Below are positions 1 through 64,000 of a stretch of DNA of 64,000 nucleotides, in pieces. The stretch comes from a virus. Position 1 is the first letter of the stretch. Every line of letters starts with the position of its first letter. The stretch is from positions 1 to 64,000 of IMG/VR virus record IMGVR_UViG_3300032323_002905; one strand, written 5' to 3'. The notes beneath the pieces are model-generated. The model did no database searches, was not told the DNA's origin, and saw nothing but the letters and a program-made list of their open reading frames with translations. The translations under genes and the position numbers were made by a program.

Positions 1-506
1 GAAATTACATAAATTCTATTCATCATTTGATTAACTAATGGATTTGGATGATACCCATCATGTTGGTAATATATAGATGAATGATTAAATGCAAAATGAG
101 TATAACCTAAAGCAATACACTGATTATATAGATTCATAAAATCTCCTAATGTATGTCCTTGCATCACTACCATTAATTCAGTTTTTTCAGGTAACTGAGC
201 TTTAAGTGTATTCATCCAATACTTAGCATTTCTATAAGTAATAGCTGTATCATTCCATTCATCAGGGACAATAAAAATATCAGGTTTAATTAGATTAATT
301 TTTTCAATTAAATCTTTTTCAGTGTGAGTCACACCTTCAAATAAACCATTATCACAAATTATAAAACGACCATGTCGTCTAGCTCTTATAAAATATTCTT
401 TATAAGCTGTATGTTTATCAATTAAATGAGGAAGACAATAATCATAATCGTTCCACAAATAAGATTTGTTTAATAAATTGAGAGGGAGTTCGTGTGATAT
501 CTGCAT
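1..506 (-). CDS. Partial (runs off window) TIM-barrel/TGT-like protein, possibly DpdA/queuine tRNA-ribosyltransferase-related
   Basis: Not in ORF track; manual translation from ATG at 506 is open to position 1: MQISHELPLNLLNKSYLWNDYDYCLPHLIDK...GRFIICDNGLFEG...IVPDEWND...MVVMQG; DNG.F, PD and V.QG resemble TGT-family motifs; promoter at 521-551. Confidence 0.45.
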   Translation of the reverse strand, partial: MQISHELPLNLLNKSYLWNDYDYCLPHLIDKHTAYKEYFIRARRHGRFIICDNGLFEGVTHTEKDLIEKINLIKPDIFIVPDEWNDTAITYRNAKYWMNTLKAQLPEKTELMVVMQGHTLGDFMNLYNQCIALGYTHFAFNHSSIYYQHDGYHPNPLVNQMMNRIYVI

Positions 507-520
507 AACTTTATTTTATA

Positions 521-551
521 TAAATATAAAAGATTTTTTTAATTTGCCAAA
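521..551 (-). promoter_or_regulatory. Bacteroidota-type sigma70 promoter (-33 TTTG / -7 TATATTTA)
   Basis: Minus strand TTTG-N19-TATATTTA upstream of ATG at 506. Confidence 0.65.
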
Positions 552-1051
552 CTTAATTTTCTTTGTTCTAACCATTTTGGATAATGTGAAGCTACTTCAG
601 TTAAAGTACCTTCTATTTCTTCAATATATTCATCAACTAAATCTTTAGTACCACCTAAATGATACCTTAATGCTTCTTTAAAATCTTTAATACGATTGAA
701 TTCATCTTTCATCATATCTTCTCTTAAATGTTTTAAACGTTTAGTATATGATACTATAATTTCATCTTCTTTTTCTCGTCTAATGTTGGGGCGTAGATTT
801 TGATTTCTAACAGCTAAAATTTCTTCAGCCATCCAATAATGCTCATAATCTATATGTTTAGCATAAGGAGTATAATCAAAATCTCCATTATCTATTTTGT
901 TTTGTAATGGTTGGTATTTATGGAGATCTTTATGGATTGGAAATCGTCTCCACCAATAAAATTTATTTGCTCCATTCCATTTAGGTTTTTGAGGTGCTTT
1001 AATCTTATGATTATAACCTAATTCTATTAATATATCTTTTACTGTCATCAT
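539..1051 (-). CDS. Hypothetical protein
   Basis: 170-aa ORF, no recognisable motif; start may be the second ATG at 1048. Confidence 0.8.
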   Translation of the reverse strand: MMTVKDILIELGYNHKIKAPQKPKWNGANKFYWWRRFPIHKDLHKYQPLQNKIDNGDFDYTPYAKHIDYEHYWMAEEILAVRNQNLRPNIRREKEDEIIVSYTKRLKHLREDMMKDEFNRIKDFKEALRYHLGGTKDLVDEYIEEIEGTLTEVASHYPKWLEQRKLSLAN

Positions 1052-1052
1052 T

Positions 1053-1084
1053 TAAATATAATAAGGAATGGCCCGAAGGCCAAA
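1053..1084 (-). promoter_or_regulatory. Bacteroidota-type promoter whose spacer contains a TGGCC-TTCG-GGCCA hairpin
   Basis: TTTG-N20-TATATTTA; the cUUCGg hairpin at 1069-1082 could also terminate the upstream operon. Confidence 0.65.
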
Positions 1085-1090
1085 CCTAAT

Positions 1091-2125
1091 TTAAGATAAT
1101 TCTATGGCTGAGATTCTATGTTTTGATGATTTATCATTAAGTAAATGTTTATTGATATAATCAACTATTAATGCTTTAATAAATGACTCAAATTTAGGTG
1201 AATAATATTTATCCATTAATAAACCCATCACATGACTCATTGGTTCTCTTCCTAACTTATACTCATATTTATATAATTTTAAGAACTTATTAATATTATT
1301 TGTTTTAATAAGTGGGGTTATACTATAATAATTGTTATATAATAATAATGTTACTAATACTCTATTTTCTTCAGGTATTTTTGCGTTCGCTAAAATTTCT
1401 AAAGCTAATAATGTATTTTCTGTATCTGAAGATGCGAACATAGATTTTAATGTTTCATATGTTTCCTCATTTAACTCAATACTATCTTCATTAAATTGAT
1501 GTTGTAATGAACTAGCTAAAACAATTTTTTTAGTTGTGGTTAATGAATCAGCGATTTGTTTTAGTTTTGATATAACTAAACTCATTCCTCTTTGTTCCTC
1601 AATTGTAATAGTTAATTTATTATCTCTATTACTATATAACCATAAATTTACAATTTGATAATAAGATTTAATAGTTGGATTTGTGTTTTTAAAGTGACTG
1701 TTATTATATCTTATAACATAATCTTTTTCTCCAATACATGCCTCACTATTATATACACTTACAAATGAATCATTACTATGTAATCTATCTTTTATATTAC
1801 AAGGTAAAAATAAATATTCTGCTAATTTTGATTCTTTTACTTTATCATTAAACCAAATATCATCTATTACTAATGTATTAGCTTTAGACTCATCTGTTAC
1901 TCGTTTAAATTTAACTCGTTCATTTAAGTCTTTTAATTTATCTCTAGTAATATTATCTTTACCAAAACAAACTATATCTCCATCTTCAATTTTATTATTT
2001 TTAAAATTGAGTAAATTAGCTTTGTAAGTATTAACATCTGAAGCTTGTAAATAGCCATATAAGGTATTTGAATCTATAACAGTGTTTTTTTGGTTAAACC
2101 AACCATTTTTATAAAAATATATCAT
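1091..2125 (-). CDS. Hypothetical protein (possible BRCT-like segment; partner of AAA+/VWA block)
   Basis: 344 aa; ITRDKLKDL...KANTLVI is loosely BRCT-like; shares a 31-aa motif with 3388..3633. Confidence 0.7.
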   Translation of the reverse strand: MIYFYKNGWFNQKNTVIDSNTLYGYLQASDVNTYKANLLNFKNNKIEDGDIVCFGKDNITRDKLKDLNERVKFKRVTDESKANTLVIDDIWFNDKVKESKLAEYLFLPCNIKDRLHSNDSFVSVYNSEACIGEKDYVIRYNNSHFKNTNPTIKSYYQIVNLWLYSNRDNKLTITIEEQRGMSLVISKLKQIADSLTTTKKIVLASSLQHQFNEDSIELNEETYETLKSMFASSDTENTLLALEILANAKIPEENRVLVTLLLYNNYYSITPLIKTNNINKFLKLYKYEYKLGREPMSHVMGLLMDKYYSPKFESFIKALIVDYINKHLLNDKSSKHRISAIELS

Positions 2126-2129
2126 TTTC

Positions 2130-3344
2130 TTACTTCATTAAATATGAAACCAACTCTTTCTTTAACATTAAGCTTTTAAACTTATTAGCATCACCATTAT
2201 AGATTGACTTTACAATATGGTATTTTAAATCAACTGCAAATATATCTCCTATAATAATCTCTTTGATTCGATTAATTAAACTATCATCTATCTTATTATC
2301 ACTAGCATAAAATAAACTATAATTGATTAATCGGGTTGCTAATGTTGAGGCAATATCTGCTCTATAATTTTTGTCAGATCCAATACATCCTTTTAATTCA
2401 CCTAAAATATATTTTTCATTGTCATGAAATAATACATCATGTATTTTTACTAATTTATCTAATTTATTATTGATAAACATTGTGAACATACTTGCGAATT
2501 CAACACCAACACTACCTTCTCCAATCATTTGAATTAATGGTAATGACTTATCAAATGATTCTAATGATGATATTGAATTAAAAAACATTGATGTACTTCT
2601 TGGATTGACATTTTTGTTAATTAGTTCAGGATGTAGTAACATAAAATTGATACATCTGTTATCTAATTGATTTTGTTCAGCCCATTCAGCCCAACATGAA
2701 ACATCATATTTTAAATTAACTGAGATAAATCGTGTTTTTTGAGCGGAGTCAATTGAGTTAACAATATAATCATCTGTATCAGGATTACTTGTTAATATGA
2801 TATGCCAATCTTTAGGTAGTTTCCAGCTAATGTATTCTTGTCTATCAATTAACTCCATTACAGCTTGTATGAATCTCATATCAGCTCTATTCCAGTCATC
2901 TAATAATAGAATTCCACCTTTTGTTTTACCACTAATCCACTCAGGTGGACAATAACTCATTCGATTTTTACCTGTAAATTTATACCCTAATTTAGTGTAT
3001 TCATCTACTGCGTGTTCATCAATCCAAACACATTTCTCTTCCTCGTTTTGACACACTTCAAATTGTCTGATTGGAAAACCTACTATGTCTCCTAATTCTT
3101 CGATTTGAGCTAAATTTAACTTAACAAAATCTACATTCAACTCTTTTGATAATTGAATAATTGATGATGTTTTTCCAATACCACTTTCTCCTACTACTTC
3201 GACACTCACTACTGGTTTGCCTTGTTCCTGAAGAAATCGATTGTTACTAACAATGTGATTTAGGAATGATTTTAAATCCTTTGGATTTAGGGACACTTGA
3301 TTTGATGATGAAGTCTCCGTACTTTTTTTAGAACCTTTTGCCAT
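2130..3344 (-). CDS. MoxR/AAA_5-type AAA+ ATPase
   Basis: Walker A GESGIGKT, Walker B ILLLDDWNR, sensor-1 LTSNP, arginine finger AQKTRF. Confidence 0.9.
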   Translation of the reverse strand: MAKGSKKSTETSSSNQVSLNPKDLKSFLNHIVSNNRFLQEQGKPVVSVEVVGESGIGKTSSIIQLSKELNVDFVKLNLAQIEELGDIVGFPIRQFEVCQNEEEKCVWIDEHAVDEYTKLGYKFTGKNRMSYCPPEWISGKTKGGILLLDDWNRADMRFIQAVMELIDRQEYISWKLPKDWHIILTSNPDTDDYIVNSIDSAQKTRFISVNLKYDVSCWAEWAEQNQLDNRCINFMLLHPELINKNVNPRSTSMFFNSISSLESFDKSLPLIQMIGEGSVGVEFASMFTMFINNKLDKLVKIHDVLFHDNEKYILGELKGCIGSDKNYRADIASTLATRLINYSLFYASDNKIDDSLINRIKEIIIGDIFAVDLKYHIVKSIYNGDANKFKSLMLKKELVSYLMK

Positions 3345-3371
3345 AATTTTTATCTTTTATTTCTTAATACC

Positions 3372-3403
3372 TAAATATAACATCAATCTATTGGGAAGCC
3401 AAA
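3372..3403 (-). promoter_or_regulatory. Bacteroidota-type promoter
   Basis: TTTG-N20-TATATTTA upstream of AAA+ ATPase. Confidence 0.65.
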
Positions 3404-3633
3404 CTTTCGGGATCATACAGTTTAATGTTATTTTTATATAATTCAATGAACTTACCCCAACTGTGCACATCAATTACTAATTGATATAACTCTGTTTTAG
3501 TTGCTTTAATATCAGCTTGTTCATCACTTAAGTTAAATAGAATGGCCATAGCTATTACTAGATTGTCATGGTCGTCTGATTTAATCATACTGATTAATCG
3601 TTCAACAGATTCAAGATTAAATTCTAATTCCAT
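3388..3633 (-). CDS. Small hypothetical helical protein
   Basis: 81 aa, L..M..S.D..N...A..IL.N motif shared with 1091..2125. Confidence 0.75.
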   Translation of the reverse strand: MELEFNLESVERLISMIKSDDHDNLVIAMAILFNLSDEQADIKATKTELYQLVIDVHSWGKFIELYKNNIKLYDPESLASQ

Positions 3634-3634
3634 A

Positions 3635-4807
3635 TTAATTCATGTATACTACTTTGCCTGGAAATTTTGATGTTTTAGTTTCACCATCACTTGTCATTAC
3701 CCACAACATTGGACGTTTAGGAGGTGTAGGAGCAGGTGCATAACCGTCTGTGAAAAATACTAACGTATTATATGTTTGAATATTTTTATTAAAATAATCA
3801 ATTGCAGGTTGAAAATCTGTTCCTCCTCTACCTGTAATAGCAATCTCTTTATCTCCTTTATATTTAAATATATTAGTAATTTTAGCATCACACTCCATTA
3901 CTGTTACTTCATGACCTGTTTTATGGATATGTAGTAATTGACCTAAAAACTCAACTAAATTATCACTACTAACTGAGCCTGAAGTATCAATTGCTACTAA
4001 TATATTTTTCTTATGTTTAATTTTTAAAGCTGGGTTGCCTGGAAAACGTTTATTGTATTTGTTTCTAGATTTTTTAGTAACTACTTTATCAGATGATGAT
4101 ACAAAACGTTTAAAATATGATTTCCAATCAGTAACTGGCTTTGGTATTTCAAATAAACTATCAATCCATTCTACTAATGTACCCGGTAATGTACCTCTAA
4201 AATTAGAACCTTTTTTATCTAAATGTTCAGCAATCTCTTTTACTTGATGTTCTAATTGTTTACCAATTAATTTTCTAGTTGCTTCATCCATATTTGGATC
4301 GCCCCACATTTCATGACCATCAGCAAATTCACTACTATCATCTCCTAATCCATCAAGCCATTCTTGAACTTGAGGACAAGTTGATGCTTTATCTTTAATC
4401 ATATCATAATAAACTCTTGTACCTGCTTTTTCAGGTAAAACTAAATTAGGAACTGAAGTTAAACCTAACCAATCCTTTGATTTGTTTTGTTCGTCTATAA
4501 ATTGATTGATTTCTATATCTGCAGCTATGTTTCTTAGTTTAGCATCAGGATACATTGTTGTGTCTAATAGGAAGTGATGAAACATGATATGTAATAATTC
4601 ATGTTTTAATAATCCTATTCGTTGAAGTTCAGGTAATGAATTCCAATACTCCGGATTAATTTCTAAAGATTGGTTAATACCTTGTAATGATACACAAGCA
4701 GTTGGGATCTGTGTGTTTTCTCGTTTATTTAATGTTAATAAGAACAAACCATAAAATGGTTCATCTAACATTAATTTCTTGGCTATTTTACTTAAATCTA
4801 TATTCAT
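3635..4807 (-). CDS. DUF2201-type metallopeptidase + VWA domain protein
   Basis: HELLH (HExxH), NIAADIEINQ, VWA MIDAS DTSGS, RGGTDF, FFTDG. Confidence 0.9.
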   Translation of the reverse strand: MNIDLSKIAKKLMLDEPFYGLFLLTLNKRENTQIPTACVSLQGINQSLEINPEYWNSLPELQRIGLLKHELLHIMFHHFLLDTTMYPDAKLRNIAADIEINQFIDEQNKSKDWLGLTSVPNLVLPEKAGTRVYYDMIKDKASTCPQVQEWLDGLGDDSSEFADGHEMWGDPNMDEATRKLIGKQLEHQVKEIAEHLDKKGSNFRGTLPGTLVEWIDSLFEIPKPVTDWKSYFKRFVSSSDKVVTKKSRNKYNKRFPGNPALKIKHKKNILVAIDTSGSVSSDNLVEFLGQLLHIHKTGHEVTVMECDAKITNIFKYKGDKEIAITGRGGTDFQPAIDYFNKNIQTYNTLVFFTDGYAPAPTPPKRPMLWVMTSDGETKTSKFPGKVVYMN

Positions 4808-4811
4808 ATCC

Positions 4812-4843
4812 TAAACATAACAAAGATATTTAGGAAAGCCAAG
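4812..4843 (-). promoter_or_regulatory. Bacteroidota-type promoter, probably giving a leaderless mRNA
   Basis: CTTG-N20-TATGTTTA ending 4 nt before ATG at 4807. Confidence 0.55.
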
Positions 4844-4844
4844 C

Positions 4845-5048
4845 CTATCGTAAAGTTTGAGTACCTTTTGTGTGTTGTGGATGGTAAGGACAATGTCGAC
4901 AACCATTTCCACAACAATAACCACGATTAATAAGAAAATGGGCCGTGAGAACACGGTACCCATTTTCTATGTAATAATCTTGAGTATTATTGGATTTCGC
5001 AATTTCCTCCGGCACATGCGAGTTCGTCTTGTCTTGCTGTGTTGTCAT
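4845..5048 (-). CDS. DUF5522-like small Cys-rich protein
   Basis: DYYIENG..VLT..FL..RGYCCGNGCRHCPY; start uncertain (overlaps nrdJ by 62 nt). Confidence 0.7.
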   Translation of the reverse strand: MTTQQDKTNSHVPEEIAKSNNTQDYYIENGYRVLTAHFLINRGYCCGNGCRHCPYHPQHTKGTQTLR

Positions 5049-6840
5049 TCATTTCTATTACTTTAGATAAGTCAATGTTATGTAAACTTTTTACCATTTC
5101 ATTAAATTTGTTCTCATCTATGGTTTCAAATGGTGCTTGAACGTAAGTGTGATCTGAATGTGGTAGGAATGATAATGCTGTAAAGTATTCTTTGTTTTCA
5201 AATACCCATTCTCCAATTGTATCCCACTCATCAGGTTTAATAGTTACAGTTGCAGAAACATTATGCATGTTAGAGCCTCTTCTATGACCTGGTTTAATCC
5301 ATTCTTTATTAATTTTCTTAATACGTTCTAATAAATCAAGAGCTGATTCTGAACGTGTAATTGCTCCTTGAGGTGCTTTTTGTGGAACTGAAATTACTGC
5401 TTGAATAGTTGGTTTAAAGAAATCATCTTCTAATAATTCTGGATGATAGATACTTAAATAAGTATATAATGCTTCATTTTTACCTACTCTAATTCTTCTA
5501 GCATAAAACTCATCGTGCCAAGCGTGAATTCCAGATGAAGTACCTAATACTAAACTTGTAGTACCTGATGGTTTAACTGTTGTAACACGAGCTGCTTTAT
5601 TAATACCTAATAATTTAGCTACACGTTCGTTTTCTTCAACTGCTACTTTAGCTGCTTCTTTCATGTTTAATTTTAAAACAGCTCCTGAAGCGATACCTGT
5701 CATTCCGATACCTAATAATGCTTCCTTTTCAGTTGTTTTCTTCCAAACATCTCTTAAGTAATGAAAATCAGTATATGAAGCTTGTAACGTTCCGATAAAC
5801 GCTGCTGCTTTTGCTCTATCGTTATATTCTTCTTGTGTCTCAATATCTGAAGCATTGATTTCACATAAGTTACAGAATTGATTTGGTTTTAAATTAATTT
5901 CAGCACATGGATTTGTTCCTGCATCTTTATCATTTGAGAATAAGAAACCAGGCTCACCACTGTTACTCAATTCAATTTTTTTCCATAATTCTAAAAACGT
6001 ATTTTTTTCAATTTTAGAACGTAACAACATTGCTGAGTTATTTGCTCTTCCACGTTGTGGATTTTCTTCCCACCAATTTCCAAATTTACAAGTTAACATT
6101 TCTTCATCATCTAAATTAAATAATGAAATTAATGCTGCTCTTCTAATACCACCTGATAATACAGCGTCAGCTAAGTGGCAAATAATATCATGACATTCTA
6201 ATGATGATAATTTTTGACCATCTTGTTTTCTGTCTAAAATAGCTTGTACGTGTGTTAAAGCAATTTTTAATGGTTCTGGACCTGGTGCTTTACCTCCTAC
6301 AGTAATTAATTCAGCTCCTTTAGGACGAATATCTCTAAAGTCAAAAGCAGGTGCTGCACCTCCTCTTAAGTAAGCTTTCATTAATACCTTAACAGCATCA
6401 GCCCATCCTTCAATTGAGTCACCAACTAAATATCTTTTAGATTTTAATGGTTTTCTAACTTCAGGTAATTTTTCGATGTGATGTTGTTGTACTGAATAAC
6501 CTACTCCACATCCTGAAAGTAATAAGAACATAATTTCAGAAAATGATGCTAAATCATCAATTGGTAAATAAGAACAATTGAATATTCTTGAATTGTTTAT
6601 TTGAATTGGTTTACCACCAAATTGTAAACTACGCATTGAAGGTAATACCTTTTTGTCATACACAAATTTATACGCCCACTCAATTTCTTCTTTTAATGCT
6701 GGATACTTTTCAGTATGCATTTCTTTGTTTCGGGTAACTAATTCGTCCCAAGTTTCTCTTCTTTGTACTTCGGGTAAGTACTTCGCGTACTTAAGGTGGG
6801 TAGTAATCTCACTCAGAATTTGTGATTCTAATGTCAACAT
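4987..6840 (-). CDS. nrdJ: Class II (adenosylcobalamin-dependent) ribonucleotide reductase
   Basis: RRETW, PSMRSL, FNCSY, GGIRRAA, TNPCAEI catalytic loop, VKPSGT, C-terminal CAGGNC; no beta subunit gene nearby. Confidence 0.92.
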   Translation of the reverse strand: MLTLESQILSEITTHLKYAKYLPEVQRRETWDELVTRNKEMHTEKYPALKEEIEWAYKFVYDKKVLPSMRSLQFGGKPIQINNSRIFNCSYLPIDDLASFSEIMFLLLSGCGVGYSVQQHHIEKLPEVRKPLKSKRYLVGDSIEGWADAVKVLMKAYLRGGAAPAFDFRDIRPKGAELITVGGKAPGPEPLKIALTHVQAILDRKQDGQKLSSLECHDIICHLADAVLSGGIRRAALISLFNLDDEEMLTCKFGNWWEENPQRGRANNSAMLLRSKIEKNTFLELWKKIELSNSGEPGFLFSNDKDAGTNPCAEINLKPNQFCNLCEINASDIETQEEYNDRAKAAAFIGTLQASYTDFHYLRDVWKKTTEKEALLGIGMTGIASGAVLKLNMKEAAKVAVEENERVAKLLGINKAARVTTVKPSGTTSLVLGTSSGIHAWHDEFYARRIRVGKNEALYTYLSIYHPELLEDDFFKPTIQAVISVPQKAPQGAITRSESALDLLERIKKINKEWIKPGHRRGSNMHNVSATVTIKPDEWDTIGEWVFENKEYFTALSFLPHSDHTYVQAPFETIDENKFNEMVKSLHNIDLSKVIEMNDNTARQDELACAGGNCEIQ

Positions 6841-6863
6841 GTTTAAATAAAATTTTAAATTAA

Positions 6864-7127
6864 CTAATTAAATAATTTGTTGTCTAATTCCGTCATTTGA
6901 AGATATAAAATGAAATCATTAAATACTTCTTGTTTTGATTCTGTTAGACTAGAAGCATGTGATTTTAATGCTTCCAGAGTAATAACTGGTTTGTTTGATT
7001 CTACAATCAACTGTTTATACGAGTTTAGGGTCTCGTTAATTAGATCGGGATTCTCATCTCCGAAGGAATAACTATCTTCGATATACTCAGTAATTAGCTT
7101 GTTGATATAATTTTGCTCTAATTTCAT
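6864..7127 (-). CDS. Hypothetical acidic protein (possible internal head protein)
   Basis: 87 aa with ITE, INE, IVE, LTE motifs; lies downstream of a late-type motif. Confidence 0.7.
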   Translation of the reverse strand: MKLEQNYINKLITEYIEDSYSFGDENPDLINETLNSYKQLIVESNKPVITLEALKSHASSLTESKQEVFNDFILYLQMTELDNKLFN

Positions 7128-7603
7128 AGTAAGTTTATTTTTTTAACTTCATTAATAATATATCTTGCAAAACTAATTAGTTGTTCTTTTAAAGCTTTTA
7201 GTAACGCTTTCTTTTGTTGACCTATTCTTAAACCTTCAAATGGAGTTTCAACATGCTTCATTTCTGGTTCTAGATATTGTCTATAAGCTTTACCTGCTAA
7301 AAATATGAACTTATCATTATCTAAACTATAACCTTTTTCTTTGATTTGTTTTAAAACGATATCGGCCCATTCTTTACGTTTATCAGATGGCATATCTTTT
7401 AAAGTTAAATCATATGGTGCTAATGTTTTATTATGAGGTACTAAATGATGTTTTGCAGATACAATATATATGTTTTTTTCGTCAGCATGTTTTTTAGCAT
7501 ATTCCCAATTTTTCTGAAATAAATCAGATGAGTAAAACTGATAAGCGGGAGCTGGTTTACTCAATTTTGTTGCGGAACAAGCTATTAATACTACTGTAGA
7601 CAT
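7124..7603 (-). CDS. DUF6884-like (YaaA-related) protein
   Basis: IACSATK..PA..FYSS.LF, IVSAKHHL, PYDLTL, LAGKAY, PFEGLRIGQQ; C-terminal extension ALKEQ..IINEV. Confidence 0.7.
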   Translation of the reverse strand: MSTVVLIACSATKLSKPAPAYQFYSSDLFQKNWEYAKKHADEKNIYIVSAKHHLVPHNKTLAPYDLTLKDMPSDKRKEWADIVLKQIKEKGYSLDNDKFIFLAGKAYRQYLEPEMKHVETPFEGLRIGQQKKALLKALKEQLISFARYIINEVKKINLL

Positions 7604-7619
7604 ATTTTCTGTTTGTGAT

Positions 7620-7628
7620 GATAAATAT
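7620..7628 (-). promoter_or_regulatory. Late-type motif ATATTTATC
   Basis: Variant of the recurrent ATATTTATA motif, 16 nt upstream of ATG 7603. Confidence 0.45.
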
Positions 7629-7634
7629 TAAACC

Positions 7635-9011
7635 TTATTTCCCTAATTCAAAAAATTTCTGACTTAGTAACTGCTTATCCATAAAATCAAAATTAGTACT
7701 TGGTGATAAACCTGCTGGTCTAAAGCCTTGTTCTGGTTCTGAATCCTCAATATGCATTTCAGCTGTATTAATGTCTATATGACCTGTAGATGTATCAATT
7801 TTAGCGTTAAATGTCATACCATCCATACCGTATCTGTTCTTCATAATATGAACTCTACCTGTACCGTTTGTTTTATCTAAACGTTTTCTTGATAATGACA
7901 TTGCAAAATCAGCAATCATCATTTTATCATATGAACCTGCGGCTTTATCGCCTTCAATTACATCATCTTTAGCACCTGCGCGATTTACTTGAGACACTGA
8001 CCAAATTGGTAAATTTAATTCTCTTGCTAATCCTTTAGTACTTACATATAAATCATCTACTTCATCCTTACGTTCACCTTTTAAACGTTTAGAGCGCAAT
8101 AAATCAATATAGTCAATAATAACTAAGTCTGGTTTGAAATCTAATTCAATACATTTCTTAATATGTGACTCAACCATTGAAGTTGTTGCTTTACCCATCG
8201 GAAACTCTTTAATAATTAAATTACCTGGTAAATTTGGTACAATATCTTCGATTTCTTTTCTATGTTTTGCAATATTTTGTACTGGTTTATTAGTAAAAAA
8301 TGCATCATAACGTCTTCCTACATAATCTTCGCCTAATTCTAGTGTATAATGTATAACGTTATATCCTAATTTAACTGCATTACCGCCTAACGCAACTAAC
8401 GACCATGATTTACCTCCGCCTGGATTACCAAATATAATACCTAAGTCACCGCCTCCTAAACCACCTTGTAATAATATATTTAAATGGTCCCAAGGTGTCG
8501 GAACAAATGAGCGATTATCTTCTCTATATCGAGATTCAGTATCTTTATTGTATTCGTGACCTAAATTTTTGTCTTGTCCTGCTTTAAGCGCGTTATTAAC
8601 CAATAACCTAATAGAGTCATAATCTCCGGCGTTAAGTAAATCAACGCTGTTTAATAGAGCTCTCTTCAGTTGTTGGTTTCTACAGAAATTAGAAAATTCA
8701 TTTTCTACATATTCTAAATCATCGTCTGATGATGTATATGCTTCTTTTAATTGTTCTTTAATAGATACTTGTAATACTTCGTTAGTTAATTTTTTTAACT
8801 CAACTTTAAGTACTTCCATACTTGGTGTGGTATGGTATTTGTAATAGTAATCTAGAATTTGCTTAATAATCCATTTGTGACCTTGATTTGAAAAATATTC
8901 GTCAGTCAATAAATCATGAATGTTTACTAAAAATTCTTTACGAGTTAATAAAGCTGATATAACTTTAATTTGAAATCCCGTCCCATACTGATCTATCGTT
9001 TGTAATGTCAT
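7635..9011 (-). CDS. Replicative DnaB/T4 gp41-like helicase
   Basis: Walker A GNPGGGKS, YTLEL, IIDYIDLL, SQVNR, MKNRYG. Confidence 0.92.
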   Translation of the reverse strand: MTLQTIDQYGTGFQIKVISALLTRKEFLVNIHDLLTDEYFSNQGHKWIIKQILDYYYKYHTTPSMEVLKVELKKLTNEVLQVSIKEQLKEAYTSSDDDLEYVENEFSNFCRNQQLKRALLNSVDLLNAGDYDSIRLLVNNALKAGQDKNLGHEYNKDTESRYREDNRSFVPTPWDHLNILLQGGLGGGDLGIIFGNPGGGKSWSLVALGGNAVKLGYNVIHYTLELGEDYVGRRYDAFFTNKPVQNIAKHRKEIEDIVPNLPGNLIIKEFPMGKATTSMVESHIKKCIELDFKPDLVIIDYIDLLRSKRLKGERKDEVDDLYVSTKGLARELNLPIWSVSQVNRAGAKDDVIEGDKAAGSYDKMMIADFAMSLSRKRLDKTNGTGRVHIMKNRYGMDGMTFNAKIDTSTGHIDINTAEMHIEDSEPEQGFRPAGLSPSTNFDFMDKQLLSQKFFELGK

Positions 9012-9018
9012 AACTTAT

Positions 9019-10059
9019 TTATTTGTAACTATTTAATATATTAAAATTGTTAGGTAACCAATGTTCTACATTTTTAATTGTAAAACCCATTCCATCCTCA
9101 TGGTATAATTTTAAGAAATCACCTGCTCTTAATTCTGGTGCTTCTTCTAATATTAGTTCTTCTAAGAACTGTTTCTCACTATCGTCTATAATTGGTTTAG
9201 CTAGATTCATAATTTTGAAACAATTTCGTATTGAATCTTCTTCAAATACTATTCTAGAATAGATAATATGTTCCTTATATTTCTCAGCACTAATTCTAAA
9301 AATATCATCTAATGTTAATATTTCAGTTTGTAATTCAGGAAATAATTTAAATATTTTTCCTTTACCTAAACCTTTAACACCAGGTACTTTATCTGAATTA
9401 TCTCCTAATAGTGTTTTATATAAGATAAAATTTTCAGGCGGAATGCCAAACTTGCTCTTTACAGTTTTACTATCATAGAAATCTTTTTCAATCGGAGAAT
9501 AAATAATAATATTTTTATTTACTAATTGTAAAAAATCTTTATCTGAGGATACTATATAAACTTTAGAATCGTAAGTTGAAGCTAAATGAGTACTTAAATG
9601 AGCTATTAAGTCGTCTGCTTCTGCTTTATCTATAGCTACTGTTTTAACAGGTAAACATTTTAGATAATGAATTAAACGAGCAATTTGATTATACTTAGAA
9701 ATATTTTCATCTTCTAAATCATCAAATGTATCCCAATTAGTAACTCGTGTTTGATGTCTTCCTGATTTGTATTCAGGTAATAAGTTCTTCCTATTATTGG
9801 AAGAACCTATACCGTCGAATACTAGATATACAGATGTTGGTTGAATATTGTTAATCAGAAATCCTAATGATCTTAAGAATCCACCTAAACCTCCTATATG
9901 CACTCCATCTGAATTAATATAATTTAATACAGCAAAGTTTCTTAGAAATAAATTTAATCCATCTACTAGAACTACTCTAGAGTGTTTATTTGAGGTAGGT
10001 TCGTCCTTTACTTCTTGAGTTACGTTGTCAAGAAGTTTAAATAATTCATCTGTATTCAT
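9019..10059 (-). CDS. 5'-3' exonuclease / flap endonuclease (T4 RNase H or PolA N-terminal type)
   Basis: LVDGLN, VFDG, EYKSGR, EADD, SSDKDFLQL, GDNSDKVPGVKGLG (H3TH). Confidence 0.92.
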   Translation of the reverse strand: MNTDELFKLLDNVTQEVKDEPTSNKHSRVVLVDGLNLFLRNFAVLNYINSDGVHIGGLGGFLRSLGFLINNIQPTSVYLVFDGIGSSNNRKNLLPEYKSGRHQTRVTNWDTFDDLEDENISKYNQIARLIHYLKCLPVKTVAIDKAEADDLIAHLSTHLASTYDSKVYIVSSDKDFLQLVNKNIIIYSPIEKDFYDSKTVKSKFGIPPENFILYKTLLGDNSDKVPGVKGLGKGKIFKLFPELQTEILTLDDIFRISAEKYKEHIIYSRIVFEEDSIRNCFKIMNLAKPIIDDSEKQFLEELILEEAPELRAGDFLKLYHEDGMGFTIKNVEHWLPNNFNILNSYK

Positions 10060-10062
10060 TTT

Positions 10063-11139
10063 TTATTCTGGTTCTTGTGAAAATACATCAGTCCCTTCAA
10101 ATCCCTCTTCTTCTTCAAAGACATCAAAATCTAAACTGCCTAAGATTTTCATCCATTCTTTCGCGTGAGCGTCTTTATAAGATTTTAATTCTTTTTCAGT
10201 ATCGTTAATGAATCCATGAGGTGTCATAATGATTTTACCTCGAGATTGAACTCCGTTAATGTGATTTTTATCAATTTGAATATTTGTACGTTTAGCAAAT
10301 TCTACTTGCTTACCATCCTTAATTGCTTTAATTTTAGATGTTCCAGCATTTGAAATATTACCAAATGTTACTACAAACGTAGCGTCAAACCACATTGCAA
10401 ATCCACCTTTATTCATTAGTTTTGGTTGACCCATAGGCATTTCAGGCTTAGCCGTCCATACTTTATTGATACAAACTAATGTATTAGTGTATTTTGAACT
10501 TTCTTTTCTCGATAATGTGATTTTTTGGTTAACACTATTTCCAAATTGAGTTGACATTGCGCCTGCGTTCCACTCATTATTATTTTTATTTGAACGAACT
10601 GATAATTCACATGGTATAGAACCAATTGAATCCCATAAGAATAATAAATCATATGGTAAATTACCTTTTTTCTGTTCATCTAATAAATCTAAAATAAATG
10701 CTGCTACGTCTTCAATTGTATGTAACGTTTCTCTATCTACGTAAATAAAATTACCTTCATAATTTAATACCTCGCCTGTTGATTCGTCTACAATTGTTTT
10801 AACATCTAATCCCATCTGAATTGCATGTTCCCAATTCCACTTCATCTCAGTAATAATGAATACAGGTAATACTTTCTGTTTTTGAGCAGCTACTGCTGCT
10901 TCAATTAACGCTGTTGTTTTACCTGTATCACTATGACCTCTTAGTAGGACTATATGACCCTGAGGAATCCCAGGAACCGAAGTTACATCTTGAAATGCTT
11001 TAGATAATGGTATCCATTTTTGATCTTTGAATTTCACATTTGAACTTAATAATTTCTTTTCTTTAAATTTATTTAAGTCAAAGCTACCTCTCAATTCAGC
11101 AGATACCGCTGCTGCTAGTGATGTGTCTTTTTTAGCCAT
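10063..11139 (-). CDS. uvsX: RecA/UvsX-like recombinase
   Basis: Walker A GHSDTGKT, Walker B FLWDSIG, INKV, KGG, IDKNH. Confidence 0.88.
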   Translation of the reverse strand: MAKKDTSLAAAVSAELRGSFDLNKFKEKKLLSSNVKFKDQKWIPLSKAFQDVTSVPGIPQGHIVLLRGHSDTGKTTALIEAAVAAQKQKVLPVFIITEMKWNWEHAIQMGLDVKTIVDESTGEVLNYEGNFIYVDRETLHTIEDVAAFILDLLDEQKKGNLPYDLLFLWDSIGSIPCELSVRSNKNNNEWNAGAMSTQFGNSVNQKITLSRKESSKYTNTLVCINKVWTAKPEMPMGQPKLMNKGGFAMWFDATFVVTFGNISNAGTSKIKAIKDGKQVEFAKRTNIQIDKNHINGVQSRGKIIMTPHGFINDTEKELKSYKDAHAKEWMKILGSLDFDVFEEEEGFEGTDVFSQEPE

Positions 11140-11151
11140 TTTGTTTAATTA

Positions 11152-11976
11152 TTAGTCTTCGTCATCAAATAGTGCGTCAAATTTACTTGCTTTAGGAGCT
11201 GGTTTAGCTGTTAAAGTGTAATTTGGTGTTTTAGTAGTTGTTTCCCAAGGTAAGTCACCTTCTGGTTCTGTAGTAGTACCTTCATCATCAATGATTGAAC
11301 CTTCTTCTGGCTCTTCAGGTGTTAACCACTCTTGTAAAGCTGACTTCATTTCGTCAAATGAATACTTTTTAAACTCTTCTAATGGATTTGGTTGTTCATC
11401 TAACCAATTTTGAATTTGATTCGCATCCTCAGATAATGGAGTAACTTTTGTACGAGCCATAATTGTTGATTTATTATACTGTGTACCAGTTACATCTGGT
11501 CCTACTGTATTAATAATAATGTCTCTACCTTCTGCTACGTCTGTAAAGTCTCCTACGTCCTCGTTATCAGCTAAATTTAAGAAGTCCATATATAACTCCT
11601 TACCAAACTGCCATAACTTAACTCCGTTTGCTTCTTCACCTCTAACAATAACAGGAGCAAAAATTCTCATTTTTGGATCTAATTTCTTAGCTAATCTCCA
11701 ATTTTCTTTGTCATTTGTACTACGTAATTGTTTTGCAAATTCAGCAATTGGATCTTTATCACCCCACGATAGAGGAGAGATCATTACTTTTTTGCCAATA
11801 CCATAGTAGAAATATAATTCTGTGAATGGGTTTTTCTTATTATACTTATTAGGTATAATACGAACGTTTTGTTTTCCGATTGATGGTTTCCAACCTGAAT
11901 TTTTCTTCTCGGTTTTGTTTGAACCGGGTTTAGCTTGTAATTTCGCAAGCTTCGATTTGATTTCTGATAAATCCAT
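11152..11976 (-). CDS. T4 gp32-like single-stranded DNA-binding protein
   Basis: WKP..G...VRIIP, DPI.E, VKLWQFGK, DFTDV.EGRD, acidic C-terminus FDALFDDED; start moved to MDLSEIK (11976) because the longer ORF start lies upstream of the promoter at 12015-12046. Confidence 0.85.
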   Translation of the reverse strand: MDLSEIKSKLAKLQAKPGSNKTEKKNSGWKPSIGKQNVRIIPNKYNKKNPFTELYFYYGIGKKVMISPLSWGDKDPIAEFAKQLRSTNDKENWRLAKKLDPKMRIFAPVIVRGEEANGVKLWQFGKELYMDFLNLADNEDVGDFTDVAEGRDIIINTVGPDVTGTQYNKSTIMARTKVTPLSEDANQIQNWLDEQPNPLEEFKKYSFDEMKSALQEWLTPEEPEEGSIIDDEGTTTEPEGDLPWETTTKTPNYTLTAKPAPKASKFDALFDDED

Positions 11977-12014
11977 AACTGTATATTTGTTTAATTTAAA
12001 ACTATTATTATACT

Positions 12015-12046
12015 CTAATATAATGAACGCATTATACGAGGCCAAA
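12015..12046 (-). promoter_or_regulatory. Bacteroidota-type promoter of SSB-recombinase-helicase operon
   Basis: TTTG-N20-TATATTAG. Confidence 0.6.
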
Positions 12047-12070
12047 CTAAGGCCCAAAAATTGGACCTTA
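12047..12070 (-). terminator. Imperfect hairpin, putative terminator
   Basis: CTAAGG.CCAA / TTGG.CCTTAG inverted repeat downstream of 12117..12473. Confidence 0.45.
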
Positions 12071-12116
12071 GATGATTTTGTTTGATATGTTGGGGTGATT
12101 TATTTTAGATTAAATA

Positions 12117-12473
12117 TTACTTAACTTCTTCTTCTGATGCTACTCCCCATTCTTTTTCTGTTCGATAACCCTTAGCAAATTCACTTAATGATTTTACTAA
12201 ATAAACCTGCCCATCATCTGATACCTGAGCATAATTATATCCTGTGCCATTTTCCTCTGTGTGAAGACCTTCGACACCTAAATATTGATCTAATCTATAA
12301 AGCAATTCGTTTACATTAGAAAAATTTTTAATTTTAAATAATTCAGTTAATCTACCTTGTTTATTTTTTAAAGCAAAAATTCTCATTTTTTCAGCTTCGT
12401 TAATTTGATTTTCAGTAATAATACCCGCTAATTTTTGCATGCGGATAAATTGTTCGTTTAATTGTTTTTTCAT
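12117..12473 (-). CDS. Putative internal head protein with RMQKLAGI leader
   Basis: N-terminus MKKQLNEQFIRMQKLAGIITENQINE matches 60878..61348 and the scaffold C-terminus; own late-type motif at 12494-12502. Confidence 0.75.
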   Translation of the reverse strand: MKKQLNEQFIRMQKLAGIITENQINEAEKMRIFALKNKQGRLTELFKIKNFSNVNELLYRLDQYLGVEGLHTEENGTGYNYAQVSDDGQVYLVKSLSEFAKGYRTEKEWGVASEEEVK

Positions 12474-12501
12474 GTTTAATGTTGTTTTATAATAATAAAT
12501 A

Positions 12502-12966
12502 TTACACTAAGTCTACTATTTTATAAATTTTAGTATTAAGTGTTTTTAACTCGTTATGTTGTGTTAATAAAATACTATTTTTATAATGTTGCCAATCAAT
12601 TCTAAATGATGGATCAACTACACCTCTATTTAATGATTTAATTAATTCATTAAGAGCATTAATTGTATATAATGTATTTGATTCTTTTTTGCGATGTACT
12701 AATATTGTATTTGTTGGTATCGTGTTCACGTTACCTTGGTCAATGTTATAAGTAATAACATACTCACCTGTATTTTGAACATGTAAAACAAAAATCTTGT
12801 TATACATGATATCGTATGTTTTAGAAACCTCGTTTATTAGCCCATCTAATCCCTCTAAAGCTATGAAAGTGCATAGTAACCTATTATTCACGTCGAATGT
12901 ATTAAAAATGTGTTGAAAGTCATAATTTATCGAATTATACATATCGCCGTTTTTATTTAAAGTCAT
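12502..12966 (-). CDS. Hypothetical protein adjacent to DNA polymerase
   Basis: Likely start MTLNK (AGTTATG context) overlapping the pol stop; LLCTF...TILVHRKKESNTLYTINALN. Confidence 0.75.
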   Translation of the reverse strand: MTLNKNGDMYNSINYDFQHIFNTFDVNNRLLCTFIALEGLDGLINEVSKTYDIMYNKIFVLHVQNTGEYVITYNIDQGNVNTIPTNTILVHRKKESNTLYTINALNELIKSLNRGVVDPSFRIDWQHYKNSILLTQHNELKTLNTKIYKIVDLV

Positions 12967-14230
12967 AACTATTTCCTGTATTGGTTTTAATTTGTAATTT
13001 GTATTTTTTAAAAATTTCATTAATTTTAGGTAAAAGGTCATTCTCATTTTTATCAAAATCTAATAAAAACGAATCATAAGTGTAAAGTACAATTTTTGTA
13101 TTTTTACCCCTTAATACCTTATGTATATCCATCAATATATTCATATTGTTAGATGTTTCCATATTTTGTAATATATAATTAAACAACTTGTTTGGATTCA
13201 TATTTTCCAGCTTACTCAACTCATATCTGTATTTAGATATAGGACAATTGTAATATCCTCCGTATTGTAAAGTGTCCCAAGCATCATCTATAAACATTTG
13301 TATTTTCCTAAAATACTCTAGGTGAGCATATTCTTTAAATACTCCTCCGTATAGTTGTTTGAATGTTAATTCCTTAGCTGTTTTATAATCTACACCATAC
13401 ATTTCTGCGAACGAAGCGTGTATGTCTTTGTCTCCAAAATCATATCCAATTAGTTGTGCCGCTAATGTTGGGTGATAAGCCGATATATCCATTTCTACAA
13501 ATATATCATTACTTGGAATAAAACTTGATCGTGTTTCTTTTTTTAGTGCTGCAAAATTAATACCATTATAGGAATTAGCGGGTCTGCGAGTTGTAGTATA
13601 GATATTATATTGCGTGAATATTTTATCATTGTCAATTGAATAGTAGTCATTATTTGTTTCATAGTATGTTTCAAATATTAGTTTATTAAATGTTATACCG
13701 TTTTTTTCAATCCCAAATAAAGCCAAAGTAACTCGGTTATTATAAAAGTCGAACCACTCGGGCAAATGGTGTGGTATTAATGGTTTGATTTGGTTATACA
13801 CGGTTTCACACAGTTCATAGTGTTTTGATACCGGTATTATACGATTGATATCTTGTTTTTGTGGAAATCGTTGATAAAAATGTTGATGTGTAAAAGTGGG
13901 TTGTATATCCGTAGGAGATATTAGTGATATGTCGCAACATGCTTTTATCTGAAAATAGTATAAAAATTGTTTCTTATTGCGTACCCACAATTCTGGAATA
14001 TTTTTTAAAACACTTTCAACATGATTTTTATTTATGTGTAGTGTTTCACTGTGGTTAACACATATTAGATATCCTTTAGTATCATTAAGTGGTCTAATAT
14101 AGACTAGTGATACTTTATTTAAGGCAGGATGAACATTAGAATTAAATGGAATTACTTCAACAAATGCTTTTTGTGTCTTAAGATTGTATAAGACTTTTAG
14201 TTGATCTAATGTTTCAATAATATAATACAT
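12953..14230 (-). CDS. polA: Short family-A DNA polymerase
   Basis: TTTRRPAN..N...L, RSSFIP, motif A EMDISAYHP, motif B KTAKELTFKQLYG, NYILQ..E, motif C YTYDSFLLD. Confidence 0.85.
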   Translation of the reverse strand: MYYIIETLDQLKVLYNLKTQKAFVEVIPFNSNVHPALNKVSLVYIRPLNDTKGYLICVNHSETLHINKNHVESVLKNIPELWVRNKKQFLYYFQIKACCDISLISPTDIQPTFTHQHFYQRFPQKQDINRIIPVSKHYELCETVYNQIKPLIPHHLPEWFDFYNNRVTLALFGIEKNGITFNKLIFETYYETNNDYYSIDNDKIFTQYNIYTTTRRPANSYNGINFAALKKETRSSFIPSNDIFVEMDISAYHPTLAAQLIGYDFGDKDIHASFAEMYGVDYKTAKELTFKQLYGGVFKEYAHLEYFRKIQMFIDDAWDTLQYGGYYNCPISKYRYELSKLENMNPNKLFNYILQNMETSNNMNILMDIHKVLRGKNTKIVLYTYDSFLLDFDKNENDLLPKINEIFKKYKLQIKTNTGNSYDFK

Positions 14231-14245
14231 AACCTATTTTGTACT

Positions 14246-14277
14246 ATAATATACTAAATGAAAATTAGATTGCCAAA
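14246..14277 (-). promoter_or_regulatory. Bacteroidota-type promoter of polymerase gene
   Basis: TTTG-N20-TATATTAT. Confidence 0.6.
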
Positions 14278-14278
14278 C

Positions 14279-14872
14279 TTAAACGTAATACTTTGTAAAG
14301 TCAAATTTTAAGTAAGCGTCAAATTGAGGTAACGATAAATTTTTCATAATTAATAAAACCATGTTACGATTTACTGTCGCTACTTGTTCTTTAACACCTG
14401 TTAAGTTCCAAGATAAGAAAAATGGTTGATATAATGACCAAAGTATAGTTGGAGATTGAGAGGATAATTTATCAAATGTATTTTGATCTGTTTCTAAATA
14501 AATTATTTCATTTGTTTTTTTACAAAAATAACGTCTATATTCTCCTATTTGATAATCTTGTTGAGTTGGAGTATTTGGATTATAAACAGGCTTAAAAATT
14601 TGAGTAGTACTAATAGGTTTTATACTATTATAAATTGGACTACGTAATGTTGTTACTTCGGGTAGTACTATTTGATTATTATCAACTGTAACTGATGTGT
14701 TAGTTAGAATTAATTCTAATACTGGATTATCATTTTGGTTACGTCCTGTAAAATATTGGCCTGTAGAAGTTTTAAAATAATAACCAGCATAAGGTATCCC
14801 TGTGGATTTGATTTGAAATTCTCCTCCATTTGAGTATAAATTAGGTGTTATTTGGGATAATGGATAGTACAT
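14279..14872 (-). CDS. Hypothetical baseplate-region protein
   Basis: 197 aa, last gene of the tail/baseplate operon. Confidence 0.7.
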   Translation of the reverse strand: MYYPLSQITPNLYSNGGEFQIKSTGIPYAGYYFKTSTGQYFTGRNQNDNPVLELILTNTSVTVDNNQIVLPEVTTLRSPIYNSIKPISTTQIFKPVYNPNTPTQQDYQIGEYRRYFCKKTNEIIYLETDQNTFDKLSSQSPTILWSLYQPFFLSWNLTGVKEQVATVNRNMVLLIMKNLSLPQFDAYLKFDFTKYYV

Positions 14873-17697
14873 TAGTTATATTTTCCGTCTATTATTTTTT
14901 GATAAATGTCTAAAGCGTAACCAATTCGACTAGCTTCTTCTTGACCTAAAGCTCTTTCATAATATTGTAACCATACTAATGTAGCTTCTTTTACAGCCGC
15001 TAGCTCATTTCCTGGGGTTGATCTTACCTTAAAAAGTTCTACTCTAGCATTTGTTAAACTTGCATCATATCCTTTACCATCTGCTGTTCTATATAATTTA
15101 CGGTCTGTTAATTCTTTTACAACAAAATCTAGTTGAGTTAATAATGGACCTTTAAATGTAGCTTGCTTTTCTAATTCTAATCTTCTAGGACCTAACCATT
15201 GAGCTATACCAACACCATATCCTATTTTATTAGGATCTAATCCAGATTCTTGAATAAAATTACCTAATATACCTGCTATTTGTTCATTAGTAAATCCTTG
15301 ACGTCTAAAGAACTGAACTGCTATTCTAATATTATCTTGATTAAAGTCTTTTGTTTCTTTAACTAAATTAAGGACAGTGAATAATGGAAATGGTTTATTA
15401 GTTATTTTAGGTAAGGATAAAGATTCAATAGTTGTACTCCACATATTATTTTGAATAGTGTGGTTTATTCCTTTAATTAGGAAACTCATTTCCCTATCAT
15501 AATTTGAAGGTAAATATTTAGTATCAACTGTGAATTCTTGATAAATTTTCATACCTGACATTCCAGTCATTCTTAATGAAACATTAATAGGAATAAATCC
15601 AGTTGATGTAGAAGCAGAACTACTAATTTCAGAAGTTATATTTTGAGCGAAAGTTATAAATGAGTTTAAAGTATTTGAATAACTTTTAAAACTAGTTTCA
15701 TCCCATTGTGGTGGTATAGAGTCATCACTCATATTCATACTAATTAAAAATTGTTTATACTTTTCAACTGAATTTTTATATTGATCAATAACAGAAGAAG
15801 TAGTAGCTATAGTTATAATTTTAGGATCTTCATATGTTTCAATATAACTACTAGTTAAACCAGAATTTATTCTAGATAAAGCTGTAGCATCTTCTCCTAC
15901 TACTTTAGATCTTGCCGCAGCTCCAATAGTAATCATACTAGCAAACTGAGGTGTTAATTCAGTTTTCATTGTCATATCTTTTACAAAACCTGCTGAACCT
16001 GAACCATTTGAACCTGAAGGATTATATCCATATATTTCGAATTTACCCGGTGTTGTACTTATTTGAGTTTTATATATTTTATTAAACTCAGCTATTACTG
16101 AGTCTTTTTTATATAATAAGTTTTGATCTATAAATTTGACAGTATTTGTTTCTTCATCTATAATAGGAACTATATTATTAATACCACCTAAGCAATCACT
16201 AATAGTTTTACCTATTGCTTGGAGAAAATCAATTAATAATACTTTAGACCCTGGTGTTAAACGCAATTCATCTAATTTAGTTTTTATAAATTCATAACTT
16301 AGATAAGTATTCATAAGTTTACCATAAGTACTAACATCATCAATAGATTTTTCAAAGTCAGCACATCTTTTATTTAATATTTGAATATTTTTATCATCAA
16401 ACTTTATTTCTTTTTTAATTAATACATATTGAGGATTTGTACTTACTTGATAATCTAAATAGTTTATTAAATTAGATTCAACATCATAGTCAATTTTAAG
16501 AGCCTTAGCATCATTAATAGTAGGTATAACATCACCTTGGATTATTCTTAAAAACGCTCCAAAGCGAATATAATAAGTAGATATATTATTATTCCAAATA
16601 ACTTTAACTATATCTTGTAAATTACCATCACTTAAATATGTAGTAATACTAAAAACATTACCATCTTTAAGAAAATTATTTTTATTTACTCTATTATCTA
16701 AATCATTTTTTAAAGAATATAATCTAAAATTAATATTACTTTTAAAAGCTTCTGGGTCTATAGGTACATCAGTTGGAGAAGAAGTTATAGTAGCCGTAGC
16801 TCCAGCTCCAAAAGATATTAGTTGTGTATTTGTAGTATCTGTAGTGAATAAATTTTCTGGTAGTGTATTAGTGTCAGTAGGAGCAGATGTTGGTACTATT
16901 AAGCCTGTGTCAGAAGAAAAAACATTTACTTTAAGTGATTCTATAATATCACCTACACTTCTAATTGTTATAATTATATCATAACTTCCATCATTATTAA
17001 AATTCCAACTAAAGTTAACTACTTTACCAAATAAAGCATCATAATTACCAAAACCTTCAAGACGTTTTTTTACAATTAAAGATAACATATTATCTATGTT
17101 ATTTTTTTTACTAAAAAATTCAGTTTCTAAAGATAATGGATTTTTTATTATTGTAGGATTACTATTATTATTAGTATAAATAGTATGACCCCACTCTAAT
17201 AAAACATAAAATCCTAAACGTAAATATAAAGTTTCAATTATTTCAAATTGAGCTCTATCCCAACATTTAATATTAACAGTTGCTGTTTTTAATGAACCTA
17301 TATTTTCAGTTTTAATATTAGCTGTTGTTATACCAGGCATTGGTCTTAAACCAAAATCACCTGCTCCCCAACCATAAGCATAATTATTAAAAGGACTACT
17401 TATTTTTCTATCAGGAATTCCACTTTTTAATCCTTTAACACCACCAAACAATATAGCTTCTTTAGCTAAATCTTGTCCAGTTTTATTTAAAGTAGCTACA
17501 AAGGGACTATTTAATTTTTTTGGATCAGCTATTTCAACAGATGACATTAATTGCACAAATGAAGTAGCTGAAGTAGCATAAGTTATAAATTCAGGAGTTC
17601 TTGGATTATTAGAATTGTACCCAGCCGCAAAAATCTTTTGGCGGGCGTCTATTTGATCTAATATAATTTGATTAAAACCTTCACCTAATATATCCAT
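14872..17697 (-). CDS. Baseplate hub-like protein with C-terminal phage tail lysozyme domain
   Basis: C-terminal AGILGNFIQESGLDP..GIAQW.G.RR...YERA..R (Phage_lysozyme2-like); position in baseplate cluster. Confidence 0.75.
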   Translation of the reverse strand: MDILGEGFNQIILDQIDARQKIFAAGYNSNNPRTPEFITYATSATSFVQLMSSVEIADPKKLNSPFVATLNKTGQDLAKEAILFGGVKGLKSGIPDRKISSPFNNYAYGWGAGDFGLRPMPGITTANIKTENIGSLKTATVNIKCWDRAQFEIIETLYLRLGFYVLLEWGHTIYTNNNSNPTIIKNPLSLETEFFSKKNNIDNMLSLIVKKRLEGFGNYDALFGKVVNFSWNFNNDGSYDIIITIRSVGDIIESLKVNVFSSDTGLIVPTSAPTDTNTLPENLFTTDTTNTQLISFGAGATATITSSPTDVPIDPEAFKSNINFRLYSLKNDLDNRVNKNNFLKDGNVFSITTYLSDGNLQDIVKVIWNNNISTYYIRFGAFLRIIQGDVIPTINDAKALKIDYDVESNLINYLDYQVSTNPQYVLIKKEIKFDDKNIQILNKRCADFEKSIDDVSTYGKLMNTYLSYEFIKTKLDELRLTPGSKVLLIDFLQAIGKTISDCLGGINNIVPIIDEETNTVKFIDQNLLYKKDSVIAEFNKIYKTQISTTPGKFEIYGYNPSGSNGSGSAGFVKDMTMKTELTPQFASMITIGAAARSKVVGEDATALSRINSGLTSSYIETYEDPKIITIATTSSVIDQYKNSVEKYKQFLISMNMSDDSIPPQWDETSFKSYSNTLNSFITFAQNITSEISSSASTSTGFIPINVSLRMTGMSGMKIYQEFTVDTKYLPSNYDREMSFLIKGINHTIQNNMWSTTIESLSLPKITNKPFPLFTVLNLVKETKDFNQDNIRIAVQFFRRQGFTNEQIAGILGNFIQESGLDPNKIGYGVGIAQWLGPRRLELEKQATFKGPLLTQLDFVVKELTDRKLYRTADGKGYDASLTNARVELFKVRSTPGNELAAVKEATLVWLQYYERALGQEEASRIGYALDIYQKIIDGKYN

Positions 17698-17698
17698 A

Positions 17699-17995
17699 TT
17701 AACTATTTATAACATTGTAAGTATTAACTACACTTGCTGGGTTCGCTGGTATCCTTAATTGTATTCCTGACGGTACTAATAAACTACCTAAAGTAATTTG
17801 GGGATTACCTATTGCTATTACCCACCATAAAGAACTATCTTGATAAAAATTTTGTGCTAATACATCAAAACGATCTCCTTGCTGAGTATAAACATATATA
17901 TCATCTGCTGATAATGGAATTTCTGGGTAGCGTACTGTTGTATATACTACCTTTCCATTAATTTTTGTTTGAGGTATTCTAGCGTATCTATTCAT
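17699..17995 (-). CDS. LysM-like baseplate wedge protein (gp53/tail X-like)
   Basis: GDRFDVLAQNFYQDSSLWWVIAIGN...G.QLRIP. Confidence 0.8.
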   Translation of the reverse strand: MNRYARIPQTKINGKVVYTTVRYPEIPLSADDIYVYTQQGDRFDVLAQNFYQDSSLWWVIAIGNPQITLGSLLVPSGIQLRIPANPASVVNTYNVINS

Positions 17996-19809
17996 TACTT
18001 ATCATAATTGTTATTATCTCCAGTGGATAATGCTATAAATCTTTGATCTCCAAATGTTGTTACATTATTAGCATAATAATATGATTTTCTTCCTTCTTCA
18101 TCTGTAAGAGTTTGTACTAATCTAGTATCACTTCCATAAGTATTTTTTTGCTTTTGTGGAGCAAAAGTATGTATTGGAGTAAAGTTAAATCCTGATACTT
18201 TAATTATATGTGGTAATTCTTTAACAGAAGGATCAATTCCTCCTACATTATTAATTCCTATTTCCCAAGGTGATTCTGATGGTACATCATAAGTTAAACT
18301 AGTTATAAATCCTGGTTGAGAATATAAATATCCTCCTACAGTAAGCCTAACTAAAGTACCAGCCATATATCCATTATCATTATATGTAGGAGCTAAAGAT
18401 GATGCTAAGTAATTTAATTTTTGATGCATTGGAATAAGTTCATCTTTTGATTGTGCTGCTACAGTCCAAGACATATTTATTTGTCTAGTAAAAGAATCAT
18501 ATGTATAAAATTTTTCACCTCTACCTATATATTGAGTTGGTGACCAATCAGCGCTATAATTATCTGAGAATGAATCTATAAACGCTCTAAAATGTATAAA
18601 TGTACCATACGCTGGATCTACATTATCAATAACTTCAATTCTAAATTTAACTAAATCATTAGTTCCAGCAGGATCTACAAATTGAGAACGATATAATGGT
18701 TTAGCATTAATTTTATCTAAAGGTTCTGATCTAGTAGATGTAGATAATATTTTACCCCTTGTATAACTAATAATATTACCTCGAGCACCAGGATTACCTA
18801 AATTTACTCTATTTTCAATATTTTCTTTAGTATAATCTGGAGATTCTGAAATTATGCTGCTTTCTTCTACTCCATTAACTGCAACTCCTGTTAAACTATT
18901 TATTAATGTTTTTCTAAAATCTTCTTGAGGTAAAGGATTATAATTATAAGCGCTTCGTACATTAATATCTGAGAATTTTGGACTAGCTGTTATTGTTATA
19001 ACACCATTATCAACTGAGCCTGTTGTTGTATTTCTTCCTTGAGCTAAATAACCTATACCATTATAAGTAGTGACTAAATAGTTATATATATTTAAATCTG
19101 TATTTTTATATAAATTAACTCTAGGTGCTGAACCTCCTTTATTAGCAAATTGAATGTTAGTAGAACCTACACCTAAAAAAGCACCTGGGCCTCCTGGGTA
19201 TGTTAATATATTAGTATTATCATTACCTGTACGGTTATAATATACAATTTTATTAGTAGTTAATTCTATTAATCTATTACCTATTCCAGTATTGTCTTCT
19301 CCTTTAATTTGTGATATAACATCAATATATTTAGGTGAAAAATAACCATTAGGCAATAAACCTTGTTTATAAAATTGATGACCAAGAAATGGTGCTCCTA
19401 CCTGTGCTAAAGTATTAGTTGGTAAATAAGGACCATTATTTGGTTGTATTTTAGGCTCATTATAATCAGCGGCTTGTGTTCTAACGTTTGTTTGAGATAA
19501 AACATTTTGTTTAGCTATAAAAAGTAAACCTGGTGTAGTAGTAAAAAACTTAGATAAACGTTCTATATCTGTTGCAGAACGAGCTATAACTAATCCATTA
19601 GTATTAAATGTAGCTGAAGCTCCCGGAATTGGAGTAACTATAAAGGGTTGATTACTTGCTCCTCCACCTGGTGTATCTTTACCGTATTTAAGAGTTAAAA
19701 GAGGATCTATCCCATTTACACCACCTGCTAAGCCATTTGGTGTAGGATAACCTGTCCCTCCGTAAAATTTAAATCTACCGGGGTTAGTAAAGATATCTTT
19801 TAATCCCAT
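17995..19809 (-). CDS. Baseplate / tail-tube initiator-like protein
   Basis: C-terminal FRAFIDSFSDNY.ADW...YIGRGE...RLTVG..L...PGFITSL.Y; between tape measure and LysM genes. Confidence 0.6.
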   Translation of the reverse strand: MGLKDIFTNPGRFKFYGGTGYPTPNGLAGGVNGIDPLLTLKYGKDTPGGGASNQPFIVTPIPGASATFNTNGLVIARSATDIERLSKFFTTTPGLLFIAKQNVLSQTNVRTQAADYNEPKIQPNNGPYLPTNTLAQVGAPFLGHQFYKQGLLPNGYFSPKYIDVISQIKGEDNTGIGNRLIELTTNKIVYYNRTGNDNTNILTYPGGPGAFLGVGSTNIQFANKGGSAPRVNLYKNTDLNIYNYLVTTYNGIGYLAQGRNTTTGSVDNGVITITASPKFSDINVRSAYNYNPLPQEDFRKTLINSLTGVAVNGVEESSIISESPDYTKENIENRVNLGNPGARGNIISYTRGKILSTSTRSEPLDKINAKPLYRSQFVDPAGTNDLVKFRIEVIDNVDPAYGTFIHFRAFIDSFSDNYSADWSPTQYIGRGEKFYTYDSFTRQINMSWTVAAQSKDELIPMHQKLNYLASSLAPTYNDNGYMAGTLVRLTVGGYLYSQPGFITSLTYDVPSESPWEIGINNVGGIDPSVKELPHIIKVSGFNFTPIHTFAPQKQKNTYGSDTRLVQTLTDEEGRKSYYYANNVTTFGDQRFIALSTGDNNNYDK

Positions 19810-20078
19810 TACGCTGGTTTAACGTTTACGTATTTTTGTGCTGGAGTTTTAAGATCAAGGTTTGATGGTTGAGGTAATGTATTTAATGTTCCATCATCAT
19901 ACTTATTATAATCACGTGTTACAGTTGAGTTAAAAGCACCATTTAATGAATATCCTGGAGCTTCTCCAAAAGCATGCATTTTTGATTCTTTAGTTGCTAA
20001 TGGATTAACGGGTGGTGTACCACCGTCGTATTTACTTTGGTTTGAACCTTGTTTTCTTAATCTGTCTAATAAGCCCAT
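19809..20078 (-). CDS. Hypothetical virion protein
   Basis: 89 aa; late motif at 20100-20108. Confidence 0.7.
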   Translation of the reverse strand: MGLLDRLRKQGSNQSKYDGGTPPVNPLATKESKMHAFGEAPGYSLNGAFNSTVTRDYNKYDDGTLNTLPQPSNLDLKTPAQKYVNVKPA

Positions 20079-20099
20079 AGTTTTATGTTTTAATTTTAT

Positions 20100-20108
20100 T
20101 ATAAATAT
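20100..20108 (-). promoter_or_regulatory. Late-type motif ATATTTATA
   Basis: Recurrent motif upstream of structural genes. Confidence 0.55.
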
Positions 20109-20113
20109 TAATA

Positions 20114-22453
20114 TTATGTTACTTTGTATGTACCCATACCAAATGCGGTACCTCCTCTAGTAGTGTCAAATAATGCAACTCCTTCTTTATTTAATATAGC
20201 ATTTAATGTGGCGTTCATTTTTTCTAAATGATTTAACATAGGAATATCAGTTGATGATGGAGAAGATGGACTTCTTCCTAAATTAGTACCGGCCACAACT
20301 GTGTCATTAGGATCTAAACTATATGTACCTTTTTTACCTGATACCATTAAACCACCGTCTGGAGATATTTGAGCATCATCAACACTTTTTACATTAGAAT
20401 AAATAGCAGCTCCTATTGTTCCTGCTATCGCTAAACCCGCTAAAGCAGCAATTGGGTTACCAATAGCCTTAGCTACAGCTTGTGCAACTAAAATAGTTAA
20501 TTTATTTTTTTCTACCATAGCTTGTGCTACAGCAGCTACTGTTGATTGTCTTTGAGCCGCAATACTAGCAATCTGTATTCCTTTTATTAACAAATATGTA
20601 CCAGCTATACCACCTAATAATTTACCCATGTCGGCTAACGCCATATTTCCTGTATGGAATAAATCAACTATTGCTTTAATACCTTCTCCTAAAAATTTAA
20701 TTGGGATTAAAATAACATTTAAAGCAGCAGTAATACCAGGAAGTATAACATTAAGTAAATCCATAAAAGGAGATAGTATTTGTAATATTGGTTCAGCTAA
20801 TGATACAAAAACTTCTCTTAATTTTTCTATTGTATTATTATATCGTTCAGCTATTGATTGTTGAGCAAATTGATTCGCTAATTGATCATTACCTAATTGT
20901 TTTTTAGCTTTTTCTAAACCTACTTGTTTAACTAAATTATTAAATTTTTCTTGAGCAGTAGCACCTTCAGTTTCTGATAAAGCTGCTAATGCTTCTCTAT
21001 CCATTAATGATTGAGCTAATTCATTTCGTTCCATTCCTGCTGCTTTAGCAATGGCTTCTTGTTGAATTCTATTCATGTTAGCAAAATCAGCAGATGTACC
21101 TACTTGTTTTGCAATTTCTTCCGCTGCTCCTGCAATATCGTTATTTAAAGCTAAAAATCTTGCTCTTTCAAAGTTAAGATTTTTACCAGTTAATAATTCA
21201 GCTTCTAATTCATTTGTTATTGAACTTTCAAAATTTAATAATCCTGAAGCTATTTTTTCAGCTTGTTCTAAATTTAAACCAAATTGTTTTGCTTTTACTA
21301 CAGCCTCAGCTACCGCAGCTGCACTACCACCTAATGATAATTTAATAGCTGCTGATGTTTTAGATACTTCTTTTAAAACATCTTTTTCATTAACTACTAA
21401 TTTATTTCGAGAAGCATAAGCTTCAGCAGCTCCTAATATTTCAGATGTATTGTCTTTTAATGTTTTACCATTAACTAAAGATATTTTTTCAATACCTATT
21501 AATTCATCATTAGTATAACCAGCTTGTTCTCTTAATTTAGTAAAAGTAATTAAATCTTTTTCATTTAGTATAGCGTTGGAACCTAATGATTTACCAACAG
21601 CTATTACACTTTCATTTAATCCTTTAGTATTAACCGCAGCATCACCTGTTAAAGCTGCAGTTTGTGTTAATTGAGTATTTAATGCTAACGCATCACTATA
21701 ACTCATATTAAATGCTTTAGCTGTATCTCCAGCTAATTTATCTGTTTTACTAAGAGCGTTAACTAATTCTTTAAAAGCTAAAGTAACTAACGCTGCTGGG
21801 TCTACAGAATTTGTAATATTTTTTGTTATTTCTTTAGTTAAATGTCTAGAAGCTTCAAGGTTACTTATATTTCCTTCATTTTTAGCTACCATTTCTTTAG
21901 TAGAAGCTAATGCTTTACTTAAACCTAACTGGGTATCTAAAGCGCCTAAACCAGCTTTTTGTAATCCTTTACTAAGACCTTCAGTAGCTGCTCCTAAACT
22001 ACCTATTGATTTATCAATTTTATCAGCTTCCGCGGCTTGAGATTCTAAAGCTTTTACTATTTCAGCTTCATATGCTTGAGTTTTAGCTAACTCTTCATTT
22101 AAATGTTTCGTATTTCCTAAATTATTACGGGAAGCTATTTCTAATTGTTTTTCAATAGATTGAAGCTTAATTTTTCTAGCTTCAATTTGTTTATTAACTT
22201 CAGCTCTAGTTAATTCACCTTTAGTTAATTTGGTTAGATTTTTTTCAATTACATCTGTAGACTTAGCTAATGAATTTAATCCACCTTGTATATCTCGAGT
22301 TAATGTTTTACTAAATGTACTAGTATTATTTAAAGCGTCTCTAAAGATGTCACCAACTTGACTAGAAATAGACCTTAAAGCATCTTCAACTATAATTGAA
22401 GTTTCTTTAGCGGTCTGTTTTATATTTTCTTTATCGTTTTTATTTAAAGCCAT
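20114..22453 (-). CDS. Tape measure protein
   Basis: 779 aa, Ala/Leu/Lys-rich helical with hydrophobic C-terminal segments; follows tube and chaperone genes. Confidence 0.8.
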   Translation of the reverse strand: MALNKNDKENIKQTAKETSIIVEDALRSISSQVGDIFRDALNNTSTFSKTLTRDIQGGLNSLAKSTDVIEKNLTKLTKGELTRAEVNKQIEARKIKLQSIEKQLEIASRNNLGNTKHLNEELAKTQAYEAEIVKALESQAAEADKIDKSIGSLGAATEGLSKGLQKAGLGALDTQLGLSKALASTKEMVAKNEGNISNLEASRHLTKEITKNITNSVDPAALVTLAFKELVNALSKTDKLAGDTAKAFNMSYSDALALNTQLTQTAALTGDAAVNTKGLNESVIAVGKSLGSNAILNEKDLITFTKLREQAGYTNDELIGIEKISLVNGKTLKDNTSEILGAAEAYASRNKLVVNEKDVLKEVSKTSAAIKLSLGGSAAAVAEAVVKAKQFGLNLEQAEKIASGLLNFESSITNELEAELLTGKNLNFERARFLALNNDIAGAAEEIAKQVGTSADFANMNRIQQEAIAKAAGMERNELAQSLMDREALAALSETEGATAQEKFNNLVKQVGLEKAKKQLGNDQLANQFAQQSIAERYNNTIEKLREVFVSLAEPILQILSPFMDLLNVILPGITAALNVILIPIKFLGEGIKAIVDLFHTGNMALADMGKLLGGIAGTYLLIKGIQIASIAAQRQSTVAAVAQAMVEKNKLTILVAQAVAKAIGNPIAALAGLAIAGTIGAAIYSNVKSVDDAQISPDGGLMVSGKKGTYSLDPNDTVVAGTNLGRSPSSPSSTDIPMLNHLEKMNATLNAILNKEGVALFDTTRGGTAFGMGTYKVT

Positions 22454-22466
22454 TTAAATATTTTGT

Positions 22467-22475
22467 TATAAATAT
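22467..22475 (-). promoter_or_regulatory. Late-type motif ATATTTATA
   Basis: 13 nt upstream of tape measure ATG. Confidence 0.55.
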
Positions 22476-22476
22476 T

Positions 22477-22503
22477 AAAGGCACCTATTTTCTAGATGCC
22501 TTT
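22477..22503 (-). terminator. Hairpin overlapping stop codon
   Basis: AAAGGCA...TGCCTTT inverted repeat. Confidence 0.4.
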
Positions 22504-22772
22504 GTACTATAAGTTGGTTGATTTGCTGATTGTAATTTTTGTTTAGCTGATTTAGGATCAGCAAAATCAATATTATTTTTGCCTTTTGAAGCATTTGTAT
22601 AAGCATCAGATTCTTTTTGTCTTTGATCTGCTATAAAGTTAAATGTTAATTTTCTTAACCAAATAGGCATTTCATATACAGTATGGAAATCATATCCACC
22701 ATTACCATAATAACATATATCATGGATAACTTTAAATAATTGAAATCTGTATTCGTTACTCAGGCCAAAAAA
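22485..22772 (-). CDS. Tail assembly chaperone extension (gp51/gpT-like), probably reached by frameshift
   Basis: FFGLSNEYRFQLFKVIHDICYYGNGGYDFHTVYEMPIWLRK; +1 frame relative to the upstream gene across a T7 run. Confidence 0.65.
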   Translation of the reverse strand, partial: FFGLSNEYRFQLFKVIHDICYYGNGGYDFHTVYEMPIWLRKLTFNFIADQRQKESDAYTNASKGKNNIDFADPKSAKQKLQSANQPTYSTKASRK

Positions 22773-23496
22773 ACGTAATAGTAATAGGAATGTTGATGAC
22801 CTCCGATTCACCATCTGAATTAATATAATTTGCTGTTAATTCAATATCTGGTTGTGTTTTTCTAAGATGTTCTCTAAACTCTTTAGAATCTCTAGCTAAT
22901 AAGTAATTATCAACAAATTCTCTAATTGTTTTTTTATCTGTATTTCCACCAACTGATAAAATCATATATTTTAATCTAGTTGATAATTCTGCAGATGAAT
23001 TTTTATCAATTTTTTTCAATCCATCTAATTCAGCTTGAACTTCTTTTTCATCTTTACCTGTTAATAACTTATATGTTATCTCAGTTTTTGAATGAGGAAA
23101 TGTATAGCTAAATGTATTTGTACCTGGAGTTAGTAATGATTCATCTAAATAGCGAGTTGGACATTCAGTTAAGTCTATTGTCACTATTTCATCTCCCATT
23201 TTAAAACTATAATCTTTACCGTATCCTAAAATACGAGCAGCAATCATAATAGCATTTTTATCACCTACAATTAAATCATCATAATTAATTTTAGATACAA
23301 TTAATGATTGTAATAATTTATCTAAAACTGTACCTTGTTTAATATAATTCTGGTTAGTTAATATATCCTCTTCTTTCGCCGTCATATATTTCATTTCGAC
23401 TTTACCACTTGATAACAGGTTATCTGCGGGGTATATTAAACCTTTTGATGGTAACTCTACCATTTCTGTTGGGAACTTAAATTTGTTATCTTCCAT
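22756..23496 (-). CDS. T4 gp26-like baseplate hub / tail assembly chaperone
   Basis: VELPSKG..Y, MKYMTAKEEDIL, DL..GD...I.IAARILGYG, ends FFWPE; between tube and tape measure. Confidence 0.8.
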   Translation of the reverse strand: MEDNKFKFPTEMVELPSKGLIYPADNLLSSGKVEMKYMTAKEEDILTNQNYIKQGTVLDKLLQSLIVSKINYDDLIVGDKNAIMIAARILGYGKDYSFKMGDEIVTIDLTECPTRYLDESLLTPGTNTFSYTFPHSKTEITYKLLTGKDEKEVQAELDGLKKIDKNSSAELSTRLKYMILSVGGNTDKKTIREFVDNYLLARDSKEFREHLRKTQPDIELTANYINSDGESEVINIPITITFFWPE

Positions 23497-23528
23497 AAAT
23501 TTGATTTGTTTATAACTATGTTTATATA

Positions 23529-23537
23529 TATAAATAT
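23529..23537 (-). promoter_or_regulatory. Late-type motif ATATTTATA
   Basis: 32 nt upstream of ATG 23496. Confidence 0.5.
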
Positions 23538-23540
23538 ATG

Positions 23541-23570
23541 AAGAAAAAAGAAGCTCGCCAAAAGGCGAGC
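23541..23570 (-). terminator. Rho-independent terminator after tail tube gene
   Basis: GCTCGCC-TTTT-GGCGAGC followed by TTCTTTTTT on minus strand. Confidence 0.8.
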
Positions 23571-23602
23571 CATCTTAGTCCTGTATTTCGGGGGAGGGAT
23601 TT

Positions 23603-24091
23603 TTAGAAATTTAAAATACAATAATCTGGTTGTACAGTTAATGTGATATTTTGAGCTGTTGATTCATTATCCCAATTGTAATCACCAAAGTTCGCATTTG
23701 TAATTAAAGCTCCTTTAATAATCCATTCTGAAACAATATCACCTACTGGTCCTAATACATCTAATGTTAAGTCTTTCTTATAGAAATCACTATAACCATC
23801 TCTACCAGTTACTGATTCGTGATGTAAACGTACCCATTCCATTACTGCTTGAGCACCTGAAGGAGTGATTGGGTCAAATAATGTCATTTGAATTTCACCC
23901 CATTTACTTTTACCTTTAACAAAACGTTGAACGTTAATGTGATTTAAAACTACTGAGTCTTGAGTTAAATTTACACCTGCAACTCCTTTAATAATATACG
24001 CTGGAATTCCATCCATGTATAAAATGAAACGGTTCTGTTGTTTCGGTTCGAACGCTGTGAAAAATATTTCGTTTGGATCTAATACTGCCAT
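23603..24091 (-). CDS. gp19: Tail tube protein (T4 gp19-like)
   Basis: FEPK..NRF, GK.KW..I..TLFD, WIIKGA; immediately after sheath. Confidence 0.88.
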   Translation of the reverse strand: MAVLDPNEIFFTAFEPKQQNRFILYMDGIPAYIIKGVAGVNLTQDSVVLNHINVQRFVKGKSKWGEIQMTLFDPITPSGAQAVMEWVRLHHESVTGRDGYSDFYKKDLTLDVLGPVGDIVSEWIIKGALITNANFGDYNWDNESTAQNITLTVQPDYCILNF

Positions 24092-24116
24092 GTTTATTTT
24101 GTTATTTATTCTTTAT

Positions 24117-24125
24117 TATAAATAT
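24117..24125 (-). promoter_or_regulatory. Late-type motif ATATTTATA
   Basis: 25 nt upstream of tube ATG. Confidence 0.55.
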
Positions 24126-24140
24126 TATTTAATTTAATCC

Positions 24141-26141
24141 TTACGCTGGGAAAGTTGCTCCTGTAGGTAAGATGTTGAAATCTAAGTAAATAAATTCAGC
24201 TGTTCTTGTAGGTTGGATATAAATTTGTCCGATTAACTCATTTCTATCAATTACGTCTGCTGTATTATTTGTTTCATTCATAATTACTCTAAACGCAAAT
24301 AAACCTTGTTTTTGTTGAACTGATTCTAAGTATGGATTTACTTGTGATAAGAATGCATTTCTTGTTGCGATTGTATTTTGTTCAAATACTAATGTATTAG
24401 CAACTTGTGAAATGTAGTTCTTAAGAGCAATTAATAATCTTCTAACATTTACTCTATCTAAAGCTGATGCTTGAGTTTGTAATGTTTTCTGACCATATAC
24501 TACTGTACCTGTTCCAGGGAATGTAGCAATAGGATTTACTTTGTTTGTGTATAAAGTATCTCTAGAAGATTGAGGTAATTTTTGTTCTGCTCTAATTACT
24601 TGTAATCCACCTCTGTTAATACCAGCTGGTGCAAACCAAGGCTCAGCTACTGTATCATTGAATGCAAACACACCTGCCATTACTGTTGATGCTGGAACCC
24701 AAACATTCTTTCCTGTAGCAGGATCAATCATTTGAACCCAAGGCCAGTATGAAGCAGCATATGAAGTATTTCTTGAATTAGCTTGTGTTGTTACTGTTGA
24801 AATAGTAGTGTTATAAGGTACTAAATCTAATACAAATAAACTATCACCTCTTGTTTGAGTATTATTAATCATGTTTGTACACTGTGATGTGTATCCTGAG
24901 TTATATAATCCTGGAGCAAATAAGATATTAAATTTGTATTCATCTTGATTTGATAATAAGTCGATCATATTATCATAATCAGTACCTACTAAACCTTGTG
25001 TATTTGTACCATTGATAGTTTCGTAAAAATTAGCTCCACCTGCTACTTGTCCTACACCACCTGTAAATGAACCACTTGCATTAACTGGAATTGACGCTGT
25101 ATATTGTGGTTTAGCTACTCCTGTATTAGTAAAGTAATATGGAGTTGGAGTATTTACTGCTGATACTCTTACATAACGTGAAGCGTTAAAATAAGAACCA
25201 GATACTTCAATTTGATTTGTTGTTGGGTTATAATTTTGATCTTGATCTCCAATTACTCTTGAAATAAAATTAGGAGCAAATGGGTCTAATGATAATCCTG
25301 TCCAAGTTTCTAATACAATTGGATTATTTGTATTGTCATTACCTTGACGAATTAATAAACTAAATGTTCCAGATGCTGTATCAGCATTTGAAATTTGCCA
25401 TCTGATATTATCTGCTGTTCCTGAAGCTAATGAACCACTTACATCCATTGATGAAGAACTGTTCATAATAATACCTTCAGATAATGTAGTTAAAACAAAT
25501 GCTGGAGTAGTTGAATTTACAATATCTGCCGCTGCTAATGTTACAACTACATTACCAACAGTTCCAATTGAACCTGATAAGAATGTAAATGTTTCACCAA
25601 TAGCATATCCTGTTCCTGCTGTAGTAGCAGTAATACTAGTTACTAACGAGCCACTAGTTTTAGTTATACTAAATACTGCTCCTGATCCTGTTGCGCCTGA
25701 ATAGGTATAACCACTACCTGTAGCTAAACTACCTGTGGTACCTGTTACTGAAGCTGTTGAGTTAGTAGAAATGTTACTTAAAGCAGAACCTGTAGTTAAT
25801 ACTCCACTTTCTACATTATTTAAAATTGCTGTACTAGTTGCTGGTGTCCAAGTATTACTTGCACTTACTACTCTAGCTACTAATAATGATGTACCACCAT
25901 TATTAAAATAATTATAAGCAGCAATTGAAGTGAAAAATGATACATTATCACTACCACTTTGGAATCCTGCACCAAATTTATTTACGTAATCGCTGTATGA
26001 GGTAACAACAGTTGGAATTTCAACGGGACCTAAAACTGTAGGACCTATAATTGCTGCACCTACGTTAACTGGTTGTTGTGTGATAAACGATGAATCGTTT
26101 TCTCTTGCTAATACACCAGGGGAAATTAATGTTTCTGCCAT
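24141..26141 (-). CDS. gp18: Contractile tail sheath protein (T4 gp18-like)
   Basis: SPGV..RE.D, YWPW, PWFAPAG..RG, VNPI, GQKT, RVNVRRL, FEQN, IQPTRTAEFI. Confidence 0.95.
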   Translation of the reverse strand: MAETLISPGVLARENDSSFITQQPVNVGAAIIGPTVLGPVEIPTVVTSYSDYVNKFGAGFQSGSDNVSFFTSIAAYNYFNNGGTSLLVARVVSASNTWTPATSTAILNNVESGVLTTGSALSNISTNSTASVTGTTGSLATGSGYTYSGATGSGAVFSITKTSGSLVTSITATTAGTGYAIGETFTFLSGSIGTVGNVVVTLAAADIVNSTTPAFVLTTLSEGIIMNSSSSMDVSGSLASGTADNIRWQISNADTASGTFSLLIRQGNDNTNNPIVLETWTGLSLDPFAPNFISRVIGDQDQNYNPTTNQIEVSGSYFNASRYVRVSAVNTPTPYYFTNTGVAKPQYTASIPVNASGSFTGGVGQVAGGANFYETINGTNTQGLVGTDYDNMIDLLSNQDEYKFNILFAPGLYNSGYTSQCTNMINNTQTRGDSLFVLDLVPYNTTISTVTTQANSRNTSYAASYWPWVQMIDPATGKNVWVPASTVMAGVFAFNDTVAEPWFAPAGINRGGLQVIRAEQKLPQSSRDTLYTNKVNPIATFPGTGTVVYGQKTLQTQASALDRVNVRRLLIALKNYISQVANTLVFEQNTIATRNAFLSQVNPYLESVQQKQGLFAFRVIMNETNNTADVIDRNELIGQIYIQPTRTAEFIYLDFNILPTGATFPA

Positions 26142-26169
26142 GTTATTTGTTAATAAGTTTAATGTTTAT

Positions 26170-26178
26170 TATAAATAT
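26170..26178 (-). promoter_or_regulatory. Late-type motif ATATTTATA
   Basis: 28 nt upstream of sheath ATG. Confidence 0.55.
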
Positions 26179-26195
26179 ATTAAGGAGTTTTAAAA

Positions 26196-26447
26196 TCATT
26201 CGTTTCCGATGAATTCTCCACTATCTATATTAATAGTTCCTACACCATATTTTGATTGAAGTTCTTGACTTAATTTTAATTCTGTTATTTTAATTTCTTT
26301 AAGTTCTTCAGTTACTTCTTGTTTTTGTAATTTTAAATCTTGAATTGACATTTCAATTAATCCGTATTTATCAATTACTTCTGCTCTTAATTTTTGAATT
26401 TCTTTTACTGATGAAATTTCTTGTTCTGTTAATTTTTCTATTTTCAT
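26196..26447 (-). CDS. Small coiled-coil protein (possible fibre assembly chaperone)
   Basis: 83 aa, heptad-like, ends KYGVGTINIDSGEF; follows fibre gene. Confidence 0.7.
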   Translation of the reverse strand: MKIEKLTEQEISSVKEIQKLRAEVIDKYGLIEMSIQDLKLQKQEVTEELKEIKITELKLSQELQSKYGVGTINIDSGEFIGNE

Positions 26448-26469
26448 GACTTTTATATTATTTTAATTA

Positions 26470-29400
26470 TTATGCTCCACCTGTAGTTACTGTAGTACTT
26501 AGAGAGTATATTATACCTTGTACTTCTGTATGGAACCAAATAGTAGTTGTAGGTGCTGTTCCTGAATTACTTAAACGTAGGGCAAATACACCATTTGAAT
26601 CTGTTACCGCATGATTAATTGAGCCTGTTGTATTAACCACAACTTGACTTCCTGATGCTATAGTGTATGTTTGAGCGGCGATAGCTGAAGCTGCTCCAAA
26701 TTGAGATGTAGATGTCCACCAATGTATTAATTGGCGTGGATTGCTTAAAGCTGTGCCATCTACTTCTAAAAATGAAGCCGATATCACTCGTGTTGTTGTT
26801 GTTCCTGTTGCTGATAAACTACAACTTACAAATCCATCATTTACAATATTTCTTATAGGTCCTGTCACTATTAATGAACCTGTAATTATAGTATTACCAT
26901 TAACATCTAATGTAGCGTTTGGAGTTGTGGTTTTATTTATTGCTACTCTACTTCCTGTAGTGTATAATTGAACATTTCCATCACCGTCTGATAAAACCAC
27001 TGTATTAGTTAAATTAGAAGTACCTGCGTAAGCACCTATAATAGTGTTTTTATTTCCTGTTGTGATTTGAGTTCCTGCATTATATCCTATAAGTGTATTA
27101 TTATTTCCTGTAGTTAAAATATATCCTGCTATATTTCCTAATGCTGTATTATATGTTCCTGTTGAAGCTGATACTAAAGCTTGATATCCTATAGCTGTAT
27201 TTCCTAAACCAGTGTTATTAGTTGGGGTAGCTCCTCCTCTTAAAGCTTCAAATCCTATAGCTGTATTATCACTAGAAGTCATAAAATACATTGAATACCA
27301 ACCTACTGCTGTGTTATTAGATGTAGCTGTACTTGATCTTAAAGCATTTGTTCCTATACCAATATTAAAACTTCCAGATGTATTAGAAAGCATGGGTGCT
27401 ACACCTATAGCTATATTATCATTTCCTACTGAATTGTTTTGTAATGCTCCTGAACCTAAAGCTGTGTTACCATCTCCAATAGTGTTTGCATTCAATGCTG
27501 CATTTCCTATTGCTGTATTAGCTAAGCCACCGGCGGCGTTATTAGTAAGAGTATTTTTACCAAAAGCTGTATTTCCATCTACTGCTCCTCCTCCTCTACT
27601 AGCTGTTATACCATTTATATATAAAGCAGAACCATCAAAGGTTAAATTAGATTCTACAGTCGCGTTAGGCGCAGTTCCATTTAATGTTATAACACCATTA
27701 TCTGTTGTTCCTGTTAAAGTTAAAGTTCCAGCTGTACCTGAAAGACCTGAACGACCTGATAAACCTGATAGGCCTGAAATGCCTGATAAACCTGAAATAC
27801 CTGATAAACCAGAGATACCTGAAATGCCTGATAAACCTGAAATACCAGAAATACCTGATAAACCAGAGATACCTGATAAACCTGAAATCCCTGAAGTTCC
27901 TTGTTCACCCATAGGTCCAAATCCCACATTAGTGATACCTTCTCCACTTGTGTCATAATTTGAAGAAAAATATAATGGATTACCTATTGATCTAGCTACA
28001 GTTCTTTCTAAATTACTATTTTTGTAATATCTTATATTATAACCATCATATGTTATATAAAAAATATCACTTGTAGTATAAGATAAAGCTGCGCCTACTG
28101 TTGAGCCTAATTCATATATATAAACATCTCCTCCACTATTAGTAAATTGAAATCCATAATTTATAGTGTTTGGATTATTACTAGATGGTGTTTCAGTTAA
28201 ACCAAAAACTGTATCTATGTTACCATTTGTAGCTTTAGCATTTACATAAGCTCCTCTTATATAGCCTTGAGTTGAAGATACATAAGGTTGATAACTACTA
28301 CCTCCTGTTTGTATAAATGTTGAAGAATCAACTCCATAAGAAGTATTTGAAAATATAGGTGTAAATACTGGTATGCCTATAAGACCTGAAATACCTGATA
28401 ATCCTTCTAAACCTGAGATACCACTTATGCCTGAAAGTCCTGAGATACCTGATAAACCTGAGATACCACTTATACCTGAAAGTCCTGAGATACCTGATAA
28501 ACCTGAGATACCACTTATGCCTGATAAACCTGATATTCCTGAAATACCGCTTGTGCCTGATAAACCTGAAATTCCTGAAATGCCTGAAAGACCTGATATA
28601 CCACTTAAGCCTGATATACCTGATAAACCTGATATTCCTGAAATACCTGAAGTACCACTTAAACCTGATATACCTGATATACCGCTTAAACCTGATGAGC
28701 CACTTAAGCCACTTAAACCTGAAATACCTGAAATACCACTTGTACCTGATAAACCTGAAATACCACTAATTCCACTTAATCCTGAGGTACCTAATAGACC
28801 TGATATGCCACTTAAACCTGAAATACCGCTTAGACCTGAAATTCCTGAAATACCACTTAAACCAGAGATACCTGATAAACTTAAATTAGTTCTATAAGCT
28901 ATATTACCTGAAGTATCAGAAACTAATATTCTATCTTCAGTTGTACCTGCTACTAAAGTAGGTAAGGTTAAACTTCCTGAAAGTGAAGTACTACCTGTTA
29001 CTTGTAAACTACCTGATATTTTAGTAGTTCCTATTAATAATTGAATATCATCTGTAGCATCACCAAATTGATTAGAACCAGATGAATATATTACAGATGC
29101 TGTTTCGTATATTGTATTTAAATATGTTATACTACCAGTTCCATTAACTGTTAAATTACCTGTTACTGTTAATGTTGTTCCATCATAAGTAAAATTAGCT
29201 GAACCTGCTGGGTTATTGGATCCATCTTTATAAACTACCTGATTAGCTGAACCAGCTACAGGTCCTATTATTCCTGAAAGACCTGAAATACCGCTTAGGC
29301 CTGATATACCACTTAAACCTGAAATACCACTTAGACCTGATATACCTGATAAGCCACTTAAACCAGAAATACCAGATAATCCTGATGTACCACTTAGGCC

Positions 29401-30015
29401 TGAGATACCTGAGATGCCACTTAAACCTGAGATACCTGATATGCCACTTAGACCAGATATACCTGATATACCACTTAGACCAGACACACCACTCAAACCA
29501 GAAATACCTAATGTACCACTTAAACCTGATAAACCAGATAAACCACTTAAACCTGATAAACCACTTAAACCTGATAAACCAGAAATACCACTTAGACCAG
29601 AAATACCAGAAATACCACTTAGGCCAGAGATACCAGATAGGCCACTTAAACCTGAACGACCAGATAAACCACTAATCCCTGATAATCCACTTATGCCTGA
29701 AATACCGGATAAACCACTTATACCTGAGATACCACTTAAACCTGAAATACCTGAAGTACCGCTCAAACCTGAAACAGTAGGTGTAATTGCATATGATGCT
29801 GTTACAGCATAAGATGAACTTAAAGCTTGTATAGCATAAGAAGAAGTAGCAGTTAATGCACCACTTATATCTACTGAACCTGTAACTGTTAAGGAACCAC
29901 TTATAGTTATATCGTAAGCCGCGTTACCGGTTAAGGCATCAATTGATTGAGATATTTGTTGAGCTTGTACGGTTGCACCTGTTACTATGCCCGCATTAGA
30001 CAGTACTTGAGCCAT
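26470..30015 (-). CDS. Collagen-like (Gly-X-Ser)n tail fibre with NTAxG (YadA-head-like) repeats
   Basis: Three GIS/GLS repeat blocks separated by globular segments; about ten N[TI]A[ILV]G repeats near the C-terminus. Confidence 0.85.
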   Translation of the reverse strand: MAQVLSNAGIVTGATVQAQQISQSIDALTGNAAYDITISGSLTVTGSVDISGALTATSSYAIQALSSSYAVTASYAITPTVSGLSGTSGISGLSGISGISGLSGISGISGLSGISGLSGRSGLSGLSGISGLSGISGISGLSGISGLSGLSGLSGLSGLSGLSGLSGTLGISGLSGVSGLSGISGISGLSGISGISGLSGISGISGLSGTSGLSGISGLSGLSGISGLSGISGLSGISGLSGISGLSGIIGPVAGSANQVVYKDGSNNPAGSANFTYDGTTLTVTGNLTVNGTGSITYLNTIYETASVIYSSGSNQFGDATDDIQLLIGTTKISGSLQVTGSTSLSGSLTLPTLVAGTTEDRILVSDTSGNIAYRTNLSLSGISGLSGISGISGLSGISGLSGISGLLGTSGLSGISGISGLSGTSGISGISGLSGLSGSSGLSGISGISGLSGTSGISGISGLSGISGLSGISGLSGISGISGLSGTSGISGISGLSGISGISGLSGISGLSGISGISGLSGISGLSGISGISGLEGLSGISGLIGIPVFTPIFSNTSYGVDSSTFIQTGGSSYQPYVSSTQGYIRGAYVNAKATNGNIDTVFGLTETPSSNNPNTINYGFQFTNSGGDVYIYELGSTVGAALSYTTSDIFYITYDGYNIRYYKNSNLERTVARSIGNPLYFSSNYDTSGEGITNVGFGPMGEQGTSGISGLSGISGLSGISGISGLSGISGISGLSGISGLSGISGLSGLSGRSGLSGTAGTLTLTGTTDNGVITLNGTAPNATVESNLTFDGSALYINGITASRGGGAVDGNTAFGKNTLTNNAAGGLANTAIGNAALNANTIGDGNTALGSGALQNNSVGNDNIAIGVAPMLSNTSGSFNIGIGTNALRSSTATSNNTAVGWYSMYFMTSSDNTAIGFEALRGGATPTNNTGLGNTAIGYQALVSASTGTYNTALGNIAGYILTTGNNNTLIGYNAGTQITTGNKNTIIGAYAGTSNLTNTVVLSDGDGNVQLYTTGSRVAINKTTTPNATLDVNGNTIITGSLIVTGPIRNIVNDGFVSCSLSATGTTTTRVISASFLEVDGTALSNPRQLIHWWTSTSQFGAASAIAAQTYTIASGSQVVVNTTGSINHAVTDSNGVFALRLSNSGTAPTTTIWFHTEVQGIIYSLSTTVTTGGA
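27730..27900 (-). repeat. 9-bp periodic coding repeat (Gly-Ile/Leu-Ser)
   Basis: cctgaaata/cctgataaa units on plus strand; boundaries approximate. Confidence 0.85.
28375..28880 (-). repeat. 9-bp periodic coding repeat (Gly-Ile/Leu/Thr-Ser)
   Basis: Degenerate 9-mer tandem array; boundaries approximate. Confidence 0.85.
29272..29772 (-). repeat. 9-bp periodic coding repeat (Gly-Ile/Leu-Ser)
   Basis: Degenerate 9-mer tandem array; boundaries approximate. Confidence 0.85.
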
Positions 30016-30029
30016 TTAATAATTTTTAT

Positions 30030-30038
30030 TATAAATAT
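30030..30038 (-). promoter_or_regulatory. Late-type motif ATATTTATA
   Basis: 14 nt upstream of fibre ATG; second copy at 30075-30083. Confidence 0.55.
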
Positions 30039-30050
30039 GGAAAGATAAGA

Positions 30051-30075
30051 GAAAAACCGCTACTGCTAGCGGTTT
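30051..30075 (-). terminator. Rho-independent terminator after glycosyltransferase block
   Basis: AAACCGCTA-GCAG-TAGCGGTTT then TTCTCTT on minus strand. Confidence 0.7.
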
Positions 30076-30105
30076 ATAAATATCATATTATAAAGGGATA
30101 ATATA

Positions 30106-30540
30106 TTAATCTATTTGAATTAATTTATAAAATACAATATAATTATCTGATGTTTTAACATCTTTGAATTCTTCTAATTTAAATTCATGATATTCAATTT
30201 CTTTTACTTCTTGCAATAAACTATTGAATTCTTCTTGAAATTGTATGTATGATGAATTAAAATTTGTTTTAGTATCATCAGTCCATACAAGAATTTCAAA
30301 ATTATTATTTTTATCTTTAGAGCCGTATTTTACAATTAAATTTTCTTTTAATTGGTCAATAATTAATTTTTCAATTGATGTTTTTTTAGCTAAATCAGTC
30401 AACCAATATTTAGTGGGTAAACTTAAATTTTCGCTTAATAATCCTAATGATAAAATTTCACCGGTTTCTTGATTTATAAAACCATTAAGTTCTGAGTCAA
30501 GTTTATAGATTTCTCTTAATGATAATTTAATATTAGCCAT
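30106..30540 (-). CDS. Hypothetical protein
   Basis: 144 aa helical; KYWL..LA, LI.KYG. Confidence 0.75.
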   Translation of the reverse strand: MANIKLSLREIYKLDSELNGFINQETGEILSLGLLSENLSLPTKYWLTDLAKKTSIEKLIIDQLKENLIVKYGSKDKNNNFEILVWTDDTKTNFNSSYIQFQEEFNSLLQEVKEIEYHEFKLEEFKDVKTSDNYIVFYKLIQID

Positions 30541-30806
30541 TATTGATCAGCTTTAACTTGTTTTGGCTTTTTTGTTGATTTTGTTTTATTACTATAATAA
30601 TGTTTTTTCTTTTTAGCTGACTGAGTATGCTCAGTAAATGGTTTTTCTTCTGCTACTGGAGCATCTTCAAATGAAGGATAATCTTCAACAGGAAAGAAAG
30701 AATTTGGTTTTTTTTCTGTAGGTGTGTTTTCTTTTTTTACAACTACAAATCCGATACCAATTGCTACTAGTAACGCGATTACAACAAAGATTAAAAGTGT
30801 TGACAT
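30540..30806 (-). CDS. Small membrane-anchored protein
   Basis: N-terminal TM LLIFVVIALLVAIGIGFVVV, Lys-rich tail. Confidence 0.75.
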   Translation of the reverse strand: MSTLLIFVVIALLVAIGIGFVVVKKENTPTEKKPNSFFPVEDYPSFEDAPVAEEKPFTEHTQSAKKKKHYYSNKTKSTKKPKQVKADQ

Positions 30807-30844
30807 AATTTTTTAATGGGTTTTATGGGTTAAGTTTATATATA

Positions 30845-30875
30845 TAAATATATAATAATATTTTAAAGATCCAAA
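30845..30875 (-). promoter_or_regulatory. Bacteroidota-type promoter (overlaps an ATATTTATA motif)
   Basis: TTTG-N19-TATATTTA. Confidence 0.55.
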
Positions 30876-33530
30876 TTAAAATTTATTTTTTCTTAATTCT
30901 TTTAACTCTTCTAAAGTATATTCATTTTCTTCTACAGGCCAATCATACATTGTACTGTCTATACCTTTGTGTAATACACCTCCAGGTACGCATAGTACAA
31001 AGTTTTGTTTACCTTGTGCACCTGGTGATTTTGGATTCCAATATGTTAATTCCCAGTCTAAACCAGCATTCCATGATGAATTTACATATGAATTGTTATG
31101 CATTCTATCTAAATGAATAGGCATCATATTTTTAATATCTTTAGCTCGCATAACCATATGTCCTGCTCTACAAGCTCTTTTTTCATTTAAACGTCCAAAT
31201 TTAGTTTCAATCCAACCTAATTCTTCATGTTCTTTACTCATGTAACCTGTAGCAACATATTTGTCTGGGAATTGGTTTAATATGTTACAATATGTACTTA
31301 TAGGCTCATTAAATAGATTATCTTGATCTGTAAATTGAATAAAATCATAATTATCAATATCCATGTCATCAAACATTTGAAGCATTGCTGCTCTTTGACC
31401 CATATTAAATTCTGAGTTGTGGATTTTAAATCGACTATCAATATTTTCTTTGATAGTTTTTAATGCTTCTGCTTTATATTCAGGGTGTGAATTTTCAACA
31501 ATATAAATATCATTTATAATACCTGGTTCTTGAATATCTTTTAATGAATTAATAACATTTTTAATATGATGAGGTCTATCATATGATGTTAATAATGTAA
31601 GTACTTTAGTTGGTTTAATTAATTTAGGTAAAATATCATTTTCAAAATTATTAGCTATTTTTTCCCAAGAATAATTTTCAATAATATAATCAGAATTTTC
31701 TTTTAGTACCCCACTTTCAATAATTGAATCATAATTATCATAAACATGTTTCATATGTTTAATTAAATCTTTAAGATTTGGTTCTCCCCAATTACCTAAA
31801 AACCATGGATGATTTTTAACTGGTACTGACTTAGAAGAAACATTATAGTATTTTCCTTTAATTAATTCTGTAGCACCTGGTTCTGAAGTTGCTATTGTTG
31901 GTAATCCACAAGCTATAGCTTCTAATAATGTCATCCCAAATGAATCTCCTCTTGATGGATAAACATAAGCGTGACAACTTCTATATAAGTCCATTACTTT
32001 ATCATGTCCATCATCACTAATATACCAAAATATATTATTGTGTTTTTCTATAATACTTTTTACATCTCGACTATTATAAAACAACATATCACTATTTGAT
32101 TTAATATGTAATTCTACATTATTATTATTTTTAAATAAATCAATAAATGCATCTAAAGTATGAAATATACCTTTTCTATCTGAACATTCTCCAACATATA
32201 AAAATTTAAATTTATCTCCTTTTATTCTAGGAGTATAATTAAATACTTTAGGATCAATTCCATGTGGTAATACAAATATAGGTTTAGTAATACCCATATT
32301 TTTTATTCTATTTTTTGATATATTAGACGGTGTTAAGAAAAAATCAGCTTTATTTCCATTAATTACAAATTGACCAGCTTCACCTGTTGTATCAACTCCA
32401 GTATAAATTACTTTAGTTTTAAATTTATCTAAATGTCCTATTGAATCTGGGTAAGCAAACATGATACCTAATTCATTAGATGATTGTTTATTTAAAAAAG
32501 AATGAATTAATGGATTTGTTGTTGTTGTGTTTCCAATAATAGGTTTACAAAATAAATCTATAGTTTTATCTAATTGTTCTAACATTCTTTGAGACAAAAT
32601 CCCCATTGAAGAAAAATCATCAAATTTAGCTAACCAAGTTAATTTAGTTGTTTTACCATTAATTGATTTTCCTTTAGTTATAGAACTAATAAGAACATCT
32701 ATATTCATTTCTGGTAGACATTCAAATATGTGTGCTTTAGCTATAATATCATTATCAAATCTTATTTTTTCAAATTCATCTCCTGATTTGTTTACAACTA
32801 CATACACTTCATTTCCTTGTACTATTTTTTTAACTTCATCATATAGTAAGTCTTTTAAAACTATAACATTTGAAGCTTGTAAAAATTTATGATGTTTTTG
32901 TTTATTAGTAGAAATTAAATTATCTAAATTTTCTTTTTTAAGATCATAAAATGAAACTCCTTGAATATGTCTAATAGGAAATCCAGTGTCCAAACTTTTT
33001 CCTAAATCATCTTTATAAAAATCGTAACCTAAATTATATCCATTATTTTTTATTCTATAAGAAAATTCAACATCTTCTTCATATCCTAAACCAAATCCTT
33101 CATTTAATAAACCTACTTTATTTAAAACAGATTTTCTAGCTATAAAACAACAACCTAAAATGAAGTCATCTGACATAACTGGACCAATTAATCCATTTTC
33201 TTCTTTATCACATAATACTTGTAAACGTTCTTCCCAGTTATGTTCTAAATAAACATCACTACTTATGCAAAACATATATTCATTTTTACATAATTTAAAA
33301 CCCTCATTTACTGCTTTAGCAAATCCTATACCTTCTTTACGAATATATAATTCAACTAATGGATTTGATTTAGCATATTGTTTTAATTTTTTATTACCTT
33401 CATCTGTAGTACCATTAGAATAAAGAATAATTTGGTCTATTGATGTTGCTGTAGATAAAGTTATATCTAAGTATTCTATAGCCATATCTACATTATTATA
33501 GATAGGCATTATTAATGATAATGGCTTCAT
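30876..33530 (-). CDS. Multidomain glycosyltransferase (GT2 + GT4 + GT-A-like)
   Basis: N-terminal SLIMPIYN, GFAKAVN.G, YEEDVEFSYR (GT2); middle PHGID, RKG, YVYPSRGDSFGMTLLEAIACGLP (GT4); C-terminal LLTSYDRP, IVEN, DQD. Confidence 0.9.
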   Translation of the reverse strand: MKPLSLIMPIYNNVDMAIEYLDITLSTATSIDQIILYSNGTTDEGNKKLKQYAKSNPLVELYIRKEGIGFAKAVNEGFKLCKNEYMFCISSDVYLEHNWEERLQVLCDKEENGLIGPVMSDDFILGCCFIARKSVLNKVGLLNEGFGLGYEEDVEFSYRIKNNGYNLGYDFYKDDLGKSLDTGFPIRHIQGVSFYDLKKENLDNLISTNKQKHHKFLQASNVIVLKDLLYDEVKKIVQGNEVYVVVNKSGDEFEKIRFDNDIIAKAHIFECLPEMNIDVLISSITKGKSINGKTTKLTWLAKFDDFSSMGILSQRMLEQLDKTIDLFCKPIIGNTTTTNPLIHSFLNKQSSNELGIMFAYPDSIGHLDKFKTKVIYTGVDTTGEAGQFVINGNKADFFLTPSNISKNRIKNMGITKPIFVLPHGIDPKVFNYTPRIKGDKFKFLYVGECSDRKGIFHTLDAFIDLFKNNNNVELHIKSNSDMLFYNSRDVKSIIEKHNNIFWYISDDGHDKVMDLYRSCHAYVYPSRGDSFGMTLLEAIACGLPTIATSEPGATELIKGKYYNVSSKSVPVKNHPWFLGNWGEPNLKDLIKHMKHVYDNYDSIIESGVLKENSDYIIENYSWEKIANNFENDILPKLIKPTKVLTLLTSYDRPHHIKNVINSLKDIQEPGIINDIYIVENSHPEYKAEALKTIKENIDSRFKIHNSEFNMGQRAAMLQMFDDMDIDNYDFIQFTDQDNLFNEPISTYCNILNQFPDKYVATGYMSKEHEELGWIETKFGRLNEKRACRAGHMVMRAKDIKNMMPIHLDRMHNNSYVNSSWNAGLDWELTYWNPKSPGAQGKQNFVLCVPGGVLHKGIDSTMYDWPVEENEYTLEELKELRKNKF

Positions 33531-34843
33531 TATTTTATTTTATTTTTAATAACATTTAATACATCATCTAATTTAATTAGATTCATACATTCTTTTCTTT
33601 CTGGTTGTTGTAAATCTAACCACCATCTTCTGTCATAATAATTTTTGCCACAGTTTTTTTCAATATACTTTACACCTGGATGTTTAGCATGATTATTATA
33701 GAATGGAGTTAAACAAATTCCAGAATGTGGGTTTACAGAAGCTGCAAAATGGTGAACAAATGTATCTACACTTATCCATAGTTTAGCTTCATCAATTAAT
33801 CCTGCTAATTCAGGAATAGATTTATCTAAAAATTTACCATCAACTCCGGCTGGAGCTGGTGTAAGAGGAATTTGATCATCTTTATGAGAACCTACTTGTA
33901 TAACATAAAAACCTAATTTTTTTAATTCAAAAATTAATCTAAACCATCTAACATCAACCCAGTCTTTATTTGAGTCTTGGTTCTGGATTTTAGCGGCTGT
34001 TGTACTTATTAAAGCTAATGGTTTACCTGTTGTATTTTCAAATTTAGTTTTATCTCCTGTATATTTTAAAATATCAGTGATATGTCTTTTTTCTCCATAC
34101 ATTTCAAAAAATGCATCTATAATTGTAGGAGAATTATTAGTTGAACCATAAGTATAAACAAATCGTTTATAACCTCCAAATAATTCATCAGACCAGTCAA
34201 TAAATCCTTTAATATTAATATGATTTATAGAAAAAGGATAAATAGAACAAACATAACACTCACTTCCTATTTTTTCTAATAGTGGATATGCCATGACATG
34301 ATCACCTAATCCACCATCAATATAAATAATTCGTTCATAAAATATAGGATTAATTATTTTTTTACTATATCTTTCTGAGTCTGATGTGTTGTCAGGAATA
34401 AAGGATTGTTTAGTTTTTTGAGTAATTAAATCCGCTATAAACCATGTTATAGATTGGTAATTAGTATCCCAATTAAGGCGTAATAAATCACTTGTTTGTG
34501 CTAATAAATAGGTATTATTAAGTATATCCCATTCTTTAACATTAAAGTGTGTATTAGATTCATCTATAATTAAACTATATTCAGTTTTAGTTTTAGATAT
34601 AAGTTCTACAATTGAAGATACAGGTTGATGTTGAGTAGGAGTAATAACATAATTTTGATAAGCAAGTGTTGTTAACTTGTTTAACATATTTGACTCTAAC
34701 CAAGGAGTAATATCTTTACAATTAACTTGTAGAGTTTGAAATTGAGATTTTAAGGGATGTTGATGTAGTTGATCTAATAAAATTGATAACTTAGTTTCAT
34801 CTTTAGTGTGAATGATAACAGTTATTTTATCATTTTGGGTCAT
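33530..34843 (-). CDS. GT9-like (heptosyltransferase-family) glycosyltransferase
   Basis: GGLGDHVM..P, KDW...W, VIQVG, ISVDTFVHHFAAS, CM..I..DDV; degenerate N-terminal domain. Confidence 0.8.
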   Translation of the reverse strand: MTQNDKITVIIHTKDETKLSILLDQLHQHPLKSQFQTLQVNCKDITPWLESNMLNKLTTLAYQNYVITPTQHQPVSSIVELISKTKTEYSLIIDESNTHFNVKEWDILNNTYLLAQTSDLLRLNWDTNYQSITWFIADLITQKTKQSFIPDNTSDSERYSKKIINPIFYERIIYIDGGLGDHVMAYPLLEKIGSECYVCSIYPFSINHINIKGFIDWSDELFGGYKRFVYTYGSTNNSPTIIDAFFEMYGEKRHITDILKYTGDKTKFENTTGKPLALISTTAAKIQNQDSNKDWVDVRWFRLIFELKKLGFYVIQVGSHKDDQIPLTPAPAGVDGKFLDKSIPELAGLIDEAKLWISVDTFVHHFAASVNPHSGICLTPFYNNHAKHPGVKYIEKNCGKNYYDRRWWLDLQQPERKECMNLIKLDDVLNVIKNKIK

Positions 34844-34863
34844 AACTTAATTGTATTTACTAA

Positions 34864-34895
34864 TAAATATAATAACTTGATTTTAAAAAGCCAAA
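34864..34895 (-). promoter_or_regulatory. Bacteroidota-type promoter of the glycosyltransferase operon
   Basis: TTTG-N20-TATATTTA. Confidence 0.65.
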
Positions 34896-35291
34896 TTATA
34901 TAGAACTTGAGAGATCAACTATAGTAAAGTCTACTGTTGGATTTTGTATTAATGATTGAGATATAATATATTCATGTCCTGCTAGTAAAATATTACCTTG
35001 AACATCTGTCTCAATACTACCATAATTTAAATTAGCTATTGTTACCGCACCATTATAAACTATTGGAGGTTGGGAGCCTGATGCTGAGCCTGAAGGTAAT
35101 GAACCTGTAATATATCCTGGTTTTTTATCGTATAAATTAGCAGTAACTGAAACTGATGTTCCATTATTTATAGAACATAAAACAAATAAATAAGTTCCAT
35201 CATAAAACTGAGGGATAGCATTAGACATAGGAGCCGTATTAGATTGAACGCATGTCCAAACAGGATTAAAATTTGAAATTTCTATTGCCAT
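34896..35291 (-). CDS. Hypothetical virion/fibre-associated protein
   Basis: 131 aa, beta-rich, ITGSLPSGSASGS loop; late motif at 35302-35310. Confidence 0.7.
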   Translation of the reverse strand: MAIEISNFNPVWTCVQSNTAPMSNAIPQFYDGTYLFVLCSINNGTSVSVTANLYDKKPGYITGSLPSGSASGSQPPIVYNGAVTIANLNYGSIETDVQGNILLAGHEYIISQSLIQNPTVDFTIVDLSSSI

Positions 35292-35301
35292 TTTGTTTTA
35301 T

Positions 35302-35310
35302 TATAAATAT
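35302..35310 (-). promoter_or_regulatory. Late-type motif ATATTTATA
   Basis: 10 nt upstream of ATG 35291. Confidence 0.5.
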
Positions 35311-35312
35311 TA

Positions 35313-35891
35313 TTAATCATAAAAAGTCATATTAAATTGCATTCTTTGGTATCCATATAATGTAGCTAAAATAGTATCAGGGTAATTAGCTGGATCATCA
35401 CCTGTGACTGAATATATAGTGGCTGATGTATCTGGGTCTGTGACTGATATATCTACAAAATTAATAGTACCAGAAGTTAGTTTTAATGTTAATATTAAAT
35501 CAGCTCCTGTACCTGCTGATGTCGCGGTATCAATATAACCTCCTGAGGAATCTGTAGTACCATTAGCTAATGTTTGGAAACCATATATTGAAGTTCCTCC
35601 AATATTAATTTTTATATCAAGACTATTTGCCGCGTTATTAGTAAATGTATAATCCCAATAATTGTATTCTAAATCATTATAATCATAAAATGTATTTAAC
35701 GCAAAATCTTGACTTGCAACATTTGTTGCATATATATTTTGTCCAGCGGTAGTATTTCTATTTATAGCTCCATATTGAGCAAAAACACCAGCAAATGATT
35801 GAGAAAATGTAAGTGATAATGTTGTAGATGTTCTTCCAAACTCTGTATTTAAATCACTCATCAAAATTGCTCCTGAACCTGTTATAGTCAT
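35313..35891 (-). CDS. Fibre-tip/adhesin-like virion protein
   Basis: N-terminus MTITGSGAILMSDLNTEFG resembles small proteins that follow S74-bearing fibres; T/S/N-rich. Confidence 0.55.
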   Translation of the reverse strand: MTITGSGAILMSDLNTEFGRTSTTLSLTFSQSFAGVFAQYGAINRNTTAGQNIYATNVASQDFALNTFYDYNDLEYNYWDYTFTNNAANSLDIKINIGGTSIYGFQTLANGTTDSSGGYIDTATSAGTGADLILTLKLTSGTINFVDISVTDPDTSATIYSVTGDDPANYPDTILATLYGYQRMQFNMTFYD

Positions 35892-35893
35892 AA

Positions 35894-38800
35894 CTATTTA
35901 TTTTTAAGTTGTTCTTCTAAATTAATTACTTTATCATTTAGTTCTTGAATAGCAGCAATTAACAATGGTACTACCTTTTCATATTGTACTGTTAAATAAT
36001 TTTCTCCTGTTTTACTTACTATATTATTGTTCTCATCTTTAGTAACATCAAATGGAGCTGGTTTTACTGCTTCTGGTAATATTTTTTGTATATCTTGAGC
36101 TATAACTCCAACTTGTCTTTCTGTATTAGATTCAAAATAAATATCTGCTAATTCATTTTGATAATAAGTTACCGCTCTTAATGAATTAACTTTATTTAAA
36201 GCACTTTTAATTGGTTCTAATCCTTTTTTAAGTCTTTCATCTGAGTAATATGCTGTTATATTTCCTGTTGCATTTATAGAACCACTAACATCTAATGCTA
36301 CTGCTGGGGCTGTAATACCAATACCTACATTACCACCATTAACCATAGACATAACTTCATTTCCTCCACCATCAACAAATCTTAATCTATCTGTTGTACC
36401 ACCATAATATATTTGAAAAGCATTAGTGTTATTACCTAATCTTATTCCAGATCTAGATGTTGTATTGTTACCATTTGAAGCGTCTCTTTTTATATCTAAA
36501 AAAGTACCCTCTTGTGAAGCATACATTGTAGCTCCATTAGAAATAGATAATTTACTTGTTGGACTAGTAGTACCAATACCTACGTTACCTGAACCAGACA
36601 TAACCACAGTTTGACCACTTGTACTTCCTCCAGGATAAAATGCTAAAAAGGAACTAGCACCTGAGTTAGCTGCTATTGTTGGTATATTAGCTCCATAGGC
36701 TCCACCCCAAGTTAAATTATTTCCACTTGCTAAGTTAACAGAACCATTAATATCCAATTTAACCACAGGTGATGTTGTTCCAATACCTACATCACCTCCA
36801 CTAAGTATAGCTAATCTTGTTGCACCAGCAGTTCCTAATCGTAAACTAGCTACAGCTTCACCCATCATTACTAAGTTACCTCCACCACCAGCATTGTATT
36901 GTAAATATCCAGTACGAGTATTATTAGCTGTGTTATAAAAAGATATATAAGCAGCATCATTTTGTAAACGTAATAATTCCGCTGCTCCTGCTATTTGTAA
37001 TAATGAACCATCAAATGTTAGATTAGATTCTCCATTAAATGGAGTTCCAGAATCTCCTGTAGCTGTTACTACATAATTATTAACATTATTAGATATTGAG
37101 GTTGCCGCTGCTAAACCTGAAATACCTGAAGTACCTACTTGTCCAGAAGCACCACTTGCTCCTGAAGCGCCGCTAGCACCGGATAAACCTGAAATACCAG
37201 ATGTACCAACTTGTCCTGATGCACCTGATGCTCCTGAAGCACCACTAGCACCTGAAGCACCACTTGCACCTGATAATCCTGAAATACCACTTGTACCTAC
37301 TTGGCCTGAAGCACCTGATGCTCCGCTTGCCCCTGAAGCACCTGAGGCACCACTTAGTCCTGAAATACCTGAAGTACCAACCTGTCCTGAAGCGCCACTT
37401 GCGCCTGAAGCTCCTGAAGCGCCACTTGCACCTGAAGCACCTGATAATCCTGAAATACCAGATGTACCAACTTGTCCTGAAGCACCACTAGCACCTGATA
37501 GACCAGAAATACCTGATGTTCCTACTTGTCCAGAAGCACCGCTTGCGCCTGAAGCACCTGAGGCACCACTTAGTCCTGAAATACCTGAAGTACCTACTTG
37601 GCCTGATGCACCTGAAGCGCCACTTAAACCTGAAATACCACTTGTACCTACTTGACCTGAAGCTCCTGATGCTCCGCTTGCTCCTGAAAGTCCTGAGATA
37701 CCTGAAGTACCTACTTGGCCTGATGCACCACTAGCCCCTGAAGCTCCTGATGCTCCACTTGCGCCTGAAAGTCCTGAGATACCTGAAGTACCTACTTGGC
37801 CTGAAGCTCCTGAAGCACCGCTTGCACCTGAAGCTCCTGATAAACCTGAAAGTCCTGAAATACCTACTTGGCCTGATGCACCACTAGCACCTGATGCTCC
37901 TGATAAACCTGATATACCACTTAATCCTGAAATACCACTTGTTCCTACTTGGCCTGAAGCCCCACTAGCACCTGAAGCACCTGAAGCGCCACTTAAGCCT
38001 GAAATACCTGATATACCAACTTGGCCTGAAGCACCACTCGCTCCTGAGGCTCCTGATAAACCACTTATACCTGAAGTACCTACAGTACCACTTAAGCCTG
38101 AAATACCTGAAGTACCTACTTGGCCTGATGCACCACTAGCACCTGATGCTCCTGATAAACCTGATATACCTGATAAACCTGATGTTCCTGCTGCTGTTGT
38201 TGTAATAACATCACCAGTTGTAGTAACAGCTAATAACGCCGCTACAGATCCGGGAAATGCTCCTGAACCTGTGTACGCAGCTAAGTTCATCTGTCTAGAA
38301 CCTAAACTCCATGATGCTACAGAAGCATTTGATGTAGTTGAAGTACCTCTTAATATTCTGATAGTATTTTGCCAGTTATCAATCATTGAACCTGATGTCC
38401 AAGATGTACCTGGTTGTAATGTTAATTGACCGCCTTCATCTGGTCCTAATGGACCTAAATATAAATTAGATTCTGTACTTGTATTTGTAGTACCAATAGC
38501 AACTACACCATCTTTTGTTATATTAAATACACTACCTGTTGCACTACCTGAAGCAGTAACACTAATATAATTTGCTGTTTGTCCTGCTGCTCCTCTAACT
38601 TGTAAACCACCAACTGAAGATGTAATATTAATTACTTCTACAGCATGGGTAGGTACAGGTGTTAAACCATAAGCACCATTTATAAAACTTGTATAATAAG
38701 AAGCAAACTGTAATCTATTAAAAGGAGCATCAGCTCCATATGTACCACCTTGGAATGTGACGTTATTATTAGACCCACCTGAGCCTGAATTTTTTATTTG

Positions 38801-41800
38801 GAAATAAGCTGTTTGTAAATTGTCTGCCCACCCTCCAACATTAGAAGTAATTCTAAGTTGAGCTGAATCAGTAGAATTTCCTCCGGCATTACCTTCTAAT
38901 ATTAATGAACTAGCTAAAGTTTTAATATTAGGAGAAGCATTATTAGGTCCGTTTAATACTAAACTACCTGTAAGGTTTAATATACTACCATCAAATTGTA
39001 AATTAGCTTCTCCATTAAATGGAGTAGTTGAGTTTCCTGTTGCTGTTACAACATAGTTATTTACATTATTAGTAATTGCTGTTGCTGCTGCTAAACCTGA
39101 AATACCTGAAGTACCAGATAATCCACTTATACCAGATGTTCCTGATAAACCTGAGATACCTGAAGTACCACTTAAGCCTGAAATACCTGACGCACCTGAT
39201 AAACCACTTATACCAGATGTACCAACTTGTCCTGAAGCACCACTTGCGCCTGATGCTCCTGAAAGTCCTGAAATACCTGATATTCCACTTAAACCAGATA
39301 TACCTGATATACCACTAGTACCTGAAGCTCCGCTTGCTCCTGATGTACCACTTAATCCTGAAATACCTGAAGTACCACTTAAGCCTGAAATACCGCTTAA
39401 ACCTGATAAACCTAAGGTACCACTTAAACCTGATAGGCCTGAAATACCAGATAGACCTGATGAACCTGATAGACCTGATAGACCTGATTCTCCTGAAAGT
39501 CCTGAGATGCCTGATAAACCTGATATACCTGATAAACCACTTATACCTGACAAACCTGATAATCCAGAAAGTCCTGAAAGACCTGAATTACCTATAGAAC
39601 CTACTGTTGTTATAACAAATGAATAGTAAGCGCTACCTTCTGTATAATATACAACTGAATGTGATGTTGAGTCATCATTATTTAAATACAATCTAACAAT
39701 CATTCTGTTAGTTGGATCTATAGTTGTTGTAGGTAATACTATATCAACATTAGTTTCAACTGGTGTTGAAGCATTTACCCATCCAATTAAAGCATCACTA
39801 GATGTTATAGCAGGACCAATAGGAGTACCTGATGAATTAGCTAATTGTATTTCACAATAAGCATTAATTTGATCATTAGATGCTTGTTTTAAATAATTAA
39901 AATGGAATCTTTGAATACCTGCTGGTATTACCGCGAATCCTAATTGTGGAGTTATATAATCTGAAACAAGAACTCCTTGCTGATTTCCTGTTAAATTTGT
40001 TGTTAATGTTTGTTGAGAAGCTGTTGATGGAGTAGCAGCTAATACTTTGTATCCTGAAACATCTGAATTTTGACTTTCATTAAAATAATATGTTTGACCT
40101 GCTGTTATACCAGTTGCTCCACTTAAACCTGATATACCTGATAAACCAGAAAATCCTGATAATCCAGAGATACCTGAAAGACCGGATAAACCAGAGATAC
40201 CTGATAAACCTGAAATCCCTGATAAGCCTGATATACCACTTAAGCCTGATATACCTGATATGCCTGAAAGTCCTGAGATACCAGATAAGCCACTTAAACC
40301 AGATTCACCTGATAAACCTGAAATACCTGATAAGCCTGATATACCACTTAGACCTAAAAGTCCTGAAATACCAGATGTACCTGAAAGTCCTGATAGACCT
40401 GATAGACCTGAAATACCACTTAAACCTGATAGACCTGAGATACCTGATAAACCACTTAGACCTGATAAACCACTTAGACCTGAAGTAGCTGTAACTCCTA
40501 ATGTAGTTACTAAATATGAATAATGTTGTGTGCCTTGAGTATAAAAATTAACAGTTTTAGGTGAAGGTTGATTATTATTAACATATATTTTATAAACTAA
40601 TCTATCTGTTGGGTCTAATATAGCTGTTGTAGCTACAGCATTATTTTTAACTTCAACAGGTGTTGTGTTATTTGTATCCCAACCTAATTGTATAGTATCT
40701 GATGTGAATAACAAGGTTTCGACACTACCTGTAGTATATTTAGATATAGTGTAGTAAGAAGTAATATTATCATTTACAGCAGGTTTAGTAAAATAACTAT
40801 ATGAATGCCATATTCCATTTGGAATTACAGATACACCAGGAACATCATTATCTGTTATCCATCCTGAATCAACTATAGCATTTTGTTGACTCGCTGATAA
40901 ATTTACTGGGATAACTTGTTCAGATGCTGATACTGTGAATTTACTTAATTGAAAGTAAGGAGATGAACTACCTGAAGCTGAAGAATTTACAAAGAAATTT
41001 TGACCTCCTGAGTTTCCATTTTCTCCACTTAATCCTGATATACCTGAAAGTCCTGATAAACCTGATATACCTGAAATACCACTTATACCTGATAATCCTG
41101 AAAGACCAGAATCACCATTAGTCCCTGATAAACCACTTAAACCAGAATTACCTGATAAACCACTTAAACCAGAAATACCAATTCCACTTAAGCCTGAAAT
41201 ACCTGTACCACTTAAACCTGAAATACCTGAATTTCCTTCTAAACCACTTAAACCAGATAGACCTGAAACTCCAAAGCCATTTAAACCAGAAATACCTTCT
41301 AAACCTGATATACCACTTAGACCTGATAAGCCAGTTCCACTTAAACCTGATATACCAGAATTACCTGATAAACCACTTAAACCAGATGTACCAAATAAAC
41401 CAGAGATACCTTCTAAACCACTTAAACCTGAGAGACCAGATAAACCAATACCACTTATACCTGATATACCACTTAAGCCTGAAGTACCTTCTAAGCCACT
41501 TAAACCAGATATACCACTTATACCAGATATACCTGATATACCTGAAAGTCCTGAAATACCTGATTGACCAGATAAACCTGAAGTACCTATACCACTTAAT
41601 CCTGATAAACCGCTTGTTCCTATTATACCTGATATACCACTTAAGCCTGATATACCTGATAAACCTGAAATACCTTCTAAACCACTTAAACCTGAGAGAC
41701 CAGAGTCACCACTTAAACCTGAAATACCTTCTAAGCCTGAAAGACCTGAAAGTCCTGATATACCTAAAGTACCACTTAAACCAGAGATACCTGAAATACC

Positions 41801-42424
41801 TGAAGTGCCAATAGTTCCACTTAAACCTGAAATACCTGAAGTACCACTTAGTCCACTTATACCAGATATACCTAATGTTCCTGAAAGTCCTGAAATACCT
41901 GAAATACCACTTAGACCTGATATACCACTTATACCTGATAAGCCTGATAAGCCTGACAAACCTGAGCGACCACTTAAGCCTGAAATACCTGATAAACCAG
42001 ATGTACCAATTCCACTTAAGCCTGACAAACCTGAGCGACCACTTAAGCCTGAAATACCACTTGTACCTAATAAACCTGATATTCCACTTATACCTGAAAG
42101 TCCTGAAGTACTATTTCCACTTAAGCCTGAAAGTCCTGAAAGTCCTATTCCGCTTAAACCTGAAAGACCAGATAAGCCAATACCACTTAAGCCTGAAATA
42201 CCACTTAAACCAGATAATCCTGATAAACCAGATAAACCAGATTGACCATTTAAACCTGATAAACCTGATAATCCTGATAAACCAGATTGGCCATCTAAAC
42301 CTGATAAACCAGATACTCCTCCTCCACCTCCACTACCTGAAGTAGGTACTTGAAAGGAAGCTAAAGATACTTGATCTAAAAATCTTACATTGTTTCTTGG
42401 TATAGAGTTATTTATTCTGGCCAT
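35894..42424 (-). CDS. Giant collagen-like (Gly-X-Ser)n tail fibre with C-terminal peptidase S74 intramolecular chaperone
   Basis: 2176 aa, four G-X-S blocks, G.VGIGTT.P repeats, YYSDERLKK...VGVIAQD....PEAV...Y...VPLLIAAIQEL. Confidence 0.9.
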   Translation of the reverse strand: MARINNSIPRNNVRFLDQVSLASFQVPTSGSGGGGGVSGLSGLDGQSGLSGLSGLSGLNGQSGLSGLSGLSGLSGISGLSGIGLSGLSGLSGIGLSGLSGLSGNSTSGLSGISGISGLLGTSGISGLSGRSGLSGLSGIGTSGLSGISGLSGRSGLSGLSGLSGISGISGLSGISGISGLSGTLGISGISGLSGTSGISGLSGTIGTSGISGISGLSGTLGISGLSGLSGLEGISGLSGDSGLSGLSGLEGISGLSGISGLSGISGIIGTSGLSGLSGIGTSGLSGQSGISGLSGISGISGISGISGLSGLEGTSGLSGISGISGIGLSGLSGLSGLEGISGLFGTSGLSGLSGNSGISGLSGTGLSGLSGISGLEGISGLNGFGVSGLSGLSGLEGNSGISGLSGTGISGLSGIGISGLSGLSGNSGLSGLSGTNGDSGLSGLSGISGISGISGLSGLSGISGLSGENGNSGGQNFFVNSSASGSSSPYFQLSKFTVSASEQVIPVNLSASQQNAIVDSGWITDNDVPGVSVIPNGIWHSYSYFTKPAVNDNITSYYTISKYTTGSVETLLFTSDTIQLGWDTNNTTPVEVKNNAVATTAILDPTDRLVYKIYVNNNQPSPKTVNFYTQGTQHYSYLVTTLGVTATSGLSGLSGLSGLSGISGLSGLSGISGLSGLSGLSGTSGISGLLGLSGISGLSGISGLSGESGLSGLSGISGLSGISGISGLSGISGLSGISGLSGISGLSGLSGISGLSGFSGLSGISGLSGATGITAGQTYYFNESQNSDVSGYKVLAATPSTASQQTLTTNLTGNQQGVLVSDYITPQLGFAVIPAGIQRFHFNYLKQASNDQINAYCEIQLANSSGTPIGPAITSSDALIGWVNASTPVETNVDIVLPTTTIDPTNRMIVRLYLNNDDSTSHSVVYYTEGSAYYSFVITTVGSIGNSGLSGLSGLSGLSGISGLSGISGLSGISGLSGESGLSGLSGSSGLSGISGLSGLSGTLGLSGLSGISGLSGTSGISGLSGTSGASGASGTSGISGISGLSGISGISGLSGASGASGASGQVGTSGISGLSGASGISGLSGTSGISGLSGTSGISGLSGTSGISGLAAATAITNNVNNYVVTATGNSTTPFNGEANLQFDGSILNLTGSLVLNGPNNASPNIKTLASSLILEGNAGGNSTDSAQLRITSNVGGWADNLQTAYFQIKNSGSGGSNNNVTFQGGTYGADAPFNRLQFASYYTSFINGAYGLTPVPTHAVEVINITSSVGGLQVRGAAGQTANYISVTASGSATGSVFNITKDGVVAIGTTNTSTESNLYLGPLGPDEGGQLTLQPGTSWTSGSMIDNWQNTIRILRGTSTTSNASVASWSLGSRQMNLAAYTGSGAFPGSVAALLAVTTTGDVITTTAAGTSGLSGISGLSGASGASGASGQVGTSGISGLSGTVGTSGISGLSGASGASGASGQVGISGISGLSGASGASGASGASGQVGTSGISGLSGISGLSGASGASGASGQVGISGLSGLSGASGASGASGASGQVGTSGISGLSGASGASGASGASGASGQVGTSGISGLSGASGASGASGQVGTSGISGLSGASGASGQVGTSGISGLSGASGASGASGASGQVGTSGISGLSGASGASGQVGTSGISGLSGASGASGASGASGASGASGQVGTSGISGLSGASGASGASGASGASGQVGTSGISGLSGASGASGASGASGASGASGQVGTSGISGLSGASGASGASGASGQVGTSGISGLAAATSISNNVNNYVVTATGDSGTPFNGESNLTFDGSLLQIAGAAELLRLQNDAAYISFYNTANNTRTGYLQYNAGGGGNLVMMGEAVASLRLGTAGATRLAILSGGDVGIGTTSPVVKLDINGSVNLASGNNLTWGGAYGANIPTIAANSGASSFLAFYPGGSTSGQTVVMSGSGNVGIGTTSPTSKLSISNGATMYASQEGTFLDIKRDASNGNNTTSRSGIRLGNNTNAFQIYYGGTTDRLRFVDGGGNEVMSMVNGGNVGIGITAPAVALDVSGSINATGNITAYYSDERLKKGLEPIKSALNKVNSLRAVTYYQNELADIYFESNTERQVGVIAQDIQKILPEAVKPAPFDVTKDENNNIVSKTGENYLTVQYEKVVPLLIAAIQELNDKVINLEEQLKNK
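37110..38190 (-). repeat. Coding repeat (GAS)n-GQV-GTS-GIS-GLS higher-order units
   Basis: 9-bp periodic array with recurring GQVGTSGISGLS; boundaries approximate. Confidence 0.85.
39090..39590 (-). repeat. 9-bp periodic G-X-S coding repeat
   Basis: Degenerate 9-mer array; boundaries approximate. Confidence 0.85.
40115..40485 (-). repeat. 9-bp periodic G-X-S coding repeat
   Basis: Degenerate 9-mer array; boundaries approximate. Confidence 0.85.
41010..42315 (-). repeat. 9-bp periodic G-X-S coding repeat with occasional GI/GT dipeptide interruptions
   Basis: Degenerate 9-mer array; boundaries approximate. Confidence 0.85.
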
Positions 42425-42425
42425 G

Positions 42426-43322
42426 TTATAATTCGTTTGCTATTATTATAGTAGAAGGTTTTGCTTGAGCTGGGATTAATGGTATGTCTGACAAGGTTGA
42501 TTCTATTCCTACAATAATCTTGCTTTTACTTGAAAATTTCTTAATAGAGTTTAAATCTTTTTGTAACACTTCTGGAACTATATAGCCATATACTTTAATA
42601 TTAAAAGTACTTCTAACTAATCGTTCAGCAGTATTTTGTAATTCTGTTACTGTATTAAATGTATCAATACGAGTTTGGAATTGGAATTGTTCTGGGTTGC
42701 CCCAGTATGCATCAGAAGCGTATTCAATTGCTTCTACTATTTTGTTTAATTGTTCTACATAGTAAGTAAATACTACACAACTATAAGTTAATGTTAAATA
42801 ATCAGGTACTACTGAAGCATAATATGTAGTAACTGGTCTTCTGTTAGTTAAAACATTAAAATTACTATATACATTATTTGGAGAATATTGTTTTTCTGTT
42901 ACTGTATAGTTATTAGGTTTATTAGCGTCTAATTTGTTAGCTATAGTTCTATTTTTTTCTATACTATCTCTTTTAAACATAATAAGTGGAGCCATAATAG
43001 CGCCATTTACATCTCTATAATATCCATCTTTTTGATATGATTTCCATTTTTCAGGTGAACCATATATAACAGGAACTTCTATTCTTTCTTCATTTTGTAC
43101 TACATAAGGTCTAATAACATTTTGAAAGTAATACATAATAGCTCCATCAATATCTTCAAGACCAATACTAAAAGGTTTAGTATCATCATTCCTAAATGAA
43201 GTTTGTGTACCTCTATTAGGATTATTAGATTTATTAGGGTTACCTCTTTCAACATCAAAAGGTACTTGTTGATCTACAAGTATTTGTTTTTGTGTTTTAG
43301 GTATAGGTATTCTTCCAGCCAT
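42426..43322 (-). CDS. Tail sheath stabiliser / terminator (T4 gp15-like)
   Basis: VPVIYGSPEKW motif, P..L.Y, position after two neck genes. Confidence 0.65.
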   Translation of the reverse strand: MAGRIPIPKTQKQILVDQQVPFDVERGNPNKSNNPNRGTQTSFRNDDTKPFSIGLEDIDGAIMYYFQNVIRPYVVQNEERIEVPVIYGSPEKWKSYQKDGYYRDVNGAIMAPLIMFKRDSIEKNRTIANKLDANKPNNYTVTEKQYSPNNVYSNFNVLTNRRPVTTYYASVVPDYLTLTYSCVVFTYYVEQLNKIVEAIEYASDAYWGNPEQFQFQTRIDTFNTVTELQNTAERLVRSTFNIKVYGYIVPEVLQKDLNSIKKFSSKSKIIVGIESTLSDIPLIPAQAKPSTIIIANEL

Positions 43323-43870
43323 TATAATCTTGCTTTAGTTATATTTACTCTATCTTGTGGTACATAATGACAATCACAAACAACTGATTGATCCCAACCA
43401 AAGTTTTGTAATCCTGGGTTTAAAGGATTTACATCATATGGATAATCAGGATCTTTACCTACAAATTGTTGATTCATAATTACATTATCTACTTCAAAAT
43501 AACCATTTTGGAATAAAATAATATCTCCTACTTGTGGTACTAAATTAGCTCCATAAAATTCAGTATCAATATTATAATCATAATTTTTATTTAATAAATC
43601 ATCTTTTAAGAATGCTGCTTTTATACCCCAAACTAAATCAGGACCTAAATCACTTGTAGGGAATGCTTGGTCATTTCTTTCAATTAAACAATTTAATAAA
43701 ACAGGTCCTATATAAAATTTACCTTCTACATTTTCACCATACATATTAACTCTAGTTTGACCTAAGTTATACTTATAGTAAGCAACCTGTTGAGTAATAA
43801 CATTACCCATTAATTCTCTATTAATATATCTTAAAGCTGAAACATCTCTTGTACTTCCAAATAATGCCAT
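43322..43870 (-). CDS. Neck / head closure protein (gp14-like)
   Basis: N.YGE, P.VGDII, YFEVDNV; synteny. Confidence 0.65.
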   Translation of the reverse strand: MALFGSTRDVSALRYINRELMGNVITQQVAYYKYNLGQTRVNMYGENVEGKFYIGPVLLNCLIERNDQAFPTSDLGPDLVWGIKAAFLKDDLLNKNYDYNIDTEFYGANLVPQVGDIILFQNGYFEVDNVIMNQQFVGKDPDYPYDVNPLNPGLQNFGWDQSVVCDCHYVPQDRVNITKARL

Positions 43871-43873
43871 TTT

Positions 43874-45094
43874 TTATGCTATATAAATTACCATTGGTAC
43901 TTGATTTATTTCTGTTACACGTGCAGCTGATTCAGCTGCTCTTCTTTCAAGTAATGCTTGACGAGAAGTTTGATCAAAATATTCTCTTAATCTTAAAATT
44001 AAAGCGTCTTTAGTTGCTGTAGCTGAAGCTAATAAATCTTGTTGATTTAAAGTTACTTCAGCATTAGGAATAGGAACAGTACTATATTTTCCTCTAACAT
44101 ATCCTAATATTTCTTTAGTTAATGCTAAAGTGTATTCATATATCCAACTTCTACCTACTGAATTAAGTTTATTATAATTTGGATTAGTGTAAGGTACATT
44201 TGATGTATTAGTAATTTTATTTGTACCATCTCCAAAAGCTGAATCTAATCTTTCTTGTAATACAATGTATTCAAAATTTAAATACATTCCATAATCTAAA
44301 CTAGGGTCAATTTCTTCATTGAAAAATCCAGTTCCTGGTACTGGGAATACAGATATTACATTGTTTGTAATTTCAAAGGTATAATTAGATAATGTTATAG
44401 TATTTTGCATCTCAATAGCTTGGATAGTTTGAGCTGTAAAACTTGTAGGCATCATTAAATAATTTGTATAACCCATTCCTAAACCATAAGCACCTGCTGC
44501 TGGTACACCACCTAAACCTCCTGCTAATGTCCCTAAGAAAGGAGCAAACATTTGAGATACTGCTGGTGGTGGTTGATAGAATACTCTTTTAATTTCAATT
44601 CCACCTACAATACCTTGAGATTCAGCCCAAGCCTTTAAATCATATCTTTGTACTCCAGGAGTTAAAGTTAATCTACCTTTTCTCCAAGTTACATTACCTC
44701 CTGAACCAGCTTCTTCTCCATATTGTTCAGATAATCTAACAATATTAGCCATTGATGGTGTAATTAAAGCATTATCAGCATCAATAGATGTTGAAGCTCC
44801 TTCAAATGAAAGATAATTATCTCTAGTTAAAAAAGCATATAATTCATTTCCATATGTAGTAACTGCTTCTTCAAAAGCAGCATATATGTTAATATCTTGA
44901 AGTTCAATACCCATAATAGGATATCCTAATCTACGAGTAACAAACATAGCTACACTATCAGCATCTGTTTTAAATTGAGCTTCATTATCATAAAATCCAA
45001 ACGGAGTAGGAGGGATTCCTGATGATGGAGTAGTATAATAAGATGCTGATACTTGAGCAAATGAACTAGAACCAGGCCAAATAGGTATATTCAT
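43874..45094 (-). CDS. Neck / head-tail adaptor (gp13-like)
   Basis: RRLGYP...IEL, WI..Y.LAL.KE.LG.VRGKY...P.P...VTLN. Confidence 0.8.
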   Translation of the reverse strand: MNIPIWPGSSSFAQVSASYYTTPSSGIPPTPFGFYDNEAQFKTDADSVAMFVTRRLGYPIMGIELQDINIYAAFEEAVTTYGNELYAFLTRDNYLSFEGASTSIDADNALITPSMANIVRLSEQYGEEAGSGGNVTWRKGRLTLTPGVQRYDLKAWAESQGIVGGIEIKRVFYQPPPAVSQMFAPFLGTLAGGLGGVPAAGAYGLGMGYTNYLMMPTSFTAQTIQAIEMQNTITLSNYTFEITNNVISVFPVPGTGFFNEEIDPSLDYGMYLNFEYIVLQERLDSAFGDGTNKITNTSNVPYTNPNYNKLNSVGRSWIYEYTLALTKEILGYVRGKYSTVPIPNAEVTLNQQDLLASATATKDALILRLREYFDQTSRQALLERRAAESAARVTEINQVPMVIYIA

Positions 45095-45103
45095 ATTATT
45101 TTA

Positions 45104-45526
45104 TTAAGTAGTTACAATGTAATATTCTATTGATGCAGCACTTCCTGTAGGTTGAGCTTTCACAGATTTAATATCACTAAAATTAAAACCACTTTCACTA
45201 CCAGTCATTTTACTTGTTGATATCATATATGAACTACCAGTAGAAATTAAATAACTCATTGCTTCTGTTGAAGAAGATATGATTAATTTAACTGGAGCTA
45301 CAGTTGAATTATTAGTTACTCTAATGTATTGAATACTACTTGTTACAAATGTTCCAGCACCAGGTACTGAGTCCATTGAGAATAATGTAGTAACTGAACC
45401 TGTAGGTATACTAAGAATTCTGTTATCTACAAAATTAACATTGTTAATAGTGTTAGTAACAGAAGATCCTACATTATCTCCATTTAAAGTTAAAATTTCA
45501 AATATTTGGGAAGTGAAAGTTGCCAT
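45104..45526 (-). CDS. Hypothetical virion protein
   Basis: 140 aa, S/T-rich beta protein with four TGS motifs; late motif at 45537-45545. Confidence 0.7.
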   Translation of the reverse strand: MATFTSQIFEILTLNGDNVGSSVTNTINNVNFVDNRILSIPTGSVTTLFSMDSVPGAGTFVTSSIQYIRVTNNSTVAPVKLIISSSTEAMSYLISTGSSYMISTSKMTGSESGFNFSDIKSVKAQPTGSAASIEYYIVTT

Positions 45527-45536
45527 GCCTTTTAAT

Positions 45537-45545
45537 TATAAATAT
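45537..45545 (-). promoter_or_regulatory. Late-type motif ATATTTATA
   Basis: 10 nt upstream of ATG 45526. Confidence 0.5.
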
Positions 45546-45564
45546 CGAAAAAATATGGTTCCTA

Positions 45565-46278
45565 TTATTTAAGTTTAATATTAGTCATACCTCTTTCGTA
45601 AGCATCATTATATAATTCAATTAAATCTTCAACTATCGGATTTCTATGATTAGTAGTTAATTTAATACCAATCAAATTTTTAATTTTTGAAGCAGCTGTA
45701 TATAAGAATTTAAATCCAGAGTCACGTTTATTTTTTAAATCTACTTGATTATCATCACCACATATTATCATTTTAGAATCAATACCAATACGAGTAACTA
45801 TCATTTCCATTTGTTCATGTGTTACGTTTTGAGCTTCATCTACAATAACAATTGAGTTAACAAATGTTCTACCACGCATAAATGATACAGGTACAATTTC
45901 TATATTACCTTCATTAATATGTTTTTCTATAGCAACTTTATCATATAATAAAAACATGTTTTGATAAATTGGTTGAACCCAAGGATCCATTTTTTCTCTT
46001 AAGTCACCTGGTAAAAAGCCAATTTCTTCTTTTGATACTGTAGGTCTAGTAATAATTACTTTTTCTACTTCTTTTATAAATAGCTTTTCTAATGCTATTT
46101 GGCATGCTAATAAGGTTTTACCTGAACCGGCTGAACCAGCTAATAATGTAACTGTATTATTTAAAATTTTTTCCTTTGCTTGTTTCTGTTCTTCGTTTAA
46201 TTGAATTTTAAATTTAATTGGATTTTTGGGTTTGCGTTTTTCCGTGAAGATCTCGTCCTCATGATGATTTGAACTCAT
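45565..46278 (-). CDS. phoH: PhoH-family ATPase
   Basis: GSAGSGKT, ITRP, IGFLPG..EKM.PW, FMRGRTF, DEAQN, TRIG, GD..Q.DL, R..IV. Confidence 0.95.
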   Translation of the reverse strand: MSSNHHEDEIFTEKRKPKNPIKFKIQLNEEQKQAKEKILNNTVTLLAGSAGSGKTLLACQIALEKLFIKEVEKVIITRPTVSKEEIGFLPGDLREKMDPWVQPIYQNMFLLYDKVAIEKHINEGNIEIVPVSFMRGRTFVNSIVIVDEAQNVTHEQMEMIVTRIGIDSKMIICGDDNQVDLKNKRDSGFKFLYTAASKIKNLIGIKLTTNHRNPIVEDLIELYNDAYERGMTNIKLK

Positions 46279-46447
46279 AATACAGTTGTTTAGTAAATAA
46301 AATTGTTGATTTGTTGATTAGCCCGTCTAATACAGCGGGTAAATAAGAGATAATATAATTGTATATATTAATATTAAAATTGATATTAAGCGGTATTATT
46401 GTGAATTTTCCACTCATAAAACTTATTAGTTTCTAATAAATATAAAC

Positions 46448-46473
46448 AAAAAAAGGACTCGCTATGCGAGTCC
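46448..46473 (-). terminator. Rho-independent terminator after major capsid gene
   Basis: GGACTCGC-ATA-GCGAGTCC followed by T7 on minus strand. Confidence 0.85.
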
Positions 46474-46499
46474 CTTCTTTTTATTCTATTAATTTAGAA

Positions 46500-48176
46500 T
46501 TAGATAGTGTTTAATCCTTGGATGTAGATCTTACCATAAAATTCTGGTCTTAACATTTTCTTAGCGTAACGAGTCAATAGACCTTTACGTGGTGTAAATG
46601 TATCTGGGTCGTACACAAGTGGAGTCATAATTAATGGAACATATGGAGCAAATACAGCACCAGCTTCTAAGAATTGTGAACCTCTGTAACCTAATAACAT
46701 GATGTTTTCAGTCATGTAAGGGTTTTTGTAAACTGTGTAACGGCCATTTAATTGACCTGCTTTTTGTACACCGAAAGCGTATTCCATTTGAGCAGCATCA
46801 CCATTGTTAGTAGAAGCAAATCCTGGGATTGATTCTAATACTGTAGCTACAGTTGGAGATGTAACAATAAAGTTAGCACCACCTCTTAAAGTTAATTGGT
46901 GAATTTTGTTGCTTAATTTTTGGATTTTAGTTCCTAAAGTTTGGAACCATTGGCCTTGTGTGTTGTAGAACGCTGAACCACCAGTTGAGAAAGTACCTGT
47001 ACCTGGATTGTAAACGTTGTTGTTGATTGTTGACCAATATTCAGTACCTGCTGCTGCGTCTTCGATCAACATATCTAAGATTTCAAGGTCAATTTCCATT
47101 GAAATGTACTCAGACATGATGTTTGTTACTTCAGCTTCAGCATCGATATTTTGGTAAGCAGCTAAATCTTGTGAGAATTCAGGTGTCCATACTGCTTTCA
47201 ATTTCTTGGTTTTAGCAGTGATGGCTTGTGATTGCATTTTCACGTTGATCTCAGGGATAACGATAGTAGTGTTTGATGCCGCGTTTGGAACTGCGAATGA
47301 AGACGAATCTTCAAAATCACCTACATTATACGGACTCATTTGAGTAGCTTTGTTATACTCAATTGTATAAGCACCTGCTGGAGCGATTGTAGCTGTTGAA
47401 GCACTTACAAAGAATGTAATTGTATTGTTAGTGTAATCAAATGTAGTAAATTGTTGTAAGTTGTTAGCAGCTGTAATTGCTGAACCTGACAAGATAATGA
47501 AACCTCTAACAGCATCCATATCAAAGTTAGGGATGTTTGTAGAAGCACTAACTAAAGTAATTGCTTTGATTTGACCTGCAGCAACTGAAGCTGAGTAATC
47601 TGAATCAAAGTTAGTTGTAGCTAATGTACCTGAAACAATAAGTGAACCAGTTTGGATTGTAATAGCTGATGATGAGAATTGGTTGGTAGAGTAAGTAAAA
47701 CGACCTGTTCCGTACAAACCACCTGCTGGAGCTGGAGTAGCAAACGGGAATTCACCTGTTGCGTTTCTGTTACCATACAATGAACCACCTACTGAAAATG
47801 GATCTTTAGCTGTTCCGTATTGGAAATCTAAGAAGAACACAAGACCTGAAGGCATTGACATTGGCTGAACTGAAACAAATTCTTTTGCTGCAATTTGAGC
47901 AAATACTTTACGTACTAAAGGTAAAGCGATACCAGCCCAGTTTTCTGATTGACCAACAGAGAATGAACCTGCTGATGAACCACCACCTGTATCTGATTGT
48001 TCCATAACTAATTGCTTAGCTTGGTTTTCTAATAATAAAGACATGTTGTTTGCCTCTACATTTGTTAAGCCTTCTAATAGACCCGTTTTGTTCCATTTAG
48101 AAGACAATTTAGCTGCATCGCTTTGGAGTGATTTCCAAGGATTAGCTGATTCTAATAATGATTGAATTGTACTCAT
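46500..48176 (-). CDS. gp23: Major capsid protein (T4 gp23-like)
   Basis: KW...GLLEG, LLENQ, LPLVR, VQPM..PSGL.F, AKTKKLKA.WT.E..QDL.A, EID.EI, FAPYVPL, F.PR.G..TRY. Confidence 0.95.
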   Translation of the reverse strand: MSTIQSLLESANPWKSLQSDAAKLSSKWNKTGLLEGLTNVEANNMSLLLENQAKQLVMEQSDTGGGSSAGSFSVGQSENWAGIALPLVRKVFAQIAAKEFVSVQPMSMPSGLVFFLDFQYGTAKDPFSVGGSLYGNRNATGEFPFATPAPAGGLYGTGRFTYSTNQFSSSAITIQTGSLIVSGTLATTNFDSDYSASVAAGQIKAITLVSASTNIPNFDMDAVRGFIILSGSAITAANNLQQFTTFDYTNNTITFFVSASTATIAPAGAYTIEYNKATQMSPYNVGDFEDSSSFAVPNAASNTTIVIPEINVKMQSQAITAKTKKLKAVWTPEFSQDLAAYQNIDAEAEVTNIMSEYISMEIDLEILDMLIEDAAAGTEYWSTINNNVYNPGTGTFSTGGSAFYNTQGQWFQTLGTKIQKLSNKIHQLTLRGGANFIVTSPTVATVLESIPGFASTNNGDAAQMEYAFGVQKAGQLNGRYTVYKNPYMTENIMLLGYRGSQFLEAGAVFAPYVPLIMTPLVYDPDTFTPRKGLLTRYAKKMLRPEFYGKIYIQGLNTI

Positions 48177-48201
48177 TTTTTTAAAATTTTTTTTAAATTG
48201 A

Positions 48202-49272
48202 TTATTTAATAATTCCTGCTATTTTTTGCATTCTTGTGAATGTGTCATTAACTTCTACAATAGATGTTTTTGCTGTTGGCATAATACCTGTTGTTTTAGA
48301 TGCTAAACTAGTTTTTAATGATTCGTTAACATGTGATTTAGAAGTTTCTTTTAAACCTTCTGATAATGTTTCGAATACTAATTTAGTTTCTTTTACTGTT
48401 GATGCTTTATCAAATGCATTTAAAACCTTTACTTTTTGTGATTCGGTTAAGTTTTTAGCTTTGAAAATTTTGTTAGTGTAAAGTAATTTTGCATTTAACA
48501 AATTAACTTCATTGATGTCAGTTCTCATAGTAGCAATAGTTGACATAGCTTCTTCTAACTCTTTTTTAAGTTTAGTTATTTCTTCTTTGTCTTTTTTGTC
48601 TTCTTTGTCACCTTTTTTCTTAGCTTCATCTAATTCGATTTCAGCTAAAATTTCATCAATTGAAATTTCTTCTTCTTCACTTTCCATTTCTTCGCCTTCT
48701 TCTTCACCTTCCATGCCTTCACCAGCTTCTAATTCACCAGCTTCAACCATGTCTTTAATTACGTCCTCAATAAATGATTTTAATTCTTCTTCAGTCATGT
48801 CTTCGATGTTGATTTCTTCTTCAGTTTCAACTTCTTCTTCACCTTCAGCTTCATTAAGATCTTTTTTGTCTTCGTCTTCTTTAGCCTCATTCATGTCTTC
48901 ATCTTTTGATTCTTCCATGTCTGCTTCTAACTCAGCTAATAATTCATCAAGATTAAGTTCATCTAATTCTTCTTCAGCTACATTACCATGAGCTGTTGGA
49001 CCTTTAGGGTCATTAATTAAACCTTCTTCTTCTTTGACTTCTTTGTAGCCCATTAAGTTTTCTTGTTCTTTAGAATACATTTCTTCCATATCTTCCATTT
49101 CTGCTTCTTCCATATCCATTTCTTCCATTTCTGCAAGTTTAGCTGATAGCATAGATTTTAATTGTGGAGTAAAATGTTCTTCAAGAGCAGCTTTTGCGCT
49201 TGCTATTGCTGTTTCTTTAACAACTTTAGCATCTTCGATTGCTTCTTTAAGCAAATCTCTGTTTTTACTCAT
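48202..49272 (-). CDS. Prohead core / scaffolding protein
   Basis: Highly acidic coiled coil between protease and MCP; many L/I-x-E sites; ends FTRMQKIAGIIK; start set to MSKNRDLLKEA. Confidence 0.8.
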   Translation of the reverse strand: MSKNRDLLKEAIEDAKVVKETAIASAKAALEEHFTPQLKSMLSAKLAEMEEMDMEEAEMEDMEEMYSKEQENLMGYKEVKEEEGLINDPKGPTAHGNVAEEELDELNLDELLAELEADMEESKDEDMNEAKEDEDKKDLNEAEGEEEVETEEEINIEDMTEEELKSFIEDVIKDMVEAGELEAGEGMEGEEEGEEMESEEEEISIDEILAEIELDEAKKKGDKEDKKDKEEITKLKKELEEAMSTIATMRTDINEVNLLNAKLLYTNKIFKAKNLTESQKVKVLNAFDKASTVKETKLVFETLSEGLKETSKSHVNESLKTSLASKTTGIMPTAKTSIVEVNDTFTRMQKIAGIIK

Positions 49273-49370
49273 TTGTCCTAAAATTTTGTTTGGGAAATAC
49301 ACTTATTTGAAGTGTAATAGAATTGTTAATTATAGATACTGCAAATGCGATTGCGGGCAGTATATTCTAA

Positions 49371-49379
49371 TATACATAT
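49371..49379 (-). promoter_or_regulatory. Late-type motif variant ATATGTATA
   Basis: One mismatch to ATATTTATA; just downstream of terminator, about 100 nt upstream of scaffold ATG. Confidence 0.4.
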
Positions 49380-49408
49380 GTCCGGATTTTCTTAAAATAC
49401 ACAGAAGT

Positions 49409-49440
49409 AAAAAAGAAATGCCTCTTTTTTAGAGAGGCAT
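49409..49440 (-). terminator. Rho-independent terminator after prohead protease
   Basis: ATGCCTCT...AGAGGCAT then TTCTTTTTT on minus strand. Confidence 0.75.
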
Positions 49441-49473
49441 CGGTCTAATAATACTATTAATAGAGGGGTTTAT

Positions 49474-50079
49474 TTAAAATAAAGGACATGACCCGTTAGC
49501 ACATAAAATATCAGTAATAATTGAATTAATTTTACCATATTGATTTGTACTAGGAATATATGATTCATTTAAGTTAGTTGGTTGCATCCATGAACCTGGG
49601 TTAGAAGGTGTTGAAACAAAATCCCAACATAGTAATTCAAAGTCTTCTTGTACTTCCATTACATTACCTCTTTGTTCTAATGAACCCATTCCTCTTGATG
49701 ATACACCTACTGTGATGCCACTTTCAATTAATGCTTTTAAAATGTTGCCTGATGGAGTAGGTAAAATTTCAATTAAACCCATTACATTATCTCCATCCCA
49801 CCAGCATTTTTTAATATTATGTGAAACATTTTTTAAGTTGATAACTGAAGAATCCGGATGATCTAATTCGCCTAATGCTCTGTTTTCACGAACAGATTCC
49901 ATATAGCGATTCATTTCACGTTCCCATAATTCTTTAGCGTAATATCTACCATTACCGTTTTTTACTTCGGCGGTAGCTAATACACCTTCTACTAATATGT
50001 TACCTCCAGGATTAGTTCCTTCAGTTAACCTAACAGCTTTAGGAGAAAATAATTGTGTTTCAATTAATACTTGTCTCAT
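49474..50079 (-). CDS. gp21: Prohead core protease (T4 gp21-like)
   Basis: KNGNGRYY, ALGELDHP, VSH, TPSG.I, GVSSRGMGS, DFVSTPS. Confidence 0.95.
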   Translation of the reverse strand: MRQVLIETQLFSPKAVRLTEGTNPGGNILVEGVLATAEVKNGNGRYYAKELWEREMNRYMESVRENRALGELDHPDSSVINLKNVSHNIKKCWWDGDNVMGLIEILPTPSGNILKALIESGITVGVSSRGMGSLEQRGNVMEVQEDFELLCWDFVSTPSNPGSWMQPTNLNESYIPSTNQYGKINSIITDILCANGSCPLF

Positions 50080-50083
50080 TATT

Positions 50084-50902
50084 TTATTTTTTATCTAAAT
50101 CACCGTATCCACTTGATTTATATTTACCTTTAGGGGTAATTGTTTCTTTTTCAGTTTTAAATCCTACTCCTTTAGTTCCAAACATAGCATTTTTAGCATA
50201 ATAGTTTATGTCTTTAACCATGTTTTTAAGTACAATTTGTTTTAATTCATCAACTGATTTGTCTTTATTTTTAGGATCTTTCATTTCAGCATAATAACCA
50301 TTTAAGAAAGAGGTACCATAAACATTATCAATATTTTTCTTATCTTCATTATCATATTGATGAGCTAAAGCATCAGCTACTTCTTTAGATGGTTTTTCAA
50401 ACTCATCATAATCACCATATGTTTTTTTCTTTTTAACACCAATAACTTCTGATAAAGTTTCTTCTTTAACTGGTCTTAACAACATTGGTTTAGTTACAAA
50501 TAACTCTCTACCATCTTCTGTTTCGCCTTTAATTTGTTTAATTTTACCATTTACTTTATCAACTAAAGTAATAGTTACTTTATCATCACCTATCATAGCT
50601 TCATCACCAACTTTAACTTTAGAACCAAATGATAAATCACTCATTGGAGTTCCTAATATGTTAGCTTCTTCATTTGTGTTTTCTCTAAATATTTCTAACC
50701 ATGATGGTGATGGTTTATGATTAATAAATCCACCAATACCTTCACTTAAAATACTTTTTGATTTAAGTACTTTAACAGTTGTATTGTAATCAGAATATTG
50801 ATTGATATATTCTGGAAATAAAGTTTTAGCTTGTTTTAAGAAATGATCTTTATTTCCTTTTCCTTCTTTAATAAGAATGTATTGTTCTTGTAATGTTTTC
50901 AT
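50084..50902 (-). CDS. Hypothetical head-associated protein
   Basis: MKTLQEQY..IKEG, ILSEG, VKEETLSE; head gene cluster. Confidence 0.7.
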   Translation of the reverse strand: MKTLQEQYILIKEGKGNKDHFLKQAKTLFPEYINQYSDYNTTVKVLKSKSILSEGIGGFINHKPSPSWLEIFRENTNEEANILGTPMSDLSFGSKVKVGDEAMIGDDKVTITLVDKVNGKIKQIKGETEDGRELFVTKPMLLRPVKEETLSEVIGVKKKKTYGDYDEFEKPSKEVADALAHQYDNEDKKNIDNVYGTSFLNGYYAEMKDPKNKDKSVDELKQIVLKNMVKDINYYAKNAMFGTKGVGFKTEKETITPKGKYKSSGYGDLDKK

Positions 50903-50915
50903 TTATAATGAGTTA

Positions 50916-51179
50916 TTATGTGTAAAATAAAACGTTAGCACTAGCAGCTGCTAATGAAGCACTAGTTACGAATATAGGATAAGTTGCTCCTTCAAGAAAT
51001 CTTAATGTAGCTGGTGAACCAGATATACATAATTCTACTCCATTTGCGTCTTTAAGACCTGTAAAAACAGCATATGATCCTGCTGTGGTTGCTGCTACTG
51101 TGAATCCAGCAAAAGAACCAGTCACTGATTGACCTTGTCTTATAGATACTACTGTTGGGTTTGCGGGTATATTTGCCAT
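50916..51179 (-). CDS. Small virion protein, paralog B (possible decoration protein)
   Basis: 87 aa, closely similar to 51191..51454. Confidence 0.75.
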   Translation of the reverse strand: MANIPANPTVVSIRQGQSVTGSFAGFTVAATTAGSYAVFTGLKDANGVELCISGSPATLRFLEGATYPIFVTSASLAAASANVLFYT

Positions 51180-51190
51180 TATTATAATTT

Positions 51191-51454
51191 TTATGTAAAG
51201 AAAACGACGTTAGCACTTGTAGCATCTAATGAGGCACTAGTAACAAATATTGGATATACAACACCTTCTTTAAGATATAAAGCTGCTGGTGATCCTGAAA
51301 CTACTAACTCTACTCCATTAGCATCTTTAAGACTTGTAAAGTGAATATAATTATTTACAGTATTTGAACATCCAACAAAACCAGCAAATGAGCCTGTTAT
51401 TGTTTGTCCTGCTTGTCTTGATACAGCGGTTGCATTAGCTGGTATATTTGCCAT
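51191..51454 (-). CDS. Small virion protein, paralog A (possible decoration protein)
   Basis: 87 aa; MANIPAN, TGSFAGF, LKDANGVEL, YPIFVTSASL shared with neighbour. Confidence 0.75.
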   Translation of the reverse strand: MANIPANATAVSRQAGQTITGSFAGFVGCSNTVNNYIHFTSLKDANGVELVVSGSPAALYLKEGVVYPIFVTSASLDATSANVVFFT

Positions 51455-51455
51455 A

Positions 51456-51989
51456 TTAGTTTTTAAATAAGCTTATTAAGTCGTTTAAATAATCGTTTGC
51501 TAAATCAGTACCATATAACACACTAAAATTAGGTTTATTTTTATAATAATCTAATGTTCTTTGTTTTGCGTTTTGTAATAATGGTAATAATTCGTTTAAT
51601 TTTTGTTCTAAAGTATCAAATCCTTCTAATCTAGATTTGATAAATGTTTTTAATTCTGGTTTATCTATGTTTAAAGAATCAATATAAGCGTCAACATCTA
51701 ATTGTGCTTCGTTTACATTCTCTTTCCACATTTGTTTAACTATAATTCCTTTTGCCTGTTTATTCAGTTTTTTTTGATTAACAGGTTTGTAACCTAGTTT
51801 ATAATAATAATTATTTGTTGTACCTTTAGAATTAGTATTTTTTTTATAAGCAGCATCTGTTCCTGCTTTTGTTGCTGTTTGTGGCCCTTCACCTGGACTA
51901 AAAGCTCCAGCTGATGCTCCACCTCCTGTACCTGATTCTTCAGATATTTTTTTTAATGTATCTTTAATAATACTTTTTAACTTATCCAT
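51456..51989 (-). CDS. Hypothetical head-associated protein
   Basis: MDKLKSIIKDTLKKISEES leader, VNEA site. Confidence 0.7.
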   Translation of the reverse strand: MDKLKSIIKDTLKKISEESGTGGGASAGAFSPGEGPQTATKAGTDAAYKKNTNSKGTTNNYYYKLGYKPVNQKKLNKQAKGIIVKQMWKENVNEAQLDVDAYIDSLNIDKPELKTFIKSRLEGFDTLEQKLNELLPLLQNAKQRTLDYYKNKPNFSVLYGTDLANDYLNDLISLFKN

Positions 51990-52836
51990 TTACTTTACGT
52001 AATTCTTCTAATAATTCATAGTAATGAAGTAAATTAGTCATATCATCATTACTAATTTTATCATTTTTATCTAATGTAACTAAAATATTAGACACCTCAT
52101 TAATTTTAATTTGAGTTGTCTTGTCTTTAACTTTTTTATTTAATTTAGTTAAGTCAGATTTAATTTCTGTTATTTTAGTATTGTAAAAATCTTTTAATTT
52201 AGATGGATTATCAACACTGTTGATAAATTCTTTTAATACTGATTTTTGTCCTTCATTTAAATTAGCATATTTAGAATTAAATTTTTCTAATAATGATCTA
52301 TAAGTTAACATACGAATATCTTTATCGTATGACTTAAATTCTTCCATTAATGTATCTTTAGCAACTGTTGTAATTGGTGCTGAAGTTAGATATTCTAATA
52401 TAATTAATTTATTTGAGATTACTTGATTGGGTTCTGGTTGGTTAACACCATCATACATTTCTAATAATGTATAGAACGCGGCTTGGGTTTTGTAGTTAGG
52501 TAATTTAGTTTTGAAAAATTCATCAACATCATAATTTGCTTTAATTTCTTTAATTAAATTATATTTTTGACGACGTAATGCTGATTTGTTTAAGTATTTA
52601 GCACTTTCTAATAAAGTATTGATAATAATATCAGCTTTACCTTCGCTTAACTTAATGTTGTTTAACAATGTTTCGTATAACTTATACTCTTTTCCTAACT
52701 CTGTTTTAACAAAGTGTTTTTTTAAAATAGTTGCTGCCTTTGAGTCTACACCTGACAATGTATCAGACGTAATTTGTCTGACTAAAAGTTCAAATAAAAT
52801 GCCAGTATTCTTGTATTTTGAATGTTTAACAATCAT
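51982..52836 (-). CDS. Hypothetical helical protein downstream of portal (prohead core-like)
   Basis: 284 aa, MIVKHSKYKNTGILFELLVRQI; LSE, LLE, LMEE, LNE sites. Confidence 0.7.
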   Translation of the reverse strand: MIVKHSKYKNTGILFELLVRQITSDTLSGVDSKAATILKKHFVKTELGKEYKLYETLLNNIKLSEGKADIIINTLLESAKYLNKSALRRQKYNLIKEIKANYDVDEFFKTKLPNYKTQAAFYTLLEMYDGVNQPEPNQVISNKLIILEYLTSAPITTVAKDTLMEEFKSYDKDIRMLTYRSLLEKFNSKYANLNEGQKSVLKEFINSVDNPSKLKDFYNTKITEIKSDLTKLNKKVKDKTTQIKINEVSNILVTLDKNDKISNDDMTNLLHYYELLEELRKVNG

Positions 52837-52852
52837 TCCTAAAGTGTTTTAT

Positions 52853-52861
52853 TATAAATAT
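52853..52861 (-). promoter_or_regulatory. Late-type motif ATATTTATA
   Basis: 16 nt upstream of ATG 52836. Confidence 0.55.
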
Positions 52862-52871
52862 ATAAGGATTA

Positions 52872-54749
52872 TTACTCTCTAATTTGGGATTCATCTAATA
52901 GCGAATCTCCTGGTTTTTCTTGACTAAATACTAATTTTTTATCAACTTGTTCAAACAAACGTTTATTTCTTGCAAAAGCTGATTTAGCGTTTTCTAAAGC
53001 AAACGGTTTAGATGTTGACTTACCATATCCTGGTTGGTCATCAGATTTCATATCTTTAACACCTAATCTATCACGACCTAACGCGCTGTCTTGTGTATTA
53101 ATATTAGATACTTTTTCTTTTGGACGACCTAATTGTGTGTCATTATTATATCCTGGTGGCAATTCACCTTCTGGTCCACCGTTTTTACTATATAAACTAG
53201 CTAAATCATGTGGTGTACCGTATGATTTACCTGTTTCTACTGGATCATTACCTTCTTCTCTAATTTGAGCGATTCTAAATTCACGTTTTGCATCTTCAAT
53301 CATCATATCTCTATATTCATCATATGAATCTTCAGAGAATCTGAATACATTGTCATAAACCCAATCAGTAGGCATTAATTTAGTTTCAATAATATTTTTA
53401 GCTAAATCAACTTTTTCCTTCATTAACATGATACGTTCTTGATCGTATATAATAGACGGTGTAGTTAATGATAACTCAAAGTTAGTTAATTCTTCGTTAG
53501 TATAACCTTGAACATATAAATGTACTAATGCAATTTTATATAATTCTGATAATGTAATACGTTGAATACGATCAATTGTACGAGCAAAACGAATATCTTC
53601 TGCTGCTAATGTTGCTTTACCTTGTAAGTCTTTATCATAACCTAAAAATGCTTTAGGTACTTTTAATGCTGCAAATAACTTATCTCTTAAATATGCGACA
53701 TCTTGAATACCATCATAATCTAAACCTTTAGTATTTTCAATACGTGTTGCTTGGTCATTACCTCTTACTGGAATGTAAAAATCTTCTAGTAAGTTTTGCA
53801 TGTTATATTTAACATTATATTCACCTGTCTTTTGATCCATTAACGGAGTACGTTTCATTGAACTAATAGTTTTCTGCATAAATGCTTCAACTTCATTAGG
53901 TGGAATAGAACCAACATTAATAAAGAAAGTACGTTTTTCTGGTGAACGAACTACACGATGGATTAACATCGCATCTTCCATTAAAGCGTATTGTTTATAT
54001 AAACGACGAGCTGGTTCTAGATAAGATCTACCATATGGTAAATAGTTAACATCTGTAATTAATCTAAAGTGAGCCACCTCATAATTTTCAAAGAAAATAC
54101 CTGGTTCGTTTTGACGACCTAAATTAGGTGTGTTATAATAACCATCACCTGATAAAAATCCTTCTGGTCTAAATTGGAAACGAACTGAAGCTGGTTTGTC
54201 TTTATCATAATTTTCTTGTCTTTCAATATGATATGCTGTATATGGAATAACATTATATACACCAAATTTTTCAGCGATTTCTAATCTTAAGAAAAAGTCA
54301 CCATATTTACACATTTGACGAATCCAAGACCATAAATTAAATTCAATGTTTAATACATCATAAAATAAATTATATAAAATTCTTTGAATATTTTCGTCTG
54401 ATGAACGAATAGATAATACTTCACCCATATCATCTTTTAATGTAGATTCATCAGCTACAATATCTAATGCTGAACCCACAATTGCATCCTGATCCATGAT
54501 ATCATAGTCTGAATATAATTGGGTACGTAAGTATTGGTAATTTAAATTTAATTGTTGTCCATAAAGTGATGATGCATTAGTTGAATAAATTCTATTGTAT
54601 CTATCCATTAATGAGTTAGTAGCGATATCACCAGTTTGTTGAATGGTGTTAACGTCCATCACTTTTAATTGATTACCACCCTGATTTCTCATCACTACAT
54701 CAGTAGAGAACAGTCGTTGTAATCGTGAAAATAAGCCTTTGTCTGCCAT
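52872..54749 (-). CDS. gp20: Portal protein (T4 gp20-like)
   Basis: ALDIVADE, LMEDAMLIHRVVRSPEKRTF.I.VG, EDFYIPVRG, DV.YL..KL..ALKVP, FA..I.RIQ. Confidence 0.95.
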   Translation of the reverse strand: MADKGLFSRLQRLFSTDVVMRNQGGNQLKVMDVNTIQQTGDIATNSLMDRYNRIYSTNASSLYGQQLNLNYQYLRTQLYSDYDIMDQDAIVGSALDIVADESTLKDDMGEVLSIRSSDENIQRILYNLFYDVLNIEFNLWSWIRQMCKYGDFFLRLEIAEKFGVYNVIPYTAYHIERQENYDKDKPASVRFQFRPEGFLSGDGYYNTPNLGRQNEPGIFFENYEVAHFRLITDVNYLPYGRSYLEPARRLYKQYALMEDAMLIHRVVRSPEKRTFFINVGSIPPNEVEAFMQKTISSMKRTPLMDQKTGEYNVKYNMQNLLEDFYIPVRGNDQATRIENTKGLDYDGIQDVAYLRDKLFAALKVPKAFLGYDKDLQGKATLAAEDIRFARTIDRIQRITLSELYKIALVHLYVQGYTNEELTNFELSLTTPSIIYDQERIMLMKEKVDLAKNIIETKLMPTDWVYDNVFRFSEDSYDEYRDMMIEDAKREFRIAQIREEGNDPVETGKSYGTPHDLASLYSKNGGPEGELPPGYNNDTQLGRPKEKVSNINTQDSALGRDRLGVKDMKSDDQPGYGKSTSKPFALENAKSAFARNKRLFEQVDKKLVFSQEKPGDSLLDESQIRE

Positions 54750-54768
54750 TTTATTATATGTTATTAAT

Positions 54769-54777
54769 TATAAATAT
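54769..54777 (-). promoter_or_regulatory. Late-type motif ATATTTATA
   Basis: Overlaps terminase stop, 19 nt upstream of portal ATG. Confidence 0.55.
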
Positions 54778-56354
54778 TATCGTATTAACCAACTAATATC
54801 TTCGTTTCCACCCATTCCGTTTTGTATACTATATGGGTTAGGAACACTAGAACCATAAGCACCTGTAAATCCTGTTCTGTTAACAGTCATATTACTTAAT
54901 GTAGCTCTAGACATTTCTAGATTTTGTGATTTAAATCTTAATGATGTATCTCTTAAATACATTCCAATTGCAAAACTCATAATTAAGTCGTCATTGTATC
55001 CTGATTGTGCTTCAGCACGACCATTTTTCCAAATGAATACTTTCATTTCTTCTAGTAAACGTTTAGATTGAATAACAACACTTTTATCGCCTATGTACTC
55101 TCTAAATTTATTAATTACTAAAGGACGAGTTTTCATTGATGTTGTAAAACCAGGTACTAATTTTGAATTGTCCATATACTGGTCAAAATAAGCATCTGAA
55201 TTATTTCCGGCTTCACTTTTAGGTGAGTAATATAAATTTTTATATCCACGTTCTTGAATTGCATCTAATGCTGACCAACCAATATTAGCATTTTCTACTA
55301 CTAATAAGGCTTGATTATATTCTGTGGCTAAACCAACTAAGAAAAATCCGAATTCTTTAGGTGGTAATTGACCTTTATATTCTGCAACTTGTGTATTTGA
55401 TTCAATATGAATAACATGAGCTGCTGAGAAATCCTTGCCGTCACCTCGCGCTACATCGGCTATAACCATATATGATTGAGTATAGTCCGCCGGTTCCCAT
55501 ATCCATAAGTTACGGTCAACTCCACGGCGTTCTAGCGGTTCTTTTATTGTAGTTTGAGATATAAATTCAATCCATTCTGAATAGAATACTGTATCACCTG
55601 ATGTACTAAAATCGCAATCACACTCTTGTGCTGCTAATCTAGGATCACCTAATAAATCATCTTGTCGTTTTCTCCATGCTTCATTTCTTTCAGGATGGAC
55701 ATACCAAGGTAATTTAATAGGCAAGAAATCATTTTGATTAGCTTCAGCCTTAACCCATGTTTGATGAAACCAGTTACCCGTACCATAAGGAGTAGATAAT
55801 ACAATAGCACCACCACCCGTAGCTAAGGTTTGTTGAGCAGAAGCCCAAATTGTATCAATACCGTCAATAAAAGCAGCCTCGTCAATTAATAGCAAAGATA
55901 CTGCTTCAGATCTACCAGCATCACCTGCTGCTGATACTGCTTTGATCTGAGATCCGTTATTTAATCGTAATGTAAGTTTATTATTTTCTTCAGCATTTAC
56001 TTTTAACCATGATGGTAAATTTTCATACATGAATTTTACCTTAGTTACCATGTTTTTAGCGGTTTCTTGCTTTGTAGCGATACATAACACGTTTTTATCT
56101 TTATGGAATAACATTAACCATAAAGAATAACCAGCTGATAGTGTTGAAATACCTAATTGTCTTGATTTAAGTACTATACTGTATGGATTATCTTTCCATA
56201 AATTTAATACTTTATCCTGGAATGGATATAGATTGAATATGATTCTTCCTCTTTGAGGATGTTGAATATGACAGTATTTCTTCATAAAATGAGCCGGATC
56301 AGAGGCACATTTTACATATTCCTGTCTTATAACTTCACGTAAGTCTTGACTCAT
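54777..56354 (-). CDS. gp17: Terminase large subunit (T4 gp17-like)
   Basis: LYPFQ, KSRQLGIST (Walker A), LIDEAAF (Walker B), STPYG, ADVARG.G.D.S, NDDL. Confidence 0.95.
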   Translation of the reverse strand: MSQDLREVIRQEYVKCASDPAHFMKKYCHIQHPQRGRIIFNLYPFQDKVLNLWKDNPYSIVLKSRQLGISTLSAGYSLWLMLFHKDKNVLCIATKQETAKNMVTKVKFMYENLPSWLKVNAEENNKLTLRLNNGSQIKAVSAAGDAGRSEAVSLLLIDEAAFIDGIDTIWASAQQTLATGGGAIVLSTPYGTGNWFHQTWVKAEANQNDFLPIKLPWYVHPERNEAWRKRQDDLLGDPRLAAQECDCDFSTSGDTVFYSEWIEFISQTTIKEPLERRGVDRNLWIWEPADYTQSYMVIADVARGDGKDFSAAHVIHIESNTQVAEYKGQLPPKEFGFFLVGLATEYNQALLVVENANIGWSALDAIQERGYKNLYYSPKSEAGNNSDAYFDQYMDNSKLVPGFTTSMKTRPLVINKFREYIGDKSVVIQSKRLLEEMKVFIWKNGRAEAQSGYNDDLIMSFAIGMYLRDTSLRFKSQNLEMSRATLSNMTVNRTGFTGAYGSSVPNPYSIQNGMGGNEDISWLIR

Positions 56355-56740
56355 ATAACTAGTAAAATACCAATTAAAGCAACAGAACTAACTATAAACT
56401 TTAATTTGATTTTTTTTATTTGTTTTTGGTAATTATTGATAATACTATCTTTATACTCTAATTGTTTTTGACGATCTATATCAATTTTTTTATATAATGA
56501 AATAGATGTGTCTTGAGTTTTTATAATAGAATCTTGATTATTTGCTATTGTAACTAAAATATTAACTGAATCTCTAACTACTGTAATTTGATTTTTAAGA
56601 AAATCACGTTCATTTTTTACAATTAAAGCGTTTTTTAATGTTTTAGAAGGAACTGTGACTAAATCCTCAGTCGAAAGCATTTGTGAACTCACTAACAAGG
56701 GCATCATTAGACAAGTTAGTAATACGATTATGTTCTTCAT
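56351..56740 (-). CDS. Spanin-like exported protein (signal peptide, coiled coil, C-terminal TM)
   Basis: MKNIIVLLTCLMMPLLVSSQ...FIVSSVALIGILLVI; overlaps upstream TM/coiled-coil gene by 74 nt. Confidence 0.55.
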   Translation of the reverse strand: MKNIIVLLTCLMMPLLVSSQMLSTEDLVTVPSKTLKNALIVKNERDFLKNQITVVRDSVNILVTIANNQDSIIKTQDTSISLYKKIDIDRQKQLEYKDSIINNYQKQIKKIKLKFIVSSVALIGILLVI

Positions 56741-57017
56741 TGTATTTAGTTTTATATAAATCGGCTTTATGTTTTAAACCTGATAATTTAATTTTATCTT
56801 CTGCTACTTGTTTTTTATAAACAGTAGCAACTGAATCTAATTGGGTGATTTTAATTTTAGTAGAGTCAATATTTGCTTGTAATGAATCTATTTTATTATT
56901 TAAAGCTTCATTTTCTTTACCCAAACGGAAATTAGGATTAATGTTAAGAATATTTACAATTAATAACACTAATCCTACGTATCCTAGAAACTTTATAATT
57001 TCTTTATACCACATCAA
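56667..57017 (-). CDS. i-spanin (Rz)-like protein
   Basis: N-terminal TM FLGYVGLVLLIVNILNI followed by coiled coil. Confidence 0.55.
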   Translation of the reverse strand: MMWYKEIIKFLGYVGLVLLIVNILNINPNFRLGKENEALNNKIDSLQANIDSTKIKITQLDSVATVYKKQVAEDKIKLSGLKHKADLYKTKYNEEHNRITNLSNDALVSEFTNAFD

Positions 57018-57840
57018 ATTCGAATTTATCTTTTAATGCTTCTAATTCTTTCTTTTGTGCTGTTTTTTCTTTTAATTTAGCAATGATATTTGCTTTTTCT
57101 TCACCTTCAGCATTTTTATATTCACCAGCTAATTCTTTCATTTCTTTTTCTACTTGAATTAAACCTTTTAATACTTTATCTAATTTAGAAGTACGTTTAG
57201 TTAATTTAGTAGCTGCTTTAGCTGCTTGTTTATCAATATCTGATTCTTCTGGTGCTGAATCTTCGTCACCTGCTTTATAGTAGTCATCTGCTTCTTCTTC
57301 ACCTGTCTCCATATCTTTTTCTACCGCTTTAACTGCTTTTTCTATTTTTTCTTTAGATGGTTTTGCAGTAGCTGCTTTAGGTGCTGTTGGTATTCCAGCC
57401 ATTGATACTACACCTTTATCTTTTAACATACCCATTAATTCTCTGAATTTAGGATTGTTAATACTAGCTGTATCAGCTAAACCAAATTCTTTAGCTACAT
57501 CAGCAACTGACATTTCACCTTTATCTAAAAGATATTCTAATGCTTTTTTAACATTACCTTTAGCTTTTTCGATTAATGAAGCTAATTCATCTTTCATTTC
57601 TTTATTTAAGATATAAGATACTTTAGCACGAGCCATTTCATCTAATTCTTCTTCAACAAAATCAACAGGATTTGATGGTGTCCCTAATGAAGGATTTTTT
57701 GTTTTAGTTTTAGCAGTATTAATTAAAGTCCGTTTTTGATCAGGAGTCAATGTATTTGGATTAGGTACATCAATTGTATCTTCAGATAATGTAGCGATAA
57801 TTTCCTCACGTATAAAAGATTTAAATTCTTTGATTTTCAT
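57004..57840 (-). CDS. Putative internal head protein with HTH-like segment
   Basis: MKIKEFKSFIREEI..TLSE, ELDEMAR; ALEYLLDKGEMSVADVAKEFG is wHTH-like; late motif 57854-57862. Confidence 0.6.
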   Translation of the reverse strand: MKIKEFKSFIREEIIATLSEDTIDVPNPNTLTPDQKRTLINTAKTKTKNPSLGTPSNPVDFVEEELDEMARAKVSYILNKEMKDELASLIEKAKGNVKKALEYLLDKGEMSVADVAKEFGLADTASINNPKFRELMGMLKDKGVVSMAGIPTAPKAATAKPSKEKIEKAVKAVEKDMETGEEEADDYYKAGDEDSAPEESDIDKQAAKAATKLTKRTSKLDKVLKGLIQVEKEMKELAGEYKNAEGEEKANIIAKLKEKTAQKKELEALKDKFEFDVV

Positions 57841-57853
57841 GTTATATTTTTCT

Positions 57854-57862
57854 GATAAATAT
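57854..57862 (-). promoter_or_regulatory. Late-type motif ATATTTATC
   Basis: 13 nt upstream of ATG 57840; would drive the packaging/head operon. Confidence 0.5.
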
Positions 57863-58392
57863 TATGAAAATATTGTCTCTTTAATTTTTTTAATACGTTC
57901 TTCGTTAGAACCGCTAATTTCTACAAATTTTTTCATACGATATGAATATCTATCAGCAATTCTTTGAATAAAGAAATCAATTGTTGATCTAAACTCAACA
58001 TCAGTTTCACGTACACCATTATCTTCCATCATAGTTCCAATAGGATTTACATAAAATATATAATCATATTGACTAATAAACAACTTAGCATAATCTTCAA
58101 ATGCTTCTTTATCTAAAACATTAATAGATTTAGCACATTTAGCAAATGCTATAACATCAATAACTGTTCTATCAGTAATTAATTTAGGACGCATTAATTC
58201 ACTAACACGTTCTGCTAAAAATATAGTTTGACCATTTAAAGTACTATCAGTATTTAATGGAATACCTAAATCCTTTAAATATTTACTACGTTCAGTTGTA
58301 ACATAGTAGTCTTTAAATTCAGGTAATTCACCTAATGATTTTACTAATGTTGTTTTACCAACACTCATTGTTCCACAAAAACCTATTTTCAT
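57862..58392 (-). CDS. NadR/AAA_28-like P-loop nucleotide kinase
   Basis: KIGFCGTMSVGKTT, ITDRTVID, YD.IFY, EDNGVRE. Confidence 0.8.
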   Translation of the reverse strand: MKIGFCGTMSVGKTTLVKSLGELPEFKDYYVTTERSKYLKDLGIPLNTDSTLNGQTIFLAERVSELMRPKLITDRTVIDVIAFAKCAKSINVLDKEAFEDYAKLFISQYDYIFYVNPIGTMMEDNGVRETDVEFRSTIDFFIQRIADRYSYRMKKFVEISGSNEERIKKIKETIFS

Positions 58393-58444
58393 ATATTATA
58401 ATGTATATAAAGTCTCTAACAAGACCAAGTTGTAATTAATTTGT

Positions 58445-58696
58445 TTAAACTCTAGCACCTGCTGCTTTACCGGCTGGTGATTTGAACCATGGTAAACCTT
58501 CACGTTGTTTACAATGTTCTTTCCATGATTTTTCAGTGTACTTAATACCATATAAATAATACTCACGTTTTTTTCTTTCACCTTGAGGTATTAACGCTGG
58601 TCCATCCCAGTTATGATACTTACCTTCCCAAACGTATGCGATTGTTCCGTCTGCTTTAGTTAATTTTTTAGTTGGTTCAAATTTTTTATTTTCCAT
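58445..58696 (-). CDS. Hypothetical protein
   Basis: GK.HNWDGPA...G..EYYLYG phage repeat-like motif. Confidence 0.75.
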   Translation of the reverse strand: MENKKFEPTKKLTKADGTIAYVWEGKYHNWDGPALIPQGERKKREYYLYGIKYTEKSWKEHCKQREGLPWFKSPAGKAAGARV

Positions 58697-58701
58697 ATAA
58701 T

Positions 58702-58733
58702 TAAATATAACATCAAATCAGCGGGAGGTCAAA
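58702..58733 (-). promoter_or_regulatory. Bacteroidota-type promoter, probably leaderless
   Basis: TTTG-N20-TATATTTA ending 5 nt before ATG 58696. Confidence 0.65.
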
Positions 58734-58734
58734 C

Positions 58735-59430
58735 TTATTTGTACAATTTTAATGTTCCACTACCTATTTCATAATTAGATAATTCATATATTACATATGA
58801 TTGGTTTTCAATCCAATCACCTGTGTTGATATATCTAATACCATCTATAGTTTTGTCTATTGGTGTATGAATATGTCCACAAATAACAGTATGGCAGTTT
58901 CGTTTTTTAGCTTGTCTAACCATTTCCTGTTCAAAATCAATCATAAATGAAACAGCAGCTTTAACATTATCTTTTAAATACTTAGATAAACTTGTTTTCT
59001 TATTAATTTTTTTTAATAGTCTATCAATAACAATAGCAGCATCATAACCAATTGAACCTAACATACCTAACCAATGCATTTTAACAATACCATCATATTT
59101 GTCTCCATGACAAAACCAAATACCACCTTCAGTAAATTCATCTACTATTTTAATATTACCTAATTGCATAGGTGTATATTTTCTTAAGAATTCATCATGA
59201 TTACCTGATATCCAAATAATTTCTTTTTCTTTAGATATTTTAAATAAGTTACGTATTACTCTGTTATGATCCTCACTAAACTTCTTATATCGTTGAAATA
59301 ACCAACCATCAATAATATCGCCTACTAATATTAAGCGATCATATTCCTCAGTTTTAAGTAGATTTATGATGGCTTTAGTATTACAACCTTTAGAACCTAT
59401 ATGTAGGTCAGATATTACTAATGTTTTCAT
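58735..59430 (-). CDS. Calcineurin-like metallophosphoesterase (LpxH/UDP-2,3-diacylglucosamine hydrolase-like)
   Basis: ISDLHIG, GDIIDGW, GNHD, HGD..D, CGHIH, NTGDW. Confidence 0.88.
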   Translation of the reverse strand: MKTLVISDLHIGSKGCNTKAIINLLKTEEYDRLILVGDIIDGWLFQRYKKFSEDHNRVIRNLFKISKEKEIIWISGNHDEFLRKYTPMQLGNIKIVDEFTEGGIWFCHGDKYDGIVKMHWLGMLGSIGYDAAIVIDRLLKKINKKTSLSKYLKDNVKAAVSFMIDFEQEMVRQAKKRNCHTVICGHIHTPIDKTIDGIRYINTGDWIENQSYVIYELSNYEIGSGTLKLYK

Positions 59431-59431
59431 A

Positions 59432-60745
59432 TTATTTTAATAACGATTCAGCAACATATATTCCATGAGCACCACTAACTGTTATACCTCTTGCACTTAA
59501 TGCGTCTCCAACAAAATGTACATTTGGGTATTTAGTTAATGCTAAATTAGTATAATCAACTAATGGTTCTGGTGATAAATACTTTACTTCAGGAATATAT
59601 ATACCCCAATCATCACCTAATGTTGGGAATACTTTTTTCATATCTACTATAAAATCTTCAATATATTTAAAATATCCTTCCATAACTGGTTTAACAACAT
59701 TAGTTAATGTATCTAAACTAATTGGAGTTGAACTTACTACATTTTTTTCTGATGTATCAGATGGTGTACGAGATGGACTATAATACAAACCAGTTCCATT
59801 TGATTGTAATTTATTTACAACATCCCTAGACCAAGTAAATGGATCTTCAATATCCTTAATTTCCATAATAATACCAAAATTAGTCATTCCATTTAGATAT
59901 TTAGGATCTTTTTTAGCGTGACCATTATAAGTAACATCACCATATGTTTCTTCTACAGCAACATAAGCTGCATTATTATTTGTACAAAACGAACGTAATG
60001 AAACACCTTTATCATCAAATTTTCTATATAACTTAAAGTCATATGAAATGTCAATTAGTTTTTGGAAGTGGTGTTGTGGTGCCTCGAACCTACAGCCTAT
60101 TTGAACTGATTTAGGTTCGTCTGGGAGTTCATATTGGTTGGCTAATTCTTGAGCAAAATCAATACCTGATTTACCTACAGCAAAAATAAGTTCATCATAT
60201 GATAATACTTTTACTATCTCACTAATTGGAGGACCTTCATACTTTAATTCATTAATATCAAAATCTATACTTGTAACTTTAGATTTCCAAATAAATTTAA
60301 CACCTTTCTCAACTAAATAATCGTACCAATTTTTAGCAATTTCAGATAGATAATCTGTACCTACGTGCCATACAGGAAATAAACGTAAACCAAAATATGG
60401 TTTAATAAAATCAGGTTCAGCTTCTGGATTTGAACATTGTACTTCTTCAGGTTTAGGATGGAAACGTTTAAAATTGGTAATAACTTGATCCATTAATTCC
60501 ATTGCTTTTTCCTCACCTGTATACTTAGATAACTGACCACCAATAGCTGTATGGTAAGTTAGTTTGCCGTCTGACCAACCTCCCGCACCTAACATTCCTG
60601 TCATTACTTCTTCAGGTAAGCGGTTATATGGATCTTTACCCATATCAATAATAGTAATTAAATTACCATCATACCCATTATCTACTAATTTAGTTGCAGC
60701 ATTAATGCCTGCTACTCCGGCTCCAACGATTACAATTTTTTTCAT
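59432..60745 (-). CDS. FAD-dependent oxidoreductase (uncharacterised dehydrogenase type)
   Basis: IVGAGVAG, GAGGWSDGK, AVGKSG, RSFCTN, NGH, TNFG, PEVKY, FVGD..ARGI. Confidence 0.88.
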   Translation of the reverse strand: MKKIVIVGAGVAGINAATKLVDNGYDGNLITIIDMGKDPYNRLPEEVMTGMLGAGGWSDGKLTYHTAIGGQLSKYTGEEKAMELMDQVITNFKRFHPKPEEVQCSNPEAEPDFIKPYFGLRLFPVWHVGTDYLSEIAKNWYDYLVEKGVKFIWKSKVTSIDFDINELKYEGPPISEIVKVLSYDELIFAVGKSGIDFAQELANQYELPDEPKSVQIGCRFEAPQHHFQKLIDISYDFKLYRKFDDKGVSLRSFCTNNNAAYVAVEETYGDVTYNGHAKKDPKYLNGMTNFGIIMEIKDIEDPFTWSRDVVNKLQSNGTGLYYSPSRTPSDTSEKNVVSSTPISLDTLTNVVKPVMEGYFKYIEDFIVDMKKVFPTLGDDWGIYIPEVKYLSPEPLVDYTNLALTKYPNVHFVGDALSARGITVSGAHGIYVAESLLK

Positions 60746-60750
60746 ATATT

Positions 60751-60782
60751 TTAATATAATTAATTTTTATTTAAAGGCCAAA
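60751..60782 (-). promoter_or_regulatory. Bacteroidota-type promoter, probably leaderless
   Basis: TTTG-N20-TATATTAA ending 5 nt before ATG 60745. Confidence 0.6.
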
Positions 60783-60787
60783 CTAAG

Positions 60788-60817
60788 GTGGCCCACCTTT
60801 TTTTAGGGTGAGCCACT
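60788..60817 (-). terminator. Hairpin, putative terminator of the cargo gene block
   Basis: GTGGC.CACC...GGTG.GCCAC inverted repeat. Confidence 0.6.
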
Positions 60818-60877
60818 ACTTCACAATATTTTTATTAGTCGACAGGCAATGAATCTGTCTATATGTTAAAAAATTTT

Positions 60878-61348
60878 TTAGATTTTTTTAAATGCTTCAC
60901 CTTCTCTATATTGAGGGTAATATGTTTTTCTACCATCTACATCTGAAATTTCCCATGCTGGAATATTATTAGGTTCTACATTTCCATTATACATAAAATT
61001 TCCTTCTAATTTAGTTGCTTTTACAATTTTACCTGGGATGAATTTTTGTTTCATTCTATCAAATACTTCAACTTTATCACCTGGTTTTACAGTTGGCCCT
61101 GATGCTTGTAACATATCAAAATATGCTTCACTATCTTCTAAGTATTCTTGATGTTCTTCATTACCAAATTCTTCGTCAGGATCAACTTCATTTTTTACCA
61201 TATCCATAACTTTTTCTCTATTCCATCCTGGGTTAGCAGACATCATACTTTGGTAAAATGAGTTTGATTCTTTATTGATTTGGTTTTCAGTAATAATACC
61301 CGCTAATTTTTGCATGCGAGCTAATTGTTCGTTTAATATTGGTTTCAT
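60878..61348 (-). CDS. Putative internal head protein with RMQKLAGI leader
   Basis: MKPILNEQLARMQKLAGIITENQINKE; C-terminal VKPGDKVEV SH3/KOW-like segment. Confidence 0.75.
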   Translation of the reverse strand: MKPILNEQLARMQKLAGIITENQINKESNSFYQSMMSANPGWNREKVMDMVKNEVDPDEEFGNEEHQEYLEDSEAYFDMLQASGPTVKPGDKVEVFDRMKQKFIPGKIVKATKLEGNFMYNGNVEPNNIPAWEISDVDGRKTYYPQYREGEAFKKI

Positions 61349-61605
61349 TTTTTATATATCTTTAATTTTAAAGTACCTGTACCTTTAATGGCTCTATGCC
61401 ATTCATGTCTTGGTATAAATATTGGTTGGTTTATAGAAGTTGGCAATTGGTTTTCAAGTTGTAATTGCCAATTTGTTTTACCTATTACTTCAACTGTTCT
61501 ATCTTCATCATCACGATGCCACATTAGTTCAATTGGGTCTATATTTTCGTTAAATTCACGAATAATATATTTGTCTGTAACTTCTATATCTTTATATGGC
61601 CTCAT
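61345..61605 (-). CDS. Small cupin-fold protein
   Basis: WHRD.EDR..EV, IFIP..EWHR.IKG. Confidence 0.7.
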   Translation of the reverse strand: MRPYKDIEVTDKYIIREFNENIDPIELMWHRDDEDRTVEVIGKTNWQLQLENQLPTSINQPIFIPRHEWHRAIKGTGTLKLKIYKK

Positions 61606-62209
61606 TCATATCATAATAAAATGAATCTCCATCTTCAGTTACCCATCTATCAGATTGGTTTTCAACTGATGGTAATTCAGTGTCTACTTTAAATTGTTTT
61701 AAATCTTCAGGTAATTTTTTAGTTACCCAATTTGAATCTTTCCAAAATAATCTATTATTTGGTTGACACAATAAATATCCATCATCTGCCTTAAATATAT
61801 GTCCACATTTATAGTCTGATGGTTCATCACTATATGGATTATCATACCAATCTACAGTAAACATATAAGTTCCCCAAACTTTGCTTCCGTCTCTTAAGAC
61901 AATTTGAGCTCTATGATATAATAAAAAATCATATTCTATAACTGATACATTAACTGAAAAACAATCCCATAATTGTTTAAAATTAAATGGAATATCATTT
62001 TCTGGAATTTTAGTGTAGATTTCAGATATTGGAACTCTATTTCTAACCATTCCATCATCAGTCATAACATGAAATGTTAATATTTTTCCGGAACATGATT
62101 GTAGTCCAAAAACATAAACATTTAAAAATACTTCTGAATCTTTTTTATTTTTAGTAAAATATGATTTACGAACTAAAGCTTTAAAACTTGGAATATCCGC
62201 GTTTAACAT
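61592..62209 (-). CDS. Hypothetical phage protein
   Basis: 205 aa; LWDCFS, YMFTVDW, KCGH, QPNNR. Confidence 0.75.
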   Translation of the reverse strand: MLNADIPSFKALVRKSYFTKNKKDSEVFLNVYVFGLQSCSGKILTFHVMTDDGMVRNRVPISEIYTKIPENDIPFNFKQLWDCFSVNVSVIEYDFLLYHRAQIVLRDGSKVWGTYMFTVDWYDNPYSDEPSDYKCGHIFKADDGYLLCQPNNRLFWKDSNWVTKKLPEDLKQFKVDTELPSVENQSDRWVTEDGDSFYYDMNEAI

Positions 62210-62224
62210 ATTATTTTTTATTAA

Positions 62225-62881
62225 TTATTTATTTTGTATTTCTAATCTCTCTTCCGCGGTTTTGTAATCTACTACTCTAAAAAAATCATTAATATAATTT
62301 TTTCTTTGAGATTTGTGTTTTAAATAATAAGCATGTTCCCAAACATCCATAGCAATTAAAATTTTACCTTTAAAATCTTTATTAAGATATGGATTATCTT
62401 GATTAGCATAAGATTCTATAACTAATTTATTTCCTTTTTGGATTAAAAATACCCAACCTGAACCAAATTGTTTTAAACCAGCTTCTTTAAATTTTTCTTT
62501 AAATTCGGAAAATGAGTTAAAGTTTTTTTCTAATAGGTTTTTAAAATTTGTTGAAGGTGCTTTGTAATCAGGTGTCATATTTTCAAAATACAAAATATGA
62601 TTATAAAAACCACCACCATTATTTCTAATAATATCATTTTTAGGATATTTACCTAATATAATTTGGATAGCTTGAATTTGATCTTCGGCATTTACTTTAA
62701 TAGATTTTTTATCTAATTCATCATTAAGTTTATCTGTGTATCCTTTAAAATGTTTATCAAAATGCTCTTCCATAGTTTCCTTATCTATGTAAGGTTGAAG
62801 AGAAGTGTATGAATAACTTAATTTAGGTACTTTAAATTTTGTATCTTTTGCTTCAGTTAGTAATTGAATAAGATTAATCAT
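62225..62881 (-). CDS. sodA: Fe/Mn superoxide dismutase (Mn-type signature) with N-terminal leader
   Basis: L.Y.Y..L.PYID.ETM..H..KH..Y, RNNGGG..NH, FGSGW, NQDNP, DVWEHAYYL. Confidence 0.9.
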   Translation of the reverse strand: MINLIQLLTEAKDTKFKVPKLSYSYTSLQPYIDKETMEEHFDKHFKGYTDKLNDELDKKSIKVNAEDQIQAIQIILGKYPKNDIIRNNGGGFYNHILYFENMTPDYKAPSTNFKNLLEKNFNSFSEFKEKFKEAGLKQFGSGWVFLIQKGNKLVIESYANQDNPYLNKDFKGKILIAMDVWEHAYYLKHKSQRKNYINDFFRVVDYKTAEERLEIQNK

Positions 62882-63524
62882 TTTTCATTTTTTTAAATGG
62901 GGCATATCCTGAACCATATGGTGCTGATCTGCCAGATTGTGGATCTGATGTTTCTTGTGTTAAATCTCTATAGTTTTGAGATGGAGGAAATGTTCCCATC
63001 TTTTTTTTAGCTTGTTCCTTAGTTTTATAAGGTCCAAATTCTTGTCTAATACCTGGAGCAAATGGATTATCTTGAATATAATAGTATTTGTCTCCTCTTT
63101 TTTCAATAGCTCTATATCTACTTTGACCTCCAAAACCATTTTTTTCATTTACATCTTTAAATTCTTTTAATTTATTCAAGCGTTCTGTTTTCTTTTTAGA
63201 TGCTTCTTTTTTAGCTGTGATGTATTCTAATCCTTTTTTTAAGCGTGCTTTTACTTCAGGATCTTTTGCTTTACCATAAGCGGCTCTAACACGTTGATGA
63301 ATTAAATTAATAATTTGTGATTGTCTTTTATGTGGTTTTGATTGAAATGATGATTTAGATAAAGTATCTTTTATATCTTGAACAGTTTTAAATTTTATAC
63401 TAACAGTATCATTTGGATTTTCATCAGTATATAAACGACGACCTGATCCTTTAGGTTTTTTACCTGTACCTACTTTAGGATCACCTTCAGTTATTTCTTT
63501 TAATATATCAACTAACTTAATCAT
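62874..63524 (-). CDS. Putative internal head protein
   Basis: MIKLVDILKEITE leader; basic; GTGKKPKGSGRRLYTDENP. Confidence 0.65.
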   Translation of the reverse strand: MIKLVDILKEITEGDPKVGTGKKPKGSGRRLYTDENPNDTVSIKFKTVQDIKDTLSKSSFQSKPHKRQSQIINLIHQRVRAAYGKAKDPEVKARLKKGLEYITAKKEASKKKTERLNKLKEFKDVNEKNGFGGQSRYRAIEKRGDKYYYIQDNPFAPGIRQEFGPYKTKEQAKKKMGTFPPSQNYRDLTQETSDPQSGRSAPYGSGYAPFKKMKND

Positions 63525-63892
63525 TATGATATAGTCCAGGTTTTAACATCACGTGCTTTTTCTTTTAATTTAAAAGTAACTACACCACGAATTGATTTAA
63601 TATCTTTTTCTACTTTAGTTACAATATTAGCTGTATCATTTAATCCTTTAGGGAATGGTGATGGATCAATTTTAATATCTAAATAAGCGTATTCATATTT
63701 TGATGATGGATTACCTGATTGATATTCTTTATTATTAACAATAGTAACACCTAAAACAGCTCTAACGTCAGATAAAATGTATTTCATTTTAGCAACTTGA
63801 GGATTGATAACTAATACACCACCAATGGCTAATACCTTTTTTGATGATGCGTATTCTTCTTTAATAAGTTGTTTTAGTTCTGATTTTTTCAT
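63524..63892 (-). CDS. Putative internal head protein
   Basis: MKKSELKQLIKEE leader; ferredoxin-like alpha/beta pattern. Confidence 0.65.
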   Translation of the reverse strand: MKKSELKQLIKEEYASSKKVLAIGGVLVINPQVAKMKYILSDVRAVLGVTIVNNKEYQSGNPSSKYEYAYLDIKIDPSPFPKGLNDTANIVTKVEKDIKSIRGVVTFKLKEKARDVKTWTIS

Positions 63893-63894
63893 AA

Positions 63895-64000
63895 TTATTT
63901 TAAATCATCTATTAAATTCTGCATCTCTTCATCTGCAGGTCCACGATAACTAAAAGTATATGTTCCTTTTAAGCTTTTATCATCATAATAATTATTATTA
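63895..64000 (-). CDS. 3' end of a gene entering from outside the window
   Basis: Open frame ...NYYDDKSLKGTYTFSYRGPADEEMQNLIDDLK-stop. Confidence 0.5.
   Translation of the reverse strand, partial: NNNYYDDKSLKGTYTFSYRGPADEEMQNLIDDLK

What the first reader, a model, noticed from the sequence alone, without database searches (positions are those of the whole stretch)
12047..12502. Mobile RMQKLAGI leader cassette copied from the scaffold C-terminus: a capsid-loading system
Seen: two otherwise unrelated genes 49 kb apart begin with LNEQxxRMQKLAGIITENQIN. Their DNA is identical for 35 bp (12409-12443 = 61284-61318) plus 15 bp (12448-12462 = 61323-61337). The scaffold ends VNDTFTRMQKIAGIIK. The 12117 gene has its own late motif and a downstream hairpin inside the replication block, like a moron. 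Established: scaffold C-termini bind coat protein in phages such as P22, and T4 internal proteins use an N-terminal capsid-targeting sequence removed by gp21 at L/I-x-E. Inference: a recombining address-label module lets new genes be loaded into the head and released by the protease (LNE, ITE, INE sites).
Basis: partly seen in the sequence, partly recalled or inferred. Interest (0 to 1): 0.82.

Follow-up and report, generated by a model that had tools for sequence, protein, structure and literature searches.

The report
Scaffold-tail peptide reused as capsid tag
In this T4-like water phage, three unrelated small proteins start with a short peptide that copies the conserved tail of the head-scaffold protein and ends at a head-protease cutting site, so it is most likely a clip-off address tag that loads extra proteins into the capsid, although no packaging or cutting has been measured.

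Summary
Two unrelated genes in the window (12117-12473 and 60878-61348, both on the minus strand) begin with MK..LNEQ..RMQKLAGIITENQIN. A third gene, just outside the window, has the same start. The 35-bp and 15-bp DNA identities are exact. The scaffold-position protein (48202-49272) ends in RMQKIAGIIK.

The window comes from a T4-like myovirus related to Flavobacterium phage immuto. It has an S77 prohead protease that is 36% identical to T4 gp21.

RMQKLAGII(K) is the near-invariant C-terminus of the scaffold in more than 100 IMG/VR contigs. The same peptide, always followed by x-E, opens at least 96 distinct small proteins, which fall into 68 unrelated body clusters. A leader profile finds 1,498 protein clusters in 1.84 billion. 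The leader DNA pattern finds nothing in 596 Gb of prokaryotic genomes.

Leaders within one genome share 91.5% of synonymous codons, against 53.5% between genomes, so they exchange as a DNA module. They are not a recent copy of the scaffold tail. In a sister clade, tail and leaders change together (QK to QQ).

The best reading is a capsid-targeting propeptide that mimics the scaffold tail. It is analogous to the T4 internal-protein CTS, but with a different sequence and mostly acidic cargo. The binding partner, the cleavage and the fate of the cargo are untested.

The scan has noted this same family before in other genomes.

The parts
12117..12473 (-). Leader-bearing gene 1 (118 aa). Codons 1-26 (12396-12473) form the leader MKKQLNE|QFIRMQKLAGIITE|NQINE|. 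The body is an acidic ORFan.
   Evidence: Leader profile E 1.6e-16. The body has only 3 close homologues. No Pfam or PHROG hit.
12492..12502 (-). Late-type promoter-like motif ATATTTATTAT, 19 nt upstream of the ATG of gene 1.
   Evidence: 9 sites in the window, all on the minus strand, 1.9 expected. The other 8 precede the tail tube, sheath, fibre, portal and other genes.
12047..12071 (-). Hairpin with an 11-bp stem just downstream of gene 1, followed by TTAGTTTGGCC (a second recurring intergenic motif) and then the SSB gene.
   Evidence: MFE -15.6 kcal/mol, z -3.19.
60878..61348 (-). Leader-bearing gene 2 (156 aa). Leader codons lie at 61268-61348. It is the last gene of a gene string that runs down from late-type motifs at G000 68765 and 65250.
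   Evidence: Leader profile E 5.6e-16. Homologues with the same leader in L193 and L211. Motif positions.
60788..60816 (-). Hairpin downstream of gene 2, again followed by TTAGTTTGGCC.
   Evidence: centroid stem; z -2.08 for the 131-nt stretch.
48202..49272 (-). Scaffold-position protein (gp22 slot). It is acidic, helical and rich in [LI]xE sites. The tail, coded at 48205-48249, is IVE|VNDTFTRMQKIAGIIK. The longest ORF starts at a GTG at 49302; the likely true start is the ATG at 49272 (MSKNRDLL, as in immuto).
   Evidence: Synteny between the S77 protease and the MCP. 53% identity of the C-terminal 112 aa to the immuto protein in the same slot. 16 [LI]xE sites. Tail hit by the leader profile at E 6.7e-7. 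Only weak profile similarity to T4 gp22.
49474..50079 (-). Prohead core serine protease (Peptidase_S77, T4 gp21 family), the presumed enzyme that cuts after [LI]-x-E.
   Evidence: Pfam PF03420 at 4.1e-32. PHROG 207. 36% identity to T4 gp21, E 8e-25, with GELDHP and GVSSRGMGS aligned to T4 GELNHP and GVSSRGLGS.
46500..48176 (-). Major capsid protein (gp23-like), one candidate binding partner of the tail and leader.
   Evidence: PHROG 138 at 1.6e-69. 56% identity to the immuto MCP.
63524..64000 (-). Tandem genes carrying a second shared N-terminal peptide, MKKSELKQLI(K/R)EE..ILKE. They occupy 63524-63892 and 63895-64170, with a third at 64173-64463 beyond the window end. This may be a second leader family.
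   Evidence: N-terminal all-against-all scores of 57-59.

Best explanation
The roughly 22-26-residue N-terminal peptide M-K-x-x-L-N-E / x-F-x-R-M-Q-K-L-A-G-I-I-(T/K)-E / N-Q-I-N-E is most likely a removable capsid-targeting propeptide.

Proposed mechanism:

1. Its core (hydrophobic-x-R-M-Q-K-L-A-G-I-I, an amphipathic helix) imitates the conserved C-terminal tail of the phage's own scaffold protein.
2. During prohead assembly the tagged protein therefore occupies the same docking site as the scaffold tail. That site is probably on the inner face or N-terminal arm of the major capsid protein, or else within the scaffold core.
3. The protein is enclosed in the prohead.
4. The S77 (gp21-type) prohead protease, which cuts after Glu in [LI]-x-E, then clips the tag at I-(T/K)-E, and probably also at L-N-E and I-N-E. 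The scaffold tail is freed in the same way at its upstream [IV]-x-E site.

The tag-coding DNA behaves as an exchangeable module, so new genes acquire it.

Shown here: the sequences, their conservation, their modularity and the presence of the protease.

Inferred: binding, encapsidation, cleavage, and whether the mostly acidic cargo stays in the head and is ejected into the host.
For: 1. The tag is real and specific. There are 3 leaders plus the scaffold tail in the 89-kb contig.

2. The tail is a conserved functional element. 108 IMG/VR ORFs end in RMQKLAGII(K). Of 87 distinct tails, 86 have [LIVM]xE within 13 aa upstream and 87 have a hydrophobic residue at -3. Distant scaffolds keep the tail: immuto RWQKLAGIIK, Mel-JY01 RMKKLAGIVK, megaphage LR756508 RMQKLADIS.

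3. One tag carries many cargos. 96 non-redundant leader ORFs were found, and 92 bodies fall into 68 BLAST clusters. A leader profile finds 1,498 clusters (50% identity) at E<=1e-3, almost all starting at residue 1. Complete 148-175-kb genomes carry about 3-5 tagged genes each, and immuto carries 2.

4. There is a cleavage-type site. All 17 leaders found by the scan that did not require Glu have II-x-E. T4 Alt is cut at ITE-6, and T4 IPs lose their CTS to gp21 (PMC5694885; PMC8442874).

5. The enzyme is present. The S77 protease is 36% identical to gp21, and the GELDHP and GVSSRG motifs align with the T4 sequence.

6. Timing fits. Late-type promoter motifs precede gene 1 and the third leader gene, and stand at the head of the gene string that ends with gene 2.

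7. The tag is modular. Synonymous codon identity is 97/106 within genomes against 53.5% between genomes. Homology between leader genes stops at about codon 26. Immuto has an unrelated gene in the slot of the 118-aa gene.

8. Tail and leader are coupled. In genome G006 the tail is RMQQLAGIVK and all 4 leaders are RLQQLAGIITE. No QK leader was found in the three QQ-tail genomes examined (0 of 6), whereas genomes with QK tails have mostly QK leaders.

9. The tag also works in other positions. It occurs at both ends of 874-969-aa proteins and internally, as expected of a binding tag rather than an N-terminal signal.
Against: - There is no experimental evidence of any kind. No paper holds the motif, and no virion proteome exists for immuto or its relatives.
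- The cargo bodies are acidic: 80 of 92 have pI below 6, with a median of 4.5. T4 IPs are basic. Acidic proteins may be expelled or degraded rather than kept beside DNA.
- The 118-aa protein has a high [LI]xE density (4.2 per 100 aa against a genome median of 1.2), so it might be digested.
- The scaffold assignment rests on synteny and composition. BLASTP against T4 gp22 is not significant, and hhalign gives only E 0.0047 at 7.5% probability.
- In several genomes the scaffold tail departs from the consensus while the leaders keep it (G001-G003), so strict covariation is absent.
- In the scaffold the motif has a free C-terminus; in the leaders it does not.
- The AF2 models were too poor to say anything about the bodies.
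- The docking partner is unknown even in T4.
Confidence: 0.65

Rival explanations
1. The tagged proteins are loaded into the prohead as the main reading says. However, they act as auxiliary scaffold or core components, or as space fillers. They are digested and expelled with the scaffold rather than delivered into the host.
For: - The bodies are acidic, like the scaffold here and like the acidic tail of T4 gp67 (median pI 4.5; T4 gp67 sequence).
- The 118-aa protein ranks fifth in the genome for [LI]xE density.
- Internal-motif proteins with long acidic N-terminal parts exist.
- T4 degrades gp22, gp67 and gp68 and expels the peptides (PMC9958956).
Against: - Assembly factors are normally conserved. 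These bodies fall into 68 clusters out of 92, and most are ORFans.
- Tagged genes differ between close relatives and occupy variable slots.
- Some phages with the same scaffold tail have no tagged genes by pattern search (Mel-JY01), so the tagged proteins are dispensable for assembly.
Confidence: 0.15
2. The leader is a competitor or regulator of the scaffold-capsid contact. Proteins or released peptides carrying the scaffold tail would tune assembly, capsid size or timing, as SaPI1 CpmB does with the 80alpha scaffold tail. It would not be a cargo address.
For: - The core motif is the same as the scaffold tail.
- Protease-type sites bracket the core, so a free peptide of 14-15 residues could be released.
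Against: - A regulator would not need hundreds of unrelated bodies.
- The genes are in the phage's own genome, several per genome, not in a satellite.
- Large proteins carry the tag at both ends, which looks like anchoring.
Confidence: 0.07
3. The peptide is a protease-removable inhibitory propeptide. It would be a timing switch that activates the proteins late in infection, without targeting them to the capsid.
For: The x-E site follows the motif in every leader ORF examined, and the genes have late-type promoters.
Against: - In T4, gp21 is built into the prohead core and becomes active only once the prohead is complete (PMC9958956; PMC9546572), so substrates would have to be inside.
- This reading does not explain why the propeptide equals the scaffold tail, or why the two change together.
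Confidence: 0.05
4. The shared sequence is selected at the nucleic-acid level, as a recombination hot spot, a translational operator or an RNA structure. The peptide similarity would then be a by-product.
For: 35 bp are identical between two genes, and synonymous identity within genomes is 91.5%.
Against: - Between genomes the peptide is conserved while synonymous sites are only 53.5% identical.
- The same peptide occurs at C-termini and internally.
- Upstream DNA is unrelated between the copies.
Confidence: 0.03

Closest known systems
Phage T4 capsid targeting sequence (CTS, MKTYQEFIAE) of internal proteins IPI-III and Alt (Mullaney & Black 1996, as cited in PMC8442874, PMC3012670 and PMC5694885)
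   Same: - A short N-terminal peptide shared by otherwise unrelated proteins.
- Several such proteins per genome.
- An S77 gp21-type protease in a gp20-gp21-gp22-gp23-like head module.
- The tag ends at [LI]-x-E (T4 Alt: ITE-6).
- The cargo set varies between relatives.
   Different: - There is no sequence similarity to the T4 CTS.
- The tag is about twice as long and carries two or three candidate cut sites.
- It copies the scaffold's C-terminal tail, which I did not find described for T4.
- The cargo is mostly acidic, not basic.
- The tag also occurs internally and at C-termini.
- Nothing has been tested experimentally.
Herpesvirus scaffold/protease C-terminal tail (my own knowledge, not checked here)
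   Same: - A short C-terminal scaffold peptide docks on the major capsid protein.
- It is shared with a second protein (the protease precursor) so that this protein is co-packaged.
- It is cut off by an assemblin-type protease to release the scaffold. [quoted passage not shown]
   Different: - In herpesviruses the sharing comes from nested in-frame genes and concerns one protein.
- Here an independent N-terminal module sits on hundreds of unrelated proteins.
SaPI1 CpmB mimicry of the 80alpha scaffold C-terminus (my own knowledge, not checked here)
   Same: A non-scaffold protein carries the scaffold's capsid-binding tail and so enters procapsids.
   Different: - CpmB is a satellite-encoded alternative scaffold that changes capsid size.
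- Its tail is C-terminal.
- It is one protein, not a family of cargos.
Encapsulin cargo-loading peptides, and engineered cargo fusions to the P22 scaffold C-terminus (my own knowledge, not checked here)
   Same: A short portable peptide that binds the inside of an HK97-fold shell is enough to load diverse cargo.
   Different: - Those peptides are usually C-terminal and are not removed by a protease.
- Encapsulins have no scaffold to imitate, and the P22 system is man-made.

Membership tests
T4-type capsid-targeting-sequence (CTS) cargo system | A gp21-family (Peptidase S77) prohead protease encoded in the head module | tested here: met
   PF03420 at 4.1e-32. 36% identity to T4 gp21, E 8e-25, with the GELDHP and GVSSRG motifs aligned to T4.
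T4-type capsid-targeting-sequence (CTS) cargo system | A short N-terminal peptide shared by several otherwise unrelated proteins of one phage | tested here: met
   3 genes in the 89-kb contig with unrelated bodies. About 3-5 per complete related genome.
T4-type capsid-targeting-sequence (CTS) cargo system | The peptide ends at a gp21-type site ([LI]-x-E, cut after Glu) | tested here: met
   II-(T/K)-E in all 3 genes here. 17 of 17 leaders have it when E was not required by the search. This shows the motif only; cleavage itself was not tested.
T4-type capsid-targeting-sequence (CTS) cargo system | Sequence similarity to the T4 CTS MKTYQEFIAE | tested here: not met
   The leader MKKQLNEQFIRMQKLAGIITE has no similarity to the CTS quoted in PMC8442874. 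It is therefore an analogue, not a homologue.
T4-type capsid-targeting-sequence (CTS) cargo system | Tagged proteins are found processed inside proheads and virions, and the tag is sufficient to load a foreign protein | not testable with these tools
   No proteomics or fusion data exist for this lineage.
T4-type capsid-targeting-sequence (CTS) cargo system | Small basic DNA-associated cargo (T4 IPI-III) | tested here: not met
   80 of 92 bodies have pI below 6. The three bodies in this genome have pI 4.4, 4.7 and 5.2.
T4 gp22-family scaffold (for the protein carrying the tail) | Gene lies between the prohead protease and the major capsid protein; acidic, helical and rich in protease sites | tested here: met
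   Gene order 49474-50079 / 48202-49272 / 46500-48176. 22% Glu and 16 [LI]xE sites.
T4 gp22-family scaffold (for the protein carrying the tail) | Detectable sequence homology to T4 gp22 | tested here: inconclusive
   BLASTP E 5.6. Profile against sequence gives E 0.0047 at 7.5% probability, limited to the N-L-T-E-S-Q-K segment.

The most novel reading that the evidence does not exclude
The conserved scaffold tail is a general, position-independent 'capsid address' in a large uncultured branch of T4-like aquatic phages. Any protein that acquires it, by recombination at a DNA module of roughly 78 nt, is loaded into the prohead and freed by the prohead protease.

On this reading, more than a thousand unrelated, mostly acidic protein families are injected proteins, for example anti-defence factors.

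The same logic may explain the T4 CTS, whose QEFIAE resembles the EQLIAE at the N-terminus of T4 gp22. That would identify what a CTS binds.
Probability: 0.35. Interest if true: 0.8.

Novelty: new variant of a known kind. Interest (0 to 1): 0.6.

Why it matters
T4's capsid targeting sequence has been used for decades to load foreign proteins, but the T4 reviews and papers I read give no sequence logic for why it works. A tag that visibly copies the scaffold's own conserved tail gives a concrete hypothesis that can be tested: cargo competes for the scaffold's docking site.

It also marks about 1,500 otherwise unannotated protein clusters in uncultured aquatic phages as candidate virion-internal, possibly injected, proteins. 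That is a ready-made list in which to look for anti-defence or host-takeover functions.

Finally, it offers a natural, protease-removable loading tag for engineering. A cultured phage, Flavobacterium phage immuto, carries two tagged genes, so the idea can be tested at the bench.

Tried and rejected
- **Structure prediction.** AF2 models of the 118-aa and 156-aa proteins, built on shallow alignments, gave pLDDT 43.6 and 54.6. They were too poor for fold searches, so none were run. The ESM Atlas holds the 118-aa protein with pLDDT 0.38, and its neighbours carry no information.
- **Family libraries.** Pfam and PHROGs gave nothing for the window's leader proteins or the scaffold. Across 89 leader proteins there were only 5 single-member Pfam hits and 2 PHROG hits.
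- **Literature.** No paper contains MQKLAGI. The papers that mention immuto concern DNA modification, polymerases or ecology, and none has virion proteomics.
- **Homology of the scaffold to T4 gp22.** It is not significant by BLASTP and weak by hhalign, so I do not claim it.
- **Recent copying of the leader from the scaffold tail.** Rejected on codon usage: 4 of 7 synonymous codons match, which is the between-genome background.
- **Strict residue-by-residue covariation of tail and leaders within single genomes.** Not seen in G000-G005. One suggestive case exists in G002 (AFGK in both), and there is a clade-level QK/QQ pattern.
- **Leaders in Mel-JY01 and megaphage LR756508.** None found by pattern search.
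- **A canonical intrinsic terminator after gene 1.** The simple scan finds none. A hairpin without a clear U-run does exist.
- **Chance or low complexity as an explanation.** Rejected.

Full report
**What the window is.** The 64-kb window is the first 64 kb of an 89,452-bp viral contig. It has 30.7% G+C, and the genes I annotated and all long ORFs lie on the minus strand. CheckV rates the contig 55% complete.

The window encodes a T4-type head module. In coordinate order on the minus strand it runs:

| Gene | Coordinates |
|---|---|
| Large terminase | 54777-56354 |
| Portal | 52872-54749 |
| Several small genes | between portal and protease |
| Peptidase_S77 prohead protease | 49474-50079 |
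| Acidic scaffold-position protein | 48202-49272 |
| gp23-like major capsid protein | 46500-48176 |

The closest match among cultured phages is Flavobacterium phage vB_FspM_immuto, at about 72% nucleotide and 56% protein identity in the MCP. The protease is 36% identical to T4 gp21 (E 8e-25), and its GELDHP and GVSSRGMGS motifs align with T4 GELNHP and GVSSRGLGS.

**The observation.** Both quoted genes exist and begin as described.

- The 35-bp identity is exact and unique, with 0 matches in 100 shuffles. The 15-bp identity is exact too.
- The scaffold ends ...IVEVNDTFTRMQKIAGIIK.
- A third gene with the same start, MKPTLNEQLARMQKLAGIIKENQ (293 aa), lies outside the window at contig position 67866-68747.
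- A profile of the leader finds exactly these three N-termini (E 1e-16 to 1e-14) and the scaffold tail (E 6.7e-7) in the contig.
- Homology between the leader genes is confined to about the first 26 codons. The upstream DNA and the bodies are unrelated.

**The setting of the 118-aa gene.** It sits between the DNA polymerase region and the SSB and RecA-like genes.

- Nineteen nucleotides before its ATG is ATATTTATTAT. This differs by one base from ATATTTATAAT, which occurs 8 further times in the window. Every occurrence is on the coding strand and in front of a gene, including the tail tube, sheath, fibre and portal genes (9 sites against 1.9 expected).
- The third leader gene has the exact motif.
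- The 156-aa gene is the last of a tightly packed gene string that starts at such motifs.
- Each of the two window genes is followed by a stable hairpin and then TTAGTTTGGCC.
- In immuto the same slot holds an unrelated gene.
- The body of the 118-aa protein has only three close homologues among 5.8 billion clusters. All other hits match the leader only.

**How widespread it is.**

So did a second, leader-specific pattern.
- Pooled, the loci hold 108 ORFs that end in RMQKLAGII(K), typically 300-480 aa. They also hold 109 ORFs (96 distinct) that carry the motif at residues 6-15, and 18 with it further inside the ORF.
- The leader pattern has no match in 596 Gb of prokaryotic genomes.
- A leader profile run against 1.84 billion representative proteins finds 1,498 at E<=1e-3 and 181 at E<=1e-10. 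In nearly all of the top hits the match starts at residue 1.
- Among isolated phages, the related scaffold tail was found only in immuto (RWQKLAGIIK) and Microcystis phage Mel-JY01 (RMKKLAGIVK). An uncultured megaphage assembly, LR756508, also has it (RMQKLADIS).
- T4 gp22 ends ...SVYAKVASRF and Syn9 gp22 ends ...YVDALKMWSK. The motif therefore characterises a largely uncultured branch.

**Anatomy shared by tail and leader.**

- 86 of 87 distinct scaffold tails have a [LIVM]-x-E within 13 residues upstream of the motif, and all 87 have a hydrophobic residue at -3.
- 89 of 96 leaders have the hydrophobic residue at -3, and 71 of 96 have the upstream site.
- Every leader has x-E right after II. 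This includes all 17 found by the scan that did not demand Glu.

The scaffold tails mostly stop at II or IIK. Both kinds of protein would therefore release much the same peptide of roughly 15 residues.

T4-type prohead proteases cut after Glu. T4 Alt is cut at ITE-6 and LTE-619. T4 IPs lose their 10-residue CTS, and gp22 is degraded (PMC5694885; PMC8442874; PMC9958956).

**Cargo.**

- 92 bodies fall into 68 BLAST clusters, and almost none has a Pfam or PHROG family.
- They are short (median 134 aa) and acidic (80 of 92 below pI 6). This differs from T4's basic internal proteins.
- Complete genomes of 148-175 kb carry about 3-5 tagged genes. This is close to T4's four (IPI-III and Alt).
- Some proteins of 874-969 aa carry the tag at both ends.

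**Modularity.** In the leader core, 97 of 106 comparable synonymous codons are identical between leaders of the same genome, against 53.5% between genomes. In this genome the three leaders share the rare codons CGC, GCG and GGT. The scaffold tail uses AGA, GCA and GGA. Leaders are therefore homogenised with one another, or spread to new genes within a genome. They were not recently copied from the scaffold gene. Because the tail occurs in phages where no leader genes were found, the tail is probably the older element.

**Coupling of tail and leader.**

- In a sister group whose scaffolds end RMQQLAGI(V/I)K, the complete genome G006 has four leaders, all RLQQLAGIITE. G007 and G009 have MQRIAG leaders. 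None of the six is QK.
- Genomes with QK tails have mostly QK leaders.
- In G002 an unusual tail (RMRELAFGKK) is matched by one leader with MQKLAFGK.

This is covariation at clade level with few independent events. It is suggestive, not proof. In G001-G003 the tails drift while most leaders keep the consensus.

**Interpretation.** The simplest account is a capsid-targeting propeptide that works by imitating the scaffold tail and is removed by the S77 protease. The T4 literature establishes the principle: diverse proteins that share only a CTS are built into the scaffolding core, and the tag is cut off (PMC3012670). It does not say what the CTS binds.

The alternatives are scored in the rivals section of this report. 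They are: loaded but degraded core components; competitors of the scaffold; a pure activation switch; and a nucleic-acid element.

The weak points are these:

- There are no experimental data at all.
- The cargo is acidic.
- The scaffold is assigned by synteny rather than by significant homology.
- The structure models failed.

**Earlier notes of this scan.** A look-up shows that the same tail and leader family was already reported from other genomes (e1-5765097, e1-5989877, e1-5698144, e1-5750166, e1-5750153), with the same reading. I re-derived the main points independently on this window and on IMG/VR data. I took the QQ-clade lead from those notes and tested it.

**Verdict.**

- It is a new variant of a known kind, namely CTS-type cargo loading that here works through scaffold-tail mimicry.

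Noticed in passing
window 63524-63892, 63895-64000 (runs on to 64170), and contig 64173-64463: Three tandem small genes share a different N-terminal peptide, MKKSELKQLI(K/R)EE..ILKE, which ends in an L-K-E site. Looser look-alikes open the genes at 57004-57840, 62225-62881 and 62874-63524, and contig genes at 73098 and 73663. This may be a second leader family. In genome G004 a similar stretch (ELKQIIKEEIQKILSE) directly precedes an RMQKLAGI motif.
   Followed up: partly
window 12492, 20098, 24115, 26168, 30028, 35300, 45535, 52851, 54767 (all on the minus strand): ATATTTATWAT occurs 9 times, always on the coding strand and 18-27 nt before start codons where I measured the spacing, including those of the tail tube, sheath, fibre and portal genes. 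It is a likely late promoter element of this phage lineage.
   Followed up: partly
window about 12038-12046, about 60779-60787 and other intergenic regions (upstream of the genes at 539, 2130, 3635, 12953, 58445 and 59432): A second recurring intergenic motif, (T)AGTTTGGC(C/T), is often preceded by a hairpin. It stands in front of replication-type and other non-structural genes. It is a candidate early or middle promoter with an upstream terminator.
   Followed up: no
L124 (T4) 9118-9927, gp22 N-terminus: The T4 CTS MKTYQEFIAE (PMC8442874) resembles the N-terminus of T4 gp22, MLKEQLIAEA: QEFIAE against EQLIAE, both at the extreme N-terminus. Scaffold mimicry may therefore also underlie the classical CTS. 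I made no statistical test.
   Followed up: partly
window 51982-52836: The 284-aa protein just after the portal is conserved in immuto and Mel-JY01. It has the highest [LI]xE density in the contig (5.3 per 100 aa against a median of 1.2). It is probably a prohead core protein that the protease degrades.
   Followed up: partly
window 50916-51179 and 51191-51454: Two tandem paralogous 87-aa genes (MANIPAN...) lie between the portal and the protease. Their function is unknown.
   Followed up: no
L001 25626-26867 (immuto26A_204): The immuto protein in the scaffold position is annotated 'DNA polymerase phi-like protein' in GenBank. This is almost certainly a mis-annotation caused by its acidic low-complexity region.
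   Followed up: partly
P0023, P0032, P0018 (metagenomic proteins of 874-1005 aa): These large proteins carry the tag at the N-terminus and again near the C-terminus (...LNEQFLRMQKLAGLITESQYQARKK). The tag therefore does not have to be N-terminal.
   Followed up: partly
window 35894-42424: A 2,176-aa ORF lies among the structural genes. I did not examine it.
   Followed up: no
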